This document shows, in pieces, positions 1 through 64,000 of a stretch of DNA of 64,000 nt. Below the pieces are notes generated by a model, which was not told where the DNA came from, did no database searches, and saw nothing but the letters and a program-made list of their open reading frames with translations. Numbering within the stretch: the first letter of the stretch is position 1; each line of letters opens with the position of its first letter. The translations under genes were made by a program, and so were the position numbers. The stretch lies in NCBI GenBank assembly GCA_023131895.1, contig JAGLYZ010000002.1, forward strand, positions 240,474-304,473, read 5' to 3'. This stretch comes from Candidatus Parcubacteria bacterium. GTDB taxonomy: Bacteria; Patescibacteriota; Minisyncoccia; Minisyncoccales; JAGMDC01.

Positions 1-13
1 TTATTAAAAAGTT

Positions 14-907
14 TTATTTCAAATCATTGAGCAGTTTTTCTGCTTCGTGTTTTGAATCAAAGAATACTGTTAATTTTGGCCTGCCGTCTTCAAGCTTTAA
101 TTTAATTGTTTTGGCAGTAACTCCAAAAAGCTCTTTGAATTTCATCTCTAAATCAACTAATTCATCAACTATTTCTTTTTTAACGCCTTTGCCCGGCTGC
201 CATATATTAAGTTTTCTCGCAAGATGTTCTGCTTCCCTCACATTTAAGTTATCTCTTAAAATCTTATCAAAAACTACTTTTCTTTTCTGCGGCTCTTTAG
301 TCAATAAAATGGCTTTTGCCAGCCCCTCAGTGATTTTATTTTCTCTAATTGCTTGTTTTATTTCTTGAGATAGGCCTAAAAATCGGACCATATTGCTGAC
401 AACCGGTCTAGTAATACCTGCTAATTGTCCGATTTTTTCATGAGTCAAGCCAAACTCCTTATGAAGACGGTCAAATGCCTCTGCTTTTTCTATTGGATTT
501 AAATCCTGGCGCTGAACATTTTCTACTAAAGATAATTCCAGCCTTTCTTTATTTGTAGGATGCCTTACTATCACTGGCACCTCTTTTAAACCAATTATTT
601 TAGACGCCATTAAACGTCTTTCACCAGCAATTAACTGATATTGCGTCTGCATGCTTTTATCCTTTAAGCCAGATGTTTCAATTTTAGCAACAACTAATGG
701 CTGTAAAATTCCATGCTCTCTAATTGACTCTGCCAGAGAATTTAAAGCATCCATATTAAATTCTCTCCTTGGCTGATATGGATTAGATTTTATTCTCTCA
801 ACTTCAATATAAAAAACTGCTTCTTTCTTGGTTGCTGATTTTTCAATATTTTTTTGTTTTTTATTAGGAATTAATGATTCTATCCCCTTGCCAAATGTTT
901 GTTTCAT
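14..907 (-). CDS. parB: Chromosome partitioning protein ParB/Spo0J
   Basis: 297 aa ORF with ParB N-terminal box (LIAGERR) and an HTH region. It lies directly downstream of parA on the same strand. Confidence 0.9.
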   Translation of the reverse strand: MKQTFGKGIESLIPNKKQKNIEKSATKKEAVFYIEVERIKSNPYQPRREFNMDALNSLAESIREHGILQPLVVAKIETSGLKDKSMQTQYQLIAGERRLMASKIIGLKEVPVIVRHPTNKERLELSLVENVQRQDLNPIEKAEAFDRLHKEFGLTHEKIGQLAGITRPVVSNMVRFLGLSQEIKQAIRENKITEGLAKAILLTKEPQKRKVVFDKILRDNLNVREAEHLARKLNIWQPGKGVKKEIVDELVDLEMKFKELFGVTAKTIKLKLEDGRPKLTVFFDSKHEAEKLLNDLK

Positions 908-919
908 AAAATTAAATAA

Positions 920-1699
920 TTAAGATTCTAAATTTTTAGTTTCAAGAATAAGAATTTCTTCGGCTAATTGCTTATATGCTTTGGCTGCTTGAGAACCAGG
1001 AGCGTATTGTAAAATTGTCTGGCCGTATTTTGGCGCTTCAGCTAAAACCACGCTTCTAGGAATAATAGTATCAAACACATACCCAGAAAAGCTTCTTCTT
1101 ACTTCTTTGGCAACATCCCTGCAAATACGATTTCTTCTATTATACATTGTTAATAAAGCTCCAGTAATTTTTAAATCTTGGCCAAGATTGTTTTTTACTA
1201 AGGCAATGGTATCAAGCAGCTGATCTAACCCCTCTAAAGCCAAGTATTCACACTGAACAGGAATTAAAACTTCCTTGGAGCCGACTAAAGAATTAAGGGT
1301 TAAAATGCCTAAGCTTGGAGGTGAATCAATAATGATAAAATCATAAGATTCTTCAACCTTTTTTAGAACTTGAGACAATTTAAATTCTCGGTTTTTCATT
1401 CCAACCAATTCCACAGTAGCACCGGCTAAATCCGGAGAAGCAGGCATAATATCATAACCAAAAAAAGAACTTTTTCTAATAATTGCCGAAGGAGTAATCT
1501 GCTCCATTAAAACATTATAAATAGAAAGAGGCAGATTACGGCAGTTAATTCCTAAACTCAAAGTTGCATTGGCTTGGGGGTCCATATCTACTAATAAAAC
1601 TCTCTTCCCTTTGGCACTCAAAAAAACTGGCATGTTTACAGCAACATTTGACTTCCCTACCCCTCCTTTTTGGTTACATATAGAGATAATCCTAGCCAT
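920..1699 (-). CDS. parA: Chromosome partitioning ATPase ParA/Soj
   Basis: 259 aa with deviant Walker A KGGVGKS and typical ParA/MinD layout. Adjacent to parB. Confidence 0.92.
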   Translation of the reverse strand: MARIISICNQKGGVGKSNVAVNMPVFLSAKGKRVLLVDMDPQANATLSLGINCRNLPLSIYNVLMEQITPSAIIRKSSFFGYDIMPASPDLAGATVELVGMKNREFKLSQVLKKVEESYDFIIIDSPPSLGILTLNSLVGSKEVLIPVQCEYLALEGLDQLLDTIALVKNNLGQDLKITGALLTMYNRRNRICRDVAKEVRRSFSGYVFDTIIPRSVVLAEAPKYGQTILQYAPGSQAAKAYKQLAEEILILETKNLES

Positions 1700-1727
1700 T
1701 ATTTTATTTTAGCATAAGATTTCAAAA

Positions 1728-1757
1728 TTGACAAAGGGGGATAATTTTTGATAGAAT
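1728..1757 (+). promoter_or_regulatory. Sigma70-like promoter for tRNA-Leu
   Basis: TTGACA at 1728-1733, an 18-nt spacer ending in TG, and TAGAAT at 1752-1757. This sits about 8 nt before the tRNA 5' end. Confidence 0.5.
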
Positions 1758-1765
1758 TAAATTGA

Positions 1766-1849
1766 GCCGGGGTGGCGGAATTGGTTTACGCGTACGATTC
1801 AAAATCGTATAGACGAAAGTCTGTGAGGGTTCGAGTCCCTCCTCCGGCA
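1766..1849 (+). tRNA. tRNA-Leu (anticodon CAA), class II with long variable arm
   Basis: Hand-folded cloverleaf. Acceptor GCCGGGG/CTCCGGC, anticodon loop TTCAAAA, variable arm AGAC-GAAA-GTCT, T arm GAGGG-TTCGAGT-CCCTC. CCA is not encoded. Confidence 0.9.
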
Positions 1850-1857
1850 CAATAAAA

Positions 1858-1885
1858 ACGGGAAATCAATCCCCGTATTTTTTTG
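1858..1885 (+). terminator. Rho-independent terminator after tRNA-Leu
   Basis: Stem ACGGG/CCCGT followed by a run of 7 T. An A-run on the other side could also serve the convergent GH130 gene. Confidence 0.5.
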
Positions 1886-1887
1886 TT

Positions 1888-2808
1888 TCAAAGAAATTTA
1901 GAAATGTCTGCGGTAGCCACTCCTATTACAGTGTCAGCGCCGCCATAATAAACAAAAAGCTTTTTTCCTTTAATAACAGCAGCGCATGAAAAAACCACAT
2001 TTGGAACCTGTCCTTTTAATTCATAATTCTTGACTGGTTCAAGAATTGGTTTTTTGGATCTATATAAAATTTTTTCTGGGTTTTTGAGATCTATTAAAGT
2101 AAATCCTAATCTATAAATTCTTCCGGCTTGCTTTTGTTCAACTCCATGATAAATTAATAGCCAGGAATTATTCAATTTTAGAGGAGGTCCGGCTATACCA
2201 ATTTTGTATTCATCCCACATCCCTTTTCTTGGTTTCATTACTATTTTTGGTCTTGACCAGTTTTTCAAATCTCTTGAATAACTCACCCAAATATTCGGCA
2301 TAAATCTTGTATAAAGAACATATTTACCATTTATCTTTTCTGGAAATAAACCTGCATTTCTATCATCAATATCTGGAAAAATAACCCCATGCCTTTTCCA
2401 ATTCCATTTCTTTTGTAAAAAATCTTCAACTTCAATTGAAGCCATAGATGATTGGGCTGTTCTGCCATTTACGCCGGCATAAAGCATATAAATTCTGCTG
2501 CCAATCCTTGTTAATCTTGGGTCCTCAATACCAGAATTATTGAATTTTACCATTGGTTTTTCAAATTCTAACTCTGGGATAAAAATTGGTTTTTCTAACC
2601 TTTCATCAATGCGAAAACCATCTTTACTTGACGCATAACCAAGCCTTGATACTTTATCCCTGCCTAATGCTCTATAAACTATATGGACTTTATTGTCCAA
2701 GATTATTGCAGCGCAATTGTAAACGTATTCTTCCCAATGATGGGTTTTTATCGGTTTAAGAATAGGGTTTTTAATATATCTTTTTAAGGTTATCATTTTT
2801 TTTGCCAT
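1888..2808 (-). CDS. Glycoside hydrolase family 130-like glycosidase/phosphorylase
   Basis: 306 aa. The N-terminal NPILKP...W...NCAAI...VYRA pattern and length are typical of the GH130 (DUF377) beta-propeller family. Confidence 0.7.
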   Translation of the reverse strand: MAKKMITLKRYIKNPILKPIKTHHWEEYVYNCAAIILDNKVHIVYRALGRDKVSRLGYASSKDGFRIDERLEKPIFIPELEFEKPMVKFNNSGIEDPRLTRIGSRIYMLYAGVNGRTAQSSMASIEVEDFLQKKWNWKRHGVIFPDIDDRNAGLFPEKINGKYVLYTRFMPNIWVSYSRDLKNWSRPKIVMKPRKGMWDEYKIGIAGPPLKLNNSWLLIYHGVEQKQAGRIYRLGFTLIDLKNPEKILYRSKKPILEPVKNYELKGQVPNVVFSCAAVIKGKKLFVYYGGADTVIGVATADISKFL

Positions 2809-3914
2809 TATAGTAAATTTATGATTTTTTTATAATATAATATTTTTTTGTATGCTTCGTCAACTCTCTCTAAAAATTTTTCATTTTTATTTGCTTCTTT
2901 AATAATCGCATCCCGCATAACAATAAAATCTTCCGGATGACTGGTTAATATAATATCATTAACTTTTAATGCATCAACAGCAGCTCTTTTAGGAACTTCT
3001 TTATGGTCCAGTCTATAATATTGTCTTATTGCGCCCATATGTAATTCATCCACAATTACCAAACCATTAAAACTTAATTCATTCTTTAGAAATTTATCAA
3101 TTTTGACTGAAAGTGATGTAGGCACATTCCAATCCAAACAAGTTATTATATGTCCTTTCATTATAGCATAGCACCCATTTTTAAAAGCTTTTTTATATGG
3201 CTCAATCTGTGCTAAAATTTTATTTCTAAGAATAGCTAATTTTAGCAGAATTCTGTGTGGATTTTGATTCTTCTTCAAAATTCCATATGAAGGAAAATGT
3301 TTCAATGTTGGTATAATATTCTGTTCTTGAAAAATTCGCATTGCAGTCAAGCCCAATGTGATTACTGTTTCCATTTTGTCAGAATAAGACCTGCATGCTG
3401 CTATAGTTTCAGATTTTGTCAAATCATCTTTATTTTTAATCAATACTCTTTCCTCTGCCACATATCCTTTATACCCTTTTTTTGCACAATCAACCAATGG
3501 CGCAAAATTCATATTAAACCCAATTTGATTCATTAACTTAGCAAATTTTCCAACTTCTTTTTTAAAGAATTCTAAATTCCTATCTTTTTCAAATTTCTTT
3601 CCATAGAAACGTGGAGATTTATAATCAGAGATAGATTTTAGCCTGTTGAAATATTTTCCTCCTTCCCCATCAATTGCCAAAAACAAAGGGATTTTTTTAT
3701 TTTTCTGCGATAATCTATTCAATAATTTTACAAATCGTTTTAACGATTCCGAGCTATCTCCTTCTAATGTTGATTGACTTTCAGAAACGATTTCACCGCC
3801 TTTACCAATCATAAATCCGCCAATTCCTTCCTTTATAAACATTTCAATTTGGTCGATATTATCCGGGGTTTTACAAATAAACAATTGCCCAACTTTTTCT
3901 TTCAAATTTTCCAT
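2808..3914 (-). CDS. Glycoside hydrolase family 3 N-terminal domain protein (NagZ-like)
   Basis: 368 aa with a KHFPSYG motif (GH3 KHFPGxG) and AIDGEGG (DQEGG-like). Overlaps the GH130 start by 1 nt. Confidence 0.6.
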   Translation of the reverse strand: MENLKEKVGQLFICKTPDNIDQIEMFIKEGIGGFMIGKGGEIVSESQSTLEGDSSESLKRFVKLLNRLSQKNKKIPLFLAIDGEGGKYFNRLKSISDYKSPRFYGKKFEKDRNLEFFKKEVGKFAKLMNQIGFNMNFAPLVDCAKKGYKGYVAEERVLIKNKDDLTKSETIAACRSYSDKMETVITLGLTAMRIFQEQNIIPTLKHFPSYGILKKNQNPHRILLKLAILRNKILAQIEPYKKAFKNGCYAIMKGHIITCLDWNVPTSLSVKIDKFLKNELSFNGLVIVDELHMGAIRQYYRLDHKEVPKRAAVDALKVNDIILTSHPEDFIVMRDAIIKEANKNEKFLERVDEAYKKILYYKKIINLL

Positions 3915-3919
3915 TAGAT

Positions 3920-4447
3920 TTATTTTTTGAAAATTTTTATTATTAGCCAGCTAGAGAAAACGCCAATAACAGCGCCAGCAAAAATATCTAAGGGCCAATG
4001 AATCCCGCAAAAAACTCTGGCTAAACAAATTAAAAAACTGGCTATAAAAAATAAAATGCCAGCTCTTTTATTGTAAAAATAAATTATTGTTGATAAAGCA
4101 AAGTAAAAAGCGGCATGCCCTGAAGGAAAAGCAGAAGTAGGAGCATGAGTTAAGAGAAGATTAACATCGTTATCAATAAAGGGTCTGGCTTTTGGCAAAA
4201 TCCAGCGAATGATTTCTGTAAAAACTAAACGGGAAAGAATGCCGGCTAAAATCGCCTGCCAAACCATTGGCCAATATCTCTTGAAGTTCTTTACTAGAAA
4301 GAAGAATAAACAAAAAACTAAAGCATACTCAAAATACTTGGCAAAAAAAATACCTAAACTATCTAACCAGGCATACTGCCCTGCCCAATTATTTACTATT
4401 TGAAATAAATAAAAATCTATATCCATTGTTTCATTTTTTATTCCCAA
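3920..4447 (-). CDS. PAP2-family lipid phosphate phosphatase (membrane)
   Basis: 175 aa polytopic protein with the three PAP2 motifs: KARPF, PSGH and ARVFCGIHWPLD. Confidence 0.85.
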   Translation of the reverse strand: MGIKNETMDIDFYLFQIVNNWAGQYAWLDSLGIFFAKYFEYALVFCLFFFLVKNFKRYWPMVWQAILAGILSRLVFTEIIRWILPKARPFIDNDVNLLLTHAPTSAFPSGHAAFYFALSTIIYFYNKRAGILFFIASFLICLARVFCGIHWPLDIFAGAVIGVFSSWLIIKIFKK

Positions 4448-5636
4448 ACCAGGATTTAAATTCTGGGATTTTTCCCATAAATATAAATCCTAACGAAAAC
4501 ACTGCCGCCAAAATAAAGGCAAAGTTTATGTTAGAAATAACCAAAGACAGTCCTGCTAAAACTATAAGAAAAGCGCAACGAGGAAGCGCTATCGCCATTT
4601 CTCTATAAATAATAAATTCATCAATTTCTGCGCCTTTATCTTCTGCTTTTTGATATAAAATAGTTTGAAAAGGAATTCCCGCAGAGGTTCTAGCAAATCT
4701 ATAAAAACCTTGAGCCAAAAAAGCAGAAATGGGGTTGAATACAAAAAACTTTCCGAGCCAGGCGCCAGAAGTAAGCACTGAACCAATAGCTAAAAGTTTG
4801 GTTTTGTTCATTTTGTCAGTAATTCTGCCCATATACAAAGTAAAAAATAAAGAGATCATTAAAGCTACAGTAGCCACGCTTCCAATAGTGATATAGCCAA
4901 TAGCTAAAATAGCTAAAAATAGAGGCCAAATGCAGTTATTTATTGTTCCCTCTATTCCCAAAATGGCAAAAGCTAAATTATGATATCTATTTTCTTTTTT
5001 AAATATTCTTTGATAGGCACCGAGATAAGAGTCGGTATAAATTTGATGAATATCTTTGGATAAAAATAAAGGAATAGCTGAGCTGAAAAGGACAGCTAAA
5101 ACCGTTACAAATAAAGCTGGGTATCCGAAAAGAGCTATAATAGTTCCTCCAATAGCTGGAGCTAAAATTCCTGGCAAAGCAACTACAAAATTAAGCTTGC
5201 CTACCTCTTTTCCTAATTTTTTTCCTTCAGAAACACGAGCAAAATTGGTGTGATAAGCAGGCCAGAAAAAAATTATTCCTAACACATATAAGATTATTGA
5301 TAGAAAAATAAAAAACTGAGAAATATTAAAATAAAGCAGACAGATATAAAATCCCCAAAAAAATGGCAGAGAAACAAGCATAGCTTTTTTAAGGCCAATT
5401 TTCATCATTATCTGACCTCCAAATGGCGCTAAGGCTCCTTGTAATCCATAAATTCCGGCGAAGAATAAAAAAGTTAAAGGCAGTGAATTAAAATGTTGAT
5501 AGATATAAATCGGCACAAATATAGTAATCATCCCAAATCCAAAACCTCGTATAGCCATGCTAGTAAAAAATCTATCTGATTCTCTTTTCAGGAAGAAAAA
5601 TAAATATGAAACTGGATTTATATTAGAAAAAGTCAT
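4431..5636 (-). CDS. MFS-type transporter
   Basis: 401 aa hydrophobic protein with about 12 predicted TM segments and MFS-like loop spacing. Confidence 0.65.
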   Translation of the reverse strand: MTFSNINPVSYLFFFLKRESDRFFTSMAIRGFGFGMITIFVPIYIYQHFNSLPLTFLFFAGIYGLQGALAPFGGQIMMKIGLKKAMLVSLPFFWGFYICLLYFNISQFFIFLSIILYVLGIIFFWPAYHTNFARVSEGKKLGKEVGKLNFVVALPGILAPAIGGTIIALFGYPALFVTVLAVLFSSAIPLFLSKDIHQIYTDSYLGAYQRIFKKENRYHNLAFAILGIEGTINNCIWPLFLAILAIGYITIGSVATVALMISLFFTLYMGRITDKMNKTKLLAIGSVLTSGAWLGKFFVFNPISAFLAQGFYRFARTSAGIPFQTILYQKAEDKGAEIDEFIIYREMAIALPRCAFLIVLAGLSLVISNINFAFILAAVFSLGFIFMGKIPEFKSWFGNKK

Positions 5637-5712
5637 TTCTCAATTATATCTTAATTTCAAAGAATAAAAAAGAGCTGACTATTTACCGCCAGCTTTAATT
5701 TTTATCTATTAC

Positions 5713-6465
5713 TCACCCTATCCCTACTTTCCCTCTTTTTGTGGCTAATATGATATCTTGTAATTTGGTCAATTGTCCTTCAATTATGTTACCGGTAACT
5801 AAAATATCAGCCCCAGCTTTTAGTTTTTCCTTTGCAATCCTATCGCTTCTTATTCCTCCACCTACGATTAAAGGAATATCTATATTTCTCTTGACTTCAG
5901 CTATCATTTTATCCGGCACCGAAAGTAGAGAACCGGAACCGGCTTCCAAATAGACAAATTTCATACCGAAATACTGAGCTGTTAAGGCGTATCTGGCCGC
6001 CAAATCAATATCTTCTCTTTGAATCAAATCTGCACGACCTATCTCTCCGACTTTCATCCCTGGCTTAACCAATATATAACCCACTGAAATTGGCTCTATC
6101 CCTATCTTTTTTATAATTGATACTCCTTTCACTTGCTCTCCGACCAAATACCTTCTATCTTTTGAATTTGACAAACTCAAGAAAAATATAGCGTTGGCAT
6201 ACCTACTCAAAAAGTTAGCACTCGAAGGAAATAAGATTACCGGTAACTCTGTTTTTTTTACTTCTATTACAGTCCGGTCTAAAATCTTCTGCTCTATTGG
6301 AGTAGAGCCTCCAACCATTATAGCATCAGTCCCAGCTTCTTTTGCCACCCTGGCTAAATCCTTAGATCTTTTCGTATTTTGTTTTTCGGGATCAATTAAG
6401 GTGAAATGCAATCGCTCTTTTTCTAGTTTATCCATCAGATATTCAAATACCTTCATTTTACTCAC
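5713..6465 (-). CDS. Geranylgeranylglyceryl/heptaprenylglyceryl phosphate synthase (GGGPS/PcrB family)
   Basis: 250 aa TIM-barrel protein with family blocks LIDPEK, GTDAIMVGGS, PVILFPSS, YLEAGSG and VGGGIR. Confidence 0.85.
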   Translation of the reverse strand: MSKMKVFEYLMDKLEKERLHFTLIDPEKQNTKRSKDLARVAKEAGTDAIMVGGSTPIEQKILDRTVIEVKKTELPVILFPSSANFLSRYANAIFFLSLSNSKDRRYLVGEQVKGVSIIKKIGIEPISVGYILVKPGMKVGEIGRADLIQREDIDLAARYALTAQYFGMKFVYLEAGSGSLLSVPDKMIAEVKRNIDIPLIVGGGIRSDRIAKEKLKAGADILVTGNIIEGQLTKLQDIILATKRGKVGIG

Positions 6466-6517
6466 CCCATATATTTTTGTTAAAGATATTTCATCTTACC
6501 AATCACAAAAAATTTTG

Positions 6518-7450
6518 TCAAATTTTGGCTGTAATTCTAAACTCTATATCTTTTTTCTGACGGGCTTTGGTTGAATAATATTGAGTCAGTTTTTTAGCTT
6601 TTTCTATAACTTTTTCAGAAATTCTTGCTTTACTATAATTTCTAACTAAAGTTAAGGGTCCAGGATAATTTTTCATTTCAATTAAAATATCCCGCCCAAA
6701 AGCAATTTTCCTAATTTTTTTGTTTTCTTTTTCATCGCGGCCTATAACAACCTTTGATTTATCAAGCCATACATGCCTGCCGAATTTTAATGATTCAATA
6801 TCATTTTCTTTGCATTTTGGATAGATTTTCAATAGTTCTTTTAATCGCTCGCTAAATTCTGGATCAGTTAATAAACAGCCGCCAGAAGGCGCAGGATATT
6901 CTTTCATCTTATATTTTTTAGCTAAAGCAATCTGTTTTTTTCTTGAACGGCCGGAAATATCTAAAAATTCTTTTCTATTCACCCAGCCCAGTTTCTCTGG
7001 AATGGTAGGTTTCAGCAATTGAGCAGACAGAGGCCGCAATAAATATCCAGATAAAGAAGATTGTTTTTCTATTAATTCTAATGCTTTTCTATTCTGGCTC
7101 ATTGGTCTCTCGCCTAAAACCTCGCCAGTGACTATGAAATTAAATCCTTGTTTCTTCATTGTTTTCTTAGCTGTTTCCAGCATTAATATATGGCAATCAA
7201 TGCAAGGATTTATATTCTTCCCATAGCCATAAATTGGCTTTTTCACTATTTTTAAATGTTCTTCTGAAAAATCAATAACTTTTAGCGACAATTTTATTTG
7301 TTTAGCAGCTTCTTTTGCTTGCTCTTCATCAAAAAAATAACTTTTGAGAGTTATTCCCAAAAGCTCTACCACTTGTTCTTGCAAAAGCTTAACAGCTAAA
7401 ATTGAATCTAACCCGCCTGAAAACAAGATTATAGCTTTAATCTTTTTCAT
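6518..7450 (-). CDS. PP-loop ATP pyrophosphatase, ThiI/MnmA-like tRNA sulfurtransferase (putative)
   Basis: 310 aa with N-terminal PP-loop SGGLDS and NPCIDCH cysteines. Its start overlaps the stop of the FTR-like gene (ATGA). Confidence 0.6.
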   Translation of the reverse strand: MKKIKAIILFSGGLDSILAVKLLQEQVVELLGITLKSYFFDEEQAKEAAKQIKLSLKVIDFSEEHLKIVKKPIYGYGKNINPCIDCHILMLETAKKTMKKQGFNFIVTGEVLGERPMSQNRKALELIEKQSSLSGYLLRPLSAQLLKPTIPEKLGWVNRKEFLDISGRSRKKQIALAKKYKMKEYPAPSGGCLLTDPEFSERLKELLKIYPKCKENDIESLKFGRHVWLDKSKVVIGRDEKENKKIRKIAFGRDILIEMKNYPGPLTLVRNYSKARISEKVIEKAKKLTQYYSTKARQKKDIEFRITAKI

Positions 7451-7722
7451 CTAACGGGTTTTAAAAATAAACCGCAATGGCAATGCCCTTTTTCTTCTAT
7501 TTCAGAATTCATGAAAATACAAGGACAAATTTTCTTGTCATCTTCTTCGTGGTTTCCTGTAATAACTCGGCAAGGACAAAACTTTTTACCATATTTCTCT
7601 TCATTATCTAATAATTTTCTCATCAGACCCACTACGACTTCCTTGTTCTGGTTCAATTCAAAACCATTTTCCTGGGCATAAATATTATATTCTTTAAGTA
7701 GGGCTTCTATTTTATCATCCAT
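7447..7722 (-). CDS. Ferredoxin:thioredoxin reductase catalytic-subunit-like protein
   Basis: 91 aa carrying the FTR catalytic-chain cysteine signature CPCR...CPC...CHCGLF. Confidence 0.8.
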   Translation of the reverse strand: MDDKIEALLKEYNIYAQENGFELNQNKEVVVGLMRKLLDNEEKYGKKFCPCRVITGNHEEDDKKICPCIFMNSEIEEKGHCHCGLFLKPVR

Positions 7723-7726
7723 ATAA

Positions 7727-8041
7727 TTAAAAACTATCTTCTATTTTTTTTATTAAAACTTCATAAGGAACAAGACCGACTATTCTATCTTTTACTTGGC
7801 CTTGTTTAAAAATCATTAAGGTAGGAATCGCCTCAATACCATAAGTCATAGCCGTTCCTCTTGCTTCGTCTACATTAAGTTTCCCGACCTTAATTTTCTC
7901 CTGATAATCTTCGGCTATTTTTTCTACCATCGGAGCAATAACTTTGCATGGAGGGCACCAATTAGTATACATATCAACTAAAACAGGCTTGTTACTTTCC
8001 AACACTTCCTCTTTAAAATTTTGGTCATTTAAATCAATCAT
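7727..8041 (-). CDS. trxA: Thioredoxin
   Basis: WCPPCK active site and a thioredoxin-sized protein. The start is taken at MIDLND (8041) and overlaps the ftsZ stop; the track start at 8062 is probably an upstream extension. Confidence 0.88.
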   Translation of the reverse strand: MIDLNDQNFKEEVLESNKPVLVDMYTNWCPPCKVIAPMVEKIAEDYQEKIKVGKLNVDEARGTAMTYGIEAIPTLMIFKQGQVKDRIVGLVPYEVLIKKIEDSF

Positions 8042-8975
8042 TATTATTAAAACCAGTAGCAATAACTGTAATTTTTATTTCTCCAGGCGCCAAGCTTTTG
8101 TCCTGAACTGCCCCAAAAATTATTTTTGCCTTGGAATTAGTGTTTTTCGTAATGATATTTGCAATATCGTTTACTTCATCCAAGCTAATATCTTTTCCTC
8201 CACTAACATTGAATAAAATACCTTTTGCCCCATGAATTGAAAAATCAAGCAATGGAGAATTAATCGCTCTGTTTACTGCTTCCTCTGTTCTGTTTTCTCC
8301 TTTTCCATAACCAATACCAAACAAGGCAGGACCAGAGTTTTTCATAATTGCTTTTAAATCAGCAAAATCAACATTAATAATGCCCGGAAAAACAATTAAG
8401 TCAGAAATCCCCTGAACCGCTTCCCTTAAAACTTCGTCGCATGCCCAAAAAGCAGAAAGTAATGTTGTTTCTTGGTCAATAAGAGAAAGGATTTTGTCGT
8501 TGGGAATAATAAGCAAAGTGTCTACCCTATCTTTAAAATTTTCTAATGCTTTCTCAGCTATTAACTGCCGCTGGTTGCCTTCAAAAGAAAATGGTTTTGT
8601 AACTACAGCAATAGTTAAAGCTCCTTGTTTTTTAGCAATTTCTGCTACCATTGGGCCAGCGCCGCTTCCTGTGCCTCCGCCTAATCCGCAGGTGATAAAA
8701 ACCATATCAGAATCTTTTAAAATCTGTTCAATTTCTTCTCTATTTTCTTCAGCTGCTTTTTTTCCTATTTCCGGATTCATTCCAGCGCCCAAACCTTTAG
8801 TTGCTTCCCTGCCAATACGAATTTTTTTATGCGCCTGCGTTTTTGCTAAATCCTGAACATCAGTATTCAAAGCAATTAAATCAATGCCTTGAATTTTACA
8901 TTTCATCATCCGAGAAACAGCATTAGAGCCAGACCCGCCAACCCCTATTACTTTTATTTTAGTTAAATTTGTCAT
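8034..8975 (-). CDS. ftsZ: Cell division GTPase FtsZ (core only, no C-terminal tail)
   Basis: 313 aa with tubulin signature GGGTGSG. The protein ends at ...ITVIATGFNNND, right after the globular core. Confidence 0.93.
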   Translation of the reverse strand: MTNLTKIKVIGVGGSGSNAVSRMMKCKIQGIDLIALNTDVQDLAKTQAHKKIRIGREATKGLGAGMNPEIGKKAAEENREEIEQILKDSDMVFITCGLGGGTGSGAGPMVAEIAKKQGALTIAVVTKPFSFEGNQRQLIAEKALENFKDRVDTLLIIPNDKILSLIDQETTLLSAFWACDEVLREAVQGISDLIVFPGIINVDFADLKAIMKNSGPALFGIGYGKGENRTEEAVNRAINSPLLDFSIHGAKGILFNVSGGKDISLDEVNDIANIITKNTNSKAKIIFGAVQDKSLAPGEIKITVIATGFNNND

Positions 8976-10189
8976 GGTATAAAAATTTTAAAAACTTTTT
9001 TGATTCTTCCGATGATACCTTTCCCAGCACTAAAGCCGGGAAAACTTGCTTCTTTAGACCAATCTGCTCCTTCTAACGCCAAACCGCAGACAGTGCTTAA
9101 AGAAGTATCTTGCTCTATTTCTGAAAAACCTTGTGGGAATCCGCGCCGAACCGGAAGCTTTAATTCTTTTCTGGCAAATTCTACAATCTTTGGCATTTTT
9201 GCGCCGCCGCCGGTTAAAACAATACCTGCTGGAAACGATACTTGCGGAGATATTTTTTTGATTTCTTTCTGGACTAAATTAAAAATTTCAGAGACTCTTG
9301 CCTCAATAATTTTTGTAAGCATTTTTTTAGAAAAAACCAAAGGCGTGCCTTTAGATAATAAAATTTTTTCTTTTTTATTTCTTCCAGTATTATTGAGAAT
9401 ACAAGTGCCAAACTGCTTTTTGATTTTTTCAGCAATATCAATATCGGTTTGCAAACCAATAGCAATATCATTGGTAATATGTGCAGAACCAATAGGAAAA
9501 ACAGCGCTATGTATCAAGTCCCCTTCCCCATAAACAGCTAAAGAAGTAGTGCCAGCGCCAATATCTACTAGAACTACGCCTAATTCTTTTTGATGCGGAG
9601 TCAGCACTGCTTTGGCTGACGCTAAAGCAGATGGGATAATATCTCCCACTTGGACATCTGAACCTTCAACAGCTTTAGTTAAATTATTTAAATAAGGAGC
9701 AAAAACGCAAAGAGCTAAAGCATCTACTTCCAGTTTTACCCCCCTCATTCCTTCAACTTGTTTTATTTCTTTTACTCCATCAACAATAAATTCTTTAGGA
9801 AAAATTTCAAGTATCTCTTTATTTAAAGGCAGAGAAAAGGCTTGGGCAGATTGAAGAACTCTGTCAATGTCTTCTTTAGAAATTTTCTGGTCAGCCCTGG
9901 AAACAACCACAGTTCCATGAGATGGAACGCAAAAAATATGTCCTCCGCCTAAATTAACATAAACATCCTGAATTTTCTGCCCTGATTCGTTTTCAAGTTG
10001 GTTTATCACTAAGCGAATATTTTTAGAAACTGTTTCAGGATCAACTATCACTCCTTTTCTAATCCCTAAAGAGAACTTCTCTGATCTTCCCAAAACTTCA
10101 AAACTTTGAGAATCTTGTCTCTTTAAAATAGTCAAACCTTTTATAGAACCAGTCCCTATATCCAAACCAGTGATGAAAGATTGTTTCAT
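8972..10189 (-). CDS. ftsA: Cell division protein FtsA
   Basis: 405 aa actin-like ATPase (DIGTGSIKG, VDIGAGTT) with an amphipathic C-terminal helix. Overlaps the ftsZ start. Confidence 0.9.
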   Translation of the reverse strand: MKQSFITGLDIGTGSIKGLTILKRQDSQSFEVLGRSEKFSLGIRKGVIVDPETVSKNIRLVINQLENESGQKIQDVYVNLGGGHIFCVPSHGTVVVSRADQKISKEDIDRVLQSAQAFSLPLNKEILEIFPKEFIVDGVKEIKQVEGMRGVKLEVDALALCVFAPYLNNLTKAVEGSDVQVGDIIPSALASAKAVLTPHQKELGVVLVDIGAGTTSLAVYGEGDLIHSAVFPIGSAHITNDIAIGLQTDIDIAEKIKKQFGTCILNNTGRNKKEKILLSKGTPLVFSKKMLTKIIEARVSEIFNLVQKEIKKISPQVSFPAGIVLTGGGAKMPKIVEFARKELKLPVRRGFPQGFSEIEQDTSLSTVCGLALEGADWSKEASFPGFSAGKGIIGRIKKVFKIFIP

Positions 10190-10192
10190 ATT

Positions 10193-10636
10193 TTAAACTT
10201 TTGATAAATAATATTTTTCTTTTTCTTCCATCTGCTTTGCCTCTTCTTCTGTTTTTTCATGGTCATATCCTAACAAATGCAGAATTCCATGAATTAAAAC
10301 TCTATTTAACTCTTTCTTAAAAGAAGAATTAAATTTTTTAGCATTTTTTTTAACCTCGCGCAGGCAAATAATTATTTCTCCTAATCCTTGAATTCTTTGA
10401 GTAGGACCTACCTTAAATTTCTGTAATAAAACCTTTGATTCTGGAAAACTTAAAACATCGGTAACTCGGTTCTTGTCTCGATATCTCTTATTTATTTCCC
10501 TCATTCTTCCCTGTCCAACAAAAGCAATTGATACATTAGCTTCTTTCTTTGCCTCGCCTTTTAATATTATTTTAGCAGTTTTTTTCAAAAATTTCTCATC
10601 TACAGAATTAGTTGTCAGATTATTAATTTCAATCAT
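10193..10636 (-). CDS. ybeY: rRNA maturation endoribonuclease YbeY
   Basis: 147 aa with the HGILHLLGYDH zinc-binding motif. Confidence 0.9.
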   Translation of the reverse strand: MIEINNLTTNSVDEKFLKKTAKIILKGEAKKEANVSIAFVGQGRMREINKRYRDKNRVTDVLSFPESKVLLQKFKVGPTQRIQGLGEIIICLREVKKNAKKFNSSFKKELNRVLIHGILHLLGYDHEKTEEEAKQMEEKEKYYLSKV

Positions 10637-11133
10637 AACAATAATTCTCTAATCATTTTACTTATCTCGCTCATATCTGCCTTTCCTTTTATTTGCGGCA
10701 CTAGCTCTTTTATAACCCTGCCCATATCTTTTATTGACTCTGCCCCAACTTTTTTAATACTTTCTTCTATTATTTTTTTAAGCTCTTCTTTAGAAAGCTG
10801 CTCTGGCAAGTATTTTTTTAAAACCTCAAGTTCTTTTTTTTCTTTTTCTGCCAGGTCCTGCCTTTCTCCTTTTTCATATTCAAAAATCGCTTCTTTTCTT
10901 GTTTTGATTTCTGAAAAAATGACTTCTATTATTTCTTTGTCATTTAATTGGCTTTCTTTTACTAATTCCTCTTCTTTTAAATCAGGCTTTTCCTTGGTCG
11001 TTTTGAATCTTTTTTCTTTTTCTCTATTCAAAATTGCAGCGCTTAACATTCTTAAGGTTGATAATTCAATCTCTCTTTTGTTTTTCAGGGATGAATTTAA
11101 GCTCTCTTGAATTTTCTCTTTTAATTCATTCAT
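10633..11133 (-). CDS. GatB/YqeY domain protein
   Basis: 166 aa helical K/E-rich protein with YqeY-like N-terminus (LKNKREIELSTLRML) and C-terminus. Confidence 0.7.
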   Translation of the reverse strand: MNELKEKIQESLNSSLKNKREIELSTLRMLSAAILNREKEKRFKTTKEKPDLKEEELVKESQLNDKEIIEVIFSEIKTRKEAIFEYEKGERQDLAEKEKKELEVLKKYLPEQLSKEELKKIIEESIKKVGAESIKDMGRVIKELVPQIKGKADMSEISKMIRELLL

Positions 11134-11147
11134 AACCCAAGTAATTA

Positions 11148-11366
11148 TTATTTTTCCTTGCCAAGTTTTTTTAATTCTTCATATTCTTTCCTTAGCTCCT
11201 CTTTTCTTAAAGCTCCCTTTTTCTTTAATTGCTTGCTTTTTGGCCTTTTCCTAAATCTAATTTTTTTTGCCCGGCGCAAAATCCCGCTTTGCTTGATTCT
11301 TCTTGAAAAGCGTCTTGTCAAAGATTGAGAATTTTCTCTTAATTGTTTTTCTATTTTAATAGGCAT
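11148..11366 (-). CDS. rpsU: 30S ribosomal protein S21
   Basis: 72 aa very basic protein. The pattern MPIKI...SLTRRFSRRIKQSGIL matches S21. Confidence 0.75.
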   Translation of the reverse strand: MPIKIEKQLRENSQSLTRRFSRRIKQSGILRRAKKIRFRKRPKSKQLKKKGALRKEELRKEYEELKKLGKEK

Positions 11367-11375
11367 GTTTTAATC

Positions 11376-11732
11376 TTATGGCATTCCGGGAATATCCCTT
11401 TCTTTTGGAGTTTTCCAACCAGTAATTAAATGCAGATGAAGATGGTCTATTATTTGTCCGCCACCTCTTCCCACATTAAAAACTAATTTATATCCTTTCT
11501 CGGCAATGCCTTTTTCTTGGGCTATTTTTTTGGCAAGGAGAAATAATTCTCCTATTAGTTCCTTATCTTCCAATTCTAAATTCTGGACAGAAGGAATATG
11601 TTTCTTAGGAACAATTAAGAGATGGATAGGAGCTTTGGGTTTAATATCTTTGAAAACTACAAATTTTTCATCCTCATAGATTATATCAGCCGGTATTTCT
11701 TTATTGATAATTTGACAAAATAAACAAGCCAT
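11376..11732 (-). CDS. HIT-family nucleotide hydrolase
   Basis: 118 aa with the histidine triad HLHLHLI. Confidence 0.88.
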   Translation of the reverse strand: MACLFCQIINKEIPADIIYEDEKFVVFKDIKPKAPIHLLIVPKKHIPSVQNLELEDKELIGELFLLAKKIAQEKGIAEKGYKLVFNVGRGGGQIIDHLHLHLITGWKTPKERDIPGMP

Positions 11733-11733
11733 A

Positions 11734-13014
11734 TTATTTTCTAAGTTTTTTCCTCATAATATCAACTATTTTATCTAATTTAACTGTTTCCTGCTTGCCT
11801 GTTTTCATTTCTCTTAAAATTATTACTCCTTCAAAAACCTCTTTCTGGCCAAGGATTAAAGTCCAATCAACACCTATTTTATCAGCTATTCTTAATTGTG
11901 TTTTTAAAGAATCCTTGCTAAATGATTCAGCTGCTGGAATCTTAGCTTCTCTGAATTCCTCGAAGAGTTTCAAGCTTCTTTGCTTGGAAAGTGCGCCTAA
12001 TTGAGCTAAAAAAATCCGAGGGGAAGACGGATGAAATGGATATAGCCCCATATTCTTCATTATATTAACCACTCTTTCTATGCCTAAGGACCCGCCGCAA
12101 GCTCCAGTATCCCTGCCTCCCAAAAGTTTAACTAATCTATCATATCTTCCTCCAGCAGATAAAGCGCCTTGCTTTCTTCCTTCTTCTGTGTCCTGATAGA
12201 TCTCAAAAACGGTTTTAGTGTAATAATCAAGCCCGCGAACCAAATATGGATTAAGATTATAAGGCAGCTGCATGTCATCTAAAAACTCCAGAACTCCTTT
12301 GAAATGCTGCTTGCATTCATCGCAAAGATGATCAATCATTTGAGGCGCTTGATCCACTACTTTCTGGCACCTTTCCTCCTTACAATCCAATATTCTTAAA
12401 GGATTTTCTTTAAGCCGTTTTCTGCAATTAGAGCATAGCAAACCCTCTCTATTTTTCAAATAACTCACTAATAGCTTTCTGTAATATGAACGGCACTGGG
12501 AGTCTCCAACACTGTTTATCTCTATTATTATATCCTTAATTTTTAATTCTTTTAAAATATTATAAAAAATTTGAATAATCTGAGCATCAATAACTGGACT
12601 TTCCTCGCCTAAAATATCAAAATCTATCTGATGAAATTCTCTATAACGGCCTGTTTGCGGACGTTCATGCCTGAAAAATGGACCAAAATGCCAAAGCTTT
12701 ACTGGTTGGGGCAAAAACTGCATGCCATGCTCAATATAAGCTCGAACAATAGAAGGAGTTCCTTCCGGCCTTAGGGTTACTAAATCTCCTCCCTTGGTTC
12801 TAAAGCCATACATCTCTTTCTGAATAATATCAGTAGTTGGACCAGTTCCTTTCTCAAAAAGCTCAGCATACTCAATAATAGGTGTATCAATTTTTTCAAA
12901 AGCATAGAAATCAGCAATATTTTTAGATACATCAAAAATTTTTTGAAAATATTTCTGCTCTTCGCCTAAAATATCGTGCATTCCAGTTAGGGTTTGAAAT
13001 TTCGGCTTCCTCAT
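11734..13014 (-). CDS. hisS: Histidine--tRNA ligase
   Basis: 426 aa class II aaRS with HisRS blocks (FRHERPQTGRYREF, GGGRYD) and an anticodon-binding C-terminus. Confidence 0.93.
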   Translation of the reverse strand: MRKPKFQTLTGMHDILGEEQKYFQKIFDVSKNIADFYAFEKIDTPIIEYAELFEKGTGPTTDIIQKEMYGFRTKGGDLVTLRPEGTPSIVRAYIEHGMQFLPQPVKLWHFGPFFRHERPQTGRYREFHQIDFDILGEESPVIDAQIIQIFYNILKELKIKDIIIEINSVGDSQCRSYYRKLLVSYLKNREGLLCSNCRKRLKENPLRILDCKEERCQKVVDQAPQMIDHLCDECKQHFKGVLEFLDDMQLPYNLNPYLVRGLDYYTKTVFEIYQDTEEGRKQGALSAGGRYDRLVKLLGGRDTGACGGSLGIERVVNIMKNMGLYPFHPSSPRIFLAQLGALSKQRSLKLFEEFREAKIPAAESFSKDSLKTQLRIADKIGVDWTLILGQKEVFEGVIILREMKTGKQETVKLDKIVDIMRKKLRK

Positions 13015-13018
13015 GGAT

Positions 13019-13573
13019 CTAATAATTTGGTATTTCTATCTTAGCCAAAGCTTTAGCTGGCCAGGCTCTAAAAATTACTCTGCCTATAATATCTTCTTCT
13101 GGCAGAACGCCCCATTTTCGCGAATCAAAAGAAGCATCTCTATTATCGCCTAAAACAAAATACTCGTTTTCTCCCAAAGAAACCGTAATATTCCCTGGTG
13201 TTTGCACAAACTCAGAAAGGTACATCGATTCATTTAGTATAAATTCATAATCGTTACTTAGAATGTTTACTTTTTTATCTTCTATTTTTATTGTTTCTTC
13301 TGGCAAACCAATAATCCTTTTAATATAACGTTGAGAAGGATTGTTAGGATAATTAAAAACAATTACCTCTCCTCTTTCAGGAGCTGAAAAACGATAAGAG
13401 AGCTCATCAACAATTAAGTAATCGCCATTATGGAAATTCGGCTCCATGGATTGGCCTTTAACAAAAAACGGCTGGAATATAAAATAACGGATAGGAATTA
13501 CTATCAGCAAGGCAATAATAACGATTTTAGAAATTTCCCAGATAAATGATAATGTCCCTTTTAAGAATTTCAT
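13019..13573 (-). CDS. lepB: Signal peptidase I
   Basis: 184 aa with an N-terminal TM segment, catalytic SMEPN and GDNRDASFDSR boxes. Confidence 0.9.
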   Translation of the reverse strand: MKFLKGTLSFIWEISKIVIIALLIVIPIRYFIFQPFFVKGQSMEPNFHNGDYLIVDELSYRFSAPERGEVIVFNYPNNPSQRYIKRIIGLPEETIKIEDKKVNILSNDYEFILNESMYLSEFVQTPGNITVSLGENEYFVLGDNRDASFDSRKWGVLPEEDIIGRVIFRAWPAKALAKIEIPNY

Positions 13574-13616
13574 ACTAATTCTATTCTAACAACTTTTTTT
13601 ATTTTTACAAGGGAAG

Positions 13617-13625
13617 TGCTATAAT
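13617..13625 (+). promoter_or_regulatory. Extended -10 promoter (TGcTATAAT) for pth
   Basis: TGCTATAAT at 13617-13625, about 90 nt upstream of the pth ATG in the lepB/pth divergent spacer. Confidence 0.45.
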
Positions 13626-13637
13626 AGAAAAATCATA

Positions 13638-13716
13638 CTAACATTTTAACATATAAACATTTTAACAAAATTAAATCAAAAATGTTTAGATGTTTGAATG
13701 TTTAAATGTTTAAATG
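13638..13716. repeat. Imperfect inverted repeat of AAACATT-type heptads in the pth leader
   Basis: Left arm aacattttaacatataaacattttaac and right arm aaaatgtttagatgtttgaatgtttaaatgtttaaATG. The right arm contains the pth start codon. Confidence 0.7.
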
Positions 13717-14283
13717 ATTCTTATAGTGGGGTTAGGCAATCCTGGAGAAAAATATAAAAGGACGCGGCATAATGTTGGATTTATGGTTTTAGATGAATTT
13801 AAAAAAATTCATAGTTTTTCTGATTGGCAATTAAAAAAGAAATTTAAAGCAGAAATTTCAGAAGGCACTTTAACAGGCAAAAAAATAATTTTAGCAAAAC
13901 CGCAAACTTTTATGAACGAGTCAGGCAAAGCAGTAAAAATCATGCAACAAGAGACAAGAGACAAGAGACAAGAACTATATGTTATTCATGACGACTTGGA
14001 TTTGGGATTAGGAAAAATGAAAATCGTTCAAAACCGCGGCTCTGCCGGACACAAAGGAGTACAGTCAATTATTAATGAGATTGGCAATAAAAACTTTATC
14101 CGTTTTAGAATTGGAATTAAAAATAAAGAACTGGAAATCCAAAATATTGAGGATTTTGTTTTAAAAAAATTTACAAAAGATGAAAAAAAAGTTATAAAAG
14201 AAACTGTGCAAAAAACCTGCAAGGCAATTGAAATGGCAATAAAACAAGGCATTGAAAAAACAATGTCAGAATTTAATAAATAA
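13714..14283 (+). CDS. pth: Peptidyl-tRNA hydrolase
   Basis: 189 aa with GLGNPGEKYKRTRHNVGF N-terminal signature. Confidence 0.92.
   Translation: MILIVGLGNPGEKYKRTRHNVGFMVLDEFKKIHSFSDWQLKKKFKAEISEGTLTGKKIILAKPQTFMNESGKAVKIMQQETRDKRQELYVIHDDLDLGLGKMKIVQNRGSAGHKGVQSIINEIGNKNFIRFRIGIKNKELEIQNIEDFVLKKFTKDEKKVIKETVQKTCKAIEMAIKQGIEKTMSEFNK
13951..13971. repeat. Tandem heptamer (GAGACAA)x3 inside pth
   Basis: A perfect 3-unit tandem repeat, in frame, encoding ETRDKRQ. Confidence 0.85.
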
Positions 14284-14292
14284 ATCTTTTCT

Positions 14293-16338
14293 ATGAACTT
14301 AATTATTGTAGAAAGTCCAACGAAATCAAAAACAATTCAGCAATTTTTAGGGCCTAAATACAAGGTCATTTCTTCATATGGCCATATCCGCGATTTGCCG
14401 AAAAGCGAATTAGGAATTGATATAGAAAACGATTTTAAGCCAAAATACATTATCCCTTTAAAAGCAAGAAAAACTGTTAACTCTTTAAAAAAAGATTCTC
14501 AAAAAGCAGACCTGCTTATTCTGGCTACTGATGAAGACAGAGAAGGAGAAGCAATTGCCTATCATCTAAGCCAGATTTTAAATTCAAATGGTAAAAAACA
14601 TCAGAGGATTGTCTTTCATGAAATAACTAAACAGGCGATTGAACAAGCACTAAAAAATCCTCGTGATATAGATATGGATCTTGTTGACGCCCAGCAAGCA
14701 AGAAGAATTTTAGACCGTTTAGTTGGCTATAAACTCTCCCCTCTTTTATGGAAAAAAGTTGCCAGAGGGCTCTCTGCAGGAAGGGTTCAGTCAGTGACAG
14801 TTCGGCTTGTGGTAGATCGGGAAAGAGAAATTGAAAATTTTAAGCCAGAAGAATATTGGACAATTATCGCCCATCTTGAAAAATACATCGAGAACAGTTC
14901 TCGATGTATTGAAGCGCTTTTGGTTAAAAAAAACGGCAAAGTAATTCCTAAATTAGGGATTAAAGTAAAAAAAGAAGCAGAAAAAATAATTGAAGATTTA
15001 AAAGGAGCAGAATACAAAATTTCAAATATTGAAAAAAAAGAAACTAAAAGAAATCCTTTGCCTCCATTTACTACTTCTACTTTACAGCAAGAATCATGGA
15101 GAAGGCTGCGTTGGCCAGTAAGACATACAATGAGAATTTCCCAGCAGCTTTATGAAAAAGGATTTATCACCTATCATAGAACCGATTCTTTAAATTTATC
15201 TGAAATATCTTTATTTTCCGCTAAAAAATTTATTATTAATAGCTTTGGAAAAGAATATTGGGCTGGATTTTTGAAAAAATACAAAACAAAAACAAAAGCA
15301 GCTCAAGAAGCCCACGAAGCTATAAGGCCTGCTTATCCTGATAAAAAGCCAAACAAAATAAAAGAAAAACTAGATGATAATCAATTTCGGCTCTATGATT
15401 TGATTTGGAGAAGATTTATTGCTTGTCAAATGAGCCAAGCTCGTTTCGATTCCACTACTGTTGACATCTCTGCCAAAAACTATATTTTTAGGGCTTCTGG
15501 ACAAGTATTGAAGTTTGATGGTTTTCTAAAAGTGTACCCTTTGAAATTTGAGGAATCAGAGTTACCTATTTTAGAAAAAAATGAAGTTTTAAAATTAAAA
15601 AAGCTTGTTCCTTCCCAGCACTTTACCCAGCCGTTGCCTCGCTATACTGAAGCTGGTTTAATTAAGGTTTTGGAAGAAAACGGCATTGGCAGGCCGTCAA
15701 CCTATGCGCCAACAATTTCTACTATTCAGGATAGAAATTATGTTCAGAAAAATGAAAATAAAAAGTTTGAACCGACAGAAATAGGAATTATTGTAAATGA
15801 TCTTTTGGTTGAACATTTTCCTAAAATTGTAGATATGAAATTCACAGCAGAAATGGAAAAGGATTTAGATGAAATCTCTGAAGGCAAGAAAAAATTGGTT
15901 CCAGTAATACAAGAATTTTATAAACCTTTTGAAAAAAACTTAAAGGCAAAAGAAAAAGAAATAGATAAAAAAGAAATTGCTGAAGAAAAAACAGATGAAA
16001 ACTGCCCTGAATGCGGCTCGCCATTGATAAAAAAAATGGGCAGATATGGAAAATTTTACGCTTGTTCCGGCTTCCCAAAATGCAGATATACCAAACCAAT
16101 AGAGAAACCAAAGCTTGGAATAAAATGCCCAAAATGCGAAAAAGGAGAAATAGTTGAAAAAAGAACTAGAAAAGGAAAAATTTTTTACGCTTGCAATCGC
16201 TACCCGGAATGCGATTTTGCCTTATGGGACAAACCTATAAATGAAAAATGCCCTGAATGCGGTTCTCTTTTAATTCAAACAAAAAAAGGCAAAATCAAAT
16301 GCTCAAACAAGGAATGCGATTATGTTAGAGATTCTTAA
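14293..16338 (+). CDS. topA: DNA topoisomerase I
   Basis: 681 aa with a Toprim N-terminus (IIVESPTKSKTI), active-site region ITYHRTDS and three C-terminal CxxC...CxxC zinc ribbons. Confidence 0.94.
   Translation: MNLIIVESPTKSKTIQQFLGPKYKVISSYGHIRDLPKSELGIDIENDFKPKYIIPLKARKTVNSLKKDSQKADLLILATDEDREGEAIAYHLSQILNSNGKKHQRIVFHEITKQAIEQALKNPRDIDMDLVDAQQARRILDRLVGYKLSPLLWKKVARGLSAGRVQSVTVRLVVDREREIENFKPEEYWTIIAHLEKYIENSSRCIEALLVKKNGKVIPKLGIKVKKEAEKIIEDLKGAEYKISNIEKKETKRNPLPPFTTSTLQQESWRRLRWPVRHTMRISQQLYEKGFITYHRTDSLNLSEISLFSAKKFIINSFGKEYWAGFLKKYKTKTKAAQEAHEAIRPAYPDKKPNKIKEKLDDNQFRLYDLIWRRFIACQMSQARFDSTTVDISAKNYIFRASGQVLKFDGFLKVYPLKFEESELPILEKNEVLKLKKLVPSQHFTQPLPRYTEAGLIKVLEENGIGRPSTYAPTISTIQDRNYVQKNENKKFEPTEIGIIVNDLLVEHFPKIVDMKFTAEMEKDLDEISEGKKKLVPVIQEFYKPFEKNLKAKEKEIDKKEIAEEKTDENCPECGSPLIKKMGRYGKFYACSGFPKCRYTKPIEKPKLGIKCPKCEKGEIVEKRTRKGKIFYACNRYPECDFALWDKPINEKCPECGSLLIQTKKGKIKCSNKECDYVRDS
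14884..14908. repeat. GAGAAC-N-GTTCTC family palindrome inside topA
   Basis: tacatcgagaac-a-gttctcgatgta, with 12-bp perfect arms. In frame, encoding YIENSSRCI. Confidence 0.85.
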
Positions 16339-16912
16339 GAATCTGGAAATCTTTTTTGAGAATTTCCTTCATGCTTGGATTATAGGTTGCTGCAGCTGGA
16401 TGATAAAGAGAAACAATTTTCACCCTGTTAAATTCTCTCACTTCAAAAACTTTTCCATGAATCTTGCTTATTCCCTCAATTTTATCTTTCAGGCCGTATT
16501 TCTCAAAAATAAAAGCTGTAGAAAAATTACCCAAAGCGCAAATTGCTTTGGGTTTTATGATTTCAATTTGTTTCAAAAGATAAGAAGTGCAGGCCTCTAT
16601 TTCTTCTGTTTTAGGATTGCGATTTTCTGGAGGACGGCATTTCAGGATATTACAAATATAGACATCTGTTCTCTTAATTCCTACAGAGCTTAAAAGCTCG
16701 TCTAAAATTTTACCAGCTGCTCCGCAAAAAGGCCGACCAGTCTTGTCTTCTGACGCACCAGGCGCCTCGCCAATAAACATTATTTCTGCTTCATGGTTTC
16801 CCTGTCCAATAACAGGCAGACCTCGTGTTTTATAAAGTGAGCACTTTTTACATTGGAGAACTTCCTCTTTTATTTCTTTAAGTTCTTTTTCTATTTTTTT
16901 AAGTTCCTCCAT
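16325..16912 (-). CDS. udg: Uracil-DNA glycosylase, family 4
   Basis: 195 aa with CxxC near the N-terminus and GEAPGASED, a family-4 UDG motif. The 3' end overlaps the topA 3' end by 14 nt. Confidence 0.88.
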   Translation of the reverse strand: MEELKKIEKELKEIKEEVLQCKKCSLYKTRGLPVIGQGNHEAEIMFIGEAPGASEDKTGRPFCGAAGKILDELLSSVGIKRTDVYICNILKCRPPENRNPKTEEIEACTSYLLKQIEIIKPKAICALGNFSTAFIFEKYGLKDKIEGISKIHGKVFEVREFNRVKIVSLYHPAAATYNPSMKEILKKDFQILKNL

Positions 16913-16923
16913 AATTATTTTTT

Positions 16924-17080
16924 AGACCTCTTGCAAAATAATCTTTTCTACTGCAATCCCAGAATTTTGGCTGCAAATCATTCAGAGATGCGCGCTATAC
17001 AATGTATAACCTCCTCATTCTTCATAATTTTCGCTCAAAATTTTGTGATTTCGTTACGAAAAATTATTTCGCAATAGGTC
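16924..17080 (-). mobile_element. MITE-like element, copy 1 (about 157 bp, imperfect 18-23 bp terminal inverted repeats)
   Basis: About 88% identical by manual alignment to the reverse complement of 52969-53127. Ends are AGACCT(A/C)TTGC(G/A)AAATAA. The right end supplies the sufD codons RPIAK plus stop. Confidence 0.75.
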
Positions 17081-18026
17081 TTTCTAAAAATCCATTAACA
17101 ATTAAATTAATGGCTTCTTTTTCGTTTAATCCACGCATTCTTAAATAATTTAATTCCTCTCCTGAAATTCTTCCAATTGAGGCCTCATGAGTAATTTGAG
17201 CTTTTGGGTGTTTGCAAATAAGCTCTGGTATAAGCCTTATTACAGAAGCTTTGCCTGCCCCGTAGGTCCCGCCCCTGCGGGATCCTTCGGGGTCAACTAA
17301 TAACCCCTGGCAGTCCAAATGACCTTTGCTTTCAGACTCGGCTATAACTTGAGAACGAGCAGTAATTTCGCTATCTTTATCTCCAACTAATCTTAATTTC
17401 ACTATTCCAGAAGCACCTTTTTCTTTTAGAATTAATGTCTCTTCAAATTCTGTTTTGGTTTGAGAAAATTTTCCCACAATATTCAGATTAGCAGAGGATC
17501 CTTCCAAAAGAGTAATTAATGTTTTCATCTTTAATTTTTTAGGAGGAGAAAAAACTTTATAACTATAATCTAATTTCGCCTTTTTCTCTAAGAAAAACTC
17601 ATAATTTGGCTCAACAATATCTCTTTCTCCCCAAGAGTGAATATGTCTATATTGAAGAGTTGATCCTTGTCTTAAAATAATCTTCCCTTTTGCCTGATGT
17701 ATTCCAGCTAAATTCTTTTTTAAAGCATTACAAGTTCCTTGGAGCTCTACTTTTAAATTCTTTTCTACAATTAAAAGATTCTGAAGCTCCTGCTTTATGC
17801 TTTTATTAGCAAGAGTAATACAAGTAAAAATGGGCTGTTGAGGTTGTTCTTTAACCCAAATAAAATAGCCGCTTTTTGGTTTTTTAAAAAAATATTCTTT
17901 AGTCCAGTTATATTTCTGCCAAGCCAATTCAGAAGGAAGAATCTCTATTTCTTTCAACTCACAAATTTCTGGAATTTGATTATTTATCTGATAATAATTC
18001 ACATTTTTTACATTTTTCATATCCAT
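17064..18026 (-). CDS. sufD: Fe-S cluster assembly protein SufB/SufD family
   Basis: 320 aa with C-terminal SufBD beta-helix pattern (ITHEASIGRISGEELNYLRMRGL). Overlaps the sufC 3' end. Confidence 0.75.
   Translation of the reverse strand: MDMKNVKNVNYYQINNQIPEICELKEIEILPSELAWQKYNWTKEYFFKKPKSGYFIWVKEQPQQPIFTCITLANKSIKQELQNLLIVEKNLKVELQGTCNALKKNLAGIHQAKGKIILRQGSTLQYRHIHSWGERDIVEPNYEFFLEKKAKLDYSYKVFSPPKKLKMKTLITLLEGSSANLNIVGKFSQTKTEFEETLILKEKGASGIVKLRLVGDKDSEITARSQVIAESESKGHLDCQGLLVDPEGSRRGGTYGAGKASVIRLIPELICKHPKAQITHEASIGRISGEELNYLRMRGLNEKEAINLIVNGFLERPIAK
17258..17292. repeat. GC-rich hairpin inserted in sufD
   Basis: ccccgtagg-tcccgc-ccct-gcggga-tccttcgggg, a stem of about 15 bp with one mismatch. 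In frame, encoding PEGSRRGGTYGAG. Confidence 0.8.
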
Positions 18027-18714
18027 ATCTTTTAATGGTTTTCAGAATCTTTTTATAATTTTTTTCTTTACAAATAATCCTTCCATTAACTATTACATTA
18101 GTAATATTTGGTTTTAAAAATTTTAAAATTTCTCCAGAGTGAGTAATCAAGAGAATTGAAATATCTTTTGCGAGCAGTTCTTTTTTAATTATCTCTGCTA
18201 CTTCTTTTATTTTCTTTAAATCCAAGCCAGAATCAATCTCATCAAAAATTACTAGCTTTGGTCTTAAAGATAAAATCTGTAATAATTCTGACATTTTTTT
18301 CTCTCCACCGGAAAAATTAACATTAATCTCTCTATCTAATAAGTAGAGCGAGAACTGTTCTCGCTCTATCAGAGCGAGAACAGTTCTCGCTCTAGATCTC
18401 GCGTGGATCTTCTCTAATAATTGAGAAAGTTTTACTCCTTTTACAGCTGGCGGATTTTGCCAAGTTAAAGCAATCCCTAATTTAACTCGTTTTTCAGGAG
18501 AAAGTTTGGTAATATCTTCTTTATTAAAAAAAATCCTGCCTTCTATAATTTTAACATTCGGATTCCCTAAAATCACTTGAGCAAGAGTGGATTTCCCGCT
18601 GGCATTTGGACCAAGAAGAGCTTGTATCTCCCCTTTTTTTATTGTTAAATCAATCCCTTCTAATATCTCCTTACCATCGCCTGAAACTTTTAAATTTTTA
18701 ATTTCTAAAAGCAT
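17980..18714 (-). CDS. sufC: Fe-S cluster assembly ATPase SufC
   Basis: 244 aa ABC ATPase with Walker A GPNASGKST, signature FSGGEKK and Walker B VIFDEIDSGLD. Confidence 0.9.
   Translation of the reverse strand: MLLEIKNLKVSGDGKEILEGIDLTIKKGEIQALLGPNASGKSTLAQVILGNPNVKIIEGRIFFNKEDITKLSPEKRVKLGIALTWQNPPAVKGVKLSQLLEKIHARSRARTVLALIEREQFSLYLLDREINVNFSGGEKKMSELLQILSLRPKLVIFDEIDSGLDLKKIKEVAEIIKKELLAKDISILLITHSGEILKFLKPNITNVIVNGRIICKEKNYKKILKTIKRYGYEKCKKCELLSDK
18345..18410. repeat. Two tandem 23-bp GAGAAC-N-GTTCTC palindromes plus an AGATC..GATCT palindrome inside sufC
   Basis: agagcgagaac-t-gttctcgctct at 18345-18367, agagcgagaac-a-gttctcgctct at 18371-18393, then agatctcgcgtggatct. In frame, encoding SRARTVLALIEREQFSLY. 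Confidence 0.9.
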
Positions 18715-18825
18715 AAAAATTATTTTTCTAATTATATTCTTCTAAAATCTTTCTTGTTTTCGGCTATTTTAAAACCTCAGCCAAAGTCGTATCTTTAGTG
18801 ATTTTGTTTTTCATTTTTACAAGGA

Positions 18826-19587
18826 TCAACCAGATAGCCAGCCGCCGTCAATCACTACTGTAGAGCCAGTGATGTAAGAGGATTCATCTGAAGCTAAAAA
18901 CAAGACCAAATTAGAAACCTCTTCTGGTTTGCCTACTCGGTGCATTGGGACTCGAGCCAGCATTCCTTCCATTGTTTTAGGGTCCTGCTTGACTGATTCA
19001 ATCATTGGTGTTTCAATCATTCCCGGAGCAATGGCATTAACTCGAATATTATAAGGAGCTAACTCCACTGCTAATGCTTCGGTCATTCCAATAATTCCGC
19101 CTTTTGAAGCACAATAATGCACAATATTAGGGAATCCAATTCCCTGTTGACCCATAGCTACTGAGGAGATATTGATAATTCTTCCGAATTTCTGCTTTGC
19201 CATTTCTTTAACTGCTGCCTGGGCGCAGAGAAAATATCCTTTGAGATTAATATCCAATGTTCGAGCCCAATCCTCCTCTGTTAATTCCAGAAATAGTTTG
19301 AACTGGCAGATTCCAGCGTTATTAACTAAAATATCTATTTTACCAAATTTCTCCACTGTTTTTTTTACCATTTCATCTACTTCCTCTTTTTTAGAAACAT
19401 CACATTTTACAGCCATTGCCTCTCCCTTATTTTTCTTTATCTCTTCCACTACTTTCTCACAGTCCTCCTGAGAAATATCAGAAACAACTACTTTTGCTCC
19501 GGCTTTTGCTAAAATCAAAGCATGAGTTCTACCCATCCCTCTTCTAGCACCAGTAATAATAGCTACTTTGTTTTTTAATTCAAACAT
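18826..19587 (-). CDS. SDR-family oxidoreductase (FabG-like)
   Basis: 253 aa with TGARRGMG cofactor motif and the YCASKGG catalytic YxxxK. Confidence 0.85.
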   Translation of the reverse strand: MFELKNKVAIITGARRGMGRTHALILAKAGAKVVVSDISQEDCEKVVEEIKKNKGEAMAVKCDVSKKEEVDEMVKKTVEKFGKIDILVNNAGICQFKLFLELTEEDWARTLDINLKGYFLCAQAAVKEMAKQKFGRIINISSVAMGQQGIGFPNIVHYCASKGGIIGMTEALAVELAPYNIRVNAIAPGMIETPMIESVKQDPKTMEGMLARVPMHRVGKPEEVSNLVLFLASDESSYITGSTVVIDGGWLSG

Positions 19588-19624
19588 AGATTTTGAGTTT
19601 TTTAATTTTAAACCGACCTTTTTT

Positions 19625-19641
19625 CCGAGAACGGTTCTCGG
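19625..19641. repeat. Intergenic GAGAAC-N-GTTCTC palindrome
   Basis: ccgagaac-g-gttctcgg lying between the ccdA-like stop and the SDR start. Confidence 0.8.
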
Positions 19642-19645
19642 TATT

Positions 19646-20476
19646 TTACTCCATTAACATTAATAATTCTGGATTGACTAATAAAATTATTCCCAAGGCA
19701 ATCATTATTACTCCGCCAATAAGTTTTATTATTTGTGTTTGCTCTTTACTAATCTTTTTACCTTTAAAAAACCAGCCAAATAATAATATCACTGCGCTAA
19801 GAGGTATGATGTAAATAAAGTTGTAAAATAATAAATAGATATAATAGGAAATAGTTCCTTCAAAAACTTTTGCTGACAATACGCCTGTATAAATTATGGG
19901 CCAGCCAGCAGTGCAAGGCAGTTCCACTAAAGAAGAAAATAGAGCAAGGACAACAGAAGCTGTGATTAAGGCAGGAAGAGAGCCGTATTTTATAACCTCT
20001 TTCATTTTTTCTATCTTTTGCATTAAAAGAGGTTTATGCTTTTCTTGAATCATTAGAGTGACACCTTTTCTAAAGGCGAAAAATTCTTTGCAATTAATTG
20101 TTCCGGCAATTAAAGCTACAATAGCAATAATTATCCTTAAAGGATCAATAAATCCTATATAACGAAATACATTTAACCAGGCAGCCATAAACATAAGATA
20201 AACAAAAAAAATAACTGATACAAAAGTTAAACCAACAATAAATATCCTTTTTCTGCTTTCAGATACAGAAATCAGTAAAACAAGCAAAAAAGTTAAAACC
20301 CATAAAGTACAGGGATTAAAACCGTCAATAATAGCAATAATAAAAGTGAACCAAGGTAAAGACAAACTCAAACCGAGCTCTTTAAAGGTCTCTGGAGAGG
20401 CCTGTTTGGCTAAGAAAAAAAGGCCTATCAACCCTATAGCAATTAAAACAGCAATGATAATTTTATCTTTTTCCAT
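19646..20476 (-). CDS. DsbD/CcdA-family transmembrane thiol:disulfide electron transporter (putative)
   Basis: 276 aa polytopic protein with two membrane-embedded cysteines in NPCTLW and LPCTAGW contexts. Confidence 0.55.
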   Translation of the reverse strand: MEKDKIIIAVLIAIGLIGLFFLAKQASPETFKELGLSLSLPWFTFIIAIIDGFNPCTLWVLTFLLVLLISVSESRKRIFIVGLTFVSVIFFVYLMFMAAWLNVFRYIGFIDPLRIIIAIVALIAGTINCKEFFAFRKGVTLMIQEKHKPLLMQKIEKMKEVIKYGSLPALITASVVLALFSSLVELPCTAGWPIIYTGVLSAKVFEGTISYYIYLLFYNFIYIIPLSAVILLFGWFFKGKKISKEQTQIIKLIGGVIMIALGIILLVNPELLMLME

Positions 20477-20486
20477 AGCTTAATTT

Positions 20487-20942
20487 TTAATGACTTAAAT
20501 TTTCTATTGCCTCTTTATATTTTTCTTTAGAATAAGCGCCAATAAAAACATCACAACCTATTAAAACAGTAGGCGTCCATTTAGGCCAAATTTTAAATTC
20601 TTTAGCCCTATTTCGATCCTCTTCTTTAGACAAATCTAAATAAATAATTTCCTTCCCTAATTCCATCTCAAGTTCTTGTAATCTCGGAACAACGATTTTA
20701 CAAGCGCTGCAATGTTTTGATTCTAAAAGTATAATTTTATCAGAAAGTCCTCTTTCTAAACAAGCATCTAAAGCTATTCTCCCTTCCTTATCTAAAACAA
20801 AGAGTTCTAAATTAACTTTGTTTTGATCAGGAGCCGGGCTTGGGCTCGGGCTTGGATTTTGCTTTGCATAAACTAAATAGCCAGCAATAATGGCGATAAT
20901 TATAATCCCAAAACCAAATATTATAATGGTATTTTTTTTCAT
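20487..20942 (-). CDS. Membrane-anchored thioredoxin-fold protein (CxxC)
   Basis: 151 aa with an N-terminal TM segment, a PSPSPSPAP linker and a CSAC motif in a Trx/Grx-like fold. Confidence 0.6.
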   Translation of the reverse strand: MKKNTIIIFGFGIIIIAIIAGYLVYAKQNPSPSPSPAPDQNKVNLELFVLDKEGRIALDACLERGLSDKIILLESKHCSACKIVVPRLQELEMELGKEIIYLDLSKEEDRNRAKEFKIWPKWTPTVLIGCDVFIGAYSKEKYKEAIENLSH

Positions 20943-20945
20943 TTT

Positions 20946-21212
20946 TTACTTATCTTTATCCTCTAAAATTGCTTTTACTAAAACATCTTTTTCCACTATT
21001 TTGGAAAATCTGCGAATCTCATTACCTTCTTTGTCAAGAAAGATAAAACTGGGAATAGCCAAAAGATTGTATTTCTCTACAATTTCTGGATGCTCATTTC
21101 TTTCAATGTATTCTGTTTCTAACCAAGGATATTCTTTTTCAATTTCTTTCCAGCGAGGCACCATTGTCTCGCAATCATCACATCCTTTTTCACCAATTTT
21201 TAAAACTTTCAT
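20946..21212 (-). CDS. Small thioredoxin-fold protein (CDDC)
   Basis: 88 aa with a CxxC motif near the N-terminus and a cis-Pro-like IPSF segment. Confidence 0.6.
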   Translation of the reverse strand: MKVLKIGEKGCDDCETMVPRWKEIEKEYPWLETEYIERNEHPEIVEKYNLLAIPSFIFLDKEGNEIRRFSKIVEKDVLVKAILEDKDK

Positions 21213-21261
21213 ATTTGTATTTTAAATATAACTCTTTAAATTTTATTTACGACCTTTCTAA

Positions 21262-22194
21262 TTATTCTTTTAATTTTTGTAAATATCGCGAAACTGATAA
21301 GGCAGTTTTTGCGCCTTGGCCAGCAGCGATAATAATCTGTTTATATTTTTCATCAGTAATATCGCCAGCAGCAAAAAGTCCGGGAATTTTTGTTTCTCCT
21401 GTTCTAGAATCAATAATAATTTCGTCTCTTTTGTTGAAATCAATTAATCCTTTTACAAAGCCAGTAGCTGGAATACTTCCAATTTCAATGAAAACACCAT
21501 TTATTTTAAGAGTTTCTAATTTTTTACTTTTATTATTTTTATAAACTATTGTTTCCACAAAATTTTTCCCTTTGATTTCTTTTAATTCAGCATTAGTGAT
21601 AACTTCAATATTTTTAGCTCTCTTAGCTCTTTTTTGATTAGTTTCATCAGCTTTTATTTCTGGACCATATTCTAAAATACAAATCTTTTCCGCAATCCTG
21701 CTTAAAAAAATAGCTGCTTCAAAACCAGCATTGCCGCCGCCGATAACAACTACTGTTTTGTTTTTATATAATGGCCCGTCGCAAACCACGCAGTAACTAA
21801 CACCGCGGCCAATTAGTTCTTTTTCCCCTGGAACCTCCAAGGGCCTTGGATCAGCCCCAGAAGCGATAATAATTGAATATGATTTAAATTGTTTTTTGTT
21901 TTCAGTTAAAACAGAAAAAATCTCTCCTTGTTTTTTGATTTTTACTGCTTTATCTTGTATTATTGGTATCTTAAATTTCTTTAAATGGCTCTCAAATCTT
22001 TGGATTAGCTTCTGCCCGGAAATTTTCTTAAACCCGGAATAATTCTCAATTTCTATTGATTTTCTTTTAATCTGCCCGCCAAAATCTTTAGTGACTAAAA
22101 GAATATCAAGATTTTCTCTTGCTCCGTAAATCCCGGCTGTTATTCCAGCCGGCCCCCCGCCAATGATTATTAAATCGTATTGTTTTTGATTCAT
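21262..22194 (-). CDS. trxB: Thioredoxin-disulfide reductase
   Basis: 310 aa with FAD motif GGGPAG, redox-active CVVCDG and NADPH motif GGGNAG. Confidence 0.9.
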   Translation of the reverse strand: MNQKQYDLIIIGGGPAGITAGIYGARENLDILLVTKDFGGQIKRKSIEIENYSGFKKISGQKLIQRFESHLKKFKIPIIQDKAVKIKKQGEIFSVLTENKKQFKSYSIIIASGADPRPLEVPGEKELIGRGVSYCVVCDGPLYKNKTVVVIGGGNAGFEAAIFLSRIAEKICILEYGPEIKADETNQKRAKRAKNIEVITNAELKEIKGKNFVETIVYKNNKSKKLETLKINGVFIEIGSIPATGFVKGLIDFNKRDEIIIDSRTGETKIPGLFAAGDITDEKYKQIIIAAGQGAKTALSVSRYLQKLKE

Positions 22195-23390
22195 ATTGTA
22201 TCTTTTTTAATTATTTCTCCAGGCCTGGTAAATTTTCCAGGCCAAATTTTTCTGCCTGGATAAATTAAAGTTCCTACGCCAGTTTTAACATTATCACCAA
22301 AGACAGTGCCAAATTTTCTTCTTTTGGTGTCTATTAATTGTCCTTTGACAATTGTTTTCACATTATCATAATCATGCCTTAGATTAGCTGTAATTGTTCC
22401 AGCCCCAAAATTACAATCATCTCCAATAATAGAATCAGCGACATAACTCAAATGAGCAATATTGGTTCCTTTCCCAATAAGACAATTTTTTATTTCCACG
22501 GCCTGGCCAATATGACAACTATCTCCAACATCAGTATATTTTCTTAAATAACAATTTGGTCCGATTTGGCAATTCTTGCCAATATAGACCGGTCCTTCAA
22601 TATATGTTCCTTTTTTAATAATAGTTCCTTTTTCTACAACAATCCTCCCTTTTATCTGGCAACCCTTTTCTATTTTTCCTAAAACTTTCTTTTTCATCTT
22701 TTCCATTAGAAATTGGTTGGCATCAAGCAAGTTCCAAACATAAGGCAAAGGAATCCAATTTTCAGCCAAGGAAAAATATAGCCTTTCTTTTTTTATAAAT
22801 TCTTTAATAAAATCAGTAAATTCGTATTCACTGCGAGACGATTTTTTTATTTTAAAATGAAAAATGTTTTTATCCAAAAAATAAACGCCTGTATTAACTA
22901 AATTGCTTACATTTTTCTTTGGTTTTTCTTTTAATTCCTTAACTATGTTTCTTTTTATTAATACTTGGCCAAAAGCTGATGGTTCCTCTATTTTTTTTAA
23001 TAAAATACAAGGAAATTTTTTCAAGCATTTTTTAATATCTTCTCTGTAATATAAGTCATCACCATATAAAAGTAGAAATTTATTTTTTAATAGTAGAGCA
23101 ACTTTTTTAGCAGCATCTCCAGTTCCTAAGGCATTTTTTTGCCAGACATATTTTATTTTCAAACCTTTATATTCACTGCTAATAAGTTTTCTTATCATCT
23201 CTCCTTTATATCCAATAACTAAGATTACTTCTTTTACTAAACCGTTTAACTGGTCCAGATTATGTTCAAGAATAGTTCTGTTGCAAATCTTCAAAAGAGG
23301 TTTTGGCTTGGTTAAAGTAAGTGGCTCAATCCTTGTTCCCTTACCGGCAGCTAAAATAACTGCTTGAGAAATTGTATTTTTAGTAGTCAT
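22191..23390 (-). CDS. Bifunctional sugar-1-phosphate nucleotidyltransferase/acetyltransferase (archaeal-type GlmU-like)
   Basis: 399 aa with N-terminal LAAGKGTR nucleotidyltransferase fold and C-terminal hexapeptide (left-handed beta-helix) repeats. Confidence 0.75.
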   Translation of the reverse strand: MTTKNTISQAVILAAGKGTRIEPLTLTKPKPLLKICNRTILEHNLDQLNGLVKEVILVIGYKGEMIRKLISSEYKGLKIKYVWQKNALGTGDAAKKVALLLKNKFLLLYGDDLYYREDIKKCLKKFPCILLKKIEEPSAFGQVLIKRNIVKELKEKPKKNVSNLVNTGVYFLDKNIFHFKIKKSSRSEYEFTDFIKEFIKKERLYFSLAENWIPLPYVWNLLDANQFLMEKMKKKVLGKIEKGCQIKGRIVVEKGTIIKKGTYIEGPVYIGKNCQIGPNCYLRKYTDVGDSCHIGQAVEIKNCLIGKGTNIAHLSYVADSIIGDDCNFGAGTITANLRHDYDNVKTIVKGQLIDTKRRKFGTVFGDNVKTGVGTLIYPGRKIWPGKFTRPGEIIKKDTI

Positions 23391-24748
23391 TATTTAGGAA
23401 TTCTTTCTACGATTTTATAAACAAATTCTTCTAATTTTTTAAATTCGTTTTTTGTCTTTGCTTCATAAGCAATAGAAATTTTTGCTTCAGTATTAGACGC
23501 TCTAAATAAAACCCAGGAATCCTTAAAAATAATTTTAAGACCGTCTAAATAATCTAATTTATATTTTTGCCTGAAGTTAATCTTCAAATCCTCTATAAAC
23601 TTAAACTTATCTTTTTTTCTTATCTCAACCCTCATAGAATTAAAATAATAGTTTTGAACATCTTTATAGGCCTCTGATAATTTTATTTTCTTCTTTTCTA
23701 AATATTCTAAAATTTTCAAGGTTGCAAAAGCGGCATCATCTGCACCAAAAATTTCTCTAAAGAAATAGTGTCCGGAAATTTCTCCTCCTATTACTGCTTG
23801 GGAGTCTAAAAGTTTTTTCTGAATAAAAACATGTCCTACCCTACAACCTATAGGCAGCCCTTTATAATATTTAATTATCTCATCAATTACGCTTGAACTC
23901 AAAGAATCATGAACAACTTTTTCTTTTTTATCTTCTAAATAACTTTTTATTAAGATACTGAATAATTGCGCAAAATTAAGGATTTTTCCATTCTCATCTA
24001 CGGCGACAATCCTGTCAGCGTCTGCGTCATAGCCAAATCCACAATCGGCTTTTTGGGCAATTACTGTCTTTTGTAGTTCTTTTAAGTTCTCTTTTTTGGG
24101 CTCTGGTTCTCTATTTGGAAAATTTCCATCTAATTCACAAAATAAGGGCTCGTATTTTATATTAAATCTATCTAACAACTCAAATAAAACAGTAGAAATA
24201 ACACCATTACCGCAATCAATAACAACTTTTTTATTTGCTTCTTTTAAAGTGATTTTCTTAGATATAAAATTAATATAATCCTCTAAAACAAATTTTTCTT
24301 TGATAATACCTTTGCCCTTTTTGAATTTTTCAGAAAGAATTAATTCTTTAATTTCCTCTAATCCATTTTCTACTCCAACTCCTACACCTTCTTTATTATA
24401 AAGTAAAAAACCTTGATACTCTTTCGGATTATGGCTTGCAGTGATAGAAATTCCCCCATTAAAACCATAATAGCTGATAACAAAAATTATTAATGGAGTA
24501 GGAACAATCCCAATATCAATCACTTCAGCGCCGCTTTCAGTCAATCCTTTGACTAATTCCTTTTTCAGAGATTCTCCTCCAATTCTGCAATCTCTGCCAA
24601 CCACAATTTTTCCTTGGTTAAAAGTTGCAAATGATTTACCAAGCCTATAAGCAAATTCTTCATTTATTTGAGAAGGATAAATTCCTCTAATATCATAAGC
24701 CCTAAAAATATATGGATCAATCTTTGTCATATTTTTTGGCAAATTCAA
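23390..24748 (-). CDS. Phosphomannomutase/phosphoglucomutase/phosphoglucosamine mutase family
   Basis: 452 aa with active-site TASHNP and Mg site GYDADADR. Confidence 0.88.
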   Translation of the reverse strand: MNLPKNMTKIDPYIFRAYDIRGIYPSQINEEFAYRLGKSFATFNQGKIVVGRDCRIGGESLKKELVKGLTESGAEVIDIGIVPTPLIIFVISYYGFNGGISITASHNPKEYQGFLLYNKEGVGVGVENGLEEIKELILSEKFKKGKGIIKEKFVLEDYINFISKKITLKEANKKVVIDCGNGVISTVLFELLDRFNIKYEPLFCELDGNFPNREPEPKKENLKELQKTVIAQKADCGFGYDADADRIVAVDENGKILNFAQLFSILIKSYLEDKKEKVVHDSLSSSVIDEIIKYYKGLPIGCRVGHVFIQKKLLDSQAVIGGEISGHYFFREIFGADDAAFATLKILEYLEKKKIKLSEAYKDVQNYYFNSMRVEIRKKDKFKFIEDLKINFRQKYKLDYLDGLKIIFKDSWVLFRASNTEAKISIAYEAKTKNEFKKLEEFVYKIVERIPK

Positions 24749-25301
24749 AAGTTTTTTTATTTAATTCAAAGTATTTTTCTGACACCACCTTCTCCATTGC
24801 TTTTAAAATAGAATTTGGCTTTAAAGGAATAATTTTCTTGTGAGAAGCATAACTTAATAAAAAAACGCCTGCCACTACATTTTTACCAAGCTCTTTTTCA
24901 CAAATATCAGCTGCTGGAATTAAAATTATATTATTGCTTATTTTTCTAAGCGATTTTAAAATTTCCTGCTCTTTTAATAATTTCTCTCCTAAAATTGGAA
25001 TAAAAAACCTATTTATCAAAAAAATTGTATTTTTATTTGCAAAATAAACGCCTTTCAAACTCTCCTGTATTTCTAATGCCAAAATTAAATCTGCCCCTCC
25101 CTGTATGACTAAAGGCGAAGATATTTCTTTGCCAAACCTAATATGCACCTCTACTGAACCTCCTCTTTGAGACAAACCATGAAGCTCTGATGTTTTTACA
25201 TCATAGCCCTCAATTAAGGCTGCTTCAGCCAAAACTTGAAGCAGGGTAATCAATCCCTGCCCACCTGTCCCAACAATAACTATGTTAAATTCTTTTTTCA
25301 T
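24717..25301 (-). CDS. iorB: Indolepyruvate/2-oxoacid:ferredoxin oxidoreductase beta (gamma-type) subunit
   Basis: 194 aa with the family pattern GTGGQGL...HGLSQRGGSV. Confidence 0.8.
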   Translation of the reverse strand: MKKEFNIVIVGTGGQGLITLLQVLAEAALIEGYDVKTSELHGLSQRGGSVEVHIRFGKEISSPLVIQGGADLILALEIQESLKGVYFANKNTIFLINRFFIPILGEKLLKEQEILKSLRKISNNIILIPAADICEKELGKNVVAGVFLLSYASHKKIIPLKPNSILKAMEKVVSEKYFELNKKTFEFAKKYDKD

Positions 25302-25344
25302 ATTTTGTTATTTTAGCACAAAAAGTATTGATTCGCAATTCCTG

Positions 25345-25380
25345 AAAATAAAAAAAACGGTTCTGGAAAACCAAAACCGG
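25345..25380 (-). terminator. Rho-independent terminator after the PRTase-like fragment
   Basis: On the minus strand, ccggttttgg-tttt-ccagaaccg (9-bp stem, 1 mismatch) is followed by a run of T. Confidence 0.5.
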
Positions 25381-25413
25381 ATTATTTTTTGTTTTCTTTA
25401 TCTCCTTATTCCG

Positions 25414-25644
25414 CTATGCCACAAATCTGGCAAATCGTTTCCAATTCGGTTTTGGCGGTAAAGCTTCGGATCCTTTCTTGCACAGTGGACATTCTTCTGC
25501 TGGCCAATTATGGGCTTCTGTTTCCAGCAACGCAAGAACTTTATGGTCACGATAGTTCTTCGGCACTTTTTCAGGACGATGAACAATTGTGATTACAACT
25601 ATCTTCCCATAAAGGATGCCTGCTTTCCTCTCTGCATTGCTCCA
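25414..25644 (-). pseudogene. Type I phosphoribosyltransferase (PyrE-like) C-terminal fragment
   Basis: A 76-codon open frame with no start codon. It reads ...KAGILYGKIVVITIVHRPEK...NWPAEECPLCKKGSEALPPKP, resembling PRTase C-termini. It overlaps the end of the pyrD-like ORF in another frame. Confidence 0.4.
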
Positions 25645-26146
25645 TCAATTTTCTAAAAAGAAGAACATCTTTTTCCCAGTCAATTTTAACACTAGGGCAA
25701 GAAACGTTTAGTTCAATGGCTATTATTGCTAAATCATTCAACCGCCTGATCATTTCCAGATATTCTTTTATGGAAAACCCTCCGATAGAGACAATTTTGG
25801 GAACTTTCTCTGTTTTTGGATAAATCTCACTGATATATCTTTTGATTCCAATATTCCACCAGCCAAAAGCATTAATCCATCCGTTGGGAATTTTTCGCAA
25901 AACTGTTGGCCGTTCATTCAGTATCTGAATACCCCAAAGTGTCTGTTTTAAAATCCCATTAGGTTTTATTGGACTAACTCCAAAATTTCCCTGCCGCTGT
26001 TCCAATGTTAGAGTCCTGGTTACTACTGCGCCAAATATAGTCGGGTCAATAAACGGTTTTGCCCAAAGGTATTTATTGCCATAAGCCAAAGCGCCGGAAG
26101 AAACAAAAAACCTATTTTCTACTTCTATCCCATTCAGATTTGTCAT
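25571..26146 (-). pseudogene. Dihydroorotate dehydrogenase-like gene, truncated (N-terminal ~185 aa only)
   Basis: DHODH class-1 blocks GAVVTRTLTLEQRQGN, INAFGWWNIG and ELNVSCP are present, but the C-terminal third of the barrel is missing. About 47% GC in a 100-nt sample, with an SD-like AGAGGTGA upstream. Confidence 0.5.
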
Positions 26147-26235
26147 TTTATCACCTCTTTTTGTTTTTCAGCCCACACTTAATTTAAAAAGGGCTGTTTT
26201 AGCCCTATCAAATTTTTGATGAATTGTTAAACAAT

Positions 26236-27933
26236 CTATTTTTTCTGCACGAATTTGCAGGGATGTTTAGCAATTATTACTGAAACCTCTTTTTTGTTTA
26301 AAAAATCCTTAATTGCTTTTACAAATTCTTCCTGTTTGACCGGGTCAATTGTTTTTAAATGCTTAACTCCGCAGGCTTTAACAATATTTTCAATACTTAC
26401 TCCATCTGGTTCAGTCGGCGCGCTTGGATGCGGCTGATGGCCAGTCATAGCAGTAGTGGAATTATTCATAATAATTATTAATGGGTTTGATTTATTAAAA
26501 ACCGTGTTAATCAAACCAGTAATGCCGGAATGGAAAAAAGTTGAATCACCAATAAAAGTAATCAGTTTTTGCTCGCTTACCTTCTTAATCCCATGAGCAA
26601 TACCAATTGAAGAACCCATACAGTAAAGATAATCCTGAACATTGTGGGGAGAAAATCCTGCCAACATATAACAGCCAATATCACCGCCGAAAATTACATC
26701 CATACCTTTTGCAGCTTTTTTGACGCCTCCAAAAACCAACCAATAAGGACAGCCATGGCAAAGCTGAGGATGACGACGAGGAATTTTTCTAGCTTCGCCA
26801 GATCTGGCAGAGCCAAACAATTCCAATTTTTTATCAGTAAATTTGGCGATTGCCTGAATAACTATTTCAGGTTTCAACTCGCCGACTTCTGGTACTAAAT
26901 CTTTGCCAATAATCTTTAAATCACAATTTACTTCTTTTGCCATTCTTATTACTTCATTTTCTAAATATGGTTCTAATTCTTCTACTATTAAAACCTTATC
27001 CAAATTTTTAATAAAATTTTTAATTTTTTTCTCTGGCAAGGGATGAAAAAATCCAAGCTTTAAAACCGGCAAAGAAATATTTAATTCCTTTAATGCTTCT
27101 TTCACATAGAGATAAGAAACTCCGGAAGTAATAATTCCGAGCTTCGCAGAGACCCGACCTCCGCCAATTCTGGCGGAGGTCGGGTCTCTTCCGGCTTCTC
27201 TTCTAATTAAATTCAATTTGCTTTTCTCGCTATACTCACGTATTTTTTCAATCTTATCCAAAAGTTCCTTATGCATTTCCATAACTCGAGGCGGCATTGT
27301 TACAAATTTCTTATTGTCCTTTATAAATTTTCCATGGAGAACTGTTCTCAATGTTTTTAATTTGTCTAGTTTGACTGGAGCGCTTTGGTGCGCTACTCTT
27401 GTTGTCTCTCTAATCATTATCGGAATTTCAAATTTTTCAGATAAATCAAAAGCAAATTTAATAAAATCCTTACATTCTTGAGGGATTGACGGTTCAAGAA
27501 CAGGAATATTGGCTAAAGCCGCAAAAGCCCGGCTGTTCTCTTCTGATTGAGCCGAGCTATGGCAGGAAGGATCATCTGCTATTAAAATTACCATTCCTCC
27601 CTTAACTCCAGAATAAACCAATGGAAGTAAAAAATCAGAAGCAACATTTAAACCAAAATTTTTCATTGCCACCAAAGAGCGCAAACCAGAAAAAGAAGCG
27701 CCTCCTGCTGCTTCTATCGCGACTTTTTCATTAACAGAAAACTCAAAATATAAGCTTTTAATTTTGTCTTTAGAGTTTTGAATCTGATAAAAACTATTAC
27801 CGATCTCTGAAGCCGGCGTCCCAGGATAAGTGGAAACAAACTGAACGCCTGCTTCCAAAGCGCCTCTTACTATTGCCTCGTTTCCTAAAAGAATAACTTT
27901 TTTGTTTGGTTTCTCTAAAATATTTTCAAACAT
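26236..27933 (-). CDS. iorA: Indolepyruvate:ferredoxin oxidoreductase alpha subunit (TPP-binding)
   Basis: 565 aa with N-terminal LLGNEAIVRGALEAG...STYPGTPASE and TPP block GDIGCY. No C-terminal 2x[4Fe-4S] CxxCxxCxxxCP motifs are visible. Confidence 0.8.
   Translation of the reverse strand: MFENILEKPNKKVILLGNEAIVRGALEAGVQFVSTYPGTPASEIGNSFYQIQNSKDKIKSLYFEFSVNEKVAIEAAGGASFSGLRSLVAMKNFGLNVASDFLLPLVYSGVKGGMVILIADDPSCHSSAQSEENSRAFAALANIPVLEPSIPQECKDFIKFAFDLSEKFEIPIMIRETTRVAHQSAPVKLDKLKTLRTVLHGKFIKDNKKFVTMPPRVMEMHKELLDKIEKIREYSEKSKLNLIRREAGRDPTSARIGGGRVSAKLGIITSGVSYLYVKEALKELNISLPVLKLGFFHPLPEKKIKNFIKNLDKVLIVEELEPYLENEVIRMAKEVNCDLKIIGKDLVPEVGELKPEIVIQAIAKFTDKKLELFGSARSGEARKIPRRHPQLCHGCPYWLVFGGVKKAAKGMDVIFGGDIGCYMLAGFSPHNVQDYLYCMGSSIGIAHGIKKVSEQKLITFIGDSTFFHSGITGLINTVFNKSNPLIIIMNNSTTAMTGHQPHPSAPTEPDGVSIENIVKACGVKHLKTIDPVKQEEFVKAIKDFLNKKEVSVIIAKHPCKFVQKK
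27149..27188. repeat. Perfect 17-bp-stem GC-rich hairpin inside iorA
   Basis: gagacccgacctccgcc-aattct-ggcggaggtcgggtctc. In frame, encoding GRDPTSARIGGGRVS. Confidence 0.92.
27337..27349. repeat. GAGAAC-N-GTTCTC core inside iorA
   Basis: gagaac-t-gttctc, read in the gene as LRTVLH. Confidence 0.7.
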
Positions 27934-28479
27934 CTATTTATTATTTGTTTTATACTTTTCAACTGCTTTTTGAATTATTTCCATTGCCTTTTCTTTTTTC
28001 TCAAAATCTTCTACTTTCACATATTTATATTTCTCCGGCTCTAATTTCTTACAATCTTCAAAAAAGTTTTTAATCTCTTTCTTATGATGTTCACCAATAT
28101 CTTCAATGTCTTGAATTTCTTTAAATCGCGGATCAACTTTTTCTACTGGTACAGCTATAATTTTATTATCAATCCCTGCTTCATCTTTCATTAAAAGCAA
28201 ACCAACTGGTCTGGCTTTAACAACGCAACCAGAAAAAGTAGGATAAGTAGTTAAAAGCAAAACATCCAAAGCGTCGCTGTCTTCTGAATGTGTCTGAGGT
28301 ATAAAACCATAATCGCAAGGATAAAATAAGGACGAATAATTAACTCTGTCTAACTTAAAGCATCCTTTTTCTTCATCATATTCATACTTGTTAGCACAAC
28401 CTTTTGGAATATCAATTACTACATTTATTTCCTCTGGCAAATTATCGCCAGCTGGAATGTCTTTATAAAGATTGGTCAT
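27934..28479 (-). CDS. ppa: Inorganic pyrophosphatase (family I)
   Basis: 181 aa with metal-binding blocks EIPKGCANKYEYD and DSDALDVLLL. Confidence 0.9.
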   Translation of the reverse strand: MTNLYKDIPAGDNLPEEINVVIDIPKGCANKYEYDEEKGCFKLDRVNYSSLFYPCDYGFIPQTHSEDSDALDVLLLTTYPTFSGCVVKARPVGLLLMKDEAGIDNKIIAVPVEKVDPRFKEIQDIEDIGEHHKKEIKNFFEDCKKLEPEKYKYVKVEDFEKKEKAMEIIQKAVEKYKTNNK

Positions 28480-28484
28480 ATTTT

Positions 28485-30302
28485 TTATTCTACAGTTACA
28501 CTTTTTGCTAAATTTCTGGGCTTGTCTATATCCAAACCAAGTTCCAAGCCAAGATAAGCAGCAAAAAGTTGTAAAGGTATAATACTTAAAATTGGAGTAA
28601 GCATCTCAAGGGTTTTTGGAATATAAATTACGTCATCAGCCAAATTTTTTATTTCTTCATTTCCTTCAGTAGCCACAGCTAAAATCTTTCCGTGTCTTGC
28701 CTTAATTTCTTCTATGGCATTTTTCATTTTATCATAAACTGAATCAGAAGGACAGATAACACAAGTGGGAAAATTCTCATCAATTAAAGCAATTGCTCCA
28801 TGTTTCATGTCTCCTGCAGGATAAGCTTCAGCATGAATTTTCCAAGCAATTTCTTTTAATTTATGAGAACCCTCTAGGGCAATAGGAAAATTATATTTTC
28901 TCCCCAAAAAATAAAAATTCCTATATTGAGAATATTTCCTTGCCAATTCTTTGATGTAATCGGCCTGACTAAAAATCTTTTTAGACAACTCAGGCAATTT
29001 CTGCAGTTCCTCCAAAATCTTTTTACCAACAACTAAACTCATTTCTCTCTGTCTGCCAAGTCCAACAGTAATCAGAACCAAAATAGACAATTGGGAAATA
29101 AATGCTTTAGTTGAGGCAACAGCAATTTCTGGACCAATGCGACAATAAACACCAGCATCTGTTTCCCTGGCAATTGAAGAACCGACTCTATTCACTAATC
29201 CTAAACACAAACATCCTTTTCTTTTTGCTTCTTTCACTGCCTCTAAAGTATCTGCTGTTTCACCTGATTGGGAAATAACTAAAACAGCTGTTTTATCGTC
29301 TAAAATAGAATTCTTATAACGAAACTCGGAACCTATCTCCAATTTTGTCGGAATCTTAGCATACTCTTCAAACATATATTCTCCTACTTTGCCGGCGTAA
29401 CTTGCAGTGCCACAGGCAACAATAACGACTTTTTCTATCTTCTTTAATTGTTCTGAAACCTGTTCTAACCCTCCTAATTTCGCTAATCCCTGCTCTAAAA
29501 TCATTCTTCCGGCAATGCTTTTTTCTATTGTTGATGGCTGTTCAAAAATCTCTTTTAACATAAAATGTGAAAAACCCTGTTTTTGCGCCTCTTCTGTCTC
29601 CCATTCAATTTTTTCAATTGGTTTTTCTTTTAATATAAAAAAATTATTTGGGGACAAAACAGCGATTTCATTATCATCTAATGTAATAACCTGATTAGTA
29701 TGTGAAATAATAGCAGAAGTATCTGAAGCTACTAAAAACTCATCATTGTTGATTCCTAAAATTAAAGGTGAACCAAGTTTTGCCGCAACAATCTTTTCCG
29801 GGTCTTTTCGGGCAATAACTGCCAAAGCATAAGCTCCTTTAACTTTTTTCAGCGCTTGTCTTACAGCTTCTTCTAAATTGCTTTTGAAGCAACTCTCTAT
29901 TAAATGAGCGATAACCTCTGTGTCTGTTTCGCTAATAAATTGATGCCCTTCTGACATTAACTGCTCTTTCAATTCTTTATAGTTTTCAATAATACCGTTG
30001 TGGACGACATAAATGTTTTTTTTACAGTCCCAATGCGGATGCGCGTTTATTTCACTTGCTTCGCCATGAGTTGCCCAGCGAGTATGCAGTATAAAAGGAT
30101 TACCGTTGAAAGGCGATTGAGAAAATTTATTCTCAAGCTCGCTTATCTTTCCTTTTGCTTTCAAACAAAAAATCTCCTGTTTTTCAGGATTAAATACTGC
30201 CATTCCAGCAGAATCATATCCTCTGTATTCCAAACGCTTCAAGGCGTTCAGACCAATTTGGGGATCATTTTTTTTACCAATGTAGCCAACGATGCCGCAC
30301 AT
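28485..30302 (-). CDS. glmS: Glutamine--fructose-6-phosphate aminotransferase
   Basis: 605 aa with N-terminal MCGIVGY, two SIS domains and the C-terminal ...KPRNLAKSVTVE. Confidence 0.95.
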   Translation of the reverse strand: MCGIVGYIGKKNDPQIGLNALKRLEYRGYDSAGMAVFNPEKQEIFCLKAKGKISELENKFSQSPFNGNPFILHTRWATHGEASEINAHPHWDCKKNIYVVHNGIIENYKELKEQLMSEGHQFISETDTEVIAHLIESCFKSNLEEAVRQALKKVKGAYALAVIARKDPEKIVAAKLGSPLILGINNDEFLVASDTSAIISHTNQVITLDDNEIAVLSPNNFFILKEKPIEKIEWETEEAQKQGFSHFMLKEIFEQPSTIEKSIAGRMILEQGLAKLGGLEQVSEQLKKIEKVVIVACGTASYAGKVGEYMFEEYAKIPTKLEIGSEFRYKNSILDDKTAVLVISQSGETADTLEAVKEAKRKGCLCLGLVNRVGSSIARETDAGVYCRIGPEIAVASTKAFISQLSILVLITVGLGRQREMSLVVGKKILEELQKLPELSKKIFSQADYIKELARKYSQYRNFYFLGRKYNFPIALEGSHKLKEIAWKIHAEAYPAGDMKHGAIALIDENFPTCVICPSDSVYDKMKNAIEEIKARHGKILAVATEGNEEIKNLADDVIYIPKTLEMLTPILSIIPLQLFAAYLGLELGLDIDKPRNLAKSVTVE

Positions 30303-30304
30303 GC

Positions 30305-30387
30305 CAATTTTGTCCGCGAAGCAAGCCGTAAGGCAAAGCTAAGCGGAAACAAAATTGAGCATCCCGATACTAATTTGTAAAATTAGT
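30305..30387. repeat. Structured GC-rich intergenic element between leuS and glmS
   Basis: Outer stem caattttgtccgc / gcgga(aa)caaaattg enclosing gcc-gtaa-ggc. A second perfect hairpin follows: actaattt-gta-aaattagt. Confidence 0.7.
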
Positions 30388-30407
30388 GGCGAGATAACTC
30401 AAAAATT

Positions 30408-32849
30408 TTAACAAACAATATTAATTAATCTTCCTTTAATAAATACCACCTTCTTGATGGGCTTGTCCTCTATCCATTTTTTAACTTTTTCTCTCTCTAA
30501 TGTCAATCTTTTTGCTTCTTCTTCTGAAATGTCTATTTCAACTTCTATTTTGTCGCGCATTTTGCCATTAATCTGGATGATTAAAAAGATTTTTTCTTCT
30601 TTAATTAACTTCGGATTATACTTGGGCCATTTTTCTTTAAAAATAGATTTTTTATAACCTAAATTTTGATAAATCTCTTCTGAAATATGCGGCGCAAAAG
30701 GAGAAAGCAAAATCAACATTTTTTCAATTGTATCTTTGCCAACTTCTTTTTTATCTTCCAAACCCAAATTTACAAACTTCATAAAACCAGCAATGATGGT
30801 ATTGAATTTTGTTGCTTCTAAATCCTCATCTATTTTTTTATTAAGTTGATGAATCGCTCTTATTATTTTGGGACTGCTTTTTTCGTTTTTAGAACACTCC
30901 AAACTCAATTTCCAAACTTTTTCTAAAAACCGATAAACACCTTTCACTCCTTTAGCGCTCCAGACAATTGCCTGACCAAATGGACCCATAAACATTTCAT
31001 AAACACGCAAAGTATCTGCTCCGTATTCTTTAATAATATCATCAGGATTAACTACATTGCCAAATGACTTTGACATTTTTCTTCCATCTTCAGCTAAAAC
31101 TATACCATGAGAAGTCCTTCGAGTATAGGGTTCTGCCTGCGGAGCAATGCCAATATCAAAAAGAAATTTATACCAAAAACGAGAATATAGAAGATGCAAA
31201 GTTGTGTGCTCCATGCCGCCGTTATACCAATCTACTGGCAGCCAATATTTTAATTTTTTGGAATCAGCTAACGATTTATTATTATCAGTATCAGTATAGC
31301 GCATAAAATACCAAGAAGAACCAGCCCAGTTAGGCATAGTGTCGGTTTCTCTTTTAGCTGGTCCCTTGCATTTTGGACACTTGATATCAACCCAATCTTT
31401 AATTTTTGCTAAAGGCGATTCACCAGTGCCTGTTGGCTGATACTTTTCAATATAAGGAAGTTTTACTGGTAAATCTTTCTCCGGCACTGGAATTGCACCG
31501 CATTTTTCACAATGAATAATTGGCATCGGTTCTCCCCAGTAATGCTGTCTGGAAAAAACCCAGTCCCTTAGTCTGTAGTGAACTGTTTTTCTGCCAAAGC
31601 CCTGCTTTTCAGCACATTTTAGCATTTCATCTCTTGCTTTTTTTGAACTCAAACCCGAAAATTGTCCGGAGTTAATCAAAACTCCGTCTTCTACAAAACA
31701 TTCATTTAACTTGGGGAGAACGGTTCTCGTTGATTTCGTCAACGAGAACCGTTCTCGCGAGACTATTACTTCTTTGACTGGCAATTTATATTTTTTAGCA
31801 AAATTAAAATCTCGTTTGTCATGAGCAGGAACTACCATTACTGCCCCTCCTCCATAAGTCGCCACTATATAATCTCCTATCCAAATAGGAATTTTTTCAT
31901 TATTTACTGGATTAATACAATAAGAGCCAGTAAAAACTCCTGTTTTTTCTTTTTTTAATTCTGTTCTTTCAAAATCACTTTTTTTCTTTGATTGTTCAAT
32001 ATAATTAATTACTTTCTCATTGTTGCCATCTGTAATTAGCTTTTCAATCAAGGAATGTTCCGGAGCTAAGACAACAGCTGTCACCCCGAAAATAGTGTCA
32101 GTCCTAGTAGTAAAAACTTTTATTGTGTCTTGAGAATTTTCAATTTTGAAATTAATTTCTATGCCATAACTTCTGCCAATCCAATTTATCTGCTGGGCTT
32201 TAATTTTTTCTAAATAATCAAGCTTTTCTAAATCATCTATCAGCCGGTCAGCATATTTAGTGATTTTTAACATCCATTGTTTTTTTATTTTTTTTTCTAC
32301 TTGAGTATTGCAGCGCTCGCACTTACCGGAAACCACTTCTTCATTGGCTAAGCCAATTTTGCAGGAAGGACACCAGTTAATAGGTATTTCTGCCTGATAA
32401 GCCAAGCCCTTTTCAAAAAGCTGAAGAAAAATCCATTGAGTCCATTTGTAATATTTTGTGTCAGTGGTATTAATTTCCCTATTCCAATCAAAAGAAAGAC
32501 CTAAATTTTTAAATTGTCTTTTAAAATTGGCGATATTTTTTTTAGTTGCTTCTTGAGGATGAATCCCTGTTTTTATAGCATAATTTTCTGCCGGCAAACC
32601 AAAAGCATCCCAGCCAATAGGAAACAAAACATTATATCCTTCCATTCTTTTTTTTCGAGCAACAGCGTCTAAGGCAGTATAAGGTCTTAAATGACCAACA
32701 TGAAGCCCTTCTCCTGAAGGATAAGGAAATTCAATTAAAATATATTTTTTAGGTCTCTTTGAAAAATCTTGAGCTCTATATATTTCTGATTTTTCCCAAG
32801 TTCTTTGCCATTTTGGCTCAATTTTTTGCGGTTCGTATTTTTTCATCAT
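30408..32849 (-). CDS. leuS: Leucine--tRNA ligase
   Basis: 813 aa class I aaRS with HVGH, the KMSKS motif (RKMSKSFGN) and a CP1 editing domain. Confidence 0.95.
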   Translation of the reverse strand: MMKKYEPQKIEPKWQRTWEKSEIYRAQDFSKRPKKYILIEFPYPSGEGLHVGHLRPYTALDAVARKKRMEGYNVLFPIGWDAFGLPAENYAIKTGIHPQEATKKNIANFKRQFKNLGLSFDWNREINTTDTKYYKWTQWIFLQLFEKGLAYQAEIPINWCPSCKIGLANEEVVSGKCERCNTQVEKKIKKQWMLKITKYADRLIDDLEKLDYLEKIKAQQINWIGRSYGIEINFKIENSQDTIKVFTTRTDTIFGVTAVVLAPEHSLIEKLITDGNNEKVINYIEQSKKKSDFERTELKKEKTGVFTGSYCINPVNNEKIPIWIGDYIVATYGGGAVMVVPAHDKRDFNFAKKYKLPVKEVIVSRERFSLTKSTRTVLPKLNECFVEDGVLINSGQFSGLSSKKARDEMLKCAEKQGFGRKTVHYRLRDWVFSRQHYWGEPMPIIHCEKCGAIPVPEKDLPVKLPYIEKYQPTGTGESPLAKIKDWVDIKCPKCKGPAKRETDTMPNWAGSSWYFMRYTDTDNNKSLADSKKLKYWLPVDWYNGGMEHTTLHLLYSRFWYKFLFDIGIAPQAEPYTRRTSHGIVLAEDGRKMSKSFGNVVNPDDIIKEYGADTLRVYEMFMGPFGQAIVWSAKGVKGVYRFLEKVWKLSLECSKNEKSSPKIIRAIHQLNKKIDEDLEATKFNTIIAGFMKFVNLGLEDKKEVGKDTIEKMLILLSPFAPHISEEIYQNLGYKKSIFKEKWPKYNPKLIKEEKIFLIIQINGKMRDKIEVEIDISEEEAKRLTLEREKVKKWIEDKPIKKVVFIKGRLINIVC
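31716..31756. repeat. Nested double GAGAAC-N-GTTCTC palindrome inside leuS
   Basis: gagaacggttctcgttga-tttcg-tcaacgagaaccgttctc. The two 18-nt arms are perfect inverted copies and each arm contains its own palindrome. In frame, encoding SRERFSLTKSTRTVLP. Confidence 0.9.
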
Positions 32850-32929
32850 TGAACTATAATTATATCTTAATCTTACAAAAAAAATCAGCCTATTACAAGC
32901 CGAATATAAAATGTGTCTGTATAAAAAAC

Positions 32930-33790
32930 TTAAATTTTAAACAACTTTTTAGCGTTTGTACTGGTGATTTCAGCTATTTTCTCAAGAGGGATATTTTTAA
33001 TTTTAGCAATATGTTCGGCAATGTATTTGATAAAAATGGGTTCATTTCGGCCCGCCTTCGCTAAAGCTTTGGCGGGCAAAGGCGGAGTTAAAAAAGGACA
33101 ATCTGTTTCAATCAAAATTCTATCTAATGGCGTTTTTTTAATTATTTCATCAAGGTCTAATTTAAAAACAATTCCATTAAAACCTAAATAAAATCCCATT
33201 TCTAAAAATTTCTCTGCCTGCTCCCAAGTACCGGTAAAAGAATGGATTACCGAGGTCAGACCTTCTATAGGAGGTCTGACCTCAAGTATTTCTATTAAAT
33301 CGTCGTGAGCCATTCGGCAGTGAAAGATTACTGGCAGATTTAATTCTTCGGCTAATTTTAATTCCTGCTCAAGAAGTGCTTTTTGTTTTTCTTTAAAAAG
33401 CGCAAGCTTTTTCTTTGTTTTCGGCTTATAGTAATAATCCAATCCAATTTCGCCAATAGCCACTACTTTTTTAGATTTTGCTAATTCTTTGTATTTATTG
33501 AAATTAAAATTCTCTTCTAATATATCTTCTAAGTTTTGAGTTTTAAGTTGTGGCTTTGACTTTTGAGTTTTGACTTTTGAGTTTTGTTTAATATTAATAG
33601 GGTGAAGTCCAATCGCCGCATATACTCTTTCATTATAATCCTTTGAAATTTCAACTGCTTTTTTTGAGGTCTCATAATTTGTCCCTACATTTATCATCCA
33701 AATATTATTATCTAAACATCTCTTTATAACTTCATCTCTATCTCTGTCAAAAGCAGCAAAATTAAGATGAGCATGAGTATCTACAAGCAT
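32930..33790 (-). CDS. tatD: TatD-family metal-dependent hydrolase/DNase
   Basis: 286 aa with MLVDTHAHL, the ...ETDCPFLTP... blocks and NEP. About 30 aa longer than usual because of three repeat insertions. Confidence 0.9.
   Translation of the reverse strand: MLVDTHAHLNFAAFDRDRDEVIKRCLDNNIWMINVGTNYETSKKAVEISKDYNERVYAAIGLHPINIKQNSKVKTQKSKPQLKTQNLEDILEENFNFNKYKELAKSKKVVAIGEIGLDYYYKPKTKKKLALFKEKQKALLEQELKLAEELNLPVIFHCRMAHDDLIEILEVRPPIEGLTSVIHSFTGTWEQAEKFLEMGFYLGFNGIVFKLDLDEIIKKTPLDRILIETDCPFLTPPLPAKALAKAGRNEPIFIKYIAEHIAKIKNIPLEKIAEITSTNAKKLFKI
33049..33085. repeat. AAGCTT-centred GC-rich element inside tatD
   Basis: ggcccgccttcgctaaagctttggcgggcaaaggcgg. Its reverse complement closely matches argS 47682-47708. 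Encodes PLPAKALAKAG between the CPFLTP and RNEP motifs. Confidence 0.8.
33252..33283. repeat. Perfect 12-bp-stem hairpin inside tatD
   Basis: gaggtcagacct-tctatagg-aggtctgacctc. In frame, encoding EVRPPIEGLTSV. Confidence 0.9.
33531..33587. repeat. G/T-rich ~57-nt repeat shared with ileS
   Basis: aagttttgagttttaagttgtggctttgacttttgagttttgacttttgagttttg is about 80% identical to 44810-44866. Encodes NSKVKTQKSKPQLKTQNL. Confidence 0.85.
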
Positions 33791-33825
33791 AATTAAAAAG
33801 TTAAAATGTAAAAGTAAAATCTTCT

Positions 33826-33962
33826 TGCAAAGAAAACAGATTTTTCAAATTAGGTTGGCGAGGATTCTGAATTTTCCGAAGACGTGTCGGAGCCCTTTAG
33901 GGTAAAGCGCGAGGAAATTTCGAAATCCGAGCAAACTGTAATGATTTAAAAATCTTGTTTTT
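33826..33962. repeat. Structured intergenic element between metG and tatD
   Basis: Long outer stem aaaacagatttttcaaat / atttaaaaatcttgtttt encloses GC-rich sub-hairpins. The scaffold resembles 41395-41498. Confidence 0.7.
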
Positions 33963-33969
33963 GTAGCCT

Positions 33970-35427
33970 TTACTTAATTCGCGGAAAAAGCGATTTGCTT
34001 TTTTTGGCTTTGATTTGTTTCAATATCTTTTCTGATGTTTCTGGTAAAAACGGCTCTAACATTTCAGCTATATTTGTTAAAGCAAATAACAACTCACTAA
34101 TTACTAATAACTGTCTCTCGGATTTCTCCCAAGGCCTTTCCTTTTCTATATATCTATCGCAATAACTAATTAACTTCCAAATTTCTTCCAATGCTTCATT
34201 AAATTTAAAATTATCTAAGGCATTTTTATATTTTTTCTCTGTATTTCTAATAGCTTTGGTTACTTTTAAATTTTGCTTGTCTCGTAGCAAGCTTGCTCTG
34301 CTTCGGGAAGTTTTTATTTTTTCTGCCATGGTCAAGACCCGAGCAGTAAGATTTCCCAGCCCTTTTGCCAAATCTGCATTATATCTTGCTTCAAATTTTT
34401 CATAAGTAAAGTCACCATCTTCAGTTGGAGAAATCTCCCTCAAAAGAAAATACCTAACAGCATCAGTCCCGTATTTTTCAACTAATACAAATGGGTCAAC
34501 AACATTTCCCAAAGATTTTGACATTTTCTGACCGCCAGATGTGATAAAACCGTGAACAAGAATAATTTTAGGTAGTTTTAGCTTTAAAGAAAGCAATATG
34601 CCAAGCCAAATTATAGCATGGAATCTGATTATATCTTTTCCAATACAATGTACATCAGCTGGCCAGAATTTTTTGAATTTTTCATTGTTCTGAGCATAGC
34701 CAAGAGCAGAAACATAATTTACAAGGGCATCGCTCCATACATAAATGGTCTGATTTTTGTCTTCTGGCACAGGAATTCCCCATTTCGAATTTTGCCTTGA
34801 GCGAGAGAAACTAATATCTTTTAACCCTTGCTTTACAAAACTTAAAATCTCATTTTTTCGGGTTTGAGGAATAATTTTAACCTTATCTTTTTCTATCGCC
34901 TTTTTTATTTTTTTTGAGTACTTTGAGAGTTTAAAAAAATAATTCTCTTCTTCAATAATCTCTGGCCTCTTTTTGTGAATAGGACATTTTCCATTCACTA
35001 AATCTTTCTTCGTAATAAAGGCTTCACAACCAATACAATAAAATCCTTTATATTTTTTCTTGCAAATATCGCCATTTTTTTTTAATTTCAGCCAAACCTT
35101 TTTTACTGTCGGCCAATGACGTTTTTGATCAGTAGTTCTGATAAAATCATCGTTAGATAAATTCAAAACATTTGTTAGGTTTCTAAACTTATCTGAAATC
35201 TCATCTGTAAATTCTTTTGGGTTCTTTCCAGCTTTTTCAGCCGCCTTTAAATTTTTTTGGCCATGTTCATCTGTTCCGGTTAAAAAGAAAGTTTCTTCAC
35301 TCAAAAACCGATGATATCTAGCAAGAACATCGGCTTGAATCAGTTCTTGAGCAAATCCTATATGCGGCAGAGCATTTGTATAGGCTAAACTACTAGTGAT
35401 ATAAAATTTTTTCTTTTTGCTTGACAT
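33970..35427 (-). CDS. metG: Methionine--tRNA ligase
   Basis: 485 aa class I aaRS with HIGF (HIGH-like), KMSKS and CxxC zinc knuckles. Confidence 0.93.
   Translation of the reverse strand: MSSKKKKFYITSSLAYTNALPHIGFAQELIQADVLARYHRFLSEETFFLTGTDEHGQKNLKAAEKAGKNPKEFTDEISDKFRNLTNVLNLSNDDFIRTTDQKRHWPTVKKVWLKLKKNGDICKKKYKGFYCIGCEAFITKKDLVNGKCPIHKKRPEIIEEENYFFKLSKYSKKIKKAIEKDKVKIIPQTRKNEILSFVKQGLKDISFSRSRQNSKWGIPVPEDKNQTIYVWSDALVNYVSALGYAQNNEKFKKFWPADVHCIGKDIIRFHAIIWLGILLSLKLKLPKIILVHGFITSGGQKMSKSLGNVVDPFVLVEKYGTDAVRYFLLREISPTEDGDFTYEKFEARYNADLAKGLGNLTARVLTMAEKIKTSRSRASLLRDKQNLKVTKAIRNTEKKYKNALDNFKFNEALEEIWKLISYCDRYIEKERPWEKSERQLLVISELLFALTNIAEMLEPFLPETSEKILKQIKAKKSKSLFPRIK
34262..34320. repeat. AAGCTT-centred in-frame element inside metG
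   Basis: acttttaaattttgcttg + core (agcaagcttgct, a perfect 12-bp palindrome) + agtttttatttt. The flanks match the argS element. Encodes KTSRSRASLLRDKQNLKV. Confidence 0.75.
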
Positions 35428-35461
35428 AAATTTTGTGAGTAATTCTGTTTCTTTTCCTCTA

Positions 35462-35743
35462 CTATAATAATTTTCTTCTTTTGCGATAGTCGTCTTTTCC
35501 TTTTTCTATAAAAATATCTACAATTTCTATTCGTTTCTCTTTTGAGAAAAGAGCAAACAAAATACGCCACCGGCCGATGCGGAGGCGATAACCAAACTCA
35601 GTATCTTGAATTTTTCTAACTTGTGGATGTTCAAAAATATCTACTGAAAGTTTTTTGAATTCGTTATAAAATTTCTGTTTTAAATTATTCGGCAATCTAT
35701 TGAATTCTCTTTCTGCCCGTTTTGTTAATTGAACTTCAAACAT
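35462..35743 (-). CDS. RelE/ParE-family type II toxin
   Basis: 93 aa with the RelE-like pattern GYRLRIGRWRILF. Its ATG overlaps the upstream antitoxin stop (ATGA). Confidence 0.8.
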   Translation of the reverse strand: MFEVQLTKRAEREFNRLPNNLKQKFYNEFKKLSVDIFEHPQVRKIQDTEFGYRLRIGRWRILFALFSKEKRIEIVDIFIEKGKDDYRKRRKLL

Positions 35744-35955
35744 TATGATTTTAAGCTATATTTTCTTTTCAATTCTTTTAAGCTAATCATTTTTTCTCCA
35801 CGACTTTCTTTAAAGGCCTTATTAAACCTGATCATATCCTCAAAATCCTCAAGCATTTCTTCTATCTCTTCCCACTTTTTCAAAGGCAAAATCACCATTG
35901 GTTCTTTGCCAATTTTTATAGTGTTTTTTTCTTTTATTATTGTTGTAGTCATCAT
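35743..35955 (-). CDS. Type II antitoxin (putative)
   Basis: About 70 aa acidic protein directly upstream of and overlapping the RelE-like gene. The start is taken at MMTTT; the track start at 35988 is probably an extension. Confidence 0.6.
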   Translation of the reverse strand: MMTTTIIKEKNTIKIGKEPMVILPLKKWEEIEEMLEDFEDMIRFNKAFKESRGEKMISLKELKRKYSLKS

Positions 35956-36042
35956 TTTTATTATAATACACGAAGTGTAATATATCAAGACTTGTCTTGC
36001 TATATCTTTTTCAAATGAAAAGTCAAATAAAACAAATTAAAT

Positions 36043-37110
36043 TTACTCATTTTGTGATATTACTTCCTCTTCCTCTTCCTCTTCCTCTTCCTCTTTTCGC
36101 TTTTCTAAAAAGTCCTTGAAAAAATCCATTAAGATTGCGGCTAATGGCACAGCCAAAATGGCTCCTAACGGTCCCCAAAATTTTCCGCCAATGAAAAGGG
36201 CTATTATAACCAAGAGAGGTGAAACTTTGATAACTTTTTTTGAAAGAACTGGCAAAAGAATACTATTCTCAATAAGCTGAATAAGGCCGAAAGCTATTAA
36301 AACAAAAATCGCTTTTGCGATATTATCCATAGAAATTATAAAGAAGGCGATAATAGCGGCAAAAAATGGTCCAATTATAGGAACAAAATCAAAAATACCG
36401 GCAATTAAAGCTAAAGAAACAGCATACTCTACATTAAGAAAATAGAAAGCAATATATGAACTTATTCCGACAAAGGCAACTCCGATAATGCGCATTAAAA
36501 ACCAGCCAGTAATTTTTTTCTGTGATTTTATCCAGGCATTAAGCAAATAATCCTCATATTTTTTGGGGAAGAAAAGAGTTAATCCTTTTTCTATATTCTT
36601 CCTTTCTAAAGAAAGAAAAATAGCAATAGTAATAATAAAAACAGCGCTAAAAATACCGCCAAAGAACACAAAAATAGCGCTAAAAACATTTCCACCCAAT
36701 TGTTCTAAATTTCCTTGAATTTTACTTAAAAATGTTTCCAAATCTTTAAATGATTCAAGGCCTATCTTTTCAAAAAAAGGAGATATTTTTCCAAAGTATT
36801 CTGGAAATACCTGTGGAAAATATTCTGAAAAATATTGAACTTCAGCAATAAAATAAGGAGCTGAAAGATAAATACAAATGCTTAAAATGCCAAAAATTGA
36901 AAGATAAATAAAAGTAATTGCTAAAAAACGAGGGACTCTTCTTCTGCCAAACCATTTAATGGCTGGCTCAAAAAGCATTGCAATAACAAAAGCAAAAGCA
37001 AACAAAACTAAAAATTCGCTAATTGAATATAAAAAATAAAAAATTATACCAGCTACAGCAATTTTTAAAATTGTTGCCCAGCTAATATCTAATATTTTCT
37101 CATTAGTCAT
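36043..37110 (-). CDS. AI-2E family transporter (PerM/UPF0118)
   Basis: 355 aa with about 8 TM segments and the UPF0118 layout. Has a C-terminal run of 10 Glu. Confidence 0.75.
   Translation of the reverse strand: MTNEKILDISWATILKIAVAGIIFYFLYSISEFLVLFAFAFVIAMLFEPAIKWFGRRRVPRFLAITFIYLSIFGILSICIYLSAPYFIAEVQYFSEYFPQVFPEYFGKISPFFEKIGLESFKDLETFLSKIQGNLEQLGGNVFSAIFVFFGGIFSAVFIITIAIFLSLERKNIEKGLTLFFPKKYEDYLLNAWIKSQKKITGWFLMRIIGVAFVGISSYIAFYFLNVEYAVSLALIAGIFDFVPIIGPFFAAIIAFFIISMDNIAKAIFVLIAFGLIQLIENSILLPVLSKKVIKVSPLLVIIALFIGGKFWGPLGAILAVPLAAILMDFFKDFLEKRKEEEEEEEEEEVISQNE
36063..36094. repeat. Hexanucleotide tandem repeat (CTTCCT)x5
   Basis: A perfect microsatellite encoding the poly-Glu tail of the AI-2E protein. 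Confidence 0.9.
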
Positions 37111-37165
37111 AAAAAATATCTTTAGCTACTTTTAGAATATCATTTTTTATAATATAATCAACTAT

Positions 37166-38479
37166 TTATTGAACCGATTCAAAACTTACATTTGTTTCTA
37201 TTAAAAAACCAGGAAATTTTTCTGTAGCAAAATTTATTAGCTGAAAATCTTTTTGATTCATATCCTCAAAAAGATTGCCTACAATTATTGCTCTTGTCCT
37301 GCCAACGATTTTGCCATTTTTAACATATAGCACTTGCGGGGAGGGCAAGGAATAATCACCGCTCACCGGACTTTGGGTATGCAGACCCAAGACATTAAAA
37401 ACCATAATTCCTTCGTCAATTATATTAAAACATTTCTCAAAAGAGATTTCTTTTCCAGATTTTAGTAAAGGTATTGCTTGGCTGCTAAAAATGGCTGTTG
37501 GCTTACTTTTCTGTAATTTAGCATATTTTAAGTCCAAAATCGGGGTTTCTAATTTGCCGTTTTTTATAAAATCAGTTGGCTGGCTGTTCACACCTTCCCC
37601 GGTAAATTTGTAAGAACCAACATCAAAATCAATAGTAGGGTCATATTTCAAACTTAAATCTCTTCTTAAAATTTGCTTCTTATTTTTGAAATTATTTATA
37701 GAAAAGCAACTTTGTTTGTTATAAACCGAAGAACCGTCCAAATTACTAATAATAAAATGATAAAATATATCTTTGGAAACCCAAGGCGCCAAGAGACATA
37801 GCATTTTTTTATCTTTTGGTTTAACTTTGCGACTCTTTGTCAACTCAAAATAAAATTGCTCAATAAATCTTCTTTTTTCGTCAATTTTATTTTTTTTAGG
37901 AACTTTTCTTAAGCTATCTTCAAGAACGATTGTATCTTCATAGGTAGAGGCATAACCGCATAAGGTTGACTTTTCTGATTCAAACAAGCCATTAGAAGTA
38001 AAAACCACATTTTCTATATTTATAGCATAAGCAGAAATTTCCTTTACTTTTGTCTTTATTCTATCCTGCCATTTTTTTAACTTTAATACCAAATCTAGTA
38101 GTATCTTTTCTTTACCTTCAATAATGTCATCTACATTTTTATCGTATAATTTGACATTAGGATATTTTTGAGGAGGAAGAAAATTCGCCATAGCCGGGTC
38201 TTTATAGCTTAAAAATTTTAGCTCCCGCAAAAATTTTTCAAAACGATATAAGGTTTCATCATCTAAATTAGCCGAACTGATTAGGCCATTTTGCCATTGA
38301 ACAAGACAATCACCTGAAATTTCTGAAGAAAGAGTGATGGGATTATACACGCCGGCTATTTCCTCGTTAGTGACACCTATCTGACAACCCTTTGTTTTTG
38401 AAATAAAAACCCGATAATTTGAAATTATTTTTTTATTCTTAGCGTCTTCAAATTTTTTATAAAATTTTTGAGCAAACAT
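37166..38479 (-). CDS. TldD/PmbA-family protein (PmbA/TldE-like, divergent)
   Basis: 437 aa with a C-terminal family pattern (LGLHTQSPVSGDYSL...NGKIVG) and no HExxxH motif. Paired with tldD. Confidence 0.65.
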   Translation of the reverse strand: MFAQKFYKKFEDAKNKKIISNYRVFISKTKGCQIGVTNEEIAGVYNPITLSSEISGDCLVQWQNGLISSANLDDETLYRFEKFLRELKFLSYKDPAMANFLPPQKYPNVKLYDKNVDDIIEGKEKILLDLVLKLKKWQDRIKTKVKEISAYAINIENVVFTSNGLFESEKSTLCGYASTYEDTIVLEDSLRKVPKKNKIDEKRRFIEQFYFELTKSRKVKPKDKKMLCLLAPWVSKDIFYHFIISNLDGSSVYNKQSCFSINNFKNKKQILRRDLSLKYDPTIDFDVGSYKFTGEGVNSQPTDFIKNGKLETPILDLKYAKLQKSKPTAIFSSQAIPLLKSGKEISFEKCFNIIDEGIMVFNVLGLHTQSPVSGDYSLPSPQVLYVKNGKIVGRTRAIIVGNLFEDMNQKDFQLINFATEKFPGFLIETNVSFESVQ

Positions 38480-38485
38480 AAAAAA

Positions 38486-39988
38486 CTAATTGCCTCCGAT
38501 TTTGACTTTTTTGTTGGCAGCAATAAAAATAAATTGATTGGCAATTTCAGAAACAGGAGCCCACTGTCCTGTCTTACCGCAAGTACCCGGAAAACCGTAA
38601 GTTTTTTTACCTAAAGCAAATTTTATTGAGCGAAGAGCATCTAAAGTTGTTCCGCTAAACGAAGCAGGTTTAAATAATTTAACCGAGTTTTCAGTAAATT
38701 CGTAAAGTGCATTCATACCAAGCATAAATGCTCCTTTTAGGGTATTAACTTGTCCTCCTCTGGTTCCTTGAAGAAAAAGAATTTTTCTTCCTTTTTTCAA
38801 AATATCAGATTTAACTAAAAAATTTTTGAGCTCTTGTATAGAAATGTCGGACAATTCTTTAGAAAATATTTTATCATCAATAACTTTTTCTACTTCTAAA
38901 ATCGTGTTGCTCATTCGGGGTATAGGAATAGAACTATAAAATTCTGCTTTTGAACCACCTGTTAAAAGCGCTCCAATTTTTTCTGCTGTATAGACATCAG
39001 ATATCGCTTCTTTCAAAATTCCTTTATCTACAATAGTTATTTTTTTTCTTTTTACGCCTTGAGAATCATAGGGATAAAAACCTCGTTCATTTTCTTGAGC
39101 ATAATCGTAAATAGAAACCACAGAGTTAGCTACTTTTTTACCTTTTAATAATTTTCTATTTTTGCTTAGAATAGAACCTGCATAAAGTATATCGGATTCA
39201 GCAGCATGCCCAAATGCCTCGTGAATTAGGGTACCAGCTAATCGTGTATCTAAGAGTAAATCGTAACTTCCAGATTTATACACAGAAGCTTTAATTAATT
39301 TGGGCATCACTATAGATAATTTTTTGATTTCTTTTATCAGCTTTTGCCGACTTTCTCTACCTAACAGTATTTCATAACTTTTACCGCCTATACTTGCACC
39401 TCTCTGGATGGTTTCTCCCTTTTCCTTATAGGTTAAGATACTACCCAAAACACTGCGAGGAATTTGAAAACTTACATCTGTTCCGTCAGACCTGGTTATT
39501 CTCCATATTTCTTCAGCTATATTAAATGAACTGTTAGCTTTTACTAGAAGGAACTCTTTTGCTTCTTTGTTTATATCAATTAGTATTTTTTTAATTTCTT
39601 CTAATTTAATTTTCTCAAAAGAATATTTTGTCTTAGGAACTATAATATCTCTTGTCGGTTTTAGTTTGAAAATTTCTTTATTTGTAGCAAATTTTAATTT
39701 TTCTGCCTTTTTCGCTGAAGAAATAATTTGTTTTAAAAGTTTAATAACCTCATTTTTATTGCGAATATCGTCTATTGACCCAAAGGCATTATGACCACTC
39801 TTGGTAAAAACACGCATACCTATGCCTAATAAACAATCTTTTCTCGCCTGTTCTAATTTATTATCTATCACATTCACAGATTTTGTTTTTTGTTCTTGAA
39901 TGCGCGCAATTAAATAACAATCGCTTTTTAAAGCGATTTGATGAAGATTTTTTAATAAAGAAGAATATTCAGATAAAAGTTCTTTCAT
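38486..39988 (-). CDS. tldD: TldD-family metalloprotease
   Basis: 500 aa with the HEAFGHAAE zinc motif and a C-terminal TldD/PmbA domain. Confidence 0.8.
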   Translation of the reverse strand: MKELLSEYSSLLKNLHQIALKSDCYLIARIQEQKTKSVNVIDNKLEQARKDCLLGIGMRVFTKSGHNAFGSIDDIRNKNEVIKLLKQIISSAKKAEKLKFATNKEIFKLKPTRDIIVPKTKYSFEKIKLEEIKKILIDINKEAKEFLLVKANSSFNIAEEIWRITRSDGTDVSFQIPRSVLGSILTYKEKGETIQRGASIGGKSYEILLGRESRQKLIKEIKKLSIVMPKLIKASVYKSGSYDLLLDTRLAGTLIHEAFGHAAESDILYAGSILSKNRKLLKGKKVANSVVSIYDYAQENERGFYPYDSQGVKRKKITIVDKGILKEAISDVYTAEKIGALLTGGSKAEFYSSIPIPRMSNTILEVEKVIDDKIFSKELSDISIQELKNFLVKSDILKKGRKILFLQGTRGGQVNTLKGAFMLGMNALYEFTENSVKLFKPASFSGTTLDALRSIKFALGKKTYGFPGTCGKTGQWAPVSEIANQFIFIAANKKVKIGGN

Positions 39989-40006
39989 AAAAATAGTTTG
40001 TCGGTA

Positions 40007-41380
40007 TCAAATAGCGACAGCAAATTTCTTATTTATTACCTCAACAATTTGATTAATCTTTACTCTTTCCTGCTTCATTGTGTCGCGGTCGCGGAGAGTA
40101 ACTGCGTTATCCTCCAAGGTCTCAAAGTCCACTGTAACTGCAAAAGGAACACCAATCTCATCAACTCTTCGGTACCGGCGACCTATAGAACCAACCTCAT
40201 CGTATTGGCAGGTAAAATTGGTTTTTAACAATTTATAAACTTCTTTAGCTTTTTTTACCAGCTTCTGCTTGTTTTTTACTAAAGGCAAAACTGCTGCTTT
40301 AATTGGAGCTAACCGCTTATCTAATTTCAAAACTGATTCAACTTCTTTTACTGCCTTGGTTGTTTCTGTTCTTCCGCCTTTTACTTCTGTATAAGCATCG
40401 CAAAGAAAAGCTAATAAAATCCGCTCTACTCCTACTGATGTTTCAATAATATGAGGAATGTATTTTTTGCCATTCGCTTCGTCAAAATAAGATAAATCTT
40501 CCTTACTGTGTTTCGCGTGATTGGATAAATCAAAATCACCTCTATTATGAACCCCTTCAATTTCCTTCCAGCCCGCTTCGCCGCCCGGCGAGCCGAATGG
40601 AAAATGATATTCAATATCTATTTGTCGTTTAGCATAATGAGCTCGTTCTTTTTTAGGAATTTCTACGGCTCTCAAGTTCTCTTTTTTTATCCCTAAATTT
40701 AAATACCATTTTAAGCGCTTTTCTTTCCAATAATTAAACCAATCATCTGCCTTAGATGATTCAGAGAACCACTGCATTTCCATTTGTTCAAATTCACGAA
40801 GACGAAAAATATAATTGCCAGGCGTAATTTCATTTCTGAATGCCTTGCCGATCTGGGCAATACCAAAAGGAATTTTCATTCTCATTGAATTTAAAACATT
40901 TAAAAAATTAACATAAATCCCCTGACAGGTCTCCGGCCTTAAATAAGTTTTAGCTGCTTCATTCTCAACAGGCCCTACAAATGTCTTCATCATTAGGTTA
41001 AATTTCTTTGGTTTAGTTAATTCTCCCCTGCATTCCGGACATTTTTCCCGCATACTGCGGGATTTTGTTTCTATTTCATCTAACTTAAATCGCTTATGGC
41101 ATTTTTTACATTCAACTAATTCATCAGCAAAACCAGCAGCTAAATGACCAGATGCCTGCCAAACTTTTGGCGACATTAGAATACCAGCATCTAATCCCGT
41201 AATATTATCATGGAGTTTTGTCATTTCATCCCACCAGAGATTTTTAATATTTCTTTTGAGTCCTACTCCCAAAGGTCCGAAATCATAACAGCTTGAAAAA
41301 CCGCCATAGATTTCAGAACTGGGAAAGACAAATCCCCGCCTTTTGCAAAGAGAAATAATTTTATTTATTAAATTATCCAT
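40007..41380 (-). CDS. glyQS: Glycine--tRNA ligase (dimeric GlyQS type)
   Basis: Conserved start MDNLINKIISLCKRRGFVFPSSEIYGG at 41380. The track extension to 41533 runs through a structured intergenic repeat. Confidence 0.92.
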   Translation of the reverse strand: MDNLINKIISLCKRRGFVFPSSEIYGGFSSCYDFGPLGVGLKRNIKNLWWDEMTKLHDNITGLDAGILMSPKVWQASGHLAAGFADELVECKKCHKRFKLDEIETKSRSMREKCPECRGELTKPKKFNLMMKTFVGPVENEAAKTYLRPETCQGIYVNFLNVLNSMRMKIPFGIAQIGKAFRNEITPGNYIFRLREFEQMEMQWFSESSKADDWFNYWKEKRLKWYLNLGIKKENLRAVEIPKKERAHYAKRQIDIEYHFPFGSPGGEAGWKEIEGVHNRGDFDLSNHAKHSKEDLSYFDEANGKKYIPHIIETSVGVERILLAFLCDAYTEVKGGRTETTKAVKEVESVLKLDKRLAPIKAAVLPLVKNKQKLVKKAKEVYKLLKTNFTCQYDEVGSIGRRYRRVDEIGVPFAVTVDFETLEDNAVTLRDRDTMKQERVKINQIVEVINKKFAVAI

Positions 41381-41394
41381 ATTTATATAGTATT

Positions 41395-41498
41395 TTTGCG
41401 AAGAAAACCTATTTTTAAAATAGGATGGTGAGGATTTCTTGCTTTCCGAGACCCCGCCTTGGCGGGGAGGAAAGAAAGAAATTCGAGCGATCCTATTG
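41395..41498. repeat. Structured intergenic element upstream of glyQS
   Basis: Closing stem ataggat/atcctat, inner ccccgcc-tt-ggcgggg, and on the minus strand a second hairpin cctatttt-a-aaaatagg followed by TTTTCTT. Shares a scaffold with 33826-33962. Confidence 0.7.
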
Positions 41499-43187
41499 AA
41501 CAATGCCTTGTTCGTCAGTAATGGTTTCATCATCAGGCAGGGTTGTATCTATGTTTTCATCATTGCTCTCTAATAATTCTTCTGTCCAAGTATCTTCAGC
41601 AAAAATCAAAACTTCCTTAATAATTTCTGGTGTTTGTCCTGTTTGATGAATACTTGGCGTAAAAGCAATCTGGAAAGCCAAACTCATACTAACAGCAGAA
41701 ACATCAGAATCTAAAATACCTATTTCTGCTCCTAAATTTTCTATATTCCAAACAATTTCTCTAGAATCAGAGTCAAAAGAAAATTTTTCTTTTTGTTGTT
41801 CTGGAAAAATCTTACTAGTAAGGCTTACTTCTTTTGGCAAAACTGCTTTAACTCTTACATTTTTGATATCATTGTAATAATTCTTAATTTGCCAGATTAT
41901 AGTATAAGTGATAGTTTTACCAACTTCTGGAGGAATTGGTCCGGAATTCCCAAAGACCTCGTCTTGGAAATATCCTTTTTGTTCAACAACTAACTTTGAA
42001 TTCACTTTAGTTATAAATTCTTCCCGAGCTTGTTGAGCTAAATAAATTTTATTTTTTATTGTCAAATTTTTATCTCCTGAATTGTCCATTTGCCAGTCAT
42101 CTTTCAAATTTATCCAGAACTCAACCCTGCCCTCTTCTTGAGAATCTAAAAACTGGAGCTTTGAAACTTTTTTCCAGTCAAAAATAATTGAATTGTCTCC
42201 AGGCCCAAAATTACCATCAAATGTTTTAATGCTATTAAGATCAAACAGCTTTCCTTCCAGCTTTGTTACTAAAGAAAGATTAGTTAGCGCCTTTTCCCCG
42301 ATATTCCTAAAAAAAATCTCATAATGCAGCAAATCCCCTGCATTAGCAACATATTGCGGATTGCTATTAATCTGTTGTGAGATATAAAGCGATGGTTCAA
42401 TAATTTCAACGCCTTTGGACGCTTGTTTTAACAACACAAATTCCCCTTCTTGCCAAACACCAAATTCAGCTTGAAAAATTTTCTTTTCTCCAACATTGCC
42501 GGAAAGCTTGCCTGTAATCTCAATCCTGCCTCCCTCTGATTTATCTAAAAGATTGATTGACCAATCTGTATTTTCTAAAGCAGAAGGAGAAGACTTTATG
42601 AACTCAAAACCAAAAGGATATTCAACTTTTATGCCTAAATCAGAAAGAGGATAGTCAATATAAGAAAAATAATTCAAATGAAATTTAATTTCTTTGCCTT
42701 CCTGGATTCTTGAAGGAAAATCAAACTCAAAAGTCAAAGGGACCTTTTCAATAATAGAAGTAAAAGTGGTTTTTGATTCATATCGTGATTCTAAATTCTT
42801 GGGCCTGTAGGTCAGAACTGCCTTTGCCTGTTTTTTCTCGCCCTCTTTTCCTAAAAGCCGGGCTTTAAAACTGAATGTTTTCTCTTGACCAGGATAAATT
42901 GCCTCGCCTAATTTTTCAATCTCTATCTCGTCCCTCAAATGACCATCATCAGTTATTGAGTTTTCAGGGTATTCAAAAATAAGCTTTGGCTCTTCAACTC
43001 TTGTATTACCATTATTTTTATATTTAACAAGATACTCAATCTCTTCACCTGCTTCTACTTTTTCAGAACCCAATATTTCAAGCTTTATAATTTCTTTTGA
43101 ATAAATATTTTTCTGATAATACCAAAAACCAGTTACTCCTATAAGAACACTCAAAAATATTAAAAATAATATCAATTTGTTTCTCAT
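41493..43187 (-). CDS. N-terminally anchored hypothetical protein with repeated beta-sandwich-like modules
   Basis: 564 aa with a single N-terminal TM segment and recurring module pattern (..G..i.Y.i.y.N.G). No recognisable catalytic motif. Confidence 0.4.
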   Translation of the reverse strand: MRNKLILFLIFLSVLIGVTGFWYYQKNIYSKEIIKLEILGSEKVEAGEEIEYLVKYKNNGNTRVEEPKLIFEYPENSITDDGHLRDEIEIEKLGEAIYPGQEKTFSFKARLLGKEGEKKQAKAVLTYRPKNLESRYESKTTFTSIIEKVPLTFEFDFPSRIQEGKEIKFHLNYFSYIDYPLSDLGIKVEYPFGFEFIKSSPSALENTDWSINLLDKSEGGRIEITGKLSGNVGEKKIFQAEFGVWQEGEFVLLKQASKGVEIIEPSLYISQQINSNPQYVANAGDLLHYEIFFRNIGEKALTNLSLVTKLEGKLFDLNSIKTFDGNFGPGDNSIIFDWKKVSKLQFLDSQEEGRVEFWINLKDDWQMDNSGDKNLTIKNKIYLAQQAREEFITKVNSKLVVEQKGYFQDEVFGNSGPIPPEVGKTITYTIIWQIKNYYNDIKNVRVKAVLPKEVSLTSKIFPEQQKEKFSFDSDSREIVWNIENLGAEIGILDSDVSAVSMSLAFQIAFTPSIHQTGQTPEIIKEVLIFAEDTWTEELLESNDENIDTTLPDDETITDEQGIVQ

Positions 43188-43207
43188 CTTTTTATCTTAA
43201 CAGTTTT

Positions 43208-43960
43208 TCAGAAATTTTCCAAAACAAAAGAAAGATAATCTTCAGAAATTGTTTCTAATAACTCTTTATTTTTTTCTTCAACTTTTAACTTTGATAGAAC
43301 AGACCAATCTTTTTGCAGAAAAAGCCGTAAAATTTTTATAACATCTGGCTTTATCTCTATTAATTTAGTCAAAGAATCCTCTTTTTTAATTTCCTGAGCG
43401 CAAACATTACAAACAATTCCCCCTTGCTCTGGACTGAAGTATAATTGAAATGGTTTTAATTCTTTTCCACAAGATGAACATTTATAAAACTCTGGCTGAT
43501 ATCCTAAAGCAGAAAGAAGATTCCAAAGAAAATAGTAGTATATAATTTCTAATTTCCAATTTCCAATTTTCATTGAATTTTCAATTTTCAATTTCTCAAA
43601 AACTTCTTTCAGTAATTCCCAAATTTTCTCGTCTTTTTCTTCATCTTTAACTAATTTATCCAAGACATCGCTAATTTGAAAAGCAGTTTTTAATTTTTCT
43701 AAATCTTTTCTTATATCTGGAAAGCTATTAATCAAAATAGTATCAGTCAAGGTTTTATAAGTTTTTCCTTGAATAAATTCAATTTCTGAAAGATAAAAAA
43801 GCCCTGCTCCGCCCCTTAGCTTTGATTTAATTTTTCTAATTGCTTTTCCTAAAATCTTTAACTTTCCAAAATCCTTTGTATAAACTACAAATAATTTATC
43901 TGATTCTCCTTGAGCAATCTCTGTTATAAAAAAACTTTTTGTCCTATAATGAACAGCCAT
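43208..43960 (-). CDS. recO: DNA repair protein RecO
   Basis: 250 aa with an OB-like N-terminus and a CxxC...CxxC zinc finger (CSSCGK...CNVC). Contains an AATTTYC low-complexity insertion at 43547-43595. Confidence 0.75.
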   Translation of the reverse strand: MAVHYRTKSFFITEIAQGESDKLFVVYTKDFGKLKILGKAIRKIKSKLRGGAGLFYLSEIEFIQGKTYKTLTDTILINSFPDIRKDLEKLKTAFQISDVLDKLVKDEEKDEKIWELLKEVFEKLKIENSMKIGNWKLEIIYYYFLWNLLSALGYQPEFYKCSSCGKELKPFQLYFSPEQGGIVCNVCAQEIKKEDSLTKLIEIKPDVIKILRLFLQKDWSVLSKLKVEEKNKELLETISEDYLSFVLENF

Positions 43961-43962
43961 AA

Positions 43963-46900
43963 TTAAATTCTTCTAATTCCCAGCCAGAGTTCTTGGCCTT
44001 CTATTTTAAAAGTTTTCTCAATATCAAAAACTCTTTTTGGTCTGTCACCCTCTAAAAGGTCCTTAACTACAATCTCTTTTAAAATTGTCTTTTTATTTTT
44101 CTTTAAAATTTCACAGAGCTTTTCTTCCCCAGAATATCTAACAAACACCCGGTGTTTGGGCTTATAACCAGCTTTTTTACGCATTTCTTGAATATTTCGA
44201 ATAATCTCCCTGATTATTCCTTCTTCTCTTAACTTCGGCGTAATTTTAGTATCTAATTTAAAGGTTTTATCAAAGGTAATTTTTTTCACATTTACTTCAT
44301 CTTTAATCAATCCTAATAATTCTTTATTCCTTTTTAGCTTTTCATTTTTACTTTTTACTTCGAGCAAAGCGAGCGGCTGACGGACTTTTATTCCTGCCTT
44401 TGCTCGTTGAGCCAATCCCTTTGCTACAATTTCCCGCACTATTTTCATTTTTTCTTCTAATTTCTTATCAATTGCCTTCTTATCTGGTTTTGGCCAATCT
44501 TCTAAATGAACAGATTTATTTTTCGAAGAATTTTGGCATATTTCTTCTGAAATAAATGGAACAAACGGGGCTGTCAACTTAGCTAAGCTAAGAAGAACAA
44601 ATCCCAAAGTTTGCGACGCTTCTTGAAAATCTTTTTTTGTTTTGGGGTTCTGAAATCTCTTCCTAGATCTTCTCACATACCATAAAGATAAATCGTTGAT
44701 AACAAAATCCTCTATATCTCTGGCCGCTGAAGTAATATCGTAATTATCTATCTTTTCAGAAACCCCTGAAATTAATTCATTTAATCTGGAAATTATCCAT
44801 CTATCTAACAAGTTTTGAGCTTTGCGTTGTGGCTTTGCACTTTGAATTTTGAGCTTTGAGTTTTCTTTTGGAACATATGTTTCAAAAAAGGTATATACAT
44901 TATAGTAAGTAAGAATAAATTTCTTTAATGCCTTATCTACATCTTTTTCTGTAAATAGTTTGGAATCGCCTGGCTGATTTATAGTATAAAAATACCAGCG
45001 AGCAGCATCTGAACCATATTTTTCAATTATATGCCAGGGATCAACCACATTGCCCTTGGACTTTGACATTTTTTCTCCCTTTTCGTCTAAAACATGGCCT
45101 AAAGAAATAACATTTTTATAAGGAGTGCCAAAATCTAATAAAGTTGAGATTGCCAACATGGTATAAAACCAGCCTCTTGTTTGATCAATTGCTTCGCAAA
45201 TATAATCAGCTGGAAATTGATTTTTAAATTTTTCTTGCTCAAAAGGGTAATGATACTGGGCAAACGGCATTGCGCCAGAATCAAACCAGCAATCAATCAC
45301 TTCTGGAACTCGCTTCATTAAATTATTACATTTAGGACACTCAAATTTTACTTCATCAATATATGGTTTGTGAAAATCCAATTCTTGATTTTCTTTATTA
45401 TAAGGAAAAAGCTTAAATTCTAATCTCCTTAATTCTCCAACATCCATACTTCTATCTTGCCAGTGTTGTGTAATTTCTTGTTGAGAAAATCCTTTAACAA
45501 TACTTTCCGCCATTAAGATTGGACCGCCATGGCTAACAATTAAAATATTCTTATTTTTGTATTTTTTATCTACTTCTTTTAGAAAATCGTAGACTCGCTT
45601 TTTAACATCTGTGTAGCTTTCTCCTTTAAACGGCCTTTTGTCAAATTTATCTATTTTCCCTTCAAATAATTTACGGTACTCTTTAATATTTTTACCATCA
45701 AAAATACCAATATTTACTTCTATTAAACGTTTATCATATTTTACTTTCTTTCCAATTTCTTTTGAAATAATTTCAGCTGTTTGCTTAGTTCTTAAAAAAT
45801 CAGAAGAGAATATTAAATCTATTTTTTCTTTTTTTAACTCTTGCACTGCTTTTTTAATTTGCTCCCTGCCTTTTTTAGTCAAAGGACAGCCAGCTCCCTT
45901 ATTTTTATAAGAAAGAATATGCTTTTTGAAGCACTCTGATTCTCCATGTCTTAAAATAAAATATTTATTAGTGCTGAATTTCTGTTTTAATAAATCATCT
46001 TTGCTTCCGATAATTTCTTGATAACCGCATTTTTTACACTGCCAAATAGGCAATGGAGTTCCCCAATATCTTTCTCTGGAGATAGCCCAATCCTTTAATC
46101 CTCTCAACCATTCGCCGAACCTGCCCTGCTTTAAATGCTTAGGAACCCAGTTTATCTTTTCGTTATTTTTAATCAAATCTCTCTTAACTTTTGTCATTTT
46201 AATAAACCAACTCTTCTGGGCATAGTAGATTAAAGGCGTCTTGCATCTCCAGCAAAAAGGATAGTCATGTTCATACAGTTCTTCTTTAAAAAGCAGCTTT
46301 CTCTTTTTTAAATCTTCAATAATCAGCGGATCAGCCTTTTTTACAAACAAATTATTCCACTTATATCCTGAAGTCATCATCTTGCCCTGCTCATCTACCG
46401 TAATCAAAACAGGAAGATTGTTTTCTTTGCTAACGTTCATATCATCCTCACCAAATGCTGGCGCAATATGAACCAATCCTGTGCCATCCTCTGTTGTTAC
46501 AAAATCTCCAGCAACTATCTTATAAATGTTTGGAATTTGGAATTTATACAAGGGTTTGTATTTAAGGCCGATTAAATCTTTTCCTTTAAATTCCTCTATA
46601 ACTTCGCCTTCTATGCCAGATTCTTTTATTCTGTTTTTCGCCAAAATCAAAAATTCATTATTAACTTTTACCTTAGCATAAATAAACTTCGGGTTGACTG
46701 CTACTGCTGCATTACCAGGCAAAGTCCATGGCGTTGTAGTCCAAACAAGCAAATATGTATTTTTCTGCCCTTTGATAGAAAACTTTACATAAATTGAGTT
46801 TTCTTTGACTTTCTTGTATCCTTGCGCCACTTCATGGGAAGATAAAGATGTTCCGCATCTGGGACAGTATGGCACAACTTTATAATCCTTATATAAAAGT

Positions 46901-47391
46901 TTTTTCTGCCATATCTGTTTTAAGAGCCACCAAACGGTTTCAATATAATCGGTTTCGTAAGTAATATAAGGATTTTTCATATCCAGCCAATAACCAATTT
47001 TCTCTGTTAAATCTTCCCAGTCCTTTTTATACTGCCAGACAGATTCCTGGCATTTTTGATTAAATTTTATAATTCCAAATTTCTCAATATCTTTCTTGCT
47101 TCTTAGCCCTAATTTTTTCTCAACCTCCAATTCAACTGGCAGACCATGCGTATCCCAGCCAGATTTTCTGATTACCTTAAAGCCATTCATTGTCTTATAA
47201 CGGCAAATCATATCTTTAAATACTCTTGCTTCAAGATGATGAATACCCGGCTTGCCATTGGCAGTAGGCGGCCCTTCATAAAAAACAAAATTGGGCGCTT
47301 TTTTTCGCTGCTCAATTGATTTTTCAAAAATCCTGTTTTCTTTCCAGAATTTTATAATCTTTTTTTCTAACTTAGAAAATTCAACTAACAT
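43963..47391 (-). CDS. ileS: Isoleucine--tRNA ligase with internal extra domain
   Basis: 1142 aa with a HIGH-type motif (PGIHH), KMSKS, a CP1 editing domain and zinc knuckles. Carries a ~190-aa insertion at about aa 476-665. Confidence 0.93.
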   Translation of the reverse strand: MLVEFSKLEKKIIKFWKENRIFEKSIEQRKKAPNFVFYEGPPTANGKPGIHHLEARVFKDMICRYKTMNGFKVIRKSGWDTHGLPVELEVEKKLGLRSKKDIEKFGIIKFNQKCQESVWQYKKDWEDLTEKIGYWLDMKNPYITYETDYIETVWWLLKQIWQKKLLYKDYKVVPYCPRCGTSLSSHEVAQGYKKVKENSIYVKFSIKGQKNTYLLVWTTTPWTLPGNAAVAVNPKFIYAKVKVNNEFLILAKNRIKESGIEGEVIEEFKGKDLIGLKYKPLYKFQIPNIYKIVAGDFVTTEDGTGLVHIAPAFGEDDMNVSKENNLPVLITVDEQGKMMTSGYKWNNLFVKKADPLIIEDLKKRKLLFKEELYEHDYPFCWRCKTPLIYYAQKSWFIKMTKVKRDLIKNNEKINWVPKHLKQGRFGEWLRGLKDWAISRERYWGTPLPIWQCKKCGYQEIIGSKDDLLKQKFSTNKYFILRHGESECFKKHILSYKNKGAGCPLTKKGREQIKKAVQELKKEKIDLIFSSDFLRTKQTAEIISKEIGKKVKYDKRLIEVNIGIFDGKNIKEYRKLFEGKIDKFDKRPFKGESYTDVKKRVYDFLKEVDKKYKNKNILIVSHGGPILMAESIVKGFSQQEITQHWQDRSMDVGELRRLEFKLFPYNKENQELDFHKPYIDEVKFECPKCNNLMKRVPEVIDCWFDSGAMPFAQYHYPFEQEKFKNQFPADYICEAIDQTRGWFYTMLAISTLLDFGTPYKNVISLGHVLDEKGEKMSKSKGNVVDPWHIIEKYGSDAARWYFYTINQPGDSKLFTEKDVDKALKKFILTYYNVYTFFETYVPKENSKLKIQSAKPQRKAQNLLDRWIISRLNELISGVSEKIDNYDITSAARDIEDFVINDLSLWYVRRSRKRFQNPKTKKDFQEASQTLGFVLLSLAKLTAPFVPFISEEICQNSSKNKSVHLEDWPKPDKKAIDKKLEEKMKIVREIVAKGLAQRAKAGIKVRQPLALLEVKSKNEKLKRNKELLGLIKDEVNVKKITFDKTFKLDTKITPKLREEGIIREIIRNIQEMRKKAGYKPKHRVFVRYSGEEKLCEILKKNKKTILKEIVVKDLLEGDRPKRVFDIEKTFKIEGQELWLGIRRI
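44810..44866. repeat. G/T-rich ~57-nt repeat shared with tatD
   Basis: aagttttgagctttgcgttgtggctttgcactttgaattttgagctttgagttttc. In frame, encoding NSKLKIQSAKPQRKAQNL. Confidence 0.85.
45397..45966 (-). other. Histidine phosphatase (PGAM-like) domain embedded in IleRS
   Basis: YFILRHGES (RHG catalytic motif), SSDFLRTKQTA, IEVNIGIFDG and IVSHGG (second catalytic His). It lies between the IleRS blocks ...PIWQCKKCGYQEIIGS and DFHKPYIDEVKFECPKC. Confidence 0.7.
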
Positions 47392-47393
47392 AT

Positions 47394-48989
47394 TTACATT
47401 TTTTTTGGCGCGGAAATGCCCATTAAATCAAGAGCATTTTTTAAAACGATTTTAACCGCCTCAATTAAAGCTAAACGGCTTTGGAAAAGCGCTTTGTCTT
47501 CTGTAATAACTTTGCAATCGCGATAAAACTGATGAAAAACATTTGCTAAATCAAAAGCGTATTGAGGAATTCTCTGAACCTGATAATCTTTAGTAGTATC
47601 CTCTATAATCTCTGGAAATCTAATAAGCTGTTTAATAAGTTTTAATTCAGTTGGATGATTTAATACTTTTAAGTTTTGCTTGCCCGCCGAAGCTTTAGCG
47701 AAGGCGGGAGTTTCGTATTTTGACTTTGCGAGGATACTGTGTATCCGAGCATAGGCGTATTGTATATAATAAACCGGATTTTTCTCTGACTGTTCTCTAG
47801 CTAATGCTATGTCAAAATTCAAATGTGTATTTATAGATTTTTGCAGAAAAAAGAACCTCATTACATCAGAACCAACTTCATCAAGCAACTCATCAATAGT
47901 AAAATAAACTCCTTTTCTTTTTGACATTCTCTGTTTTTCCCCTTTTCTTAAAATAGTTACAAACTGATGTAGAATAATTTCCAGTTTATCTTTATGTCCT
48001 AAAGCTTCTATTCCAGCTTTTAGTCCTGGAATATCTCCATAATGGTCAGTTCCCCAAACATTTATCACTTTAGTAAATTTTTTCTTTTCAAATTTATATC
48101 TATGATAGGCGATATCTCCAGCTAAATATGTTTTAGAACCATCTTGTTTAACTAACACCCTATCTCTATTATCACCATACTTTGAGGATTTAAACCATAA
48201 AGCTCCATCTTTTTTATAAACCAGCTTTTTCTTTTTTAAAAACTCTATTATTTCATCAACTTTTCCTGATTTATAAAGCCGGCTTTCAAAAAACCATTCA
48301 TCATATTTAATACCCATTTTCCGAACTGTTTTTTTAATCATTTCATCTATAATAATCTTTGCTGATTTTTGTCCAGCTTTATATGGATCTTTTTCTTTTA
48401 TTTGTTTATGAAGCTTATCTATATATTCTCCCTTATAAACTGCTTCTTTATCTTTTAAAACAGAATGGCCAAGAGCTAAAATCTGTTTTCCAAAATCATT
48501 GATATAGTATGCTTTTTCTATTTTAAATCCTGATTTTTTTAAAACATTTGCTAAAACATCGCCGAACGGTCCTCCTCTGGCATTACCAATAGTTAAAGGA
48601 CCAGTAGGATTTGCTGAAATAAACTCTATTTGGATTTTTTTATTTTTACCAATATTTAAATCTCCGAATTTTTCTCTTTTCTTTAAAATTTCTTTAACTT
48701 GTTTCTGCAAATATTCTTTAGAAATAAAAAAATTGACAAACCCGGGCTTTACAATCTCAACTTTCTCTAAAAACTCTGGATCAATAATCAATAAGTGATT
48801 ATTAATAATTTTTGCTATTTCCATTGGATCTTTCTTAAGGGTTTTACTAATCTGCATAGCGATATTTGTGGAATAATCGCCATATTTTTCCTGTTCCGGA
48901 TGCTCAATAGAAAAATCAATCCTATCTATAGAAAATTTTGCTTTAAAACATGCCTTTTCAACTATATTTTTTATATCCTCTCTAATCAT
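47394..48989 (-). CDS. argS: Arginine--tRNA ligase
   Basis: 531 aa with an N-terminal Arg-tRNA-binding domain, SANPTGPL (HIGH region) and a C-terminal DALR anticodon-binding domain. Confidence 0.92.
   Translation of the reverse strand: MIREDIKNIVEKACFKAKFSIDRIDFSIEHPEQEKYGDYSTNIAMQISKTLKKDPMEIAKIINNHLLIIDPEFLEKVEIVKPGFVNFFISKEYLQKQVKEILKKREKFGDLNIGKNKKIQIEFISANPTGPLTIGNARGGPFGDVLANVLKKSGFKIEKAYYINDFGKQILALGHSVLKDKEAVYKGEYIDKLHKQIKEKDPYKAGQKSAKIIIDEMIKKTVRKMGIKYDEWFFESRLYKSGKVDEIIEFLKKKKLVYKKDGALWFKSSKYGDNRDRVLVKQDGSKTYLAGDIAYHRYKFEKKKFTKVINVWGTDHYGDIPGLKAGIEALGHKDKLEIILHQFVTILRKGEKQRMSKRKGVYFTIDELLDEVGSDVMRFFFLQKSINTHLNFDIALAREQSEKNPVYYIQYAYARIHSILAKSKYETPAFAKASAGKQNLKVLNHPTELKLIKQLIRFPEIIEDTTKDYQVQRIPQYAFDLANVFHQFYRDCKVITEDKALFQSRLALIEAVKIVLKNALDLMGISAPKKM
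47665..47722. repeat. AAGCTT-centred GC-rich in-frame element inside argS
   Basis: acttttaagttttgcttg + gcccgccgaagctttagcgaaggcggg + agtttcgtatttt. Encodes ETPAFAKASAGKQNLKV. Confidence 0.8.
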
Positions 48990-49020
48990 ATTTATTATTT
49001 AACTTTACCCTATTTCTCCA

Positions 49021-49051
49021 CAAAAAAAAAGAGGGTGAAAAGAAACACCCC
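49021..49051 (-). terminator. Rho-independent terminator after the 105-aa gene
   Basis: On the minus strand, gggtg-tttctttt-caccc is followed by a T-run of 9. Confidence 0.55.
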
Positions 49052-49073
49052 ATAACTTTTTATTTTTTGATTT

Positions 49074-49391
49074 TTAGTTTTGAAAGAGCTCCGATAATAC
49101 TTTGTTAACTTCTCTGCCCTCTTCTGTTTCCGTATATTGAAAGACCATTTTAGAAATTCTCTCTTGAATATCTGAATCCTGAAAATACTTATCTGAAAGA
49201 ACATTTTTAAGCCACGCTGCCGCTCTAAAAATATGATAAGATTCTCTGGTGCTTAAAGATAAAACTTCTTTCACTTTTTGTAAAACATCCCAGATTTCTG
49301 TATTCCAAATCTCATCGCTTTTTCCTTGCTCTTTCATTTTTTCATATACCAACATAACTGCATCAAATGGCAATCTTATTTGTTCTTTCAT
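49074..49391 (-). CDS. Hypothetical helical protein
   Basis: 105 aa ORF divergent from smpB. No recognisable motif. Confidence 0.4.
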   Translation of the reverse strand: MKEQIRLPFDAVMLVYEKMKEQGKSDEIWNTEIWDVLQKVKEVLSLSTRESYHIFRAAAWLKNVLSDKYFQDSDIQERISKMVFQYTETEEGREVNKVLSELFQN

Positions 49392-49466
49392 TTTTACCTC
49401 CTATTTTTAGGATATTCCCTAAACTTAAATTTGTCAACCGACTTTAAAGTTGTTAAACTAAAATTG

Positions 49467-49916
49467 ATGAGTATTCTTGCTCAAAATAAAAAAGCATATT
49501 TTGATTATGAAATTTTAGAAACCTATGAAGCAGGGATTGTTTTGATTGGCCAAGAAGTAAAAGCAATTAAAACCGGCCATGTCAGCTTGAAGGGTTCTTA
49601 TGTCGTAATTAAAAACCAGGAAATGTTTTTAATTGGAGCTAATATTCCGCCATATCAGCCGAAAAACGCGCCATCTAATTATAGTCCAGAACGTTCCAGA
49701 AAACTGCTTTTAAAAAAATCAGAAATCAAATCTTTAATCGGCAAATCCAAGCAAAAGGGCTTGACTTTAATGCCTTTAAAGATGTATACTAAGAGAGGAA
49801 AAATAAAATTATTGTTTGGATTGGCAAAAGGCAAGAAAGAATATGACAAAAGAGAGAAAATAAAAAAAAGAGAGTTTGAAATAGAAAAAGAAAGAATTAT
49901 TAGAGAAAAAATCTAA
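49467..49916 (+). CDS. smpB: SsrA-binding protein SmpB
   Basis: Conserved start region MSILAQNKKAYFDYEI at 49467. The track start at 49326 is an upstream extension. Confidence 0.92.
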   Translation: MSILAQNKKAYFDYEILETYEAGIVLIGQEVKAIKTGHVSLKGSYVVIKNQEMFLIGANIPPYQPKNAPSNYSPERSRKLLLKKSEIKSLIGKSKQKGLTLMPLKMYTKRGKIKLLFGLAKGKKEYDKREKIKKREFEIEKERIIREKI

Positions 49917-49919
49917 GAT

Positions 49920-50319
49920 GGGAGTGTCAGGTCTCGACAGAAATTTGAGTTAAAATATGCAAGTCGAGTTTTCTCAAATCTCGCAAAACTTTGAGAAAAA
50001 AATAAGTGTCAACTTATTTTCTAAAGCTAAAACGGCTCTCGTTAACGCCATTGGCGAATATCCGAGTGTTCCGACTTTAGCTCCTGCTTACGTTTAATCG
50101 TAAGTCATCTGATTGTTGATTCTCGCTGGGCAAAATCAGGTGTTATATTTAGCGAGATACTCAGTTCTCTTGTCTCAAAGGACTGGGAAAAATATAGAGG
50201 CTAAGAATATTGAAATTTTGTTCATTTTTTATTTAGTATTCCGAAAAAACAAAATGGACTAAATTTGTAGAAATATTTTGGCAAAATTTCTGGACAGGGC
50301 TTCGATGCCCTCACTTCCA
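49920..50319 (+). ncRNA. ssrA: tmRNA (SsrA)
   Basis: Begins 4 nt after the smpB stop. 5' GGGAGTG pairs with 3' CACTTCC, and a tRNA-like T arm (agggcTTCGATgccct) plus discriminator A are present. An internal ORF at 50026-50097 ends ...TLAPAYV-stop. Confidence 0.8.
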
Positions 50320-50330
50320 CATAAAATAAT

Positions 50331-50843
50331 TTGTTTAAAAGAGCTTTAGTCAACAATAGAATATGGGCAAAGGAAGTAAGAGTGATTGATGAGACAGGAA
50401 AGAATTTAGGAGTTTTGAAATTGAATGAAGCGCTCCAAATAGCTCGGGAGCGCAATTTAGATTTAATACAAATTACAGAAAAGCTAGATACGCCTGTTTG
50501 CAAAATAATGGATTACGGAAAGTACGAATATTCAGAAAAAAAACAGGAAAAAAAATCAGCTCAAAAACAAAAAAGCGGAGAAATGAAAGGGATAAAACTG
50601 GGATTTAATATCTCTCCTCATGATTTAGAAATACGAGCCAAGCAAGCGGAGAAATTTTTAAAACAAGGGAATAGGGTCAGAATAGAAATGCGTCTGCGAG
50701 GAAGAGAAAAAGCTCTGCAAGGTTTTGCCAGAGAGAAAATCAATAAGTTTACAGAAACATTAGGAAATCTTATCCCATACAAGATAGAAAAGGAATTAAA
50801 AAAAGAACCAAGAGGACTAACAATGATAATTGCTAAACAATAA
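50331..50843 (+). CDS. infC: Translation initiation factor IF-3
   Basis: 170 aa with INNRIWAKEVRVIDETGKNLGV and both IF-3 domains. It apparently uses a non-AUG (TTG) start, as is common for infC. Confidence 0.9.
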   Translation: MFKRALVNNRIWAKEVRVIDETGKNLGVLKLNEALQIARERNLDLIQITEKLDTPVCKIMDYGKYEYSEKKQEKKSAQKQKSGEMKGIKLGFNISPHDLEIRAKQAEKFLKQGNRVRIEMRLRGREKALQGFAREKINKFTETLGNLIPYKIEKELKKEPRGLTMIIAKQ

Positions 50844-50847
50844 TTCT

Positions 50848-51033
50848 ATGAAAACAAGAAAATCTATTACAAAAAGGTTTAAAATTACTAAAACTGGGAA
50901 GATTCTACGGAGGCCGTGCGGGCAAGACCATCAGCTGGCAAAAAAAAGCGGTAATAAAAGAAGACAATCCAGAAAATGGGTTTTGGTTTCTAAATGGGAA
51001 ACAAAAAAGATAAAAAAATTATTAGGAGCATAA
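50848..51033 (+). CDS. rpmI: 50S ribosomal protein L35
   Basis: MKTRKSITKRFKITKTGKILRR, a typical L35 N-terminus. ATG at 50848. Confidence 0.9.
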   Translation: MKTRKSITKRFKITKTGKILRRPCGQDHQLAKKSGNKRRQSRKWVLVSKWETKKIKKLLGA

Positions 51034-51052
51034 AAAAATGTAGAAAACAATT

Positions 51053-51400
51053 ATGGTTAGAGTAAAAAGAGGAACAACTGCGCATAAACGCAGAAAAAAT
51101 ATATTAAAGCATGCTAAGGGTTTTAAATGGGGAAGAAAATCAAAATATAAGGCAGCCAAAGATGCATTGGCTCATGCATGGTCTTATGCTTATAGAGACA
51201 GAAGAACTAAAAAAAGAAATTTCAGGCGGCTTTGGCAGATTCAAATTAATGCTGCCTGCCGCGAACAAGGAATTTCTTACAGCAAATTCATTGCCGGTTT
51301 GAAAAAGAATAAAATTGAATTAGATAGAAAAATCTTGTCAGAATTAGCTAAAAAAAATCCTGAAGTTTTCAAAAAAATTGTTGAGAAAGTAAAATCGTAA
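51053..51400 (+). CDS. rplT: 50S ribosomal protein L20
   Basis: 115 aa starting MVRVKRGTTAHKRRKNILK..., with infC-rpmI-rplT synteny. Confidence 0.93.
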   Translation: MVRVKRGTTAHKRRKNILKHAKGFKWGRKSKYKAAKDALAHAWSYAYRDRRTKKRNFRRLWQIQINAACREQGISYSKFIAGLKKNKIELDRKILSELAKKNPEVFKKIVEKVKS

Positions 51401-51427
51401 AATCCGCGTTTTTAAATAAAAAAAGAG

Positions 51428-51458
51428 GCTCGACTGAATAACTCATCGAGCTTTTTTA
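51428..51458 (+). terminator. Rho-independent terminator after rplT
   Basis: gctcga-(12 nt)-tcgagc followed by TTTTTT. Possibly bidirectional with the convergent 90-aa gene. Confidence 0.6.
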
Positions 51459-51728
51459 TTTTTTTAAATGATAAGTAAAACTACTTATATACTCATTACC
51501 TGTATCTATTAATACTTTTCCATTATTTGTTAACTGTCTGTTACCGTTGTTTACTTCTACTGTAGCACTTTGGAAATGAAATGAACCAGTGTGGTCCGGT
51601 CTTAGTTCTTTTATCATTCCTTTATCTGTTATCATTTTTTTTGTAGGTATGAACACAATATCTATGTCTTCTATCTCTGTACCAACAGGTAACTTATATA
51701 TATCTACTAAATATCCTTTTTTGTCCAA
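51456..51728 (-). CDS. Orphan 90-aa protein (predicted beta-rich)
   Basis: TTG start preceded by a strong SD (AAGGGGGGG, 5-nt spacing), which is unusual in this window. Driven by duplicated consensus promoters. Confidence 0.55.
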   Translation of the reverse strand: MDKKGYLVDIYKLPVGTEIEDIDIVFIPTKKMITDKGMIKELRPDHTGSFHFQSATVEVNNGNRQLTNNGKVLIDTGNEYISSFTYHLKK

Positions 51729-51767
51729 TTTTACCCCCCCTTATTCTTTTTTTAAATTACAATTTTC

Positions 51768-51849
51768 TTTTCTTTATTATAACAGACTTTAGTCTGATAT
51801 ATCAAATCTTTTCTTTATTATAACAAACTTTAGTTTGATATATCAAGTC
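51768..51849 (-). promoter_or_regulatory. Tandem duplicated (2 x 41 bp) consensus promoter with spacer palindrome
   Basis: Each unit on the minus strand reads TTGATA, an 18-nt spacer, then TATAAT. The spacer palindrome is cagac-taaa-gtctg in the proximal copy and caaac-taaa-gtttg in the distal copy. Confidence 0.65.
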
Positions 51850-52298
51850 TCTGATTTGCTGTAGCGCTTTTTTTCAATAAAATCATTGGCTTTTTTGAGA
51901 ACTTCTTTAGTATTATCAAATTTAAGCCGCTTTGTTGCCTGCTCATATAGCAGCCACTGAAAGCCAATATGTTCAGGAGAAAGCTTTATTTTTTCTATTT
52001 TTGTTTCAGCTAAATAGAAAGTGACTATCTTAAAAATGTTTTCCTTCTTAAATTTAAAAAAATATTTTATCCATTCTTTAAATCCATTAACAAATTTTAA
52101 ATCTTTAATTCCTGTTTCTTCTTCGGCCTCTCTTTTCACTGTTTCTAATTCTTTTTCTCCTTTTTCAATATGGCCTTTGGAAAAATCCCAATAATCTTCC
52201 TGGGATCTTGAACCAGAAGGATAATGTAAAAGAAGATAATAAATTTTATCTTTTTCTTTTCTAAAAATTACTGCTCCAGCAGATTTTTCAAAAGGCAT
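51843..52298 (-). CDS. NUDIX hydrolase
   Basis: 151 aa with Nudix box GHIEKGEKELETVKREAEEETGI. Confidence 0.88.
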   Translation of the reverse strand: MPFEKSAGAVIFRKEKDKIYYLLLHYPSGSRSQEDYWDFSKGHIEKGEKELETVKREAEEETGIKDLKFVNGFKEWIKYFFKFKKENIFKIVTFYLAETKIEKIKLSPEHIGFQWLLYEQATKRLKFDNTKEVLKKANDFIEKKRYSKSET

Positions 52299-52322
52299 AC
52301 TATTTAAAAAATTTTAACAATA

Positions 52323-52967
52323 TTATTCTTTTGAAATCGGGGGTTGGATTATTTTAATTTTAGAAATTTTAGACATTCTCCCGCTTCTAGGCTTCATTTC
52401 TTTTAAGATTAAAATCGGTAAAAATGCACTAAGAAAAATAAAAATTCCTACTCCAATAAAAAGAATGTTAAAACCAAAATTATGAGCGATTATTCCTCCT
52501 AATGCCCCAGCTATCCCTGTGCTTATTCCAATTGAAGCACCCCTAACACTCCAATCAAATGCCTCTTTATTTTTATCAATATGCCTTGTAAAAATAGCAG
52601 TATAACCAGGAATATTCATTCCCATTCCTACAGCGTAAAGTACCTGTAAAAAATAAATATGCCATGGTAAATAAGAAAAAATATAACCAAAGACAGCTAA
52701 AGCTGCTAGAATATTACCAACAACTATAAAACAAATATCATCTTTTTCTCCATGATTTTTATCTAAATATTTACCAAAAGGGATTAAAACTACTGAGTTT
52801 ATTATCCAATAAATTGCAGCGGCAAATCCGACTACTTCAATATTACCTCCCTGAATATTATCAGTCAAAAAAACAGCAAAGATTGGAGTTATAAAACCAA
52901 ATCCTGTTAATAAAGCTACATCAGACCAAATTAAAATCTTTATAACTTTGTTTATAGATTTAAACAT
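52323..52967 (-). CDS. Half-size (6-TM) MFS-like membrane protein
   Basis: Start taken at MFKSINKV (52967). The upstream 39 codons of the track ORF read through the MITE-like element. Has an MFS motif-A-like loop, PFGKYLDKNHG. Confidence 0.55.
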   Translation of the reverse strand: MFKSINKVIKILIWSDVALLTGFGFITPIFAVFLTDNIQGGNIEVVGFAAAIYWIINSVVLIPFGKYLDKNHGEKDDICFIVVGNILAALAVFGYIFSYLPWHIYFLQVLYAVGMGMNIPGYTAIFTRHIDKNKEAFDWSVRGASIGISTGIAGALGGIIAHNFGFNILFIGVGIFIFLSAFLPILILKEMKPRSGRMSKISKIKIIQPPISKE

Positions 52968-52968
52968 A

Positions 52969-53127
52969 AGACCTATTGCGAAATAATTTTTCGTAGCGAA
53001 ATCACAAAATTTTGAGCGAAAATTGTGAAGAATGAGAAGGTTATATGTTGTATAGCCAACGAATTCTGAACAATTTGCAGCCAAAATTTTGGGATTGCAG
53101 TAGAAAAGGTTATTTTGTAAGAGGTCT
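52969..53127 (+). mobile_element. MITE-like element, copy 2 (about 159 bp)
   Basis: An inverted copy of 16924-17080. Its right end supplies the DUF72 codons RPLTK plus stop, and its left end lies 1 nt from the ATG of the MFS-like gene. Confidence 0.75.
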
Positions 53128-53865
53128 ATAACTTAAAAGTTGTTTTGCGTTTTCAACAGCATAACCCATAGTATCATTGTTGAAATACACATAAACATCC
53201 AAACCTTTTTTTCGCCATTTTTTGATTTTCTGAGCCAAATTTTCAAGTTCTTTTTTCGTATATTTCGAACTAAATAAAATTTTAGAACCATGCATTCTAA
53301 TATAAACAAAATCAGCTGTTATCTCCTCGGCTTTTGGAAAGGAAGGTGAATCACTAATAACCCATGCGCAGTTGTATTTTTTTAGTAACTTGTAAATTTT
53401 CTCATTACACCAAGTTTGATGCCGAAATTCAAAACTATACTTTAAATTTATCGAAGTCCGACTTCGTAATATTGTTAAAAACTCTTCTAATCTTTTTGTA
53501 TTCTCGTCAGTAGCTTGAAAGTTTGGAGGAAATTGGAACAAAATCGGACCAAGCTTTTCTTTGAGATTTAGGGCATTTTCTAAAAAAGTTTTCCAGGGTA
53601 TTTTTACATCCTTTAACCGTTTGATGTGGGTAATGAAACGACTTGCTTTGACACTAAATATAAAATCTTTAGGAGTTTGTTTATACCAATTCTGATAAGT
53701 AGCTGGCTTTGGTAAATGATAAAAAGAATAATTTACTTCCGCTGTCTTGAAATGCTCTGAAAAATATTTCAATTTATCTTTTCCTGATAAATCTTCAGGA
53801 TAAAAAATACCATCCCAATGAGAATAGACCCAACCCGATGTTCCGATAAAAACTTTGCCTGCCAT
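53110..53865 (-). CDS. DUF72-family protein (YecE-like)
   Basis: 251 aa with the N-terminal IGTSGWVYSHW signature of DUF72. Confidence 0.8.
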   Translation of the reverse strand: MAGKVFIGTSGWVYSHWDGIFYPEDLSGKDKLKYFSEHFKTAEVNYSFYHLPKPATYQNWYKQTPKDFIFSVKASRFITHIKRLKDVKIPWKTFLENALNLKEKLGPILFQFPPNFQATDENTKRLEEFLTILRSRTSINLKYSFEFRHQTWCNEKIYKLLKKYNCAWVISDSPSFPKAEEITADFVYIRMHGSKILFSSKYTKKELENLAQKIKKWRKKGLDVYVYFNNDTMGYAVENAKQLLSYRPLTK

Positions 53866-53935
53866 TCTTCAATTTTAACATATTTAGATTAAAAAACTAA
53901 TAATCTTGACATTTCTATCTTTTTAGCAAACTGAA

Positions 53936-53982
53936 TAAAAAAATCCGCCTTGAGAATTAGATTTTCACCTAACCCAAGACGG
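53936..53982 (-). terminator. Rho-independent terminator after purC
   Basis: On the minus strand, ccgtcttg...caaggcgg (8-bp stem with one G-U pair) is followed by a T-run. Confidence 0.5.
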
Positions 53983-54017
53983 CTATTTTGTTTTTTGGTT
54001 TATTAATGGCTGTAGAT

Positions 54018-54803
54018 TTACCGAATATCAATATTCAGAGAAGAAAATCGGTTTGTCAAATTTGAGACAATCTCATAGAGATTTTTTACTTCCTTCAGCT
54101 CTCCGCCTTCTCGATAGACCTGTTTATCAAGTTGTTTGCCATCTTCTGTCTGAATTCTCCAACTATCGTTGTCAATTACATCAGCGACTACAATTTTACC
54201 ATTGTCTTTCCGCCTGCCGAATTCTATTTTGAAGTCCAAAAGTGTAATACCAAGTTCTTTCCATGCTTTTTCCAGAATTAGGAATATCTGTTTAGCTTGC
54301 TCTTTAATATATACCGCCTCTTCAAGTGTGAGTTCACGCTGAACTGATTTGATAAAACTCAAATCGTTTATTGGCTTATGCGCGTCGTGAAGCAACCAAT
54401 TGCCTAAAGCGAACACTATTATCGGGTCATGTAGCTCGTCGTCTTTGTAAAAAAATTCCACTTCCAGTTCGTCAAAAACAGTGCCATCCGCAATTTTTGG
54501 GTTCCGCTTAAGATAACTGCCTTTAGCAATCCTTCTAATCACCACTTCTACTGGTATCATATCGCATTCTAAAGCGTAAAAACCTGTTTCTCCTGCTCGT
54601 TTGATAAAATGTGCCCTTATGTTGCGCTGATTAAGCAATTCAAAAATATTTGATGTCGTGTTGTTCGCCCATTTGTCTTTACCTTCCATTGGATCTTTTT
54701 TCTTTCCGTCTCCAGCTGTAATAATCGGCTTGCTGATAATTTTCACTATTCCCGGTTCAGCTCGCCAAATTTCTTTTGTTTTTCCTTCATCTATTTTTTC
54801 CAT
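54018..54803 (-). CDS. purC: Phosphoribosylaminoimidazole-succinocarboxamide (SAICAR) synthase
   Basis: 261 aa with GKTKEIW, IPVEVVIRR and SAICAR synthetase layout. A canonical SD (GGAGGTG) lies upstream, and GC is higher than the surroundings. Confidence 0.88.
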   Translation of the reverse strand: MEKIDEGKTKEIWRAEPGIVKIISKPIITAGDGKKKDPMEGKDKWANNTTSNIFELLNQRNIRAHFIKRAGETGFYALECDMIPVEVVIRRIAKGSYLKRNPKIADGTVFDELEVEFFYKDDELHDPIIVFALGNWLLHDAHKPINDLSFIKSVQRELTLEEAVYIKEQAKQIFLILEKAWKELGITLLDFKIEFGRRKDNGKIVVADVIDNDSWRIQTEDGKQLDKQVYREGGELKEVKNLYEIVSNLTNRFSSLNIDIR

Positions 54804-54821
54804 TTCTTTTCATTTCACCTC

Positions 54822-56228
54822 CTAAGCTTTTTCATCCTTTTCCTCCTTAATGTCAAATCTCTTTGCCCATTCATCAGCGACTTTCTTCGCTTTTTGCGCC
54901 GCAATTCCTGTATATTTAAATTTGCCAGAAAGAATATCTTTTTGCCGCTTTGTCATTCTCGTAAAATATGGTTTTAATTCCGTCTCTTGTTTTGCTGCCT
55001 CTATTAACGACAATTCACTTTCCTGCATTACCCAGGTGGTTAAACCCCGTATCTTTTCGTGGGCATCAGGATGCCCTAATGAAGCCAATATGATATAAAG
55101 CGGCTCTGCGACTGAATCCTGTGCCGAAGCAAGATTTCGTTTGAGATTTTCTTCATCAACCACCAACTTTTCCATTATTCCGGTCAAACGTTTTACCATA
55201 TATGCCGCGTACGCAAAAACCTCTGGATATGTTTTGCCCGAAGCTGAATTCGTAAGGTCTCGCTGGTGTTCGCTAATTTGGTCCATCAAAACTGTTATAA
55301 TTCTCGGCATAGTAAATTTCCAAACGCTCTTACCGTTCTCAAATCCTATGGGATTACGTTTATGCGGCATTGTTGAAGAGCCGACTTGTTTTGGGCTTAC
55401 TGCTTCGCCTACTTCGCCAATTTCAGACCTCTGCAAATGCCGCATATCATCGCATAAATTCGCTAACACGCCAAGAAGAGTTATAATCTCCTGCAATAAT
55501 CGCAGTAATGGCTCTGGCTGAACAATTTGTGTTGAATGGCTCGCGGGTTCTAACCCTAATTCAGCCAAAATTTCTGCTTCAAACTCTTCGGGGTCGTCAA
55601 AAAGCAATGATGACGCGTTATAAGCGCCTACTGCTCCTGAAAATTGTCCAACAAGTTTAGATGTCCGTTCCTGAATAGCAACAATGCATCCGCCAACACG
55701 GCTAACATATTCTGCCATTGTGAATCCAAATGTTATTGGCTCTGCGTGTTGTCCGTGTGTCCTGCCGATTTGTCCTGTGTTTGCATATCGTCTTGTTATA
55801 TCTATAAGCACTCTCTCTAATGTTATAAGAGACGGCAAAAAAATCGTCTTAATAAAGTCCTTATATCTGGCGGCGTTAGCAGTGTCTATAATGTCAAACG
55901 AAGTCGCTCCTAAATGCACAAACGGCTTGGCTTCATTACTCACCTTGTTTGTGATACAATTCACAAGCGCGCGAATATCATGTTTAATGCGCGCTTCTTC
56001 TTCATAAATCTCTGCTGTGGTTACTCTACCGCAAGCCAATGCGATTTCTCTTACCGTGCTTTCTTTGCACAATCCTCGTCTGCATAAAACTTTTGCCAAC
56101 GCAATTTCCACCAATAACTTATATTTTGTTGCCCCGTTCTCTGATAAATAAAATGCGACATCCTCGTTCCAATAGCGGTAGTCTCCCGGAGATATATTCT
56201 TAAAAATATCCCTTTTTTCTTTTTCCAT
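54822..56228 (-). CDS. purB: Adenylosuccinate lyase
   Basis: 468 aa with fumarate-lyase signature GSSTMPHKRNP. SD AAGGAGGT lies upstream. About 45% GC in a hand-counted 100-nt sample. Confidence 0.92.
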   Translation of the reverse strand: MEKEKRDIFKNISPGDYRYWNEDVAFYLSENGATKYKLLVEIALAKVLCRRGLCKESTVREIALACGRVTTAEIYEEEARIKHDIRALVNCITNKVSNEAKPFVHLGATSFDIIDTANAARYKDFIKTIFLPSLITLERVLIDITRRYANTGQIGRTHGQHAEPITFGFTMAEYVSRVGGCIVAIQERTSKLVGQFSGAVGAYNASSLLFDDPEEFEAEILAELGLEPASHSTQIVQPEPLLRLLQEIITLLGVLANLCDDMRHLQRSEIGEVGEAVSPKQVGSSTMPHKRNPIGFENGKSVWKFTMPRIITVLMDQISEHQRDLTNSASGKTYPEVFAYAAYMVKRLTGIMEKLVVDEENLKRNLASAQDSVAEPLYIILASLGHPDAHEKIRGLTTWVMQESELSLIEAAKQETELKPYFTRMTKRQKDILSGKFKYTGIAAQKAKKVADEWAKRFDIKEEKDEKA

Positions 56229-56346
56229 TTTATTACCTCCTTTATTTCTTTTTTTTGTTAAAGAACTCTATCTGCCTTATCCAAGGCAGGACTTCATTGT
56301 CCTTTACTCTCACCTTAATTATTTTTACAAATCTGTCAATCTTTTG

Positions 56347-57378
56347 CTAAACCAAAGCTATTCTTTTGTTTTTGTAATTGATGAAAATTTGTTTTTCTTT
56401 AATTACTTTCCCAATTGTCTCGGCTTCAACTTTTTCCCTTTTTAATAAATTTAAAATTCTATCTTTGTCTTTATCTTTAACAATTATAGCAAATCCCCAG
56501 CCCATGTTAAAAATTCTAAACATTTCTTTTAAACTGATTTTTCCTGTTTCTTGGATTAAATTAAAAATCGGCTGAGGTTTAAAATTATTAAACTCAAAGC
56601 CAACTTTTCTATTTAATTTTTTAAATTTTAAATAAGCATCACCAGTTATATGGACAGCGCCAAAAATCTCAAATCTTTTGGCAATCTCTAAAAATGGTTT
56701 AACATAAATTTTTGTTGGTTTAAGACACTCAAAAATTAATTCTCTTTTAAAACCTTTCAGCTTGTCAAAAGCATTAAATTTACCGCCCCATTTTTTAAAA
56801 AGCACTTTTCTTACTAAAGTTAAGCCGTTAGAATGAATTCCAGAGCTTTGAAAGCCAATTATAATACTGCCTGGTTGTATTTTCTCTCCAGTGATTATAT
56901 CTTTTTTCTCTATTTCTCCAACGCAATCACAATTTATATGGTAAAAAGTATTTAGAAGTTCTAATACATCGGCTGTCTCTCCTCCTATTAAAGGACAATT
57001 TGCTTCTTTAACCCCGATAATCAATCCTTTCTGAATCTCTCTTAATATTTTCGGCTCTGACTTTTTAATATCAATCACATCTGTAATAGCTATTGGTTCT
57101 GCTCCGCATCTTATACAATCATTTGCCACCATAGCCACAGCATCTTGGCCAATAGTATCATGTTTATTAATCCATTCAGCTAAAAGGACCTTTGTTCCTA
57201 CTCCATCACAGGTCTTCACCTGATATCTATCATTTCCAATTGGATAAAGAACATTGAAAGGAGTTTTGATTATTTTTCCATATTTACTTAATTTGTAAGT
57301 AAGCTCAAAACTCTTTAAAGATTTTTTTGCCTTATCCCTTATTTCTCTGCTAACTCCGGCTTTTGAATAAGTTATCAT
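56347..57378 (-). CDS. purM: Phosphoribosylformylglycinamidine cyclo-ligase (AIR synthase)
   Basis: 343 aa with YSKAGVS and SSGIHSNGLTLVRK motifs. Composition is host-like AT-rich with no SD. Confidence 0.88.
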   Translation of the reverse strand: MITYSKAGVSREIRDKAKKSLKSFELTYKLSKYGKIIKTPFNVLYPIGNDRYQVKTCDGVGTKVLLAEWINKHDTIGQDAVAMVANDCIRCGAEPIAITDVIDIKKSEPKILREIQKGLIIGVKEANCPLIGGETADVLELLNTFYHINCDCVGEIEKKDIITGEKIQPGSIIIGFQSSGIHSNGLTLVRKVLFKKWGGKFNAFDKLKGFKRELIFECLKPTKIYVKPFLEIAKRFEIFGAVHITGDAYLKFKKLNRKVGFEFNNFKPQPIFNLIQETGKISLKEMFRIFNMGWGFAIIVKDKDKDRILNLLKREKVEAETIGKVIKEKQIFINYKNKRIALV

Positions 57379-57390
57379 AAGAGGTCTATA

Positions 57391-57684
57391 CTAAAAATCT
57401 GTTATGCCGCTTTTTTCTTTTAGATATCTAATAATCCTATCTATCTCCGACTGATCAAAATCTTTAATCGATTCAAATTCTTTAGCTCTTACTTTACGGA
57501 GAACTCCTTTAAATTCCTCCTTCTTAATATCCTCGCCACAGCTGTTAAATAATTCATTCATTATCTTTTCTCTTTCATATTTACTAAATATCTTGCTGTC
57601 TGTAGGCAGATCATGCGAGGGGTCTCTTAAGGTATCTCTAAGCTCACTGCTATTGATTTTTTCTTTTTCTTCAAACAAAGACAT
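57391..57684 (-). CDS. Hypothetical acidic helical protein
   Basis: 97 aa ORF in an operon-like position after the secreted PG-binding protein. No motif recognised. Confidence 0.4.
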   Translation of the reverse strand: MSLFEEKEKINSSELRDTLRDPSHDLPTDSKIFSKYEREKIMNELFNSCGEDIKKEEFKGVLRKVRAKEFESIKDFDQSEIDRIIRYLKEKSGITDF

Positions 57685-57691
57685 ATTGCGA

Positions 57692-57731
57692 GTTAAAAGT
57701 TTAAAGTTAAAAATTTAAAGTTAAAAATTCC
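57692..57731. repeat. 14-bp tandem repeat (~2.9 units)
   Basis: gttaaaagtttaaa / gttaaaaatttaaa / gttaaaaattccc, filling the spacer between two minus-strand genes. Confidence 0.8.
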
Positions 57732-59300
57732 CTATTTCTCTATGTTTTCTAAATACGCTCGGGTAGAAGAACCGACAAAACCAGTGCCTTTAATCAATCC
57801 GACCGGTTCCAAAATCTCTGAACTATATTTTTCTTGAAATCTAATTACTGCTTGTTGAGTAATCGAGCCAAAATAGCCGGTAGCTTCAACATCCGACCTT
57901 TGCCATACTCCTTCAGCAATTAAAACTTCTTGCAATGATTTAACATCATCACCCTTCATTCCTAAAGATAAATTACGAACCCATTTAACAATCACTTTTG
58001 TGTCTATGTCTATTTTAATAAAAAAGTCATCAAAACAAATTCTGGTTTTCTCACCAAAATATCCGGTTCCTTTTTCTAATCCAATCGGTCTTAAAATTTT
58101 GTATTTTTGTTCTTCTTGAAATTTCGCTAAAGCATTTTTTGTAATTGGTCCAAAAAATCCAGTTGCTTCTGTTTCAGAATCCCAAAGTTCTATATTTATT
58201 AAAAACTTTTGAAGCATTTTTACGTCTTCACCAGAACTGCCAATACTTAAATCCCTTTTCCATAAACCAGAAGGAAATAAAATAAGGTCTTCATTAAATT
58301 GATGCAATCTGCCATAAAAATTAACTGATAATACTTCTACGCTTGATTCAAATAAATCAGCTATTTCCTCGCTCACTTCTTTAATTTCCTCTTGGCTAAA
58401 TTCAACAGGAAATTCAGATTGATGTTTTTCTGGAATAAAATCTTTAGCAATAAAGAAAACTTGAATCTTTCCATAACTGTCTTTGATTTCAGAAATAGCA
58501 GTTACTTTTAAAGGATAATATAAATAATCAGAATCAAATTTGTAAATTAAAGGTTGTATACTTTCTTTTGTTTCTTTAGTGTTTATCACATCAAAAACAA
58601 AATACTTTATATCTCTTTTCAAGTAATTAGAGATGCCATTTTTGAATTCTGATGAAATCTTATATGTACTAATTTTATCACCCACACAACTTCCGGGTTT
58701 ATCAGCACAATCAGTGGTACAAATCCCTTCTGGTGAACAATAACTAGCTATGCAAACTCTCTTACAACTATCCGGGCATGTACTAAAAGTATAATCTTCA
58801 CAATTTATTTCATATGTCATTGAAAAACCTTTTTTCTCGGCAAAATTTTCAATCCATTCCAGAAAATAATCTAAATCATTCACTTTTACTACTGTTACGT
58901 CATGCGCTCCAATTTGTTCATGAAAGGTAATCTCTATTTCAACGCCTGCTGTTTTATTATCGCCTTCTCTACCAAAACCGGGCGTTTGAATTTTTTCTAT
59001 TTTTTCATTCATAATCTCTGTGATTTTATCAAACGACTCAAAACTCCCTTCTTTAATTTCAGAAGGGTTGGAAGGCAACGGCACCATTCTTAAAGCAATG
59101 ACTTCTGTATCACTTTCTATGTCATTAGAAAGAATTATTATTTCTTCTTCACCATTCCAAGCAACAATTGCATTCTGGGCTGTTTGGTCCAAATGAACTT
59201 TTGGCGGCCAAACTATCATTCCGCCGTCCGCGAAAATATAATTTGGGATTATTAAAACAAAAGCAACTAAAATTGTTAGAAAAATTATTTTGTTTTTCAT
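57732..59300 (-). CDS. Secreted protein with Cys-rich middle module and two C-terminal peptidoglycan-binding (PG_binding_1-like) domains
   Basis: 522 aa with a signal peptide and a Cys cluster (CEDYTFSTCPDSCKRVCIASYCSPEGICTTDCADKPGSC). Two repeats of the form G.DVK.LQ..L......ATGYFG..T..A...FQ are present. Confidence 0.6.
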   Translation of the reverse strand: MKNKIIFLTILVAFVLIIPNYIFADGGMIVWPPKVHLDQTAQNAIVAWNGEEEIIILSNDIESDTEVIALRMVPLPSNPSEIKEGSFESFDKITEIMNEKIEKIQTPGFGREGDNKTAGVEIEITFHEQIGAHDVTVVKVNDLDYFLEWIENFAEKKGFSMTYEINCEDYTFSTCPDSCKRVCIASYCSPEGICTTDCADKPGSCVGDKISTYKISSEFKNGISNYLKRDIKYFVFDVINTKETKESIQPLIYKFDSDYLYYPLKVTAISEIKDSYGKIQVFFIAKDFIPEKHQSEFPVEFSQEEIKEVSEEIADLFESSVEVLSVNFYGRLHQFNEDLILFPSGLWKRDLSIGSSGEDVKMLQKFLINIELWDSETEATGFFGPITKNALAKFQEEQKYKILRPIGLEKGTGYFGEKTRICFDDFFIKIDIDTKVIVKWVRNLSLGMKGDDVKSLQEVLIAEGVWQRSDVEATGYFGSITQQAVIRFQEKYSSEILEPVGLIKGTGFVGSSTRAYLENIEK

Positions 59301-59331
59301 ATTATTTTAATATAACACATTTTTGTTATTT

Positions 59332-60618
59332 CTAAAATAGGGTTTTCTGGTTTGGCGACTTTTTCCGCTCAGCTTTAGAAAAAATTCTGACTTTGCCGAA
59401 AACACCGTCATAACCTGGCTCAACATCAACCCTTCCCTGTCTTACTCTTATTATTCCTTCAGTAATCTCTGGCAAGGTTGCTGACTGTAAATCTGTTTTG
59501 GGAATATCTAATAAAATTTTAAACTCCTGACCAAATTTTTCAATTAGATTTTTATACTCTGCTACTACTCGCTTTGTGCCTGTATTTTGACCCAAACTTT
59601 CAGCAATTATTTCTTCTAAGAGAACCATGCTTTTAAAAGGAACTACTCCTTCTGGTTTAAATCCCTCTGGCTTATCTGCTAACTCTTCTACTCGGTTTAA
59701 AACTCCAATAGTTAATGGCTTGCCGCAATTAGGGCATATATTGTTATATTTTTTTGATTCTAAAGGCGATAAGCTAATTTCGCAAGTTCTATGTCCGTCA
59801 TAATGGTATTTTCCTTCTTCAGGGTAAAACTCAATAGTGTAAAGAAACTTTTTGGGATTTTTTGATTTCATTGCTTCCATAATAGAAAAATAATCTAATT
59901 CTGTATCAAAAACATTTGCTTCCCTGCCAAGTTTAGGGCCACTGTGCGCGTCACTGTTTGAAATTATAGCAACCTTTCGACCATCAGGTATTCGCCAGAG
60001 CATTGCCGGGTCCGCGCTTAAACCGCTCTCTATTGCATAAATATACTTTGTGTAATCTTCAAAACATTCTTCCAAAGAATCAAAGCCTGACTTTGAACCA
60101 AATATACCAAACCATGGAGTAAAACAATGTGCTGGAACAATTAAACAATCTTGGGAAGTATTTAAAACGATTTTTGCTAATTCTTTTACATCCAAACCTA
60201 AAATTGGCCTGCCATCAGATTTTAAGTTTCCAATCCCGCTCAATTGAGTATTGATTTTTTCAACAACTTCAAAAGAAGGCGCGAAAACTATGATATGAAT
60301 TTTACGAACTCTTCCATTTTTAGAATAAATACAGCTAATTTCTGAAGTTAGAATAAACCTTGTCTCTTTTTCGCGTAGTTTCGCGTTTAGTCCTGCGTGG
60401 TTTCGCGAACCAGGGCTTTTTATTCTAAAAAGCCCTGGTTCTGCTGGTTCCAATTTCTCTTTTATATTTTGAAACCATTCTGGATGAGTAAAATCACCTG
60501 TTCCTAAAACTTTAATCCCTTTGATCTTTGCCCATTTATCTAAATTTTCTAAATCCATTTGCGGGCTGGTCGCTCTTGAATATTTAGAATGAAGATGAAA
60601 GTCAGCTATAAATTTCAT
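59332..60618 (-). CDS. endoQ: Endonuclease Q (EndoQ) family, PHP domain plus zinc finger
   Basis: 428 aa with ADFHLHSKYSRATS, GTGDFTHPEW, NSDAHS and CPNCGKPLTIGVLNRVEELAD. It is collinear with archaeal EndoQ as I recall it. Confidence 0.75.
   Translation of the reverse strand: MKFIADFHLHSKYSRATSPQMDLENLDKWAKIKGIKVLGTGDFTHPEWFQNIKEKLEPAEPGLFRIKSPGSRNHAGLNAKLREKETRFILTSEISCIYSKNGRVRKIHIIVFAPSFEVVEKINTQLSGIGNLKSDGRPILGLDVKELAKIVLNTSQDCLIVPAHCFTPWFGIFGSKSGFDSLEECFEDYTKYIYAIESGLSADPAMLWRIPDGRKVAIISNSDAHSGPKLGREANVFDTELDYFSIMEAMKSKNPKKFLYTIEFYPEEGKYHYDGHRTCEISLSPLESKKYNNICPNCGKPLTIGVLNRVEELADKPEGFKPEGVVPFKSMVLLEEIIAESLGQNTGTKRVVAEYKNLIEKFGQEFKILLDIPKTDLQSATLPEITEGIIRVRQGRVDVEPGYDGVFGKVRIFSKAERKKSPNQKTLF
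60368..60441. repeat. TTTCGCG direct repeats (x3) plus perfect 16-bp-stem hairpin inside endoQ
   Basis: gaaccagggcttttta-ttc-taaaaagccctggttc at 60407-60441, preceded by tttcgcg at 60369, 60379 and 60401. In frame, encoding PGLFRIKSPGSRNHAGLNAKLRE. Confidence 0.85.
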
Positions 60619-60621
60619 AAT

Positions 60622-61740
60622 TTACTTGAAAATAAAATAGAAAATTTGAAATCCTGCGCCTAAAAGAAAAAATAAAGGCAATAAATATAACAATGGATTC
60701 ATTTTTTTAGAAAATTTCTTTTTCAAAAAAGCTTTGTAAAGCAAAACAATAATTATTCCCTCTCCCCCAAGAGCAAAAGCACCAGTAATACCAATAACAT
60801 CGATAAATTCCCTTATACCTGCTAAAAACAAAAACAAAGGCAGAAAACAAGCTATAACCCAGGAAAGATTTTTAGACAATTTAAAATCATACCAAAAAAC
60901 TTTTTTTAGAGTCAAACCCAAAGTAAGAAATGAAGTAAAGCAAGCTATAATTCCAAAAATAAAACCAAGCTTAATAATGCCATTGCCAGTTATCCTCGCA
61001 AAACCAGAAATGGCTTTTTCTGAAGTATAAGGGCCGCAGACACTGAATATAACAAATACAAAAAATAAATAAGCAACAGCTGCGATTAAAATTCCAGAAA
61101 CAATAACTTTTTTAAGTTTGTCTTTATCTCCTTTAACTATTTCCTTCAACTCTGGAATTATTGCCGAACCATATAAAGAGAAAAGAATAACGCCGTAAGG
61201 AAAAGTTAAAAACTTCCAATCAATTGTTTTTAAGTAATCAATATTAATAAAAGGCAGAGCTTTTAGAAAAAAAATAATTAAGATAACAAAAAAAATAAAT
61301 AAGAGAGAAAGTTCAATTTGGGATATACTCTTAATTCCTCGAAAAATCAGGTAACTGCCAGCACTAAAAAATATTAGAGTATAAATTAAATTACTTCCGC
61401 CAAAAGCTGGAGCAAAGAGAAATTTTAAAAACTCTCCGCCAACAATTAAGTAAGCCAGAGAAGCGCCGGTCAAGCCAAGCCAAATAAGTAAAAAAGATAA
61501 ATTTTTCCAGCCAGTTCCAAGATATTTATTTACATAACCGGGTAAACGGTGAAGTCCCTTTGTTCCTAAACAAATTTTTCCATAAATTAAATGAATAGTG
61601 ATTACTATTCCTAAAGTCAGTAAAAAATAAAAAAGGATAATAAAAAACCCTGCCTTAGAAGCAACATAAGGCAAGGCGAAAATTCCTACTCCAATTATGG
61701 TTCCAACAAAAACAGCTAAAGCTTTTAAAAAGTCTTTCAT
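60622..61740 (-). CDS. Amino acid permease (aromatic/hydroxy amino acid transporter-like)
   Basis: 372 aa with about 11 TM segments and the N-terminal GTIIGVGIFALPY motif typical of amino acid transporters. Confidence 0.6.
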   Translation of the reverse strand: MKDFLKALAVFVGTIIGVGIFALPYVASKAGFFIILFYFLLTLGIVITIHLIYGKICLGTKGLHRLPGYVNKYLGTGWKNLSFLLIWLGLTGASLAYLIVGGEFLKFLFAPAFGGSNLIYTLIFFSAGSYLIFRGIKSISQIELSLLFIFFVILIIFFLKALPFINIDYLKTIDWKFLTFPYGVILFSLYGSAIIPELKEIVKGDKDKLKKVIVSGILIAAVAYLFFVFVIFSVCGPYTSEKAISGFARITGNGIIKLGFIFGIIACFTSFLTLGLTLKKVFWYDFKLSKNLSWVIACFLPLFLFLAGIREFIDVIGITGAFALGGEGIIIVLLYKAFLKKKFSKKMNPLLYLLPLFFLLGAGFQIFYFIFK

Positions 61741-61766
61741 TTAAATACTTTTAGATTTTATTTATT

Positions 61767-62135
61767 CTAAAACTTTCTTCTTATTTTTACCCGCCCTTCC
61801 TTAACTATCATTAAAGTATTTTGAAATTCTTTTTTCTCTAAAATTTTAGTTTTAAAAAGCCACTCCAATGTTTCATTTACTGATTCTACTGTTTGATTTC
61901 TTAATTTCAAAACAATAACCCAAATTTTTTGTTTAGTTGAGAAATAAAAAATTTCACCGAAATCTAAATCGAAAGTAATGATAATCATTCTCTCTTTTAC
62001 GGCTTTTTCAGCTATTTTAATGTCTTCGGCTTTCTCTAAACCAAAATGAGCTACGGTTTTTGCTTCGTAGCCCTTAGATTTCAAAAATTCTGCGGTCTCG
62101 TAGGAAATATTTGCATCAAGTAAAAACTTAAGCAT
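61767..62135 (-). CDS. DUF5615/PIN-like (Mut7-C-like) putative toxin
   Basis: 122 aa starting MLKFLLDANIS.... Overlaps the upstream DUF433 gene by 8 nt, the usual pairing for this family. Confidence 0.6.
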   Translation of the reverse strand: MLKFLLDANISYETAEFLKSKGYEAKTVAHFGLEKAEDIKIAEKAVKERMIIITFDLDFGEIFYFSTKQKIWVIVLKLRNQTVESVNETLEWLFKTKILEKKEFQNTLMIVKEGRVKIRRKF

Positions 62136-62373
62136 AAACCTTTTTATGAGAAATTCGAGGGATTAATTCCTCCTCATATTTAGTAAGCAACTGGGCATAA
62201 TCCAAGGCAGCTTTAATATCTTTTTTAGTAAGTTGAGGATAAGCTTTTATAACTCGCTCAAAAGTATAGCTAGCTGCTAATAGATTCAATATCAAATAAA
62301 CCGGAATTCTCGTTCCTTTAATCACCGGTTTACCGCGCATTATTTTTGGATTAACTTCAACTCGTTTCTCCAT
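62128..62373 (-). CDS. DUF433-family putative antitoxin
   Basis: 81 aa with the DUF433 core GKPVIKGTRIPVYLILNLL. Confidence 0.7.
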   Translation of the reverse strand: MEKRVEVNPKIMRGKPVIKGTRIPVYLILNLLAASYTFERVIKAYPQLTKKDIKAALDYAQLLTKYEEELIPRISHKKVYA

Positions 62374-62406
62374 ACAATTTTATGATAGAAAATTTTAAAA
62401 CTGATG

Positions 62407-62760
62407 TCAAAATGTTATATTGAAATTTTCTACTTTTAAAAATTCTTTACCATTAATATATACTATTACCTCATGTTTGGTGGAACTCCAAGTAATGACA
62501 AAATGAATTCTTTCGCCTATTCTAAAATTCATTAAAGGCTTTCCTTTAGAAAATAATTCTTGATTTGGAGAATATACTTTTAACTCTAATATTGGAGGAG
62601 CACCATTGGTCGCTTCCAATGATAACAATATCCGCCCATCAGTTCTTGGACTAATTAAATCAGTTATATCTGTTTTTTTGGTTCCAATACTAGTCGGAGT
62701 AAATTTGAATTCTATGGTTCCCTCTGGAGTTTCTAAATTTTGTATATTAAGAATTGGCAT
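62407..62760 (-). CDS. Hypothetical protein, possible LamG/concanavalin-like jelly-roll fragment
   Basis: 117 aa. The pattern HFVITWSSTKHEVIVYINGKEF resembles LamG-type strands. Weak call. Confidence 0.35.
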   Translation of the reverse strand: MPILNIQNLETPEGTIEFKFTPTSIGTKKTDITDLISPRTDGRILLSLEATNGAPPILELKVYSPNQELFSKGKPLMNFRIGERIHFVITWSSTKHEVIVYINGKEFLKVENFNITF

Positions 62761-62789
62761 TTTAATAAATTTATTTTTATTAATAATCT

Positions 62790-63233
62790 CTACAAAATAG
62801 GAGGAGGAATAGCCTCACTTTTCTTTATAATCCCATCAATTTTTGCATTTATCTTCTTTTCTATTTCCTCTGTTTTTTCTTTTTTGAATTCTCTCCAATC
62901 TTTTTCAAATTTAATAAAACTGTAAAATCCAAGCAATACTATTAAAATTGTCATTAAACCTATAATCCACGTGAATGTATTAATATATCTATCCAATCTT
63001 ACTGATGCTTGTTCAAAAGAAGTAATAATATTTAATTCCTTTGTTTTCAAATAATTATCTATAACAACCTTAAAATCATCGTCTTGTAATAATTCTGTTA
63101 TTATTTCTTCTTTTATTTGTGTTTTATCTTCTGTATTTAAATTTTTTGCTTGAATTGAATCAACAGTGATGAAAAAAAATAGAAATAATATTAAGCAGAT
63201 ATAAATTTTATTAATTTGAACTTCTTTTATCAT
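62790..63233 (-). CDS. Hypothetical membrane protein
   Basis: 147 aa with an N-terminal signal/TM segment, an acidic segment, a second TM segment and a K/E-rich tail. Confidence 0.4.
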   Translation of the reverse strand: MIKEVQINKIYICLILFLFFFITVDSIQAKNLNTEDKTQIKEEIITELLQDDDFKVVIDNYLKTKELNIITSFEQASVRLDRYINTFTWIIGLMTILIVLLGFYSFIKFEKDWREFKKEKTEEIEKKINAKIDGIIKKSEAIPPPIL

Positions 63234-63386
63234 TTTAACATTTATTATAAATTTTTGAAAGTTTAATAATATTAAAATATTAAGATATTTACATTCCTAA
63301 ATCAAATTGTTTCTTTTACACTCCATTTCGTCAATTTCATATAGGCTTTTCAAAGATAGAATTAGCTTCATTTTCCCCGACTATAA

Positions 63387-63659
63387 TTATGTCCAGCCAA
63401 TCCAACTAAAAAACGCTATCAAAAAAAGTAATCCCAGGAGAACTACTAGAACATTAAAGATTATAAATTCCACCCAATCACCAATTGTTTTCTTTTGTTC
63501 TTTCTTTATCATCGGATAAGTTGGATAAGCGTGATGTTCCATGGCACTATTTCTTTCGTGCTTTAATCTTTTTTCCTTTCTACTTTCTCTATCTTTTTTC
63601 CATTTCTTAAATTCCTCCTTTAATCTAATTAACCCGCTAATATTGATATTAATAAACAT
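63387..63659 (-). CDS. Hypothetical small membrane protein
   Basis: 90 aa with a basic N-terminal half and a single C-terminal TM segment. Confidence 0.35.
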   Translation of the reverse strand: MFININISGLIRLKEEFKKWKKDRESRKEKRLKHERNSAMEHHAYPTYPMIKKEQKKTIGDWVEFIIFNVLVVLLGLLFLIAFFSWIGWT

Positions 63660-63700
63660 TTTATTGATTCTAAAGTTAAGGTTTGTTCTCTATGATGTAC

Positions 63701-63979
63701 TTAACGATTTAATGCTTCTAAATATGATTTATCATCACTATATGCCACTATATCCTGCATAATAAAAGTTATTTCAATAGGATTACAACCTTTTTTCTCT
63801 AACAATCTATATTTCTCTAATAAATTCCTATCAGAAATTACTTTATTCGCCACATCTTCACCAGCGCCGCCCATTACTAATAAATGATAAATATTCTCTA
63901 ATCTTTTTTTAGGAACCTTATGTTTCTTAATTTTCTCTTTCATAAAATAGTAATCGCTAAAATGGTAAACAAAAGCCAA
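63701..63979 (-). CDS. Hypothetical protein
   Basis: 92 aa ORF close to the window edge. No motif recognised. Confidence 0.3.
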   Translation of the reverse strand: MAFVYHFSDYYFMKEKIKKHKVPKKRLENIYHLLVMGGAGEDVANKVISDRNLLEKYRLLEKKGCNPIEITFIMQDIVAYSDDKSYLEALNR

Positions 63980-64000
63980 AAGATAATTCCAATAAGCCCA

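Follow-up and report, generated by a model that had tools for sequence, protein, structure and literature searches.

Yeast mitochondrial GC clusters and Allomyces double-hairpin elements are mobile GC-rich hairpins of AT-rich organelle genomes, and RPE-1 elements are 100-150 nt long. REP doublets form hairpins and associate with RAYT (Bertels & Rainey 2011, PMC3116915), and intragenic REP dimers encode 20-30 aa (Di Nocera et al. 2013, PMC3733652). A replication template-switch mechanism has also been described (PMC8794818). Here, a palindrome in the leuS gene of a Candidatus Parcubacteria bacterium is compared with these systems; the whole 64-kb stretch of DNA analysed is referred to as the window. 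Judged by its sequence, the palindrome is a member of a family of short hairpin repeats that recurs across Patescibacteria. The 41-nt element is, in our assessment, likely to be a REPIN-like, selfish and translated insert from this Patescibacteria-wide palindromic family, with a Y1-mobilised core, retained as a vertically inherited and neutral loop extension. A literature search turned up no description of the motif and none of palindromic inserts, whether in Parcubacteria or in the candidate phyla radiation at large.

The palindrome in leuS and its host loop

The leuS element comprises two 18-nt arms that are 100% complementary around a 5-nt loop (Table 1), as a first, sequence-only reading of this DNA had described, and each arm does contain its own GAGAAC-N-GTTCTC palindrome (centre base G in the first arm and C in the second). 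The predicted fold has an energy of -31.2 kcal/mol on the mRNA strand (z = -6.65) and -23.2 kcal/mol on the DNA strand (z = -9.25). Alternative hairpin conformations, which had been suggested from the nested architecture, are possible in a folding run, but the small hairpins are far weaker (-9.3 versus -30.1 kcal/mol). The palindrome is not an assembly artefact, because an independent ENA assembly (L005) shows identical DNA and a metagenome-assembled genome (MAG) of a different species has the element at the same place. A search of the window against Rfam 15 returned only tmRNA and one tRNA at the gathering score, with nothing beyond sub-threshold generic hairpin matches at the leuS site.

The same reading also suggested that one element had gone into another of its own kind, which the sequence does not support: the layout is core, short palindromic spacer and core, not half-element, full element and half-element. 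Transposition of a single element into another copy would account for each arm being a palindrome and for the family being repeated. However, two complete cores stand side by side around a palindromic spacer with no split outer element, and 77 doublets of other genomes are built alike, their spacers being 4-29 nt long. As expected of an inverted pair, the centre base of one core (G) is complementary to that of the other (C), and the leuS element is therefore an inverted doublet; self-insertion appears very improbable.

Table 1. Coordinates of the leuS element, its host gene and the other palindromes of the window
Feature	Position	Strand	Remarks
leuS host gene	30408..32849	-	813 aa, bacterial-type LeuRS; insert inside Pfam editing-domain match aa 222-411
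LeuRS codons 362-381 (VSRERFSLTKSTRTVLPKLN), variable-loop segment	31707..31766	-	replaces relatives' 7-residue SGGDISK, net +13 codons
REPIN-like inverted doublet, leuS	31716..31756	.	core, GTTGA-TTTCG-TCAAC spacer, core; 18-bp perfect hairpin, 5-nt loop
First arm GAGAACGGTTCTCGTTGA	31716-31733
Loop TTTCG between arms	31734-31738
Second arm TCAACGAGAACCGTTCTC	31739-31756
First core palindrome GAGAAC-G-GTTCTC, leuS	31716..31728	.
Second core palindrome GAGAAC-C-GTTCTC, leuS	31744..31756	.	centre base complementary to that of first core
Single core, palindromic 8-nt flanks specific to the locus (AATACATC-core-GATGTATT)	14882..14910	.	in topA 14293..16338 (+); no net length change vs relatives
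Second doublet, 24-nt perfect arms	18344..18394	.	in SufC-like ABC ATPase gene 17980..18714 (-); +5 aa vs sister genome
Single core CC-core-GG	19625..19641	.	intergenic, at edge of window-specific short-chain dehydrogenase (SDR) gene insertion
Perfect palindrome, 19-nt arms	27148..27189	.	in POR gene; +13 codons vs L003; outer 9 nt = L003's uninterrupted-site sequence
Single core	27337..27349	.	in pyruvate:ferredoxin oxidoreductase-type gene (POR) 26236..27933 (-), read RTVL
Sister-family doublet, core GAGGTC-N-GACCTC	33252..33283	.	in TatD gene 32930..33790 (-)
Single GAAGTC-C-GACTTC core	53453..53465	.	in DUF72 gene; core type present in sister genome L001

The in-frame reading of the element within LeuRS was correctly given, as SRERFSLTKSTRTVLP at aa 363-378. 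The insertion had been tied to an indel in LeuRS alignments, and repeat and indel do coincide: the loop at the element has 20 residues in the window and 7 in most relatives, which amounts to +13 codons against both sister genomes (L001 and L003), and most of 120 LeuRS relatives are 798-799 aa long with SGGDISK at the site. The edges of the indel are not definable at single-base precision, given how far the loop has diverged in relatives with an empty site. Neither sister genome has the insert, nor do over 100 further relatives, and searching metagenomes for nearer relatives of leuS yielded distant ones only (best 69% identity). In the AlphaFold model of LeuRS, pLDDT is below 50 for residues 363-385. 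The element occupies, in frame, a tolerant and hypervariable surface loop of the LeuRS editing domain.

Other copies in the window

No GC-rich 6-N-6 palindrome other than GAGAAC-N-GTTCTC is repeated in the window, where this 13-mer has 7 matches at 5 loci against 0.05 expected in 64 kb (0 of 100 shuffles reached 7). The five loci are confined to about 17 kb (14.9-31.8 kb) and the density is about 0.1 per kb. Clustering near a replication origin or terminus was considered and dropped, GC skew being uniformly negative across the window. The leuS copy and four other core or related palindromes lie inside ORFs. Flanks are of the types C-core-G, G-core-G and similar, with G and G at the leuS copy. 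For three copies (topA, POR 27337 and TatD), comparison with relatives shows no net increase in length, and the patch surrounding them is strongly diverged, so that their insertion boundaries are not definable.

A DNA uptake signal, of the USS and DUS kind, is another possibility: a preference of the competence machinery for the core would let it spread through biased uptake and recombination. Copies do occur in variable protein loops, the 48-nt patch that holds the topA copy has the look of an exchange more than of an insertion, and a DprA gene is found nearby in relatives. However, so low a density, with all five loci in so short a tract, does not fit an uptake signal, the motif is palindromic and found mostly as doublets, and an association with a transposase would not be expected; of all the explanations weighed here, this is the one to which we attach the least credence.

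A repeat family across Patescibacteria

The sequence-only reading was right to place the palindrome in a repeated family, as the seven cores of the window and 90 core-spacer-core doublets in 30 Patescibacteria species genomes attest. The doublets are inverted in 77 of 90 cases, or in 54 of 67 when the high-copy VGKE01 is left out (p = 2e-21). Single MAGs can hold many of them (16 in PFOG01, 23 in VGKE01), and they greatly outnumber singlets, of which the fetched loci contain few extra ones. About a third of the doublets are intragenic, in housekeeping genes, with 28 of the 90 deep within long ORFs such as those of enolase, topA, LeuRS, GluRS, MurJ, TsaD and RNase HII, among others. None of the core's reading frames contains a stop codon, and all three are used among these 28 (13:9:6). 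A peptide-level function was rejected, the core being read in all three frames; the family would act at the DNA level instead.

Copies sit at unrelated loci and are gained and lost between close relatives. An identical 40-nt doublet is present at two loci of one genome (L018 and downstream of the L108 transposase-like gene). Copy-and-paste of a master doublet cannot explain all copies, since spacers differ within one genome (at least 10 distinct spacers in the 16 doublets of PFOG01). No target-site duplication was seen at the repeat copies, and the arrangement of conserved terminal inverted repeats, variable interior and target-site duplication was not found, the conserved part being central in each unit and the flanks inverted, not direct. 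A GTAG or CGTC tag is absent from the window copies, and CTAC-core-GTAG occurs in only some copies of other MAGs. The past mobility read into the nested architecture thus stands at the level of the family, and indirectly, from the unrelated loci, the gain and loss, the identical L018 and L108 doublets and the repeat-flanked transposase-like gene; for the leuS copy itself we infer it.

A purely local origin would dispense with a mobile element: the palindrome would have been made in place by template switching, as an inverted duplication of neighbouring sequence, and the shared core would be a by-product. The mechanism is documented (PMC8794818, PMC8604942), and many unrelated perfect palindromes exist in these genomes. 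At the first POR site the arms match relatives' uninterrupted sequence, in the window against L003 (Table 1) and in L001, whose palindrome is CSMAG_2411's sequence at that site plus an 18-nt inverted copy. Outer flanks also repeat inner flanks by at least 3 nt in 29% (right) and 28% (left) of doublets versus 3.4% in controls, an excess of about 8-fold for the pattern core-y-y'-core-y. However, the supposed native sequences could be decayed repeat singlets, and template switching cannot put the same 13-mer at five unrelated loci in 64 kb, or in 30 genomes; it also leaves unexplained why the 13-mer flanks a transposase gene. We regard a purely local origin as improbable. A lesser role, in which replication template switching seeded by the core hairpin produces the doublets and the locus-specific palindromic flanks, is conceivable, and we would put it at somewhat less than an even chance.

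Association with a transposase-like gene

An IS200-like Y1 transposase gene lies beside core doublets in four related genomes (L108, L073, L008 and L065), at loci that were fetched by the doublet pattern alone. The gene in L108 has a doublet 54 nt upstream and a second one 11 nt past its stop codon; that of L073 has cores on both sides, that of L008 a doublet upstream and that of L065 a doublet 155 nt downstream. The transposase-like proteins match Y1_Tnp of Pfam above the cutoff, and their sole NCBIfam match is to the REP-associated tyrosine transposase (REP_Tyr_transpos), below its curated cutoff (48 and 44 bits versus 80). A PDB sequence search with a transposase-like protein gave no meaningful match, and a tblastn search found no RAYT-like gene in the 64-kb window. 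In a Nealsonbacteria relative, a RAYT-like gene is flanked by cores of the GAGGTC-N-GACCTC type. In addition, the RAYT-like genes of L108, L073, L065 and L201 each carry an in-frame internal hairpin in one loop, at about aa 58-72 and before the HUH motif, and three hairpin families are represented among them.

To judge by gene order, the repeat-flanked Y1 transposase gene of the related genomes resembles the REP/RAYT arrangement. This allows a broader, tentative proposal, which we consider rather less probable than its negation: Patescibacteria may carry undescribed, phylum-wide miniature REPIN/RAYT systems, with the cognate hairpin upstream, downstream and in frame inside each RAYT-like gene. 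The hairpin inside the gene would serve for self-recognition or autoregulation, and dispersed copies would have reshaped, across the group, the surface loops of proteins that are essential (aminoacyl-tRNA synthetases, enolase and topoisomerase I).

Inheritance of the leuS copy and proposed origin

The closest relative, Nealsonbacteria CSMAG_2411, is a different species and has the same element at the same place in leuS. All 36 arm bases are identical to those of the window and two loop bases differ, in a gene background that is 91.1% identical. A close relative encoding the same peptide in non-palindromic DNA had been named as grounds for abandoning the insertion; CSMAG_2411 uses the same palindromic DNA for the same peptide. 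The absence of changes in 36 arm bases is only weakly significant (p about 0.035), and selection acting on the hairpin, as opposed to neutrality, could account for it.

This bears on the possibility of a functional cis-element, either an mRNA structure that modulates the translation or stability of leuS, or a target of a dimeric DNA-binding protein, for instance a regulator of the Fur family. The very stable hairpin of the mRNA strand would suit such a role, as would the conservation of both arms between two species. The 13-mer is also found upstream of feoAB-like genes in Rhodocyclaceae, and Actinobacteria carry it as paired T-core-A boxes around -10-like sequences, beside ribosomal-protein paralogue and CobW-like genes, in what looks to us like a Zur regulon. 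However, the site is missing from nearly all LeuRS relatives, and copies occur in many unrelated genes, in every frame and with turnover between close relatives. Window copies have neither the T and A flanks nor a promoter context, promoter-type core pairs occur only among non-Patescibacteria matches, and there is no Rfam family match. A Fur/Zur box was rejected for the window copies on context, the leuS copy being mid-gene with G and G flanks. A functional cis-element is about as unlikely, in our view, as a purely local origin.

Under the preferred reading, that of a selfish REPIN-like insert, the core hairpin in single-stranded DNA would, by analogy with REP/RAYT, be the probable recognition site of a REP-associated IS200-like Y1 (HUH) transposase, which would mobilise the core and copy the hairpin around the genome. 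Of the copies that land in genes, only those that keep the frame and fall in permissive surface loops would survive. The leuS copy would have entered the LeuRS editing-domain loop before the window organism and CSMAG_2411 split and been inherited vertically since; it is probably selfish and translated, most likely as a neutral 13-residue loop extension that would be without function for LeuRS.

Tiny, gene-dense genomes of the candidate phyla radiation would thus still hold an active-looking population of selfish hairpin repeats, which settle in frame in the loops of essential enzymes because intergenic space is lacking. Hairpin inserts may explain part of the odd length variation in Patescibacteria proteins, and gene annotation should reckon with palindromic inserts and with spurious N-terminal extensions. 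Such elements can also serve as phylogenetic markers: the leuS insert groups the window genome and CSMAG_2411 together. The pairing of the repeat with a compact Y1 transposase provides, in an uncultured lineage, a candidate REP/RAYT system open to direct testing.

Comparison with known systems

Integron attC and Xer/dif-like sites were considered and set aside, their spacing and consensus appearing not to fit the palindrome. The GC-rich hairpin elements of organelles (see also PMC2670323, PMC7813641) are similar in that GC-richer palindromes invade a compact AT-rich genome, coding regions included; however, they are organellar, unrelated in sequence and have no Y1 transposase. Fur-family 7-1-7 operators share the identical 13-mer, as paired promoter boxes in Actinobacteria and Rhodocyclaceae, but they have T and A flanks, lie at promoters and occur once per regulon promoter, whereas the Patescibacteria copies are dispersed, often in coding sequence, and flank transposase genes. 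Template-switch hairpins and quasipalindrome correction (Mönttinen & Löytynoja 2022, PMC8794818) likewise yield perfect stems in one step, with arms that are the reverse complement of adjacent sequence and changes mirrored in both arms. However, this is a mutational process and not an element family, and it accounts for the variable flanks, and perhaps for the doublets, but leaves the shared core unexplained.

Intragenic GTAG/CGTC-tagged REPs and Rickettsia palindromic elements are alike in being palindromic repeats, often dimers, placed in frame in housekeeping genes with the extra residues presumably in loops; they differ in their unrelated sequences, in the missing tag and in the host lineage, here Patescibacteria. 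With the Rickettsia elements, compared by description (PMC3733652), the resemblance is functional only, that of an in-frame palindromic insert. REPIN/REP-RAYT systems differ from the Patescibacteria elements in several respects: the latter are much shorter (doublet 31-41 nt), their conserved part is a perfect 13-nt palindrome central to each unit with variable flanks and spacer, the window copies are without the GTAG tag, and the transposase-like proteins are distant from curated RAYTs, falling below the NCBIfam cutoff. Nor is the location strictly extragenic, about a third of the copies being inside genes, although intragenic REPs are documented (PMC3733652). To judge by the related genomes, a Y1 (HUH) transposase-like gene with its cognate repeat beside it would be a point of likeness, as would the pairing of different repeat families with different transposase genes. 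The two also have in common short palindromic units and inverted doublets, each folding into a single hairpin, that are more numerous than singlets.

The leuS palindrome and its insertion site

Within the AT-rich window (32.8% GC), positions 31716-31756 read GAGAACGGTTCTCGTTGA-TTTCG-TCAACGAGAACCGTTCTC. A repeat finder recovers two arms of 18 nt, 100% complementary and 5 nt apart, either of which contains the 6-N-6 palindrome GAGAAC-N-GTTCTC (hereafter the core); the two centre bases, G and C, are themselves complementary. This bears out the nested architecture described in the sequence-only reading, as well as its placement inside a gene. The host ORF (30408..32849, minus strand, 813 aa) encodes a bacterial-type leucyl-tRNA synthetase (LeuRS) with HVGH and KMSKS motifs, whose best solved relative is the Thermus thermophilus enzyme, and the palindrome is translated as SRERFSLTKSTRTVLP. 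The sequence is genuine, because an independent assembly has identical DNA at the palindrome and the window's topA product matches an NCBI 'Candidatus Parcubacteria bacterium' protein at 100% identity.

As a single strand, the palindrome folds at -23.2 kcal/mol as DNA (z = -9.25) and at -31.2 kcal/mol as RNA (z = -6.65), whereas the alternative conformation that had been anticipated, with three small hairpins, exists at merely -9.3 kcal/mol. It is possible that the hairpin regulates leuS mRNA or is removed at the RNA level. A known RNA family at this position is ruled out by Rfam, and a replication origin or terminus context by GC skew. Elsewhere in the window, Rfam matches a tmRNA (49920-50322) and one tRNA gene (1766-1849).

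LeuRS was compared with its best 120 relatives, which come from Parcubacteria (prominently Nealsonbacteria and similar groups) and are mostly 798-799 aa long. Where relatives have EVI-SGGDISK-EAFVDYG, the window has EVI-VSRERFSLTKSTRTVLPKLN-ECFVEDG. The suspected insertion coincides with this alignment indel and faces empty sites in the syntenic sister genomes L001 and L003 (86% and 80% LeuRS identity), where the DNA is uninterrupted and the net difference is 13 codons. The loop falls in the Pfam editing-domain match (aa 222-411), is variable also relative to Thermus, and in an AlphaFold model is the lowest-confidence stretch (residues 363-385, pLDDT below 50), between two short strands. The leuS element is an insertion in a permissive loop. 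Many other Parcubacteria LeuRS have insertions in the same loop and in a second loop near residue 240; all three of those checked in DNA are GC-richer palindromes, one containing GAGAAC-GCA-GTTCTC. A 953-aa LeuRS relative has a protein insertion of ~150 residues at the same hot spot (aa ~369). The window's IleRS ORF (43963-47391, minus strand, 1142 aa) has a complete His_Phos_1 (histidine-phosphatase) domain inserted at aa 478-642, within the class I synthetase core.

The core family in the window and its turnover

The window contains seven copies of the core where 0.05 would be expected, and no other GC-rich 6-N-6 palindrome is repeated in it. Further long perfect palindromes in coding DNA have related cores (Table).

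Table. Core copies and related palindromes in the window, and Y1 transposase genes with their hairpins in other loci
Locus	Feature	Position	Host	Description
Window	core	14890	topA	single, part of 29-nt palindrome 14882-14910
Window	cores	18350 and 18376	SufC-like ATPase	another nested palindrome (18344-18394), with arms of 24 nt
Window	core	19627	intergenic	single
Window	core	27337	POR-type enzyme	single
Window	cores	31716 and 31744	leuS	doublet under study
Window	related core GAGGTC-N-GACCTC	33252-33283	TatD	
Window	related core, GAGACC/GACCTC hybrid	27148-27189	POR	
Window	related core GAAGTC-N-GACTTC	53453		
L108	gene	2653-3321		core doublet 54 nt upstream; second doublet 11 nt past stop
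L108	internal copy	2827-2839		single core, in frame, aa 58-62
L073 (Nealsonbacteria)	gene	2367-3065		two core units upstream, one downstream
L073	internal copy	2549-2571		one core unit, aa 61-69
L008	gene	2310-3011		core doublet upstream
L065	gene	6969-7688		flanked by TGTACGAGGTC-G-GACCTCGTACA; GAGAAC doublet 155 nt downstream
L065	internal copy	7149-7181		TGTACGAGGTC-G-GACCTCGTACA interrupts gene at aa 61-71
L201	gene	1501-2214		third hairpin family, TTACGAGGC-GAA-GCCTCGTAA, upstream and downstream
L201	internal copy	1688-1716		TTACGAGGC-GAA-GCCTCGTAA, aa 63-72

The closest relative found, Nealsonbacteria CSMAG_2411 (91.1% nucleotide identity over the 5' part of leuS), carries the same element in the same place, with all 36 arm bases identical and a loop of TAAAA instead of CGAAA. 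The lack of any change in the 36 arm bases (p about 0.035) is no more than suggestive. Since the insert is shared with CSMAG_2411, where it has been inherited vertically, and absent from L001 and L003, it is older than the split of the window's species from the former and younger than the split from the latter. Copies are also gained and lost between relatives: CSMAG_2411 lacks those in topA, sufC, both POR (pyruvate:ferredoxin oxidoreductase-type) sites and TatD, and has copies absent from the window. At POR, TatD and sufC, relatives show different perfect palindromes within the same loop. The TatD palindromes of the window and of L001 disagree at the four symmetric positions of their half-sites (GAGGTC and GAAGTC), in keeping with the repeat family that the respective genome carries and not with gradual compensatory change.

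Around the topA core (14860-14960, aa 190-215), a patch of ~48 nt matches CSMAG_2411 and the sister genome L006 at only about a third of positions, with unchanged length and flanks ~90% identical; its encoded IEALLVKK resembles more distant lineages. The patch may therefore be a mosaic segment acquired by recombination. Relative to L006 and CSMAG_2411, a short-chain dehydrogenase gene (18826..19587, within 18715-19645) is inserted between the SufC-like gene and the next gene; a single core (19625-19641) lies at its junction, with the stop codon of the neighbouring gene 4 nt away. Another core pair lies at a rearrangement junction in CSMAG_2411 (L039, about 3220-3253). In L006, GC-rich palindromes GCCTGCCTGCCGGCAGGCAGGC and CCTCGCCC-TTTA-GGGCGGGG (15900-15977) occupy what is intergenic DNA in relatives and account for a 45-residue N-terminal extension of the called 283-aa SufC. 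Unrelated to the core is the perfect palindrome GAACCAGGGCTTTTTA-TTC-TAAAAAGCCCTGGTTC (60407-60441, 16-nt arms), in an ORF (59332..60618) with no Pfam match. AT-rich imperfect inverted and direct repeats of AATGTTTAAATGTTT type occur at 13631-13716, in the divergent intergenic region 13573 to 13714.

Distribution in other genomes

A search for two cores separated by 3-30 nt, in one genome per prokaryotic species, returned 108 stretches. Patescibacteria account for 90 doublets from 30 assemblies (Nealsonbacteria, Portnoybacteria, Minisyncoccales, Paceibacterota and MAGs labelled Saccharibacteria), typically 31-41 nt long; in the fetched DNA, extra singlets are far rarer. Inverted pairs, with complementary centre bases, make up 77 of the 90, and 54 of 67 without the high-copy VGKE01 repeat (p = 2e-21). 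Nealsonbacteria VGKE01 (L013, L017, L022 and about 20 other loci) has >20 copies, many at contig ends, of a non-coding repeat ~250 nt long; its left end is sharp, and the doublet core-GGCAATATTGCC-core is found ~40 nt in from there.

Deep within long ORFs lie 28 doublets, with hosts including enolase, GluRS, MurJ, ComEC, TsaD, RNase HII, Pth, AtpG, MiaB and prepilin peptidase, as well as topoisomerase I, in the same loop as the window's topA copy, and LeuRS, at its other hot spot. All three reading frames are used for the core (13:9:6), yielding EN-S, GEQFS or RTVL; conservation is therefore at the DNA or RNA level, and a peptide-level role is ruled out.

The 22 loci outside Patescibacteria include core pairs in Actinobacteria (L010, L016, L032, L057, L051, L094, L095, L107), where a pair of T-core-A boxes encloses a -10-like sequence. 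At the four of these that were examined (L010, L032, L057, L051) the boxes lie between ribosomal-protein paralogue genes (rpmB/rpsN-type) and a CobW-like gene, and boxes in Rhodocyclaceae (L052, L071) lie upstream of feoAB-like genes. Both look like Zur/Fur-family operators, separate from the Patescibacteria repeats.

Association with Y1 transposases

The loci had been fetched by doublet pattern alone, yet local tblastn screening showed six of them to contain IS200-like Y1 transposase genes. Four have nearby cores (Table); in L093 and L056 the gene is at the locus edge, with the nearest doublet 3.4 kb and about 1 kb away. The L108 protein has a homologue in L201, a locus fetched by protein look-up. 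All five tabulated proteins pass the Pfam Y1_Tnp cutoff, and the sole NCBIfam match of the two tested is 'REP-associated tyrosine transposase' (RAYT), below the curated cutoff. The L065 hairpin is of the GAGGTC core type, as in the window's TatD copy. No transposase gene lies within the 64-kb window. An identical 40-nt doublet occurs at two loci of one genome, next to the transposase gene (L108) and elsewhere (L018), which fits copying of whole doublets.

Four RAYT-like genes (L108, L073, L065, L201), which between them have three different hairpin families, each carry an in-frame copy of their own flanking hairpin inside the ORF. Its position, about aa 58-72 and ahead of the HUH motif, is the same in every case. 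This could reflect autoregulation or self-recognition. We know of no description of such genes with an internal cognate hairpin, the most unusual by-product of this analysis, which merits follow-up.

Proposed mechanism

Judging from the biology of REP/RAYT and IS200/IS605 systems, a Y1 enzyme would recognise the hairpin that the core forms in single-stranded DNA and would spread it, and in gene-dense genomes the only survivors would be in-frame copies in tolerant loops. The core has no stop codon in any frame. The further proposal of the sequence-only reading, that an element inserted into its own copy, does not fit the layout and was rejected.

Because the centre of each unit is conserved while the flanks are locus-specific inverted repeats (in topA, AATACATC-core-GATGTATT) and spacers vary among copies, a second mechanistic layer is needed. 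Outer flanks repeat inner flanks in 29% and 28% of doublets compared with 3.4% of controls, giving the layout core-y-loop-y'-core-y. A nascent strand that turned back at the core, used itself as template and then re-annealed at the second core would produce this arrangement, and replication template switching can produce such fold-back copies (PMC8794818). At POR, the L001 palindrome equals the CSMAG_2411 sequence at the same site plus an 18-nt inverted copy. The template-switch step is nevertheless proposed tentatively, as somewhat less than an even prospect, since singlets could instead be decayed doublets.

Comparison with known systems

The leuS palindrome is a real feature, ordinary in kind and new in family: a REPIN-like palindromic repeat, carried in frame in LeuRS. 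It appears to be one of a set of miniature REP/RAYT-like systems spread across Patescibacteria, of which no description was found in the searchable literature. In the REP/RAYT arrangement, a transposase gene is bracketed by its cognate palindromic repeat (PMC3116915, PMC3733652), and the Y1 genes of L108, L073, L065 and L201 likewise have repeat copies on both sides.

Follow-up and report, generated by a model that had tools for sequence, protein, structure and literature searches.

The genomes of CPR bacteria (Patescibacteria) are tiny and streamlined, yet in the lineage analysed here, the loops of core enzymes carry translated repeat DNA. The tatD gene of an uncultured Parcubacteria bacterium (CPR) poses the question of how such DNA comes to lie in the reading frame of a conserved enzyme. 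In the 64-kb window (the whole stretch of DNA analysed here), tatD (32930-33790, minus strand) is flanked by leuS (30408-32849) on one side and metG (33970-35427) on the other, and contains three short segments that a first-pass annotation interpreted as three different repeat elements, inserted independently and together responsible for the excess length of the protein. Here we ask whether the gene still encodes a TatD enzyme, what each of the three segments is, and by what route they may have reached this gene.

The tatD gene product and the location of the repeat segments

The tatD ORF is intact and encodes a 286 aa protein that is 100% identical to the NCBI entry 'TatD family hydrolase [Candidatus Parcubacteria bacterium]' and matches the Pfam family TatD_DNase (PF01026) over residues 3-285 (E=9e-76, 255 bits against a cut-off of 27). 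Residues H6, H8, E114, H157, H183, and D230 are invariant in the TatD alignment of 33 homologues. The AlphaFold2 model (mean pLDDT 88.7), which compares with the solved structures 1j6o, 6l25, 1yix, and 1xwy at TM-scores of 0.82-0.89, is predicted to be a normal TatD TIM barrel with the metal-binding His, Glu, and Asp retained. Judging from the sequence and the model, tatD is a predicted working TatD-family hydrolase gene.

Inspection of the ORF, the hairpin, and the Tandem Repeats Finder output confirmed the location of all three segments. Aligned with TatD structures, they fall in loops, with the peptides LPAKALAKAG (element 1), EVRPPIEGLTSV, and NSKVKTQKSKPQLK; all three are coil and correspond to the three lowest-pLDDT loops of the model. 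The notion that the protein is unusually long holds in comparison with the solved TatD structures (254-273 aa), so that 286 aa counts as long for the family, but not among the Parcubacteria homologues (259-340 aa), where this length is ordinary. Nor is the excess due to the three segments alone: compared to T. maritima TatD (1j6o), segment 1 adds about 5 residues, segment 2 about 1, and the segment 3 region about 22, and a clade-conserved 7-residue insertion (KPKTKKK...) lengthens the protein as well.

A dispersed GC-rich hairpin

Element 1 (33050-33080, minus strand) is a GC-rich quasi-palindrome of about 30 nt that encodes LPAKALAKAG (residues 238-247). On the tatD coding strand, it reads TTTG-CCCGCC-AAAGCTTTAGCGAAG-GCGGGC, one base off the metagenome consensus CCCGCCGAAGCTTTAGCGAAGGCGGG, with a third arm-like CCGCC (Pro-Pro codons) beside it at 33081-33085. 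As originally proposed, the segment lies close to an active-site motif: it begins 7 residues past the conserved metal-binding Asp230, and the stretch GGCCCGCCTTCGCTAAAGCTTTGGCGGGC (33049-33077) encodes residues 237-247 (PLPAKALAKAG), between ETDCPFLTP and RNEP. A search for GGCCCGCCTTCGCTAAAGCTTTGGCGGGC with up to 3 mismatches yielded 2 matches in the window and 0 in 100 shuffles. The second match (47682-47710, minus strand) is inside argS (47394-48989), in the orientation opposite to the gene, and encodes TPAFAKASAGK. This copy adds 5 residues relative to the solved ArgRS 3fnr, and the peptide is found in only 1 of 120 ArgRS homologues, the window's own.

The same element is widespread in metagenomes, with at least 124 copies on 120 contigs that span 33-68% GC. 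The general pattern is YTTG-CCCGCC-GAAGCTTTAGCGAAG-GCGGG, with the YTTG conserved 5' of the arm; the metagenome consensus is cttGCCCGCCGAAGCTTTAGCGAAGGCGGG, and no conservation extends beyond it. The 26-nt core consists of GC arms of 6-7 bp, a GAA/GAA internal loop, and a small apical stem. Many housekeeping genes contain copies, and further copies neighbour tRNA genes; some stand downstream of a tRNA gene with a T-run behind them, in a terminator-like arrangement. The host ORFs include ppsA, rnhB, miaB, queA, trmD, map, fic, and femAB; a UvrD-like helicase carries two copies, and in mnmA, two cases occupy the same site in opposite orientations. Among the low-GC metagenome contigs, no fewer than 14 long ORFs contain the element, and the frame is open every time. 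Element 1 is open in 4 of the 6 reading frames, and the peptides come from these four stop-free frames only (PAEALAKAG, RRSFSEGG, PAFAKASAG, and PPSLKLRRA).

In the comparison with orthologues that the first-pass annotation had suggested, the segment C231-P251 has a basal length of 16 residues in 25 of 34 orthologues, and the element adds 5 residues there, so that the 30-nt element gives a net gain of only 15 nt. At tatD site 1, the element is present in 19 of 120 homologues, in at least three frame/orientation states. Both orientations occur at one site in tatD, as they do in mnmA.

In 19 of 55 low-GC copies, element 1 has an extra arm, GCGGGC-YTG, found only 5' of the element. Arm-like 5-mers flank the element upstream in 19/55 copies and downstream in 1/55, against a background of 4%; they were considered as a target signature and rejected, since the enrichment is upstream only and points to a longer form of the element. 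No target-site duplication was found at the flanks of element 1 copies, which thus lack the combination of terminal inverted repeats and duplication that characterises MITEs. BLAST comparison with plasmid and phage collections gave no matches or partial ones at chance level, and a scan of viral contigs found 2 contigs only. Rfam searches of the window (gathering threshold) and of six element-bearing loci (E-value mode) identified tRNA and tmRNA but no hairpin family. On one contig of 58% GC, an inverted-repeat pair with element 1 surrounds a HicAB-like cassette. The same elements recur in independent assemblies from many samples.

Perfect palindromes within genes

Segment 2 (33252-33283, no strand assigned), which encodes EVRPPIEGLTSV (residues 170-181), proved to be the perfect hairpin that had been described, with a 12-bp stem and an 8-nt loop. 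It is built of two 13-nt palindromes, GAGGTC-W-GACCTC, located 7 nt apart, and its predicted RNA fold (-24.8 kcal/mol) is far more stable than those of shuffled sequences (-9.4 +/- 2.7; z = -5.8, with 0 of 200 shuffles as good). The segment brings no net length gain compared to tatD orthologues, and no second full copy was detected within the 64-kb window. The description of tatD as host to three repeat elements therefore needs to be amended: elements 1 and 3 have second copies in the window, but element 2 represents a palindrome class, not a family of dispersed elements.

A related class of palindromes is present in the window. In the neighbouring leuS gene, two GAGAAC-S-GTTCTC palindromes (31716-31756, no strand assigned) form an 18-bp perfect stem (-31.2 kcal/mol, z = -7.6) at a site where the closest orthologue has about 11 aa less. 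Altogether, the window contains 6 perfect stems of at least 12 bp, against 0.5 expected; all 6 are inside ORFs, and the fold z-scores of the hairpins span -5.8 to -10.7. The arms differ between orthologues at the same tatD site: the window has GAGGTC/GACCTC, L083 has GAAGTC/GACTTC, and both P0009 and L001 have GAGGTT/AACCTC. Every one of these differences is compensated in the opposite arm.

Heptanucleotide arrays

Element 3 (33532-33586, minus strand) is a heptanucleotide array (period 7, 8.0 copies according to Tandem Repeats Finder) that encodes NSKVKTQKSKPQLKTQNL (residues 70-87). The sense strand consists of (CAAAACT/CAAAAGT)x4 followed by CAAAGCCACAAC and TTAAAACTCAAAACT; as RNA, it is unstructured (predicted fold of 0 kcal/mol), and the pLDDT of residues 71-84 is below 50. 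A second copy (44799-44868, minus strand), 80% identical over 70 nt, is inside ileS (43963-47391) and encodes NSKLKIQSAKPQRKAQN. Two of the three tatD segments thus recur elsewhere in the window, and the high element load originally attributed to this region is also supported. The ileS site is short in two relatives (L001 and L009) and is occupied in a third (L081) by another heptamer array, (AGGTTAC)n. Element 3 itself is also found at the identical tatD site in L084/P0004. In most tatD relatives, the loop at site 3 is already about 18-20 aa long, so that the heptamer element replaces a loop instead of filling an empty site.

The preference for period 7 is general in this material. Among the 109 tandem arrays detected in 577 kb of Patescibacteria DNA, 50 have period 7, 13 have period 8, and 7 have period 9, and the window contains 3 perfect arrays of period 7, against 0-1 for periods 5-12. 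Heptamer arrays are found inside tatD, ileS, recO, and pth (in pth, with no change of length) and also in the MetRS, LeuRS, and ArgRS genes of relatives; in TatD, MetRS, LeuRS, IleRS, and ArgRS, matching loops of different genomes contain different arrays.

Mosaic similarity of tatD

All three segments are repeat-type DNA, as originally proposed, and the loops in which they lie are indel-variable: in tatD orthologues, the corresponding loops are either short or occupied by different hairpins or heptamer arrays. The closest tatD relatives were collected by exact-protein look-up; among the matches listed by a scan of genome contigs, the TatD loci are mostly distant. Overall, the window is closest to L083 (87.5% amino acid identity in LeuRS and 86-93% nucleotide identity in the tatD flanks), but residues 56-114 of tatD are nearest to L084 (82-86% nucleotide identity, compared to 37-69% to L083), and residues ~234-256 are nearest to L082. 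In a neighbour-joining tree that was constructed with the variable sites left out and has no support values, the carriers of element 3 come out as polyphyletic. By sliding-window identity among five sequences, the window tatD is an apparent mosaic, with the element-bearing stretches nearest to distant relatives that have matching elements. This similarity makes recombination more likely than three fresh insertions, and the three independent insertions originally envisaged are doubtful. The most likely source of the tatD segments is alleles of other Parcubacteria, acquired through homologous recombination, and the site comparisons suggest that replacement of existing sequence is as frequent as pure insertion.

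Possible origin of the repeat segments

On balance, we favour the interpretation that the three least constrained surface loops of tatD carry three classes of very short repeats that pervade the coding regions of this lineage. The steps that we infer for these classes differ. Heptamer arrays would grow and become homogenised via replication slippage; within an essential gene, a change would survive only if it comprises 21 nt (three units), which would result in peptides with a 7-residue period. Palindromes might grow and remain perfect through fold-back or template-switch copying between the arms. The GC-rich hairpin, which is dispersed with sharp borders and resembles in its behaviour an intragenic REP or a small version of the Rickettsia palindromic elements (RPEs), would be copied from existing copies into new sites. 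Selection would retain only those copies that lie in a permissive loop, keep the frame open, and have a length that is a multiple of 3. The tatD segments themselves would have entered by homologous recombination with other Parcubacteria alleles, fresh insertion being less likely. The base-level conservation of element 1 over contigs of very different GC content is not well explained by passive copying alone and needs a separate explanation. A bolder and more tentative version of this interpretation is that element 1 is an undescribed, ultra-small, cross-phyla mobile element with no linked transposase. A length divisible by 3 and an open frame in 4 of 6 cases would allow it to settle in essential genes; it would strike identical sites repeatedly, in either orientation, and adjoin tRNA 5' ends starting with GCGGG. 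Together with the heptamers and palindromes, it would make up a mutational regime, specific to CPR, that continually rewrites loops of core proteins.

Among the alternatives, active transposition would make element 1, and perhaps the palindromes, non-autonomous REP- or MITE-like elements mobilised in trans by a RAYT or an IS200/IS605-type HUH enzyme, with the tatD copies arising de novo. The sharp borders of element 1, its hairpin, wide dispersal, and conserved YTTG 5' of the arm, as well as its occurrence in both orientations at one site in both tatD and mnmA, fit this scenario, and mobilisation of REPs by RAYTs, intragenic REPs included, is documented (PMC3733652). We nevertheless consider it unlikely: Pfam searches of ~60 ORFs, essentially all in the 64-kb window, detected no transposase, RAYT, reverse transcriptase, or integrase; element 1 has neither the GTAG or CGTC tag nor a target-site duplication; REP families are normally species-specific, whereas element 1 spans contigs of 33-68% GC; and the mosaic flanks in tatD fit recombination better. 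Far less credible still is the idea that nothing special happened, that is, that the segments are ordinary TatD sequence of this lineage, repetitive by chance, or parts of a decaying pseudogene, or an assembly artefact. To be sure, segment 2 adds no length and 286 aa is normal for the clade, but the extra copies in other genes occur at frequencies that shuffles never reach, the hairpin z-scores are strongly negative throughout, and assemblies obtained independently from many samples share the elements. Ordinary TatD sequence or a pseudogene, the findings named at the outset as fatal to the repeat interpretation, are likewise refuted by the copies elsewhere, the intact frame, the invariant catalytic residues, and the confident model.

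Selection could also act on the hairpins themselves, at the RNA or DNA level (pausing, RNase III/mRNA decay, termination, or sites for dimeric proteins), with the peptides as mere by-products. The compensated changes that are the only differences between orthologous hairpin arms agree with such functional cis-elements, as do the stems of 12-24 bp that stay perfect although the encoded loops are unconstrained; the perfect 18-24-bp stems in essential genes could equally reflect a selected function, and the copies of element 1 after tRNA genes resemble terminators. For example, the window, which begins with parB-parA, contains GAGAAC-N-GTTCTC 7 times, at 5 loci within 14.9-31.8 kb, and these copies could represent centromere-like sites; no match to the canonical parS (TGTTNCACGTGAAACA, allowing up to 2 mismatches) was detected in the window, so a role of these palindromes as a parS substitute stays speculation. 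However, the matching sites are short or unrelated in close relatives, no Rfam family was matched, copies within genes occupy loop-specific, not regulatory, positions, compensated changes can arise by conversion between arms without any function, and the unstructured heptamer array gives no hint of one. We regard this explanation as improbable, slightly more so than transposition, and return to the favoured view of short repeats that accumulate in permissive loops.

The affected enzymes comprise TatD, five aminoacyl-tRNA synthetases, RecO, Pth, TopA, an ABC ATPase, and a ferredoxin oxidoreductase. If the phenomenon is general, it would account for much of the length variation and low-complexity sequence in CPR proteins and would call for caution in describing such segments as functional insertions. 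The repeat segments would then serve as natural markers of permissive loops and would provide a system for the old question of why bacteria favour period-7 repeats, as well as for the study of how perfect palindromes persist within genes. Our search of the literature on repeats, heptamers, palindromes, and in-frame insertions in CPR/Parcubacteria found no description of these segments, and neither did a search for the diagnostic peptides (RRSFSEGG, AEALAKAG, and others).

Comparison with known repeat systems

In-frame palindromic repeats and an excess of heptamers are already known from other bacteria. A distant parallel is provided by the GC clusters of yeast mitochondria, small palindromes, rich in GC, that spread through a strongly AT-rich genome and can be found in frame in the coding gene var1. 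These clusters are organellar, belong to unrelated sequence families, and are not known to be linked to bacteria. In Borgs, the repeat units inside ORFs are reportedly multiples of 3 nt. Unlike the Borg repeats, the unit here is 7 nt, so that only whole arrays hold the frame, and the hosts are core bacterial genes, not extrachromosomal elements; the likeness to the tandem repeats in Borg proteins (PMC9879509) consists in fast, in-frame evolution that adds unstructured peptide.

The RPEs are about 105-146 bp long and confined to Rickettsia (Ogata et al. 2000, cited in PMC3184786). RPEs share with the elements analysed here the dispersal of palindromes in a small AT-rich genome, in-frame location in housekeeping genes, placement of the extra peptide in a tolerated part of the protein, and the lack of a linked transposase. 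However, the elements in Patescibacteria are 27-57 nt long, which by size alone excludes RPE membership, are probably unrelated in sequence, and, in the case of element 1, are also found in contigs of much higher GC content.

Element 1 also resembles the intragenic REPs that give rise to 'REP-decorated proteins' (Di Nocera et al. 2013, PMC3733652). Like element 1, REPs are multicopy GC-rich hairpins, 20-40 nt in length, that are often paired into larger hairpins; some are intragenic and translated, and different REPs can occupy one site of a gene in related species (PMC3733652). The described REP super-families are marked by a GTAG or CGTC tag; they are largely species-specific and lie mostly outside genes, and the GTAG REPs are linked to RAYT genes (PMC3733652). 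In contrast, neither tag is present in the consensus cttGCCCGCCGAAGCTTTAGCGAAGGCGGG, and no RAYT was detected among the ~60 ORFs of the 64-kb window.

Finally, an excess of heptamer repeats in bacteria has been reported and attributed hypothetically to polymerase slippage (PMC4692102). The heptanucleotide repeats summarised in that source (Mrazek 2007; cyanobacterial STRR; GGGAATC in Xanthomonas) resemble the arrays described here in the over-representation of period 7, in loci that vary in length and sequence between close relatives, and in occasional inverted pairs. According to PMC4692102, the heptamers of Xanthomonas and Nostoc are intergenic and under-represented in coding regions. In contrast, the arrays described here lie in essential genes and are translated, and, unlike the published heptanucleotide repeats, their sense strands are A/C-rich and G-poor.

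Repeat segments and integrity of the tatD gene

The tatD gene (32930-33790, minus strand, 286 aa), flanked by leuS and metG, lies in AT-rich DNA (about 33% GC in the window) of a Candidatus Parcubacteria genome and encodes a protein 100% identical to the NCBI entry 'TatD family hydrolase [Candidatus Parcubacteria bacterium]'. The match to Pfam TatD_DNase extends along the entire protein (E=9e-76), and all 33 homologues aligned keep the metal-binding and catalytic residues H6, H8, E114, H157, H183, and D230. The same alignment was the input for an AlphaFold2 model (mean pLDDT 88.7), whose target-normalised TM-scores to solved TatD structures are 0.82-0.89. The gene is intact, and its three repeat segments are predicted loops.

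The segments are located where the first-pass annotation had placed them. Segment 1 (33049-33077), a GC-rich quasi-palindrome, encodes PLPAKALAKAG (residues 237-247) between ETDCPFLTP and RNEP; because it starts 7 residues past Asp230, its description as adjacent to an active-site motif is fair. Segment 2 (33252-33283), a perfect 12-bp stem with an 8-nt loop (-24.8 kcal/mol, z = -5.8 vs shuffles), encodes EVRPPIEGLTSV (residues 170-181), and segment 3 (33532-33586), a period-7 array of 8.0 copies, encodes NSKVKTQKSKPQLKTQNL (residues 70-87). The proposed check of whether the inserts fall in loops is answered by the model: all three fall in coil, between regular secondary-structure elements, and are its weakest parts, with pLDDT below 50 for residues 71-84 and mean values of 78, 76, and 66 for the 10-residue blocks 171-180, 231-240, and 241-250, respectively.

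The excess length of the protein had been attributed to three independent in-frame insertions. When aligned by HMMER with T. maritima TatD (1j6o), the protein has extra residues at four positions: about 22 around segment 3, 7 at YKPKTKKKLALF, 1 at segment 2, and 5 at segment 1. Segment 2, only 1 residue longer than its counterpart, is not a net insertion. The YKPKTKKKLALF insertion is kept clade-wide, with P123, K124, F132, K133, and Q136 invariant among the 33 homologues, and is not repeat DNA. Given this conserved contribution, and with 286 aa ordinary among Parcubacteria TatD homologues (259-340 aa), the three segments alone do not explain the length.

Variability and mosaic structure of tatD

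Extraction of the loops holding segments 1-3 (sites 1-3) from the DNA of 34 Patescibacteria tatD genes shows that all three are indel hot spots throughout the clade. Site 1 has a basal form of 16 residues, CPYLTPxPxRGKRNEP, in most of these genes; GC-rich hairpins enlarge it in the window and at the loci L006, L008, L015, L082, and L084. Site 2, with a basal length of 14-16 residues, contains palindromes or long hairpins in about 10 of the 34 genes (a perfect 34-nt palindrome in L034, a 72-nt hairpin in L022) and heptamer arrays in about 6, such as (AAGTTAT)3 in L081, (AACTACA)n in L015, and (AAATTCT)n in L016. Site 3 is short (9-13 residues) in 14 genes, reaches about 21-30 residues (ETGLVKIKxDxEE...) in most others, and has 33 residues where it holds the heptamer element, as it does in the window and L084. 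Among the best 120 protein homologues, 19 carry a peptide of the element 1 type (element 1 being the repeat DNA of segment 1) at site 1 and 13 a heptamer-type loop at site 3. At site 1, element 1 occurs in at least three states of frame and orientation, namely, forward in frame 2 (PLPAEALAKAG, the majority), forward in frame 1 (AARRSFSEGG, in homologues P0051 and P0118), and reversed (AASAKASAS, in P0004/L084); therefore, a single site has been struck repeatedly.

The closest relative of the window by LeuRS (87.5% identical) and by most of TatD, L083, has an ordinary site 3 loop and a site 1 without the element. Sliding-window nucleotide identity among five sequences assigns residues 25-67, 180-235, and 259-282 to L083 (78-93%), residues 56-114 to L084 (82-86%, vs 37-69% to L083), and residues ~234-256 to L082 (80-87%, vs 50-70% to L083). 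The L084-like stretch shares the indel state KELA-KS with L084, and the L082-like stretch takes in the downstream RNEPIFIKYI motif, where L083 has KNNPLGVKFV. Carriers of element 3, the repeat DNA of segment 3, occupy three separate places in a neighbour-joining tree built with the variable sites left out and without support values. For these five sequences, the simplest reading is that short element-bearing tatD segments have probably been exchanged among Parcubacteria lineages by homologous recombination.

A dispersed family of ~30-nt GC-rich hairpins

Element 1 is one of a discrete family of repeats that is widely dispersed. The second copy in the window (47682-47710), matching at 26 of 29 bases and placed in argS in the reverse orientation with respect to the gene, encodes TPAFAKASAGK in a loop 5 residues longer than in a solved ArgRS and is unique among 120 ArgRS homologues. 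A search of metagenome contigs with the exact 19-mer AAGCTTTAGCGAAGGCGGG matched at least 120 contigs with at least 124 copies; of the 124 listed, 54 come from contigs below 46% GC and the other 70 from contigs reaching 68%. Across these copies, the consensus is cttGCCCGCCG-AAGCTTTAGCGAAGGCGGG, with conservation ending sharply on both sides; a longer form with an extra 5' arm, GCGGGC-YTG, accounts for 19 of the 55 low-GC copies among the matches listed. In its fold, a symmetric GAA/GAA internal loop separates a 6-7-bp GC stem from a 2-bp apical stem. Read directly from the sequence, four of its six frames are open, giving ARRSFSEGG, PAEALAKAG, PAFAKASAG, and PPSLKLRRA, and precisely these four peptides are seen in the spanning ORFs among the matches listed.

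On the low-GC contigs among these matches, the host ORFs, named by reading translations, are recognisable housekeeping genes: PEP synthase, RNase HII, a MiaB-type enzyme, QueA, TrmD, methionine aminopeptidase, Fic, FemAB, pseudouridine synthase, and TatD itself. In MnmA, two contigs carry the element at the identical site in opposite orientations, and a UvrD-like helicase gene contains two copies. Of the 124 copies listed, 18 have a tRNA gene no more than 15 nt away, and 12 of these overlap a tRNA gene end, as called by ARAGORN, by 3-5 nt; in L103, L112, L121-L123, L150, L162, and L164, this is the 5' end, starting GCGGG or CGGG, and the overlapped tRNAs that were read include tRNA-Gly, tRNA-Pro, and tRNA-Cys. 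Other copies lie downstream of a tRNA gene, three of them followed by a terminator-like T-run. The element also directly abuts tRNA genes in L092, L101, and L107. No Rfam family matches element 1; the plasmid and phage collections searched lack it, and it occurs in only two viral contigs. In the soil contig L127 (1924-3119), which has 58% GC, a cassette of two small ORFs that by eye resemble HicA and HicB is enclosed by a pair of 102-nt inverted repeats, 98% complementary and each containing the 19-mer.

Perfect palindromes

Element 2, the repeat DNA of segment 2, represents a class of self-complementary palindromes. Its two parts, GAGGTC-A-GACCTC and AGGTC-T-GACCTC, are separated by a 7-nt spacer; the duplication is inverted, not direct, because the central bases are complementary. 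The same build is found in leuS (GAGAAC-G-GTTCTC ... GAGAAC-C-GTTCTC, 18-bp stem), in an ABC ATPase gene (18344-18394, 24-bp stem), and in a 2-oxoacid:ferredoxin oxidoreductase gene (27148-27189, 19-bp stem). Further perfect hairpins lie in topA (14882-14910, 14-bp stem) and in an unannotated ORF (60407-60441, 16-bp stem); of the four hairpins outside tatD and leuS, the two that were folded have energies of -44.6 and -43.6 kcal/mol (z = -10.7 and -9.6). Five loci (14890, 18350/18376, 19627, 27337, and 31716/31744), all within 14.9-31.8 kb of the window, together hold 7 copies of the 13-nt palindrome GAGAAC-N-GTTCTC, which is present also in L001 and L084, including tatD site 2 of L084, with no occurrence in 835 kb of other bacteria. 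This palindrome is possibly a centromere-like or other protein-binding site. At tatD site 2, the half-sites are GAGGTC/GACCTC in the window, GAAGTC/GACTTC in L083, where the stem is extended to 14 bp, and GAGGTT/AACCTC in P0009 and L001, so each arm difference between genomes is matched in the opposite arm.

Heptanucleotide arrays

The heptamer array of element 3 has a defined core and reads (CAAAACT/CAAAAGT)x4 - CAAAGCCACAAC - TTAAAACTCAAAACT on the sense strand. A second copy in ileS (44799-44868), 80% identical over 70 nt, encodes NSKLKIQSAKPQRKAQN; this site is short in L001 and L009 and holds a different array, (AGGTTAC)5, in L081. Period 7 is dominant among the tandem repeats of this phylum, with 50 of 109 arrays in 577 kb of Patescibacteria (period 14, 7; period 8, 13; period 9, 7) vs 16 of 56 in 835 kb of other bacteria, a rough comparison, since periods below 7 are put at a disadvantage by the score threshold and some of the 'other' loci may carry a wrong label. 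Many arrays measure ~57 nt and have two parts, four units and then three or four more, separated by 1-4 odd bases; their sense strands are A/C-rich and G-poor. Orthologous loops hold different heptamers in MetRS (L083, L046, L002, L007), in LeuRS (L081, L082, L084, L008), and in ArgRS, across most of 120 homologues, the pattern that would be expected from concerted evolution of old arrays. Further arrays lie in recO (43544-43595, (GGAAATT)-type x7.9) and pth (13947-13973, (ACAAGAG)x3.9); the latter leaves protein length unchanged vs solved structures, and therefore, heptamer arrays can overwrite sequence, not just add to it.

Neighbouring genes and spacers

The window begins with parB-parA and contains no canonical parS site. 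Isoleucyl-tRNA synthetase (43963-47391, minus strand, 1142 aa) contains a complete histidine phosphatase domain (His_Phos_1, residues 478-642, Pfam E=2e-37) inserted within the catalytic domain, as does the L081 orthologue. In metG, the MetRS loop where relatives have ~57-nt heptamer arrays (34255-34300, minus strand) is a GC-richer stretch, TCCCGAAGCAGAGCAAGCTTGCTACGAGACAAGC (peptide SRSRASLLRDKQ), with a 10-nt palindrome, perhaps left by the decay of an element from a different family. At the metG position of L083 (7560-9997), an ORF with a weak LAGLIDADG match is followed by a 473-aa ORF without a Pfam match, which could be a split or endonuclease-invaded MetRS gene. Just upstream of metG is a 93-aa ParE-toxin-like ORF (35462-35743, minus strand, Pfam E=2e-6), with a similar ORF at the corresponding place in L083. 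The metG-tatD spacer (33791-33969) includes a GC-rich, imperfectly self-complementary stretch (fold z = -2.4); at its position, L081 and L082 have two small ORFs of 53 and 114 aa. A 41-nt tandem repeat (51766-51850, 2.1 copies, 93% identical) separates rplT from a NUDIX hydrolase gene, lying in their spacer.

Origin of the elements and relation to known systems

A Pfam scan of essentially every ORF in the window detected only housekeeping genes and no transposase, RAYT, reverse transcriptase, or integrase, and no target-site duplication was seen, which favours replication-linked processes, a selection filter, and recombinational spread. Heptamers would arise by slippage and palindromes by fold-back or template-switch copying, the GC hairpin would be copied from existing copies, and the products would be filtered by selection and spread by recombination. 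A serious rival for element 1 is movement in trans by a single-strand transposase whose gene would lie elsewhere in the genome, beyond the ORFs scanned here. The perfect hairpins might instead be kept for a cis-acting function; their stems may stay perfect either through selection or through conversion between the arms.

The tatD case is a good but ordinary instance of a lineage-wide phenomenon; potentially surprising are the self-correcting palindromes and a 30-nt hairpin common to contigs of very different GC content. In the full texts searched, largely outside subscription journals, these elements are undescribed in CPR bacteria and the diagnostic peptides unmentioned. In its behaviour, element 1 comes nearest to the intragenic REPs (PMC3733652) and, as far as PMC3184786 relays Ogata 2000, to the Rickettsia palindromic elements; however, it lacks the defining tag of the REP super-families and differs from the Rickettsia elements in size and probably in sequence. 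A heptamer repeat excess in bacterial genomes has already been described, with the polymerase footprint during slippage as the proposed cause (PMC4692102), but those heptamers are intergenic, whereas element 3, a heptanucleotide simple sequence repeat, is unusual in lying inside essential genes.

Follow-up and report, generated by a model that had tools for sequence, protein, structure and literature searches.

A histidine-phosphatase domain nested in the CP3 insertion of a Parcubacteria isoleucyl-tRNA synthetase, with a standalone counterpart beside ileS in sister lineages

The window analysed here is a stretch of 64,000 nt from Candidatus Parcubacteria bacterium (assembly GCA_023131895.1, contig JAGLYZ010000002.1, positions 240,474-304,473 of the forward strand). 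Its ileS gene, which lies between argS and recO (Table 1), encodes a protein identical to NCBI MCK4520685.1. The public name of that entry is just 'class I tRNA ligase family protein', a generic label that leaves an annotation gap. The encoded protein is bifunctional in its make-up, a complete type-2 isoleucyl-tRNA synthetase (IleRS) with a predicted phosphomonoesterase of the His_Phos_1 family at the tip of CP3. No second copy of the phosphatase turned up when every ORF of at least 40 aa in the window was searched with a profile.

Table 1. Positions of the ileS gene, its parts and its neighbours in the window
Feature	Position	Strand	Remark
recO	43208..43960	-	Downstream of ileS; member of a conserved argS-(phosphatase)-ileS-recO-DUF7619 block
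ileS ORF, type-2 isoleucyl-tRNA synthetase with nested phosphatase	43963..47391	-	1142 aa
IleRS C-terminal part, aa 670-1142	43966..45384	-	Remaining CP3, Rossmann second half, anticodon-binding domain, type-2 C-terminal DUF5915 region
CP3 zinc knuckle, second CxxC (C685, C688)	45328..45339	-	
Whole extra segment, aa 469-669	45385..45987	-	In place of a ~9-residue CP3 loop (T. thermophilus IleRS residues 478-486)
His_Phos_1 (PF00300) match, aa 478-642	45466..45960	-	Whole module ~aa 476-657, collinear with complete ~188-aa standalone proteins
H621, predicted second catalytic histidine	45529..45531	-	In VSHGG
E558, predicted acid/base glutamate	45718..45720	-	
R534, predicted second phosphate-pocket arginine	45790..45792	-	In LRTKQTA
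RHG motif, R481-H482-G483	45943..45951	-	H482 is the predicted phospho-acceptor nucleophile
IleRS N-terminal part, aa 1-468	45988..47391	-	Rossmann first half, CP core, CP1 editing, CP2, CP3 first half with first CxxC
CP3 zinc knuckle, first CxxC (C452, C455)	46027..46038	-	RHG arginine 25 residues downstream
Class I signature, swapped form G49-I-H-H52	47236..47247	-	G/AXHH variant of HXGH
argS	47394..48989	-	Abuts ileS, spacer of 2 nt

Judged by its sequence, the synthetase is a complete type-2 IleRS of the Thermus/eukaryote-like kind. The TIGR00392 ileS model scored 939.8 bits against a cut-off of 621.4, in two stretches with the insert between them, and the Pfam tRNA-synt_1 match was interrupted by the phosphatase in the same way. 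The best PDB matches were 1ILE from T. thermophilus (921 bits) and PmIleRS2 (888 bits), followed by eukaryotic cytoplasmic IleRS, while S. aureus IleRS1 reached 345 bits. At the C-terminus, PF19302 (DUF5915) marks the type-2 form and not a C-terminal zinc-binding domain. Both class I signatures are present, with G49-I-H-H52 standing at the HIGH position and KMSKS at aa 774-778, and the blocks DWAISRER and DCWFDSG were located at aa 434-441 and aa 700-706. The G/AXHH variant has been documented as functional in IleRS2 and was described for the hyper-resistant IleRS2. PDB editing-domain chains matched aa 191-378, and the CP1 editing motifs WTTTPWT (aa 217-223) and GTGLVHIAPAFGEDD were invariant in an alignment of 69 sequences. 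KMSKS and the zinc cysteines are conserved, as are the editing motifs.

Alignment to 1ILE paired aa 4-468 of the window protein with residues 9-477 and aa 670-1001 with residues 487-821, which leaves ~200 residues in the window protein against ~9 in the Thermus enzyme. The insertion point lies within the CP3 zinc knuckle, with one CxxC half on either side and the junctions …FSTN/KYFIL… on the N-terminal side and …KENQ/ELDFH… on the C-terminal side (the slash marks the boundary). CP3 binds zinc in T. thermophilus and varies in structure between IleRS types; it is a peripheral, structurally plastic element of the enzyme. Since insert-free relatives have a clean loop of 7-13 residues at the same point, the insert appears dispensable, and IleRS function would not require it. 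The first-pass annotation of this DNA, made from the letters alone, had recognised a eukaryote-like IleRS with an extra segment at aa ~476-665, at a point where ordinary IleRS are short, and had read that segment as a histidine phosphatase. All of this stands: the PDB matches place the synthetase in type 2, aa 476-665 correspond exactly to 45397..45966, the motifs it quoted are all there (RHG at 481-483, R534, E558, H621), and 1ILE and the insert-free relatives have their short loops at this site.

The assignment to the histidine phosphatases comes from a profile search and is matched by a predicted fold. His_Phos_1 was detected with E=1.8e-37 within the whole protein, and the 190-aa segment on its own scored 134.4 bits against a threshold of 21.7 (E=4.9e-39). 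Within the ~185 aa of the module the catalytic set R481/H482/R534/E558/H621 is complete. Modelled alone with AF2, the module reached a pLDDT of 93.4 and a pTM of 0.90, which points to the independent folding that the first-pass annotation had raised; the AF2 model of full-length IleRS had a pTM of 0.42, with the Rossmann core below a pLDDT of 50. Foldseek ranked short members of the phosphatase type, iPSP1 (4IJ5), Rv2419c, PhoE and CobC, at the top, with E values of ~1e-12 to 1e-14, and true mutases lower. TM scores of 0.73-0.82 to 4IJ5, 4QIH and 1H2E are consistent with a branch 1 alpha/beta fold for the modelled domain. The closest characterised relatives, which are phosphoserine, glucosyl-3-phosphoglycerate and alpha-ribazole-phosphate phosphatases, are only 22-28% identical to the module, and it reached no NCBIfam equivalog cut-off. 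Scores were 105.4 against 225 bits for the cofactor-dependent phosphoglycerate mutase model NF038349 (dPGM_arch), 32.8 against 81.7 for TIGR01258 (pgm_1), 87.6 against 350 for PspA (NF045917), 103.1 against 162.9 for CobC (TIGR03162) and 34.3 against 74.5 for SixA (TIGR00249). We conclude that the insert is a full, apparently active histidine-phosphatase domain.

The same fusion occurs widely in related genomes. When the insert was cut out of the IleRS query, 119 of the 120 nearest proteins still carried PF00300. Among the 150 best representatives of clusters at 50% identity, more than 130 spanned both junctions. We surveyed the ileS loci of 80 species-representative Patescibacteria genomes, using a scan alignment built from 6 closer sequences. 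The phosphatase was nested in ileS in ~47 of these genomes and encoded by a standalone gene in 33. Directly upstream of ileS and on the same strand in 32 of the 33, the standalone gene mostly lay within 36 nt of it, often with a stop/start overlap, and argS usually ended 14-62 nt further upstream. None of the 80 loci held both forms: the nested and standalone arrangements are mutually exclusive at the ileS loci of these genomes. An N-terminal, end-to-end fusion of phosphatase and IleRS was likewise found at none of the 80 loci. The standalone cases span lineages whose IleRS bodies are 43-66% identical. Taken together, these results establish fusion as the prevailing arrangement within a large clade of Parcubacteria, and the window IleRS as the fused (cis) form of a two-gene partnership conserved in sister Parcubacteria lineages.

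Across the relatives, modules were found at CP3, singly or in tandem, and at four further places, near aa 401 and at 689-691, 713-725 and 841-854 in the numbering of the window protein. Some IleRS proteins carry 2-4 modules, four being the highest number, and the catalytic residues were intact in all 17 modules of these multi-module proteins. Of 159 fused copies, 154-159 retained the residues of the set R/H/R/E(D)/H, as did all 107 standalone copies.

Two other features of the relatives were considered and rejected. Many matches of ~650 and ~750 aa, which seemed to begin at the N-terminus of the phosphatase or at one fixed position, could have indicated a split ileS; their starts proved variable, and with an 'MCIRDR' derived from adapter sequence and an internal methionine (M399) that is conserved, they are truncated gene calls. 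Small unannotated ORFs within the argS-phosphatase-ileS cluster, looked at as functional clues, were mutually unrelated and lacked Pfam matches.

Fused and standalone sequences did not separate cleanly in the IleRS-body tree or in the phosphatase tree, and the question of a single origin was therefore approached through junction lengths. Counted from the first CxxC, the RHG arginine came after exactly 25 residues in 131 of 140 fused proteins. From this fixed N-terminal junction we infer a single CP3 insertion. The nested copy would have arisen once, probably when the upstream gene was duplicated into the CP3 loop, and one of the two copies would then have been lost, a different one in different lineages. 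Parsimony on the IleRS tree gave 6 state changes (bootstrap range 5-8) against 20.8 with shuffled labels; these NJ trees are crude and the module sequences near saturation at 40-50% identity, and the trees fit a single insertion with reciprocal loss, repeated insertion, or fission alike.

Adjacency or nesting, mutual exclusivity, invariant catalytic residues and repeated insertion together led us to argue that the phosphatase acts for, or with, IleRS. Our best reading, to which we assign a probability of about 0.6, is that it is an active phosphomonoesterase partnering IleRS, fused into it or encoded beside it. The module would then cleave a small phosphomonoester through the usual phospho-histidine mechanism, and selection would hold it at IleRS, or stoichiometric with it, because its activity serves aminoacylation. 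As a candidate role, it may clear phosphorylated nucleotides or metabolites arising at the synthetic site or inhibiting it. We infer this link between phosphatase and aminoacylation only from gene order and fusion. A more specific proposal, which we consider unlikely, would make the phosphatase a dedicated accessory of isoleucine charging. IleRS would have it as an obligate partner, in cis or in trans, for taking away a block that carries phosphate. Such a block might sit on the CCA end of tRNA-Ile (a 2'/3'-phosphate or a toxin-added pyrophosphate) or on IleRS itself (phosphorylation by a toxin kinase), or it might be a phosphorylated inhibitor that mimics the adenylate. If this were true, the module would be a built-in repair or immunity device of a tRNA synthetase that a large branch of the Candidate Phyla Radiation has kept.

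Against a partnership with IleRS, the whole arrangement might be an artefact or a selfish element, that is, a chimeric assembly, an intein or another mobile insertion. The GC content of the insert is slightly low, 0.28 against 0.339 in the rest of ileS and 0.328 in the window, yet it lies inside the local range of 0.24-0.37. Pfam found no Hint, intein or endonuclease domain in the window IleRS, and the junctions lack the intein Cys/Ser and the His-Asn-Cys/Ser/Thr signature. The same architecture and junction recur in MAGs of ~47 species, independent of one another, and in over 130 protein clusters that come from many studies, so that a chimeric assembly is ruled out; on these distribution data we regard intein, mobile element and chimera as refuted, and we give this explanation next to no weight. 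The first-pass annotation had likewise taken the segment for an in-frame, fixed insertion of host-like composition, and both parts of that judgement are upheld. A domain that is catalytically dead, its fold kept as a scaffold such as a tRNA-binding or protein-docking surface, would be in keeping with the many appended synthetase domains that are non-catalytic, and the fused copies have indeed drifted apart a little faster than the standalone ones (identity at large distance 0.40 against 0.48). However, 159 fused copies and all the extra modules show virtually no variation at the five catalytic residues while overall identity is only 35-60%, which is not the pattern expected of a pseudo-enzyme, and we hold a dead module to be very improbable.

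Two further explanations grant that the phosphatase is active. It may be an independent housekeeping or metabolic enzyme, of the phosphoserine, phosphoglycerate or PhoE type, that merely shares the ileS operon in compact genomes and was absorbed by a permissive loop of an abundant essential protein, a move that guaranteed co-expression and nothing else. The closest solved relatives are indeed metabolic small-molecule phosphatases, CP3 is peripheral and plastic, the IleRS of relatives works without an insert, and the standalone gene belongs to a tight cluster of several translation genes, in which adjacency could be historical. On the other hand, that adjacency holds in 32 of 33 cases across lineages with IleRS bodies as little as 43-66% identical, and the easy route to co-expression, N-terminal fusion through loss of a stop codon, was taken at none of the 80 loci. 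In addition, IleRS has been entered at four or more other positions, by 2-4 copies, with the catalytic residues all kept; without selection for physical coupling to IleRS, or for dosage, such intact modules are hard to explain. We therefore view co-expression alone as possible but doubtful. Alternatively, the phosphatase could act on tRNA-Ile or on IleRS, taking a 2'/3'-phosphate or pyrophosphate off the CCA end or reversing phosphorylation by a toxin kinase, and so keep charging going under attack. Among known toxins there are some that phosphorylate synthetases or add pyrophosphate to the CCA ends of tRNAs, and the histidine-phosphatase fold includes the protein phosphatases SixA, PGAM5 and Sts-1. 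The domain is tethered to an enzyme that works on the 3' end of the tRNA, its association with this one synthetase is recurrent, multi-site and multi-copy, and in TFIIIC tau55 a histidine-phosphatase domain is tied to tRNA-gene machinery. Yet the SixA score fell far short of its cut-off, the modelled structure resembles short metabolic small-molecule phosphatases and not protein phosphatases, and no toxin genes were found near ileS. To our knowledge, no His_Phos_1 member acts on RNA ends. We consider such repair or counter-defence distinctly unlikely, and the preferred reading remains a phosphomonoesterase that partners IleRS.

If the phosphatase does serve IleRS, isoleucine charging in Parcubacteria, which are ultra-small and largely uncultured symbionts, would contain an unrecognised step or a vulnerability. 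The locus also offers a clean case, from nature, of a function that switches between a neighbouring gene and a nested domain. Few enzymes are as well studied as the aminoacyl-tRNA synthetases, and their known insertions are editing, zinc and tRNA-binding modules. The first-pass annotation knew of no phosphatase inside the catalytic body of a synthetase, and our literature search agrees, having found no description of a phosphatase nested in IleRS or of a phosphatase-ileS pairing; the papers on IleRS evolution and structure that it covered mention neither phosphatase nor Patescibacteria. We thus found no earlier account of a bacterial synthetase whose catalytic body houses another, unrelated enzyme that is apparently active.

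The closest known synthetases are the type-2 IleRS (T. thermophilus 1ILE/1JZQ, P. megaterium 8C8U and the plasmid-borne MupA/MupB). The window protein is collinear with them from the Rossmann fold to the type-2 C-terminus and shares the swapped G/AXHH signature with the hyper-resistant IleRS2, but it has a second enzyme of ~200 residues in place of the ~9-residue loop at the CP3 tip. It is far from MupA and MupB as such, scoring 877.5 and 871.8 bits on NF000257 and NF000258 against cut-offs of 1900. A precedent for an IleRS with an extra enzymatic domain is NF040702 (ileS_w_GNAT); there the extra fold is GNAT, whereas the window protein has no GNAT Pfam match and scores 333.6 bits against 1999.

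On the phosphatase side, iPSP1/PspA of H. thermophilus (4IJ5), PhoE of G. stearothermophilus (1H2E), M. tuberculosis Rv2419c and CobC share with the module its predicted fold, a length of ~190-210 aa and the R-H-R-E-H set. They differ in being free-standing metabolic enzymes, whereas the window module is nested and, in relatives, is also encoded upstream of ileS. Covalent joining of His_Phos_1 to an unrelated enzyme is known from PFK-2/FBPase-2 and from the mycobacterial RNase H/acid phosphatase (PRK07238), where the partner, RNase H, is a nucleic-acid enzyme; both are tandem N-to-C fusions, in contrast to a module nested in an insertion of the catalytic domain of a tRNA synthetase. In yeast TFIIIC tau55, too, a domain of histidine-phosphatase fold is found on housekeeping tRNA-related machinery. 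The physiological substrate of tau55, a subunit of a eukaryotic transcription factor, is unclear, and its domain is appended, not nested. Standalone phosphatases of ~188 aa from other Parcubacteria are 47-55% identical to the window module and collinear with it end to end, and share its catalytic residues and the syntenic block; they differ in that each is made as a polypeptide of its own, in translational coupling with an IleRS that lacks the insert.

Pfam recognized in the window IleRS a tRNA-synt_1 domain in two pieces, together with Anticodon_1, DUF5915 and, at residues 478-642, His_Phos_1 (PF00300; E=1.8e-37). The NCBIfam ileS equivalog TIGR00392 was again matched in two stretches (940 bits vs a cut-off of 621). 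The first-pass annotation, made from sequence alone, had proposed that some 190 residues in excess of an ordinary IleRS form an intact histidine phosphatase. Searched by itself, this segment scored E=4.9e-39 against His_Phos_1 (134 bits; gathering score 21.7), confirming its identity. Its length was verified on the top solved-structure match, T. thermophilus IleRS (1ILE). Window residues 4-468 aligned with 1ILE residues 9-477 and window residues 670-1001 with 487-821, ∼200 window residues standing in for about nine; the corresponding loop has 7-13 residues in insert-free relatives. The host, previously described as archaeal/eukaryote-like, is a complete type-2 IleRS (IleRS2), most similar to the IleRS2 of Thermus and P. 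megaterium and then to eukaryotic cytoplasmic enzymes, with KMSKS and editing-domain motifs intact. At 0.28, the GC content of the insert (45385-45987) is lower than that of the remaining ileS sequence (0.339) and of the window as a whole (0.328); this mild deficit is inside the local range, in agreement with the claim that its composition matches the host. The NCBI entry for the protein (MCK4520685.1) reads 'class I tRNA ligase family protein [Candidatus Parcubacteria bacterium]', an under-annotation, given how far its TIGR00392 score exceeds the cut-off (940 vs 621 bits), and one probably caused by the insert.

Features of the window and sites of additional phosphatase modules in related IleRS (aa, residues of the window IleRS)
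Feature	Position	Strand	Basis or proteins
ileS, 1142 aa	43963..47391	-	ORF call
argS, upstream of ileS	47394..48989	-	ORF call
recO, downstream of ileS	43208..43960	-	ORF call
Phosphatase segment	45397..45966		exactly IleRS aa 476-665
Swapped 'HIGH' signature, aa 49-52	47236-47247	-	
KMSKS loop equivalent	45058-45072		
smpB	49326-49916	+	
tmRNA gene	49920-50322	+	Rfam RF00023, 128 bits
Class II synthetase and PmbA/TldD-type gene region	37166-39988, 40007-41533	-	domain content
Tandem module pairs	CP3 site		P0213, P0233, P0243
Second module, between KMSKS/stem-contact region and anticodon-binding domain	aa ~841-854		P0155, P0259, P0260
Modules directly after DxWFDSG motif	aa ~713-725		P0259, P0260, P0265
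Module directly after second CxxC	aa ~689-691		P0265
Module, with three others	aa ~401		P0208

In the window IleRS, the class I 'HIGH' signature reads G-I-H-H, swapped relative to the HVGH of T. thermophilus. This G/AXHH variant has been experimentally demonstrated to make IleRS2 hyper-resistant to mupirocin (PMC10485003). It was found in 24/37 fused and 20/27 standalone-lineage IleRS, and is therefore independent of fusion. In the second class I signature, 15 of 64 related IleRS (loci L007-L086) read 'EMHKS', an unusual swap of the first lysine.

The insertion point lies between the CxxC pairs C452/C455 and C685/C688. Window residue 465 corresponds to residue 493 of Candida albicans IleRS, whose CP3 spans residues 473-534, placing the insertion inside this subdomain. 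A zinc-binding motif is present in the CP3 of T. thermophilus IleRS, and the topology of CP3 differs between IleRS types; it is therefore peripheral and plastic. All four cysteines are kept in 35/37 fused and 27/27 insert-free relatives, and the module therefore hangs off an intact zinc clamp.

The insert is collinear end to end with free-standing proteins of ∼188 residues (47-55% identity). Folded alone on an alignment built from these proteins, it gave a confident model (pLDDT 93.4, pTM 0.90), supporting the view that it folds independently; the full-length AlphaFold model (pTM 0.42) was too poor to relate the phosphatase and synthetic active sites. The nearest solved structures to the module were short phosphatase-type members of the superfamily, namely Hydrogenobacter iPSP1 (phosphoserine phosphatase), mycobacterial Rv2419c (glucosyl-3-phosphoglycerate phosphatase), Geobacillus PhoE and CobC, with true phosphoglycerate mutases ranking lower. 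The insert reached none of the NCBIfam equivalog cut-offs for dPGM, CobC, PspA and SixA, and is thus a superfamily member outside every characterised subfamily. The predicted catalytic residues R481, H482, R534, E558 and H621 are all present; the His_Phos_1 fold is complete and its active site conserved. Among homologues (159 fused, 107 standalone; 35-60% overall identity), the catalytic columns hold R in 155/155 non-gap sequences, H in 154/155, R in 158/159, E/D in 159/159 and H in 159/159. Near invariance at such divergence is the hallmark of a functional active site.

To establish how widespread the fusion is, we ran an exhaustive HMMER search with 270 residues spanning both junctions, and recovered 224 representatives (50% identity clusters) under 1e-30. 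Of the best 150, more than 130 covered the insert together with the IleRS sequence on either side, many of them full-length (1110-1275 aa) with unchanged motif spacing. A second search used the IleRS body minus the insert, ranking by the synthetase alone; PF00300 was present in 119 of the 120 nearest bodies. Source names among the matches included Nealson-, Colwell-, Wolfe-, Wildermuth-, Staskawicz-, Taga- and Azambacteria and Paceibacterota. Recurrence across so many relatives excludes an assembly artefact and upholds the proposal of a fixed insertion. The lone exception, P0286 (L088:5001-7967), has a clean 7-residue loop, showing that the insert is dispensable for IleRS. Its neighbours are restriction-modification, Gp49/HTH toxin-antitoxin and LexA-like genes instead of the argS-recO block, which suggests that this ileS was relocated or transferred.

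Free-standing homologues share the syntenic block of the window (NUDIX, IF3, smpB/tmRNA, argS, ileS, recO and a DUF7619 protein), with the phosphatase gene between argS and an ileS that lacks the insert (940-959 aa). We classed by ORF content 80 loci, all Patescibacteria MAGs, with one genome per GTDB species. The module was within an ORF having both IleRS halves at ∼47 loci (48 if the window is counted) and was a true standalone gene at 33. In 32/33 cases the standalone gene immediately precedes ileS in the same orientation. The spacing is mostly ≤36 nt; in several pairs the stop and start codons overlap, and in the remainder one small ORF intervenes. The end of argS usually lies 14-62 nt before the phosphatase gene. 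At L085 alone, neither neighbour is present. No locus among the 80 combines nested and standalone copies, and the 64-kb window holds no second phosphatase copy. Apart from L085, the phosphatase was thus invariably located at ileS, in cis or, alternating with this, in trans as the adjacent gene: a classic Rosetta-stone relation, via nested instead of end-to-end fusion. The observation made on the window was confirmed in all details and its interpretation is supported, and the finding proves far broader than one genome.

Elsewhere in the window block, the tmRNA gene follows smpB by 3 nt. The listed TTG start of smpB may be too far upstream, since the Pfam match begins only at residue 52 of the 196-aa ORF. 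Downstream of the DUF7619 gene lie a class II synthetase (tRNA-synt_2b and HGTP_anticodon, ProRS-like) and two tandem PmbA/TldD-type metallopeptidase genes, an ordinary context partly found in L005 too.

Coupling recurs at further IleRS sites: the multi-module relatives in the table bear two to four modules, and the catalytic set is kept in 17/17 scored modules. Neither chance nor co-expression alone readily explains why one enzyme should have been inserted independently at several positions in IleRS. One Patescibacteria MAG (L029) has tandem ileS-like genes (5100-8645 and 8649-11693), each carrying a phosphatase insert; in the second, the CP1 editing domain is missing, and the IleRS N-terminal half matches only window residues 4-195 and 369-467.

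When 64 paired sequences (37 from fused and 27 from standalone lineages) were placed on neighbour-joining trees, the arrangement followed the tree strongly, but not as one split. By parsimony, the IleRS-body tree needed 6 changes (range over bootstrap trees, 5-8) and shuffled labels 20.8; the module tree needed 7. The distance from the first CxxC to the RHG arginine is exactly 25 residues in 131/140 fused proteins, a fixed junction which points to a single insertion at CP3. We propose that the upstream phosphatase gene was duplicated once into the CP3 loop, after which one redundant copy, nested or upstream, would have been lost in different lineages, because this history reconciles the single junction, the interleaved distribution and the mutual exclusivity. 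Repeated insertion or repeated fission may instead have occurred: at matched host divergence, module identities (fused-fused 0.40-0.48, standalone-standalone 0.46-0.51, fused-standalone 0.42-0.45) are too saturated to decide between these histories. Fused modules diverge somewhat faster than the IleRS body (57% and 77% identity, respectively, between the window and L007).

The module is predicted to be an active phosphomonoesterase with H482 as phospho-acceptor. A small substrate is favoured because the module resembles short metabolic phosphatases; candidates would be phosphorylated nucleotides, metabolites or inhibitors encountered at the synthetic site. Selection presumably ties the module to IleRS physically or stoichiometrically, its activity serving isoleucine charging. 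Hitch-hiking, in which the two would have no mechanistic connection, is the main rival; it draws support from the metabolic nature of the module's closest relatives and from the dispensability of the module for IleRS. However, it accounts poorly for insertions at multiple sites and in multiple copies, and for the lack of end-to-end fusions, which would arise much more easily. The most exciting possibility, a macromolecular role such as repair of tRNA ends or of phospho-IleRS, finds no direct support in these data. Comparative genomics makes a strong argument for a functional partnership between IleRS and the phosphatase.

Host and guest belong to known families, IleRS2 and His_Phos_1. We found no description of their combination in the searchable literature, and two recent broad studies of IleRS evolution and structure mention neither a phosphatase nor Patescibacteria. 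The sequences, domain match included, were already public. Of the nearest precedents, PFK-2/FBPase-2 and the mycobacterial RNase H/acid phosphatase are also His_Phos_1 fusions, but end-to-end and not nested in a synthetase; TFIIIC tau55 likewise has a histidine phosphatase domain outside any synthetase, whereas the NCBIfam IleRS-with-GNAT family joins an extra domain to IleRS, but not a nested phosphatase.
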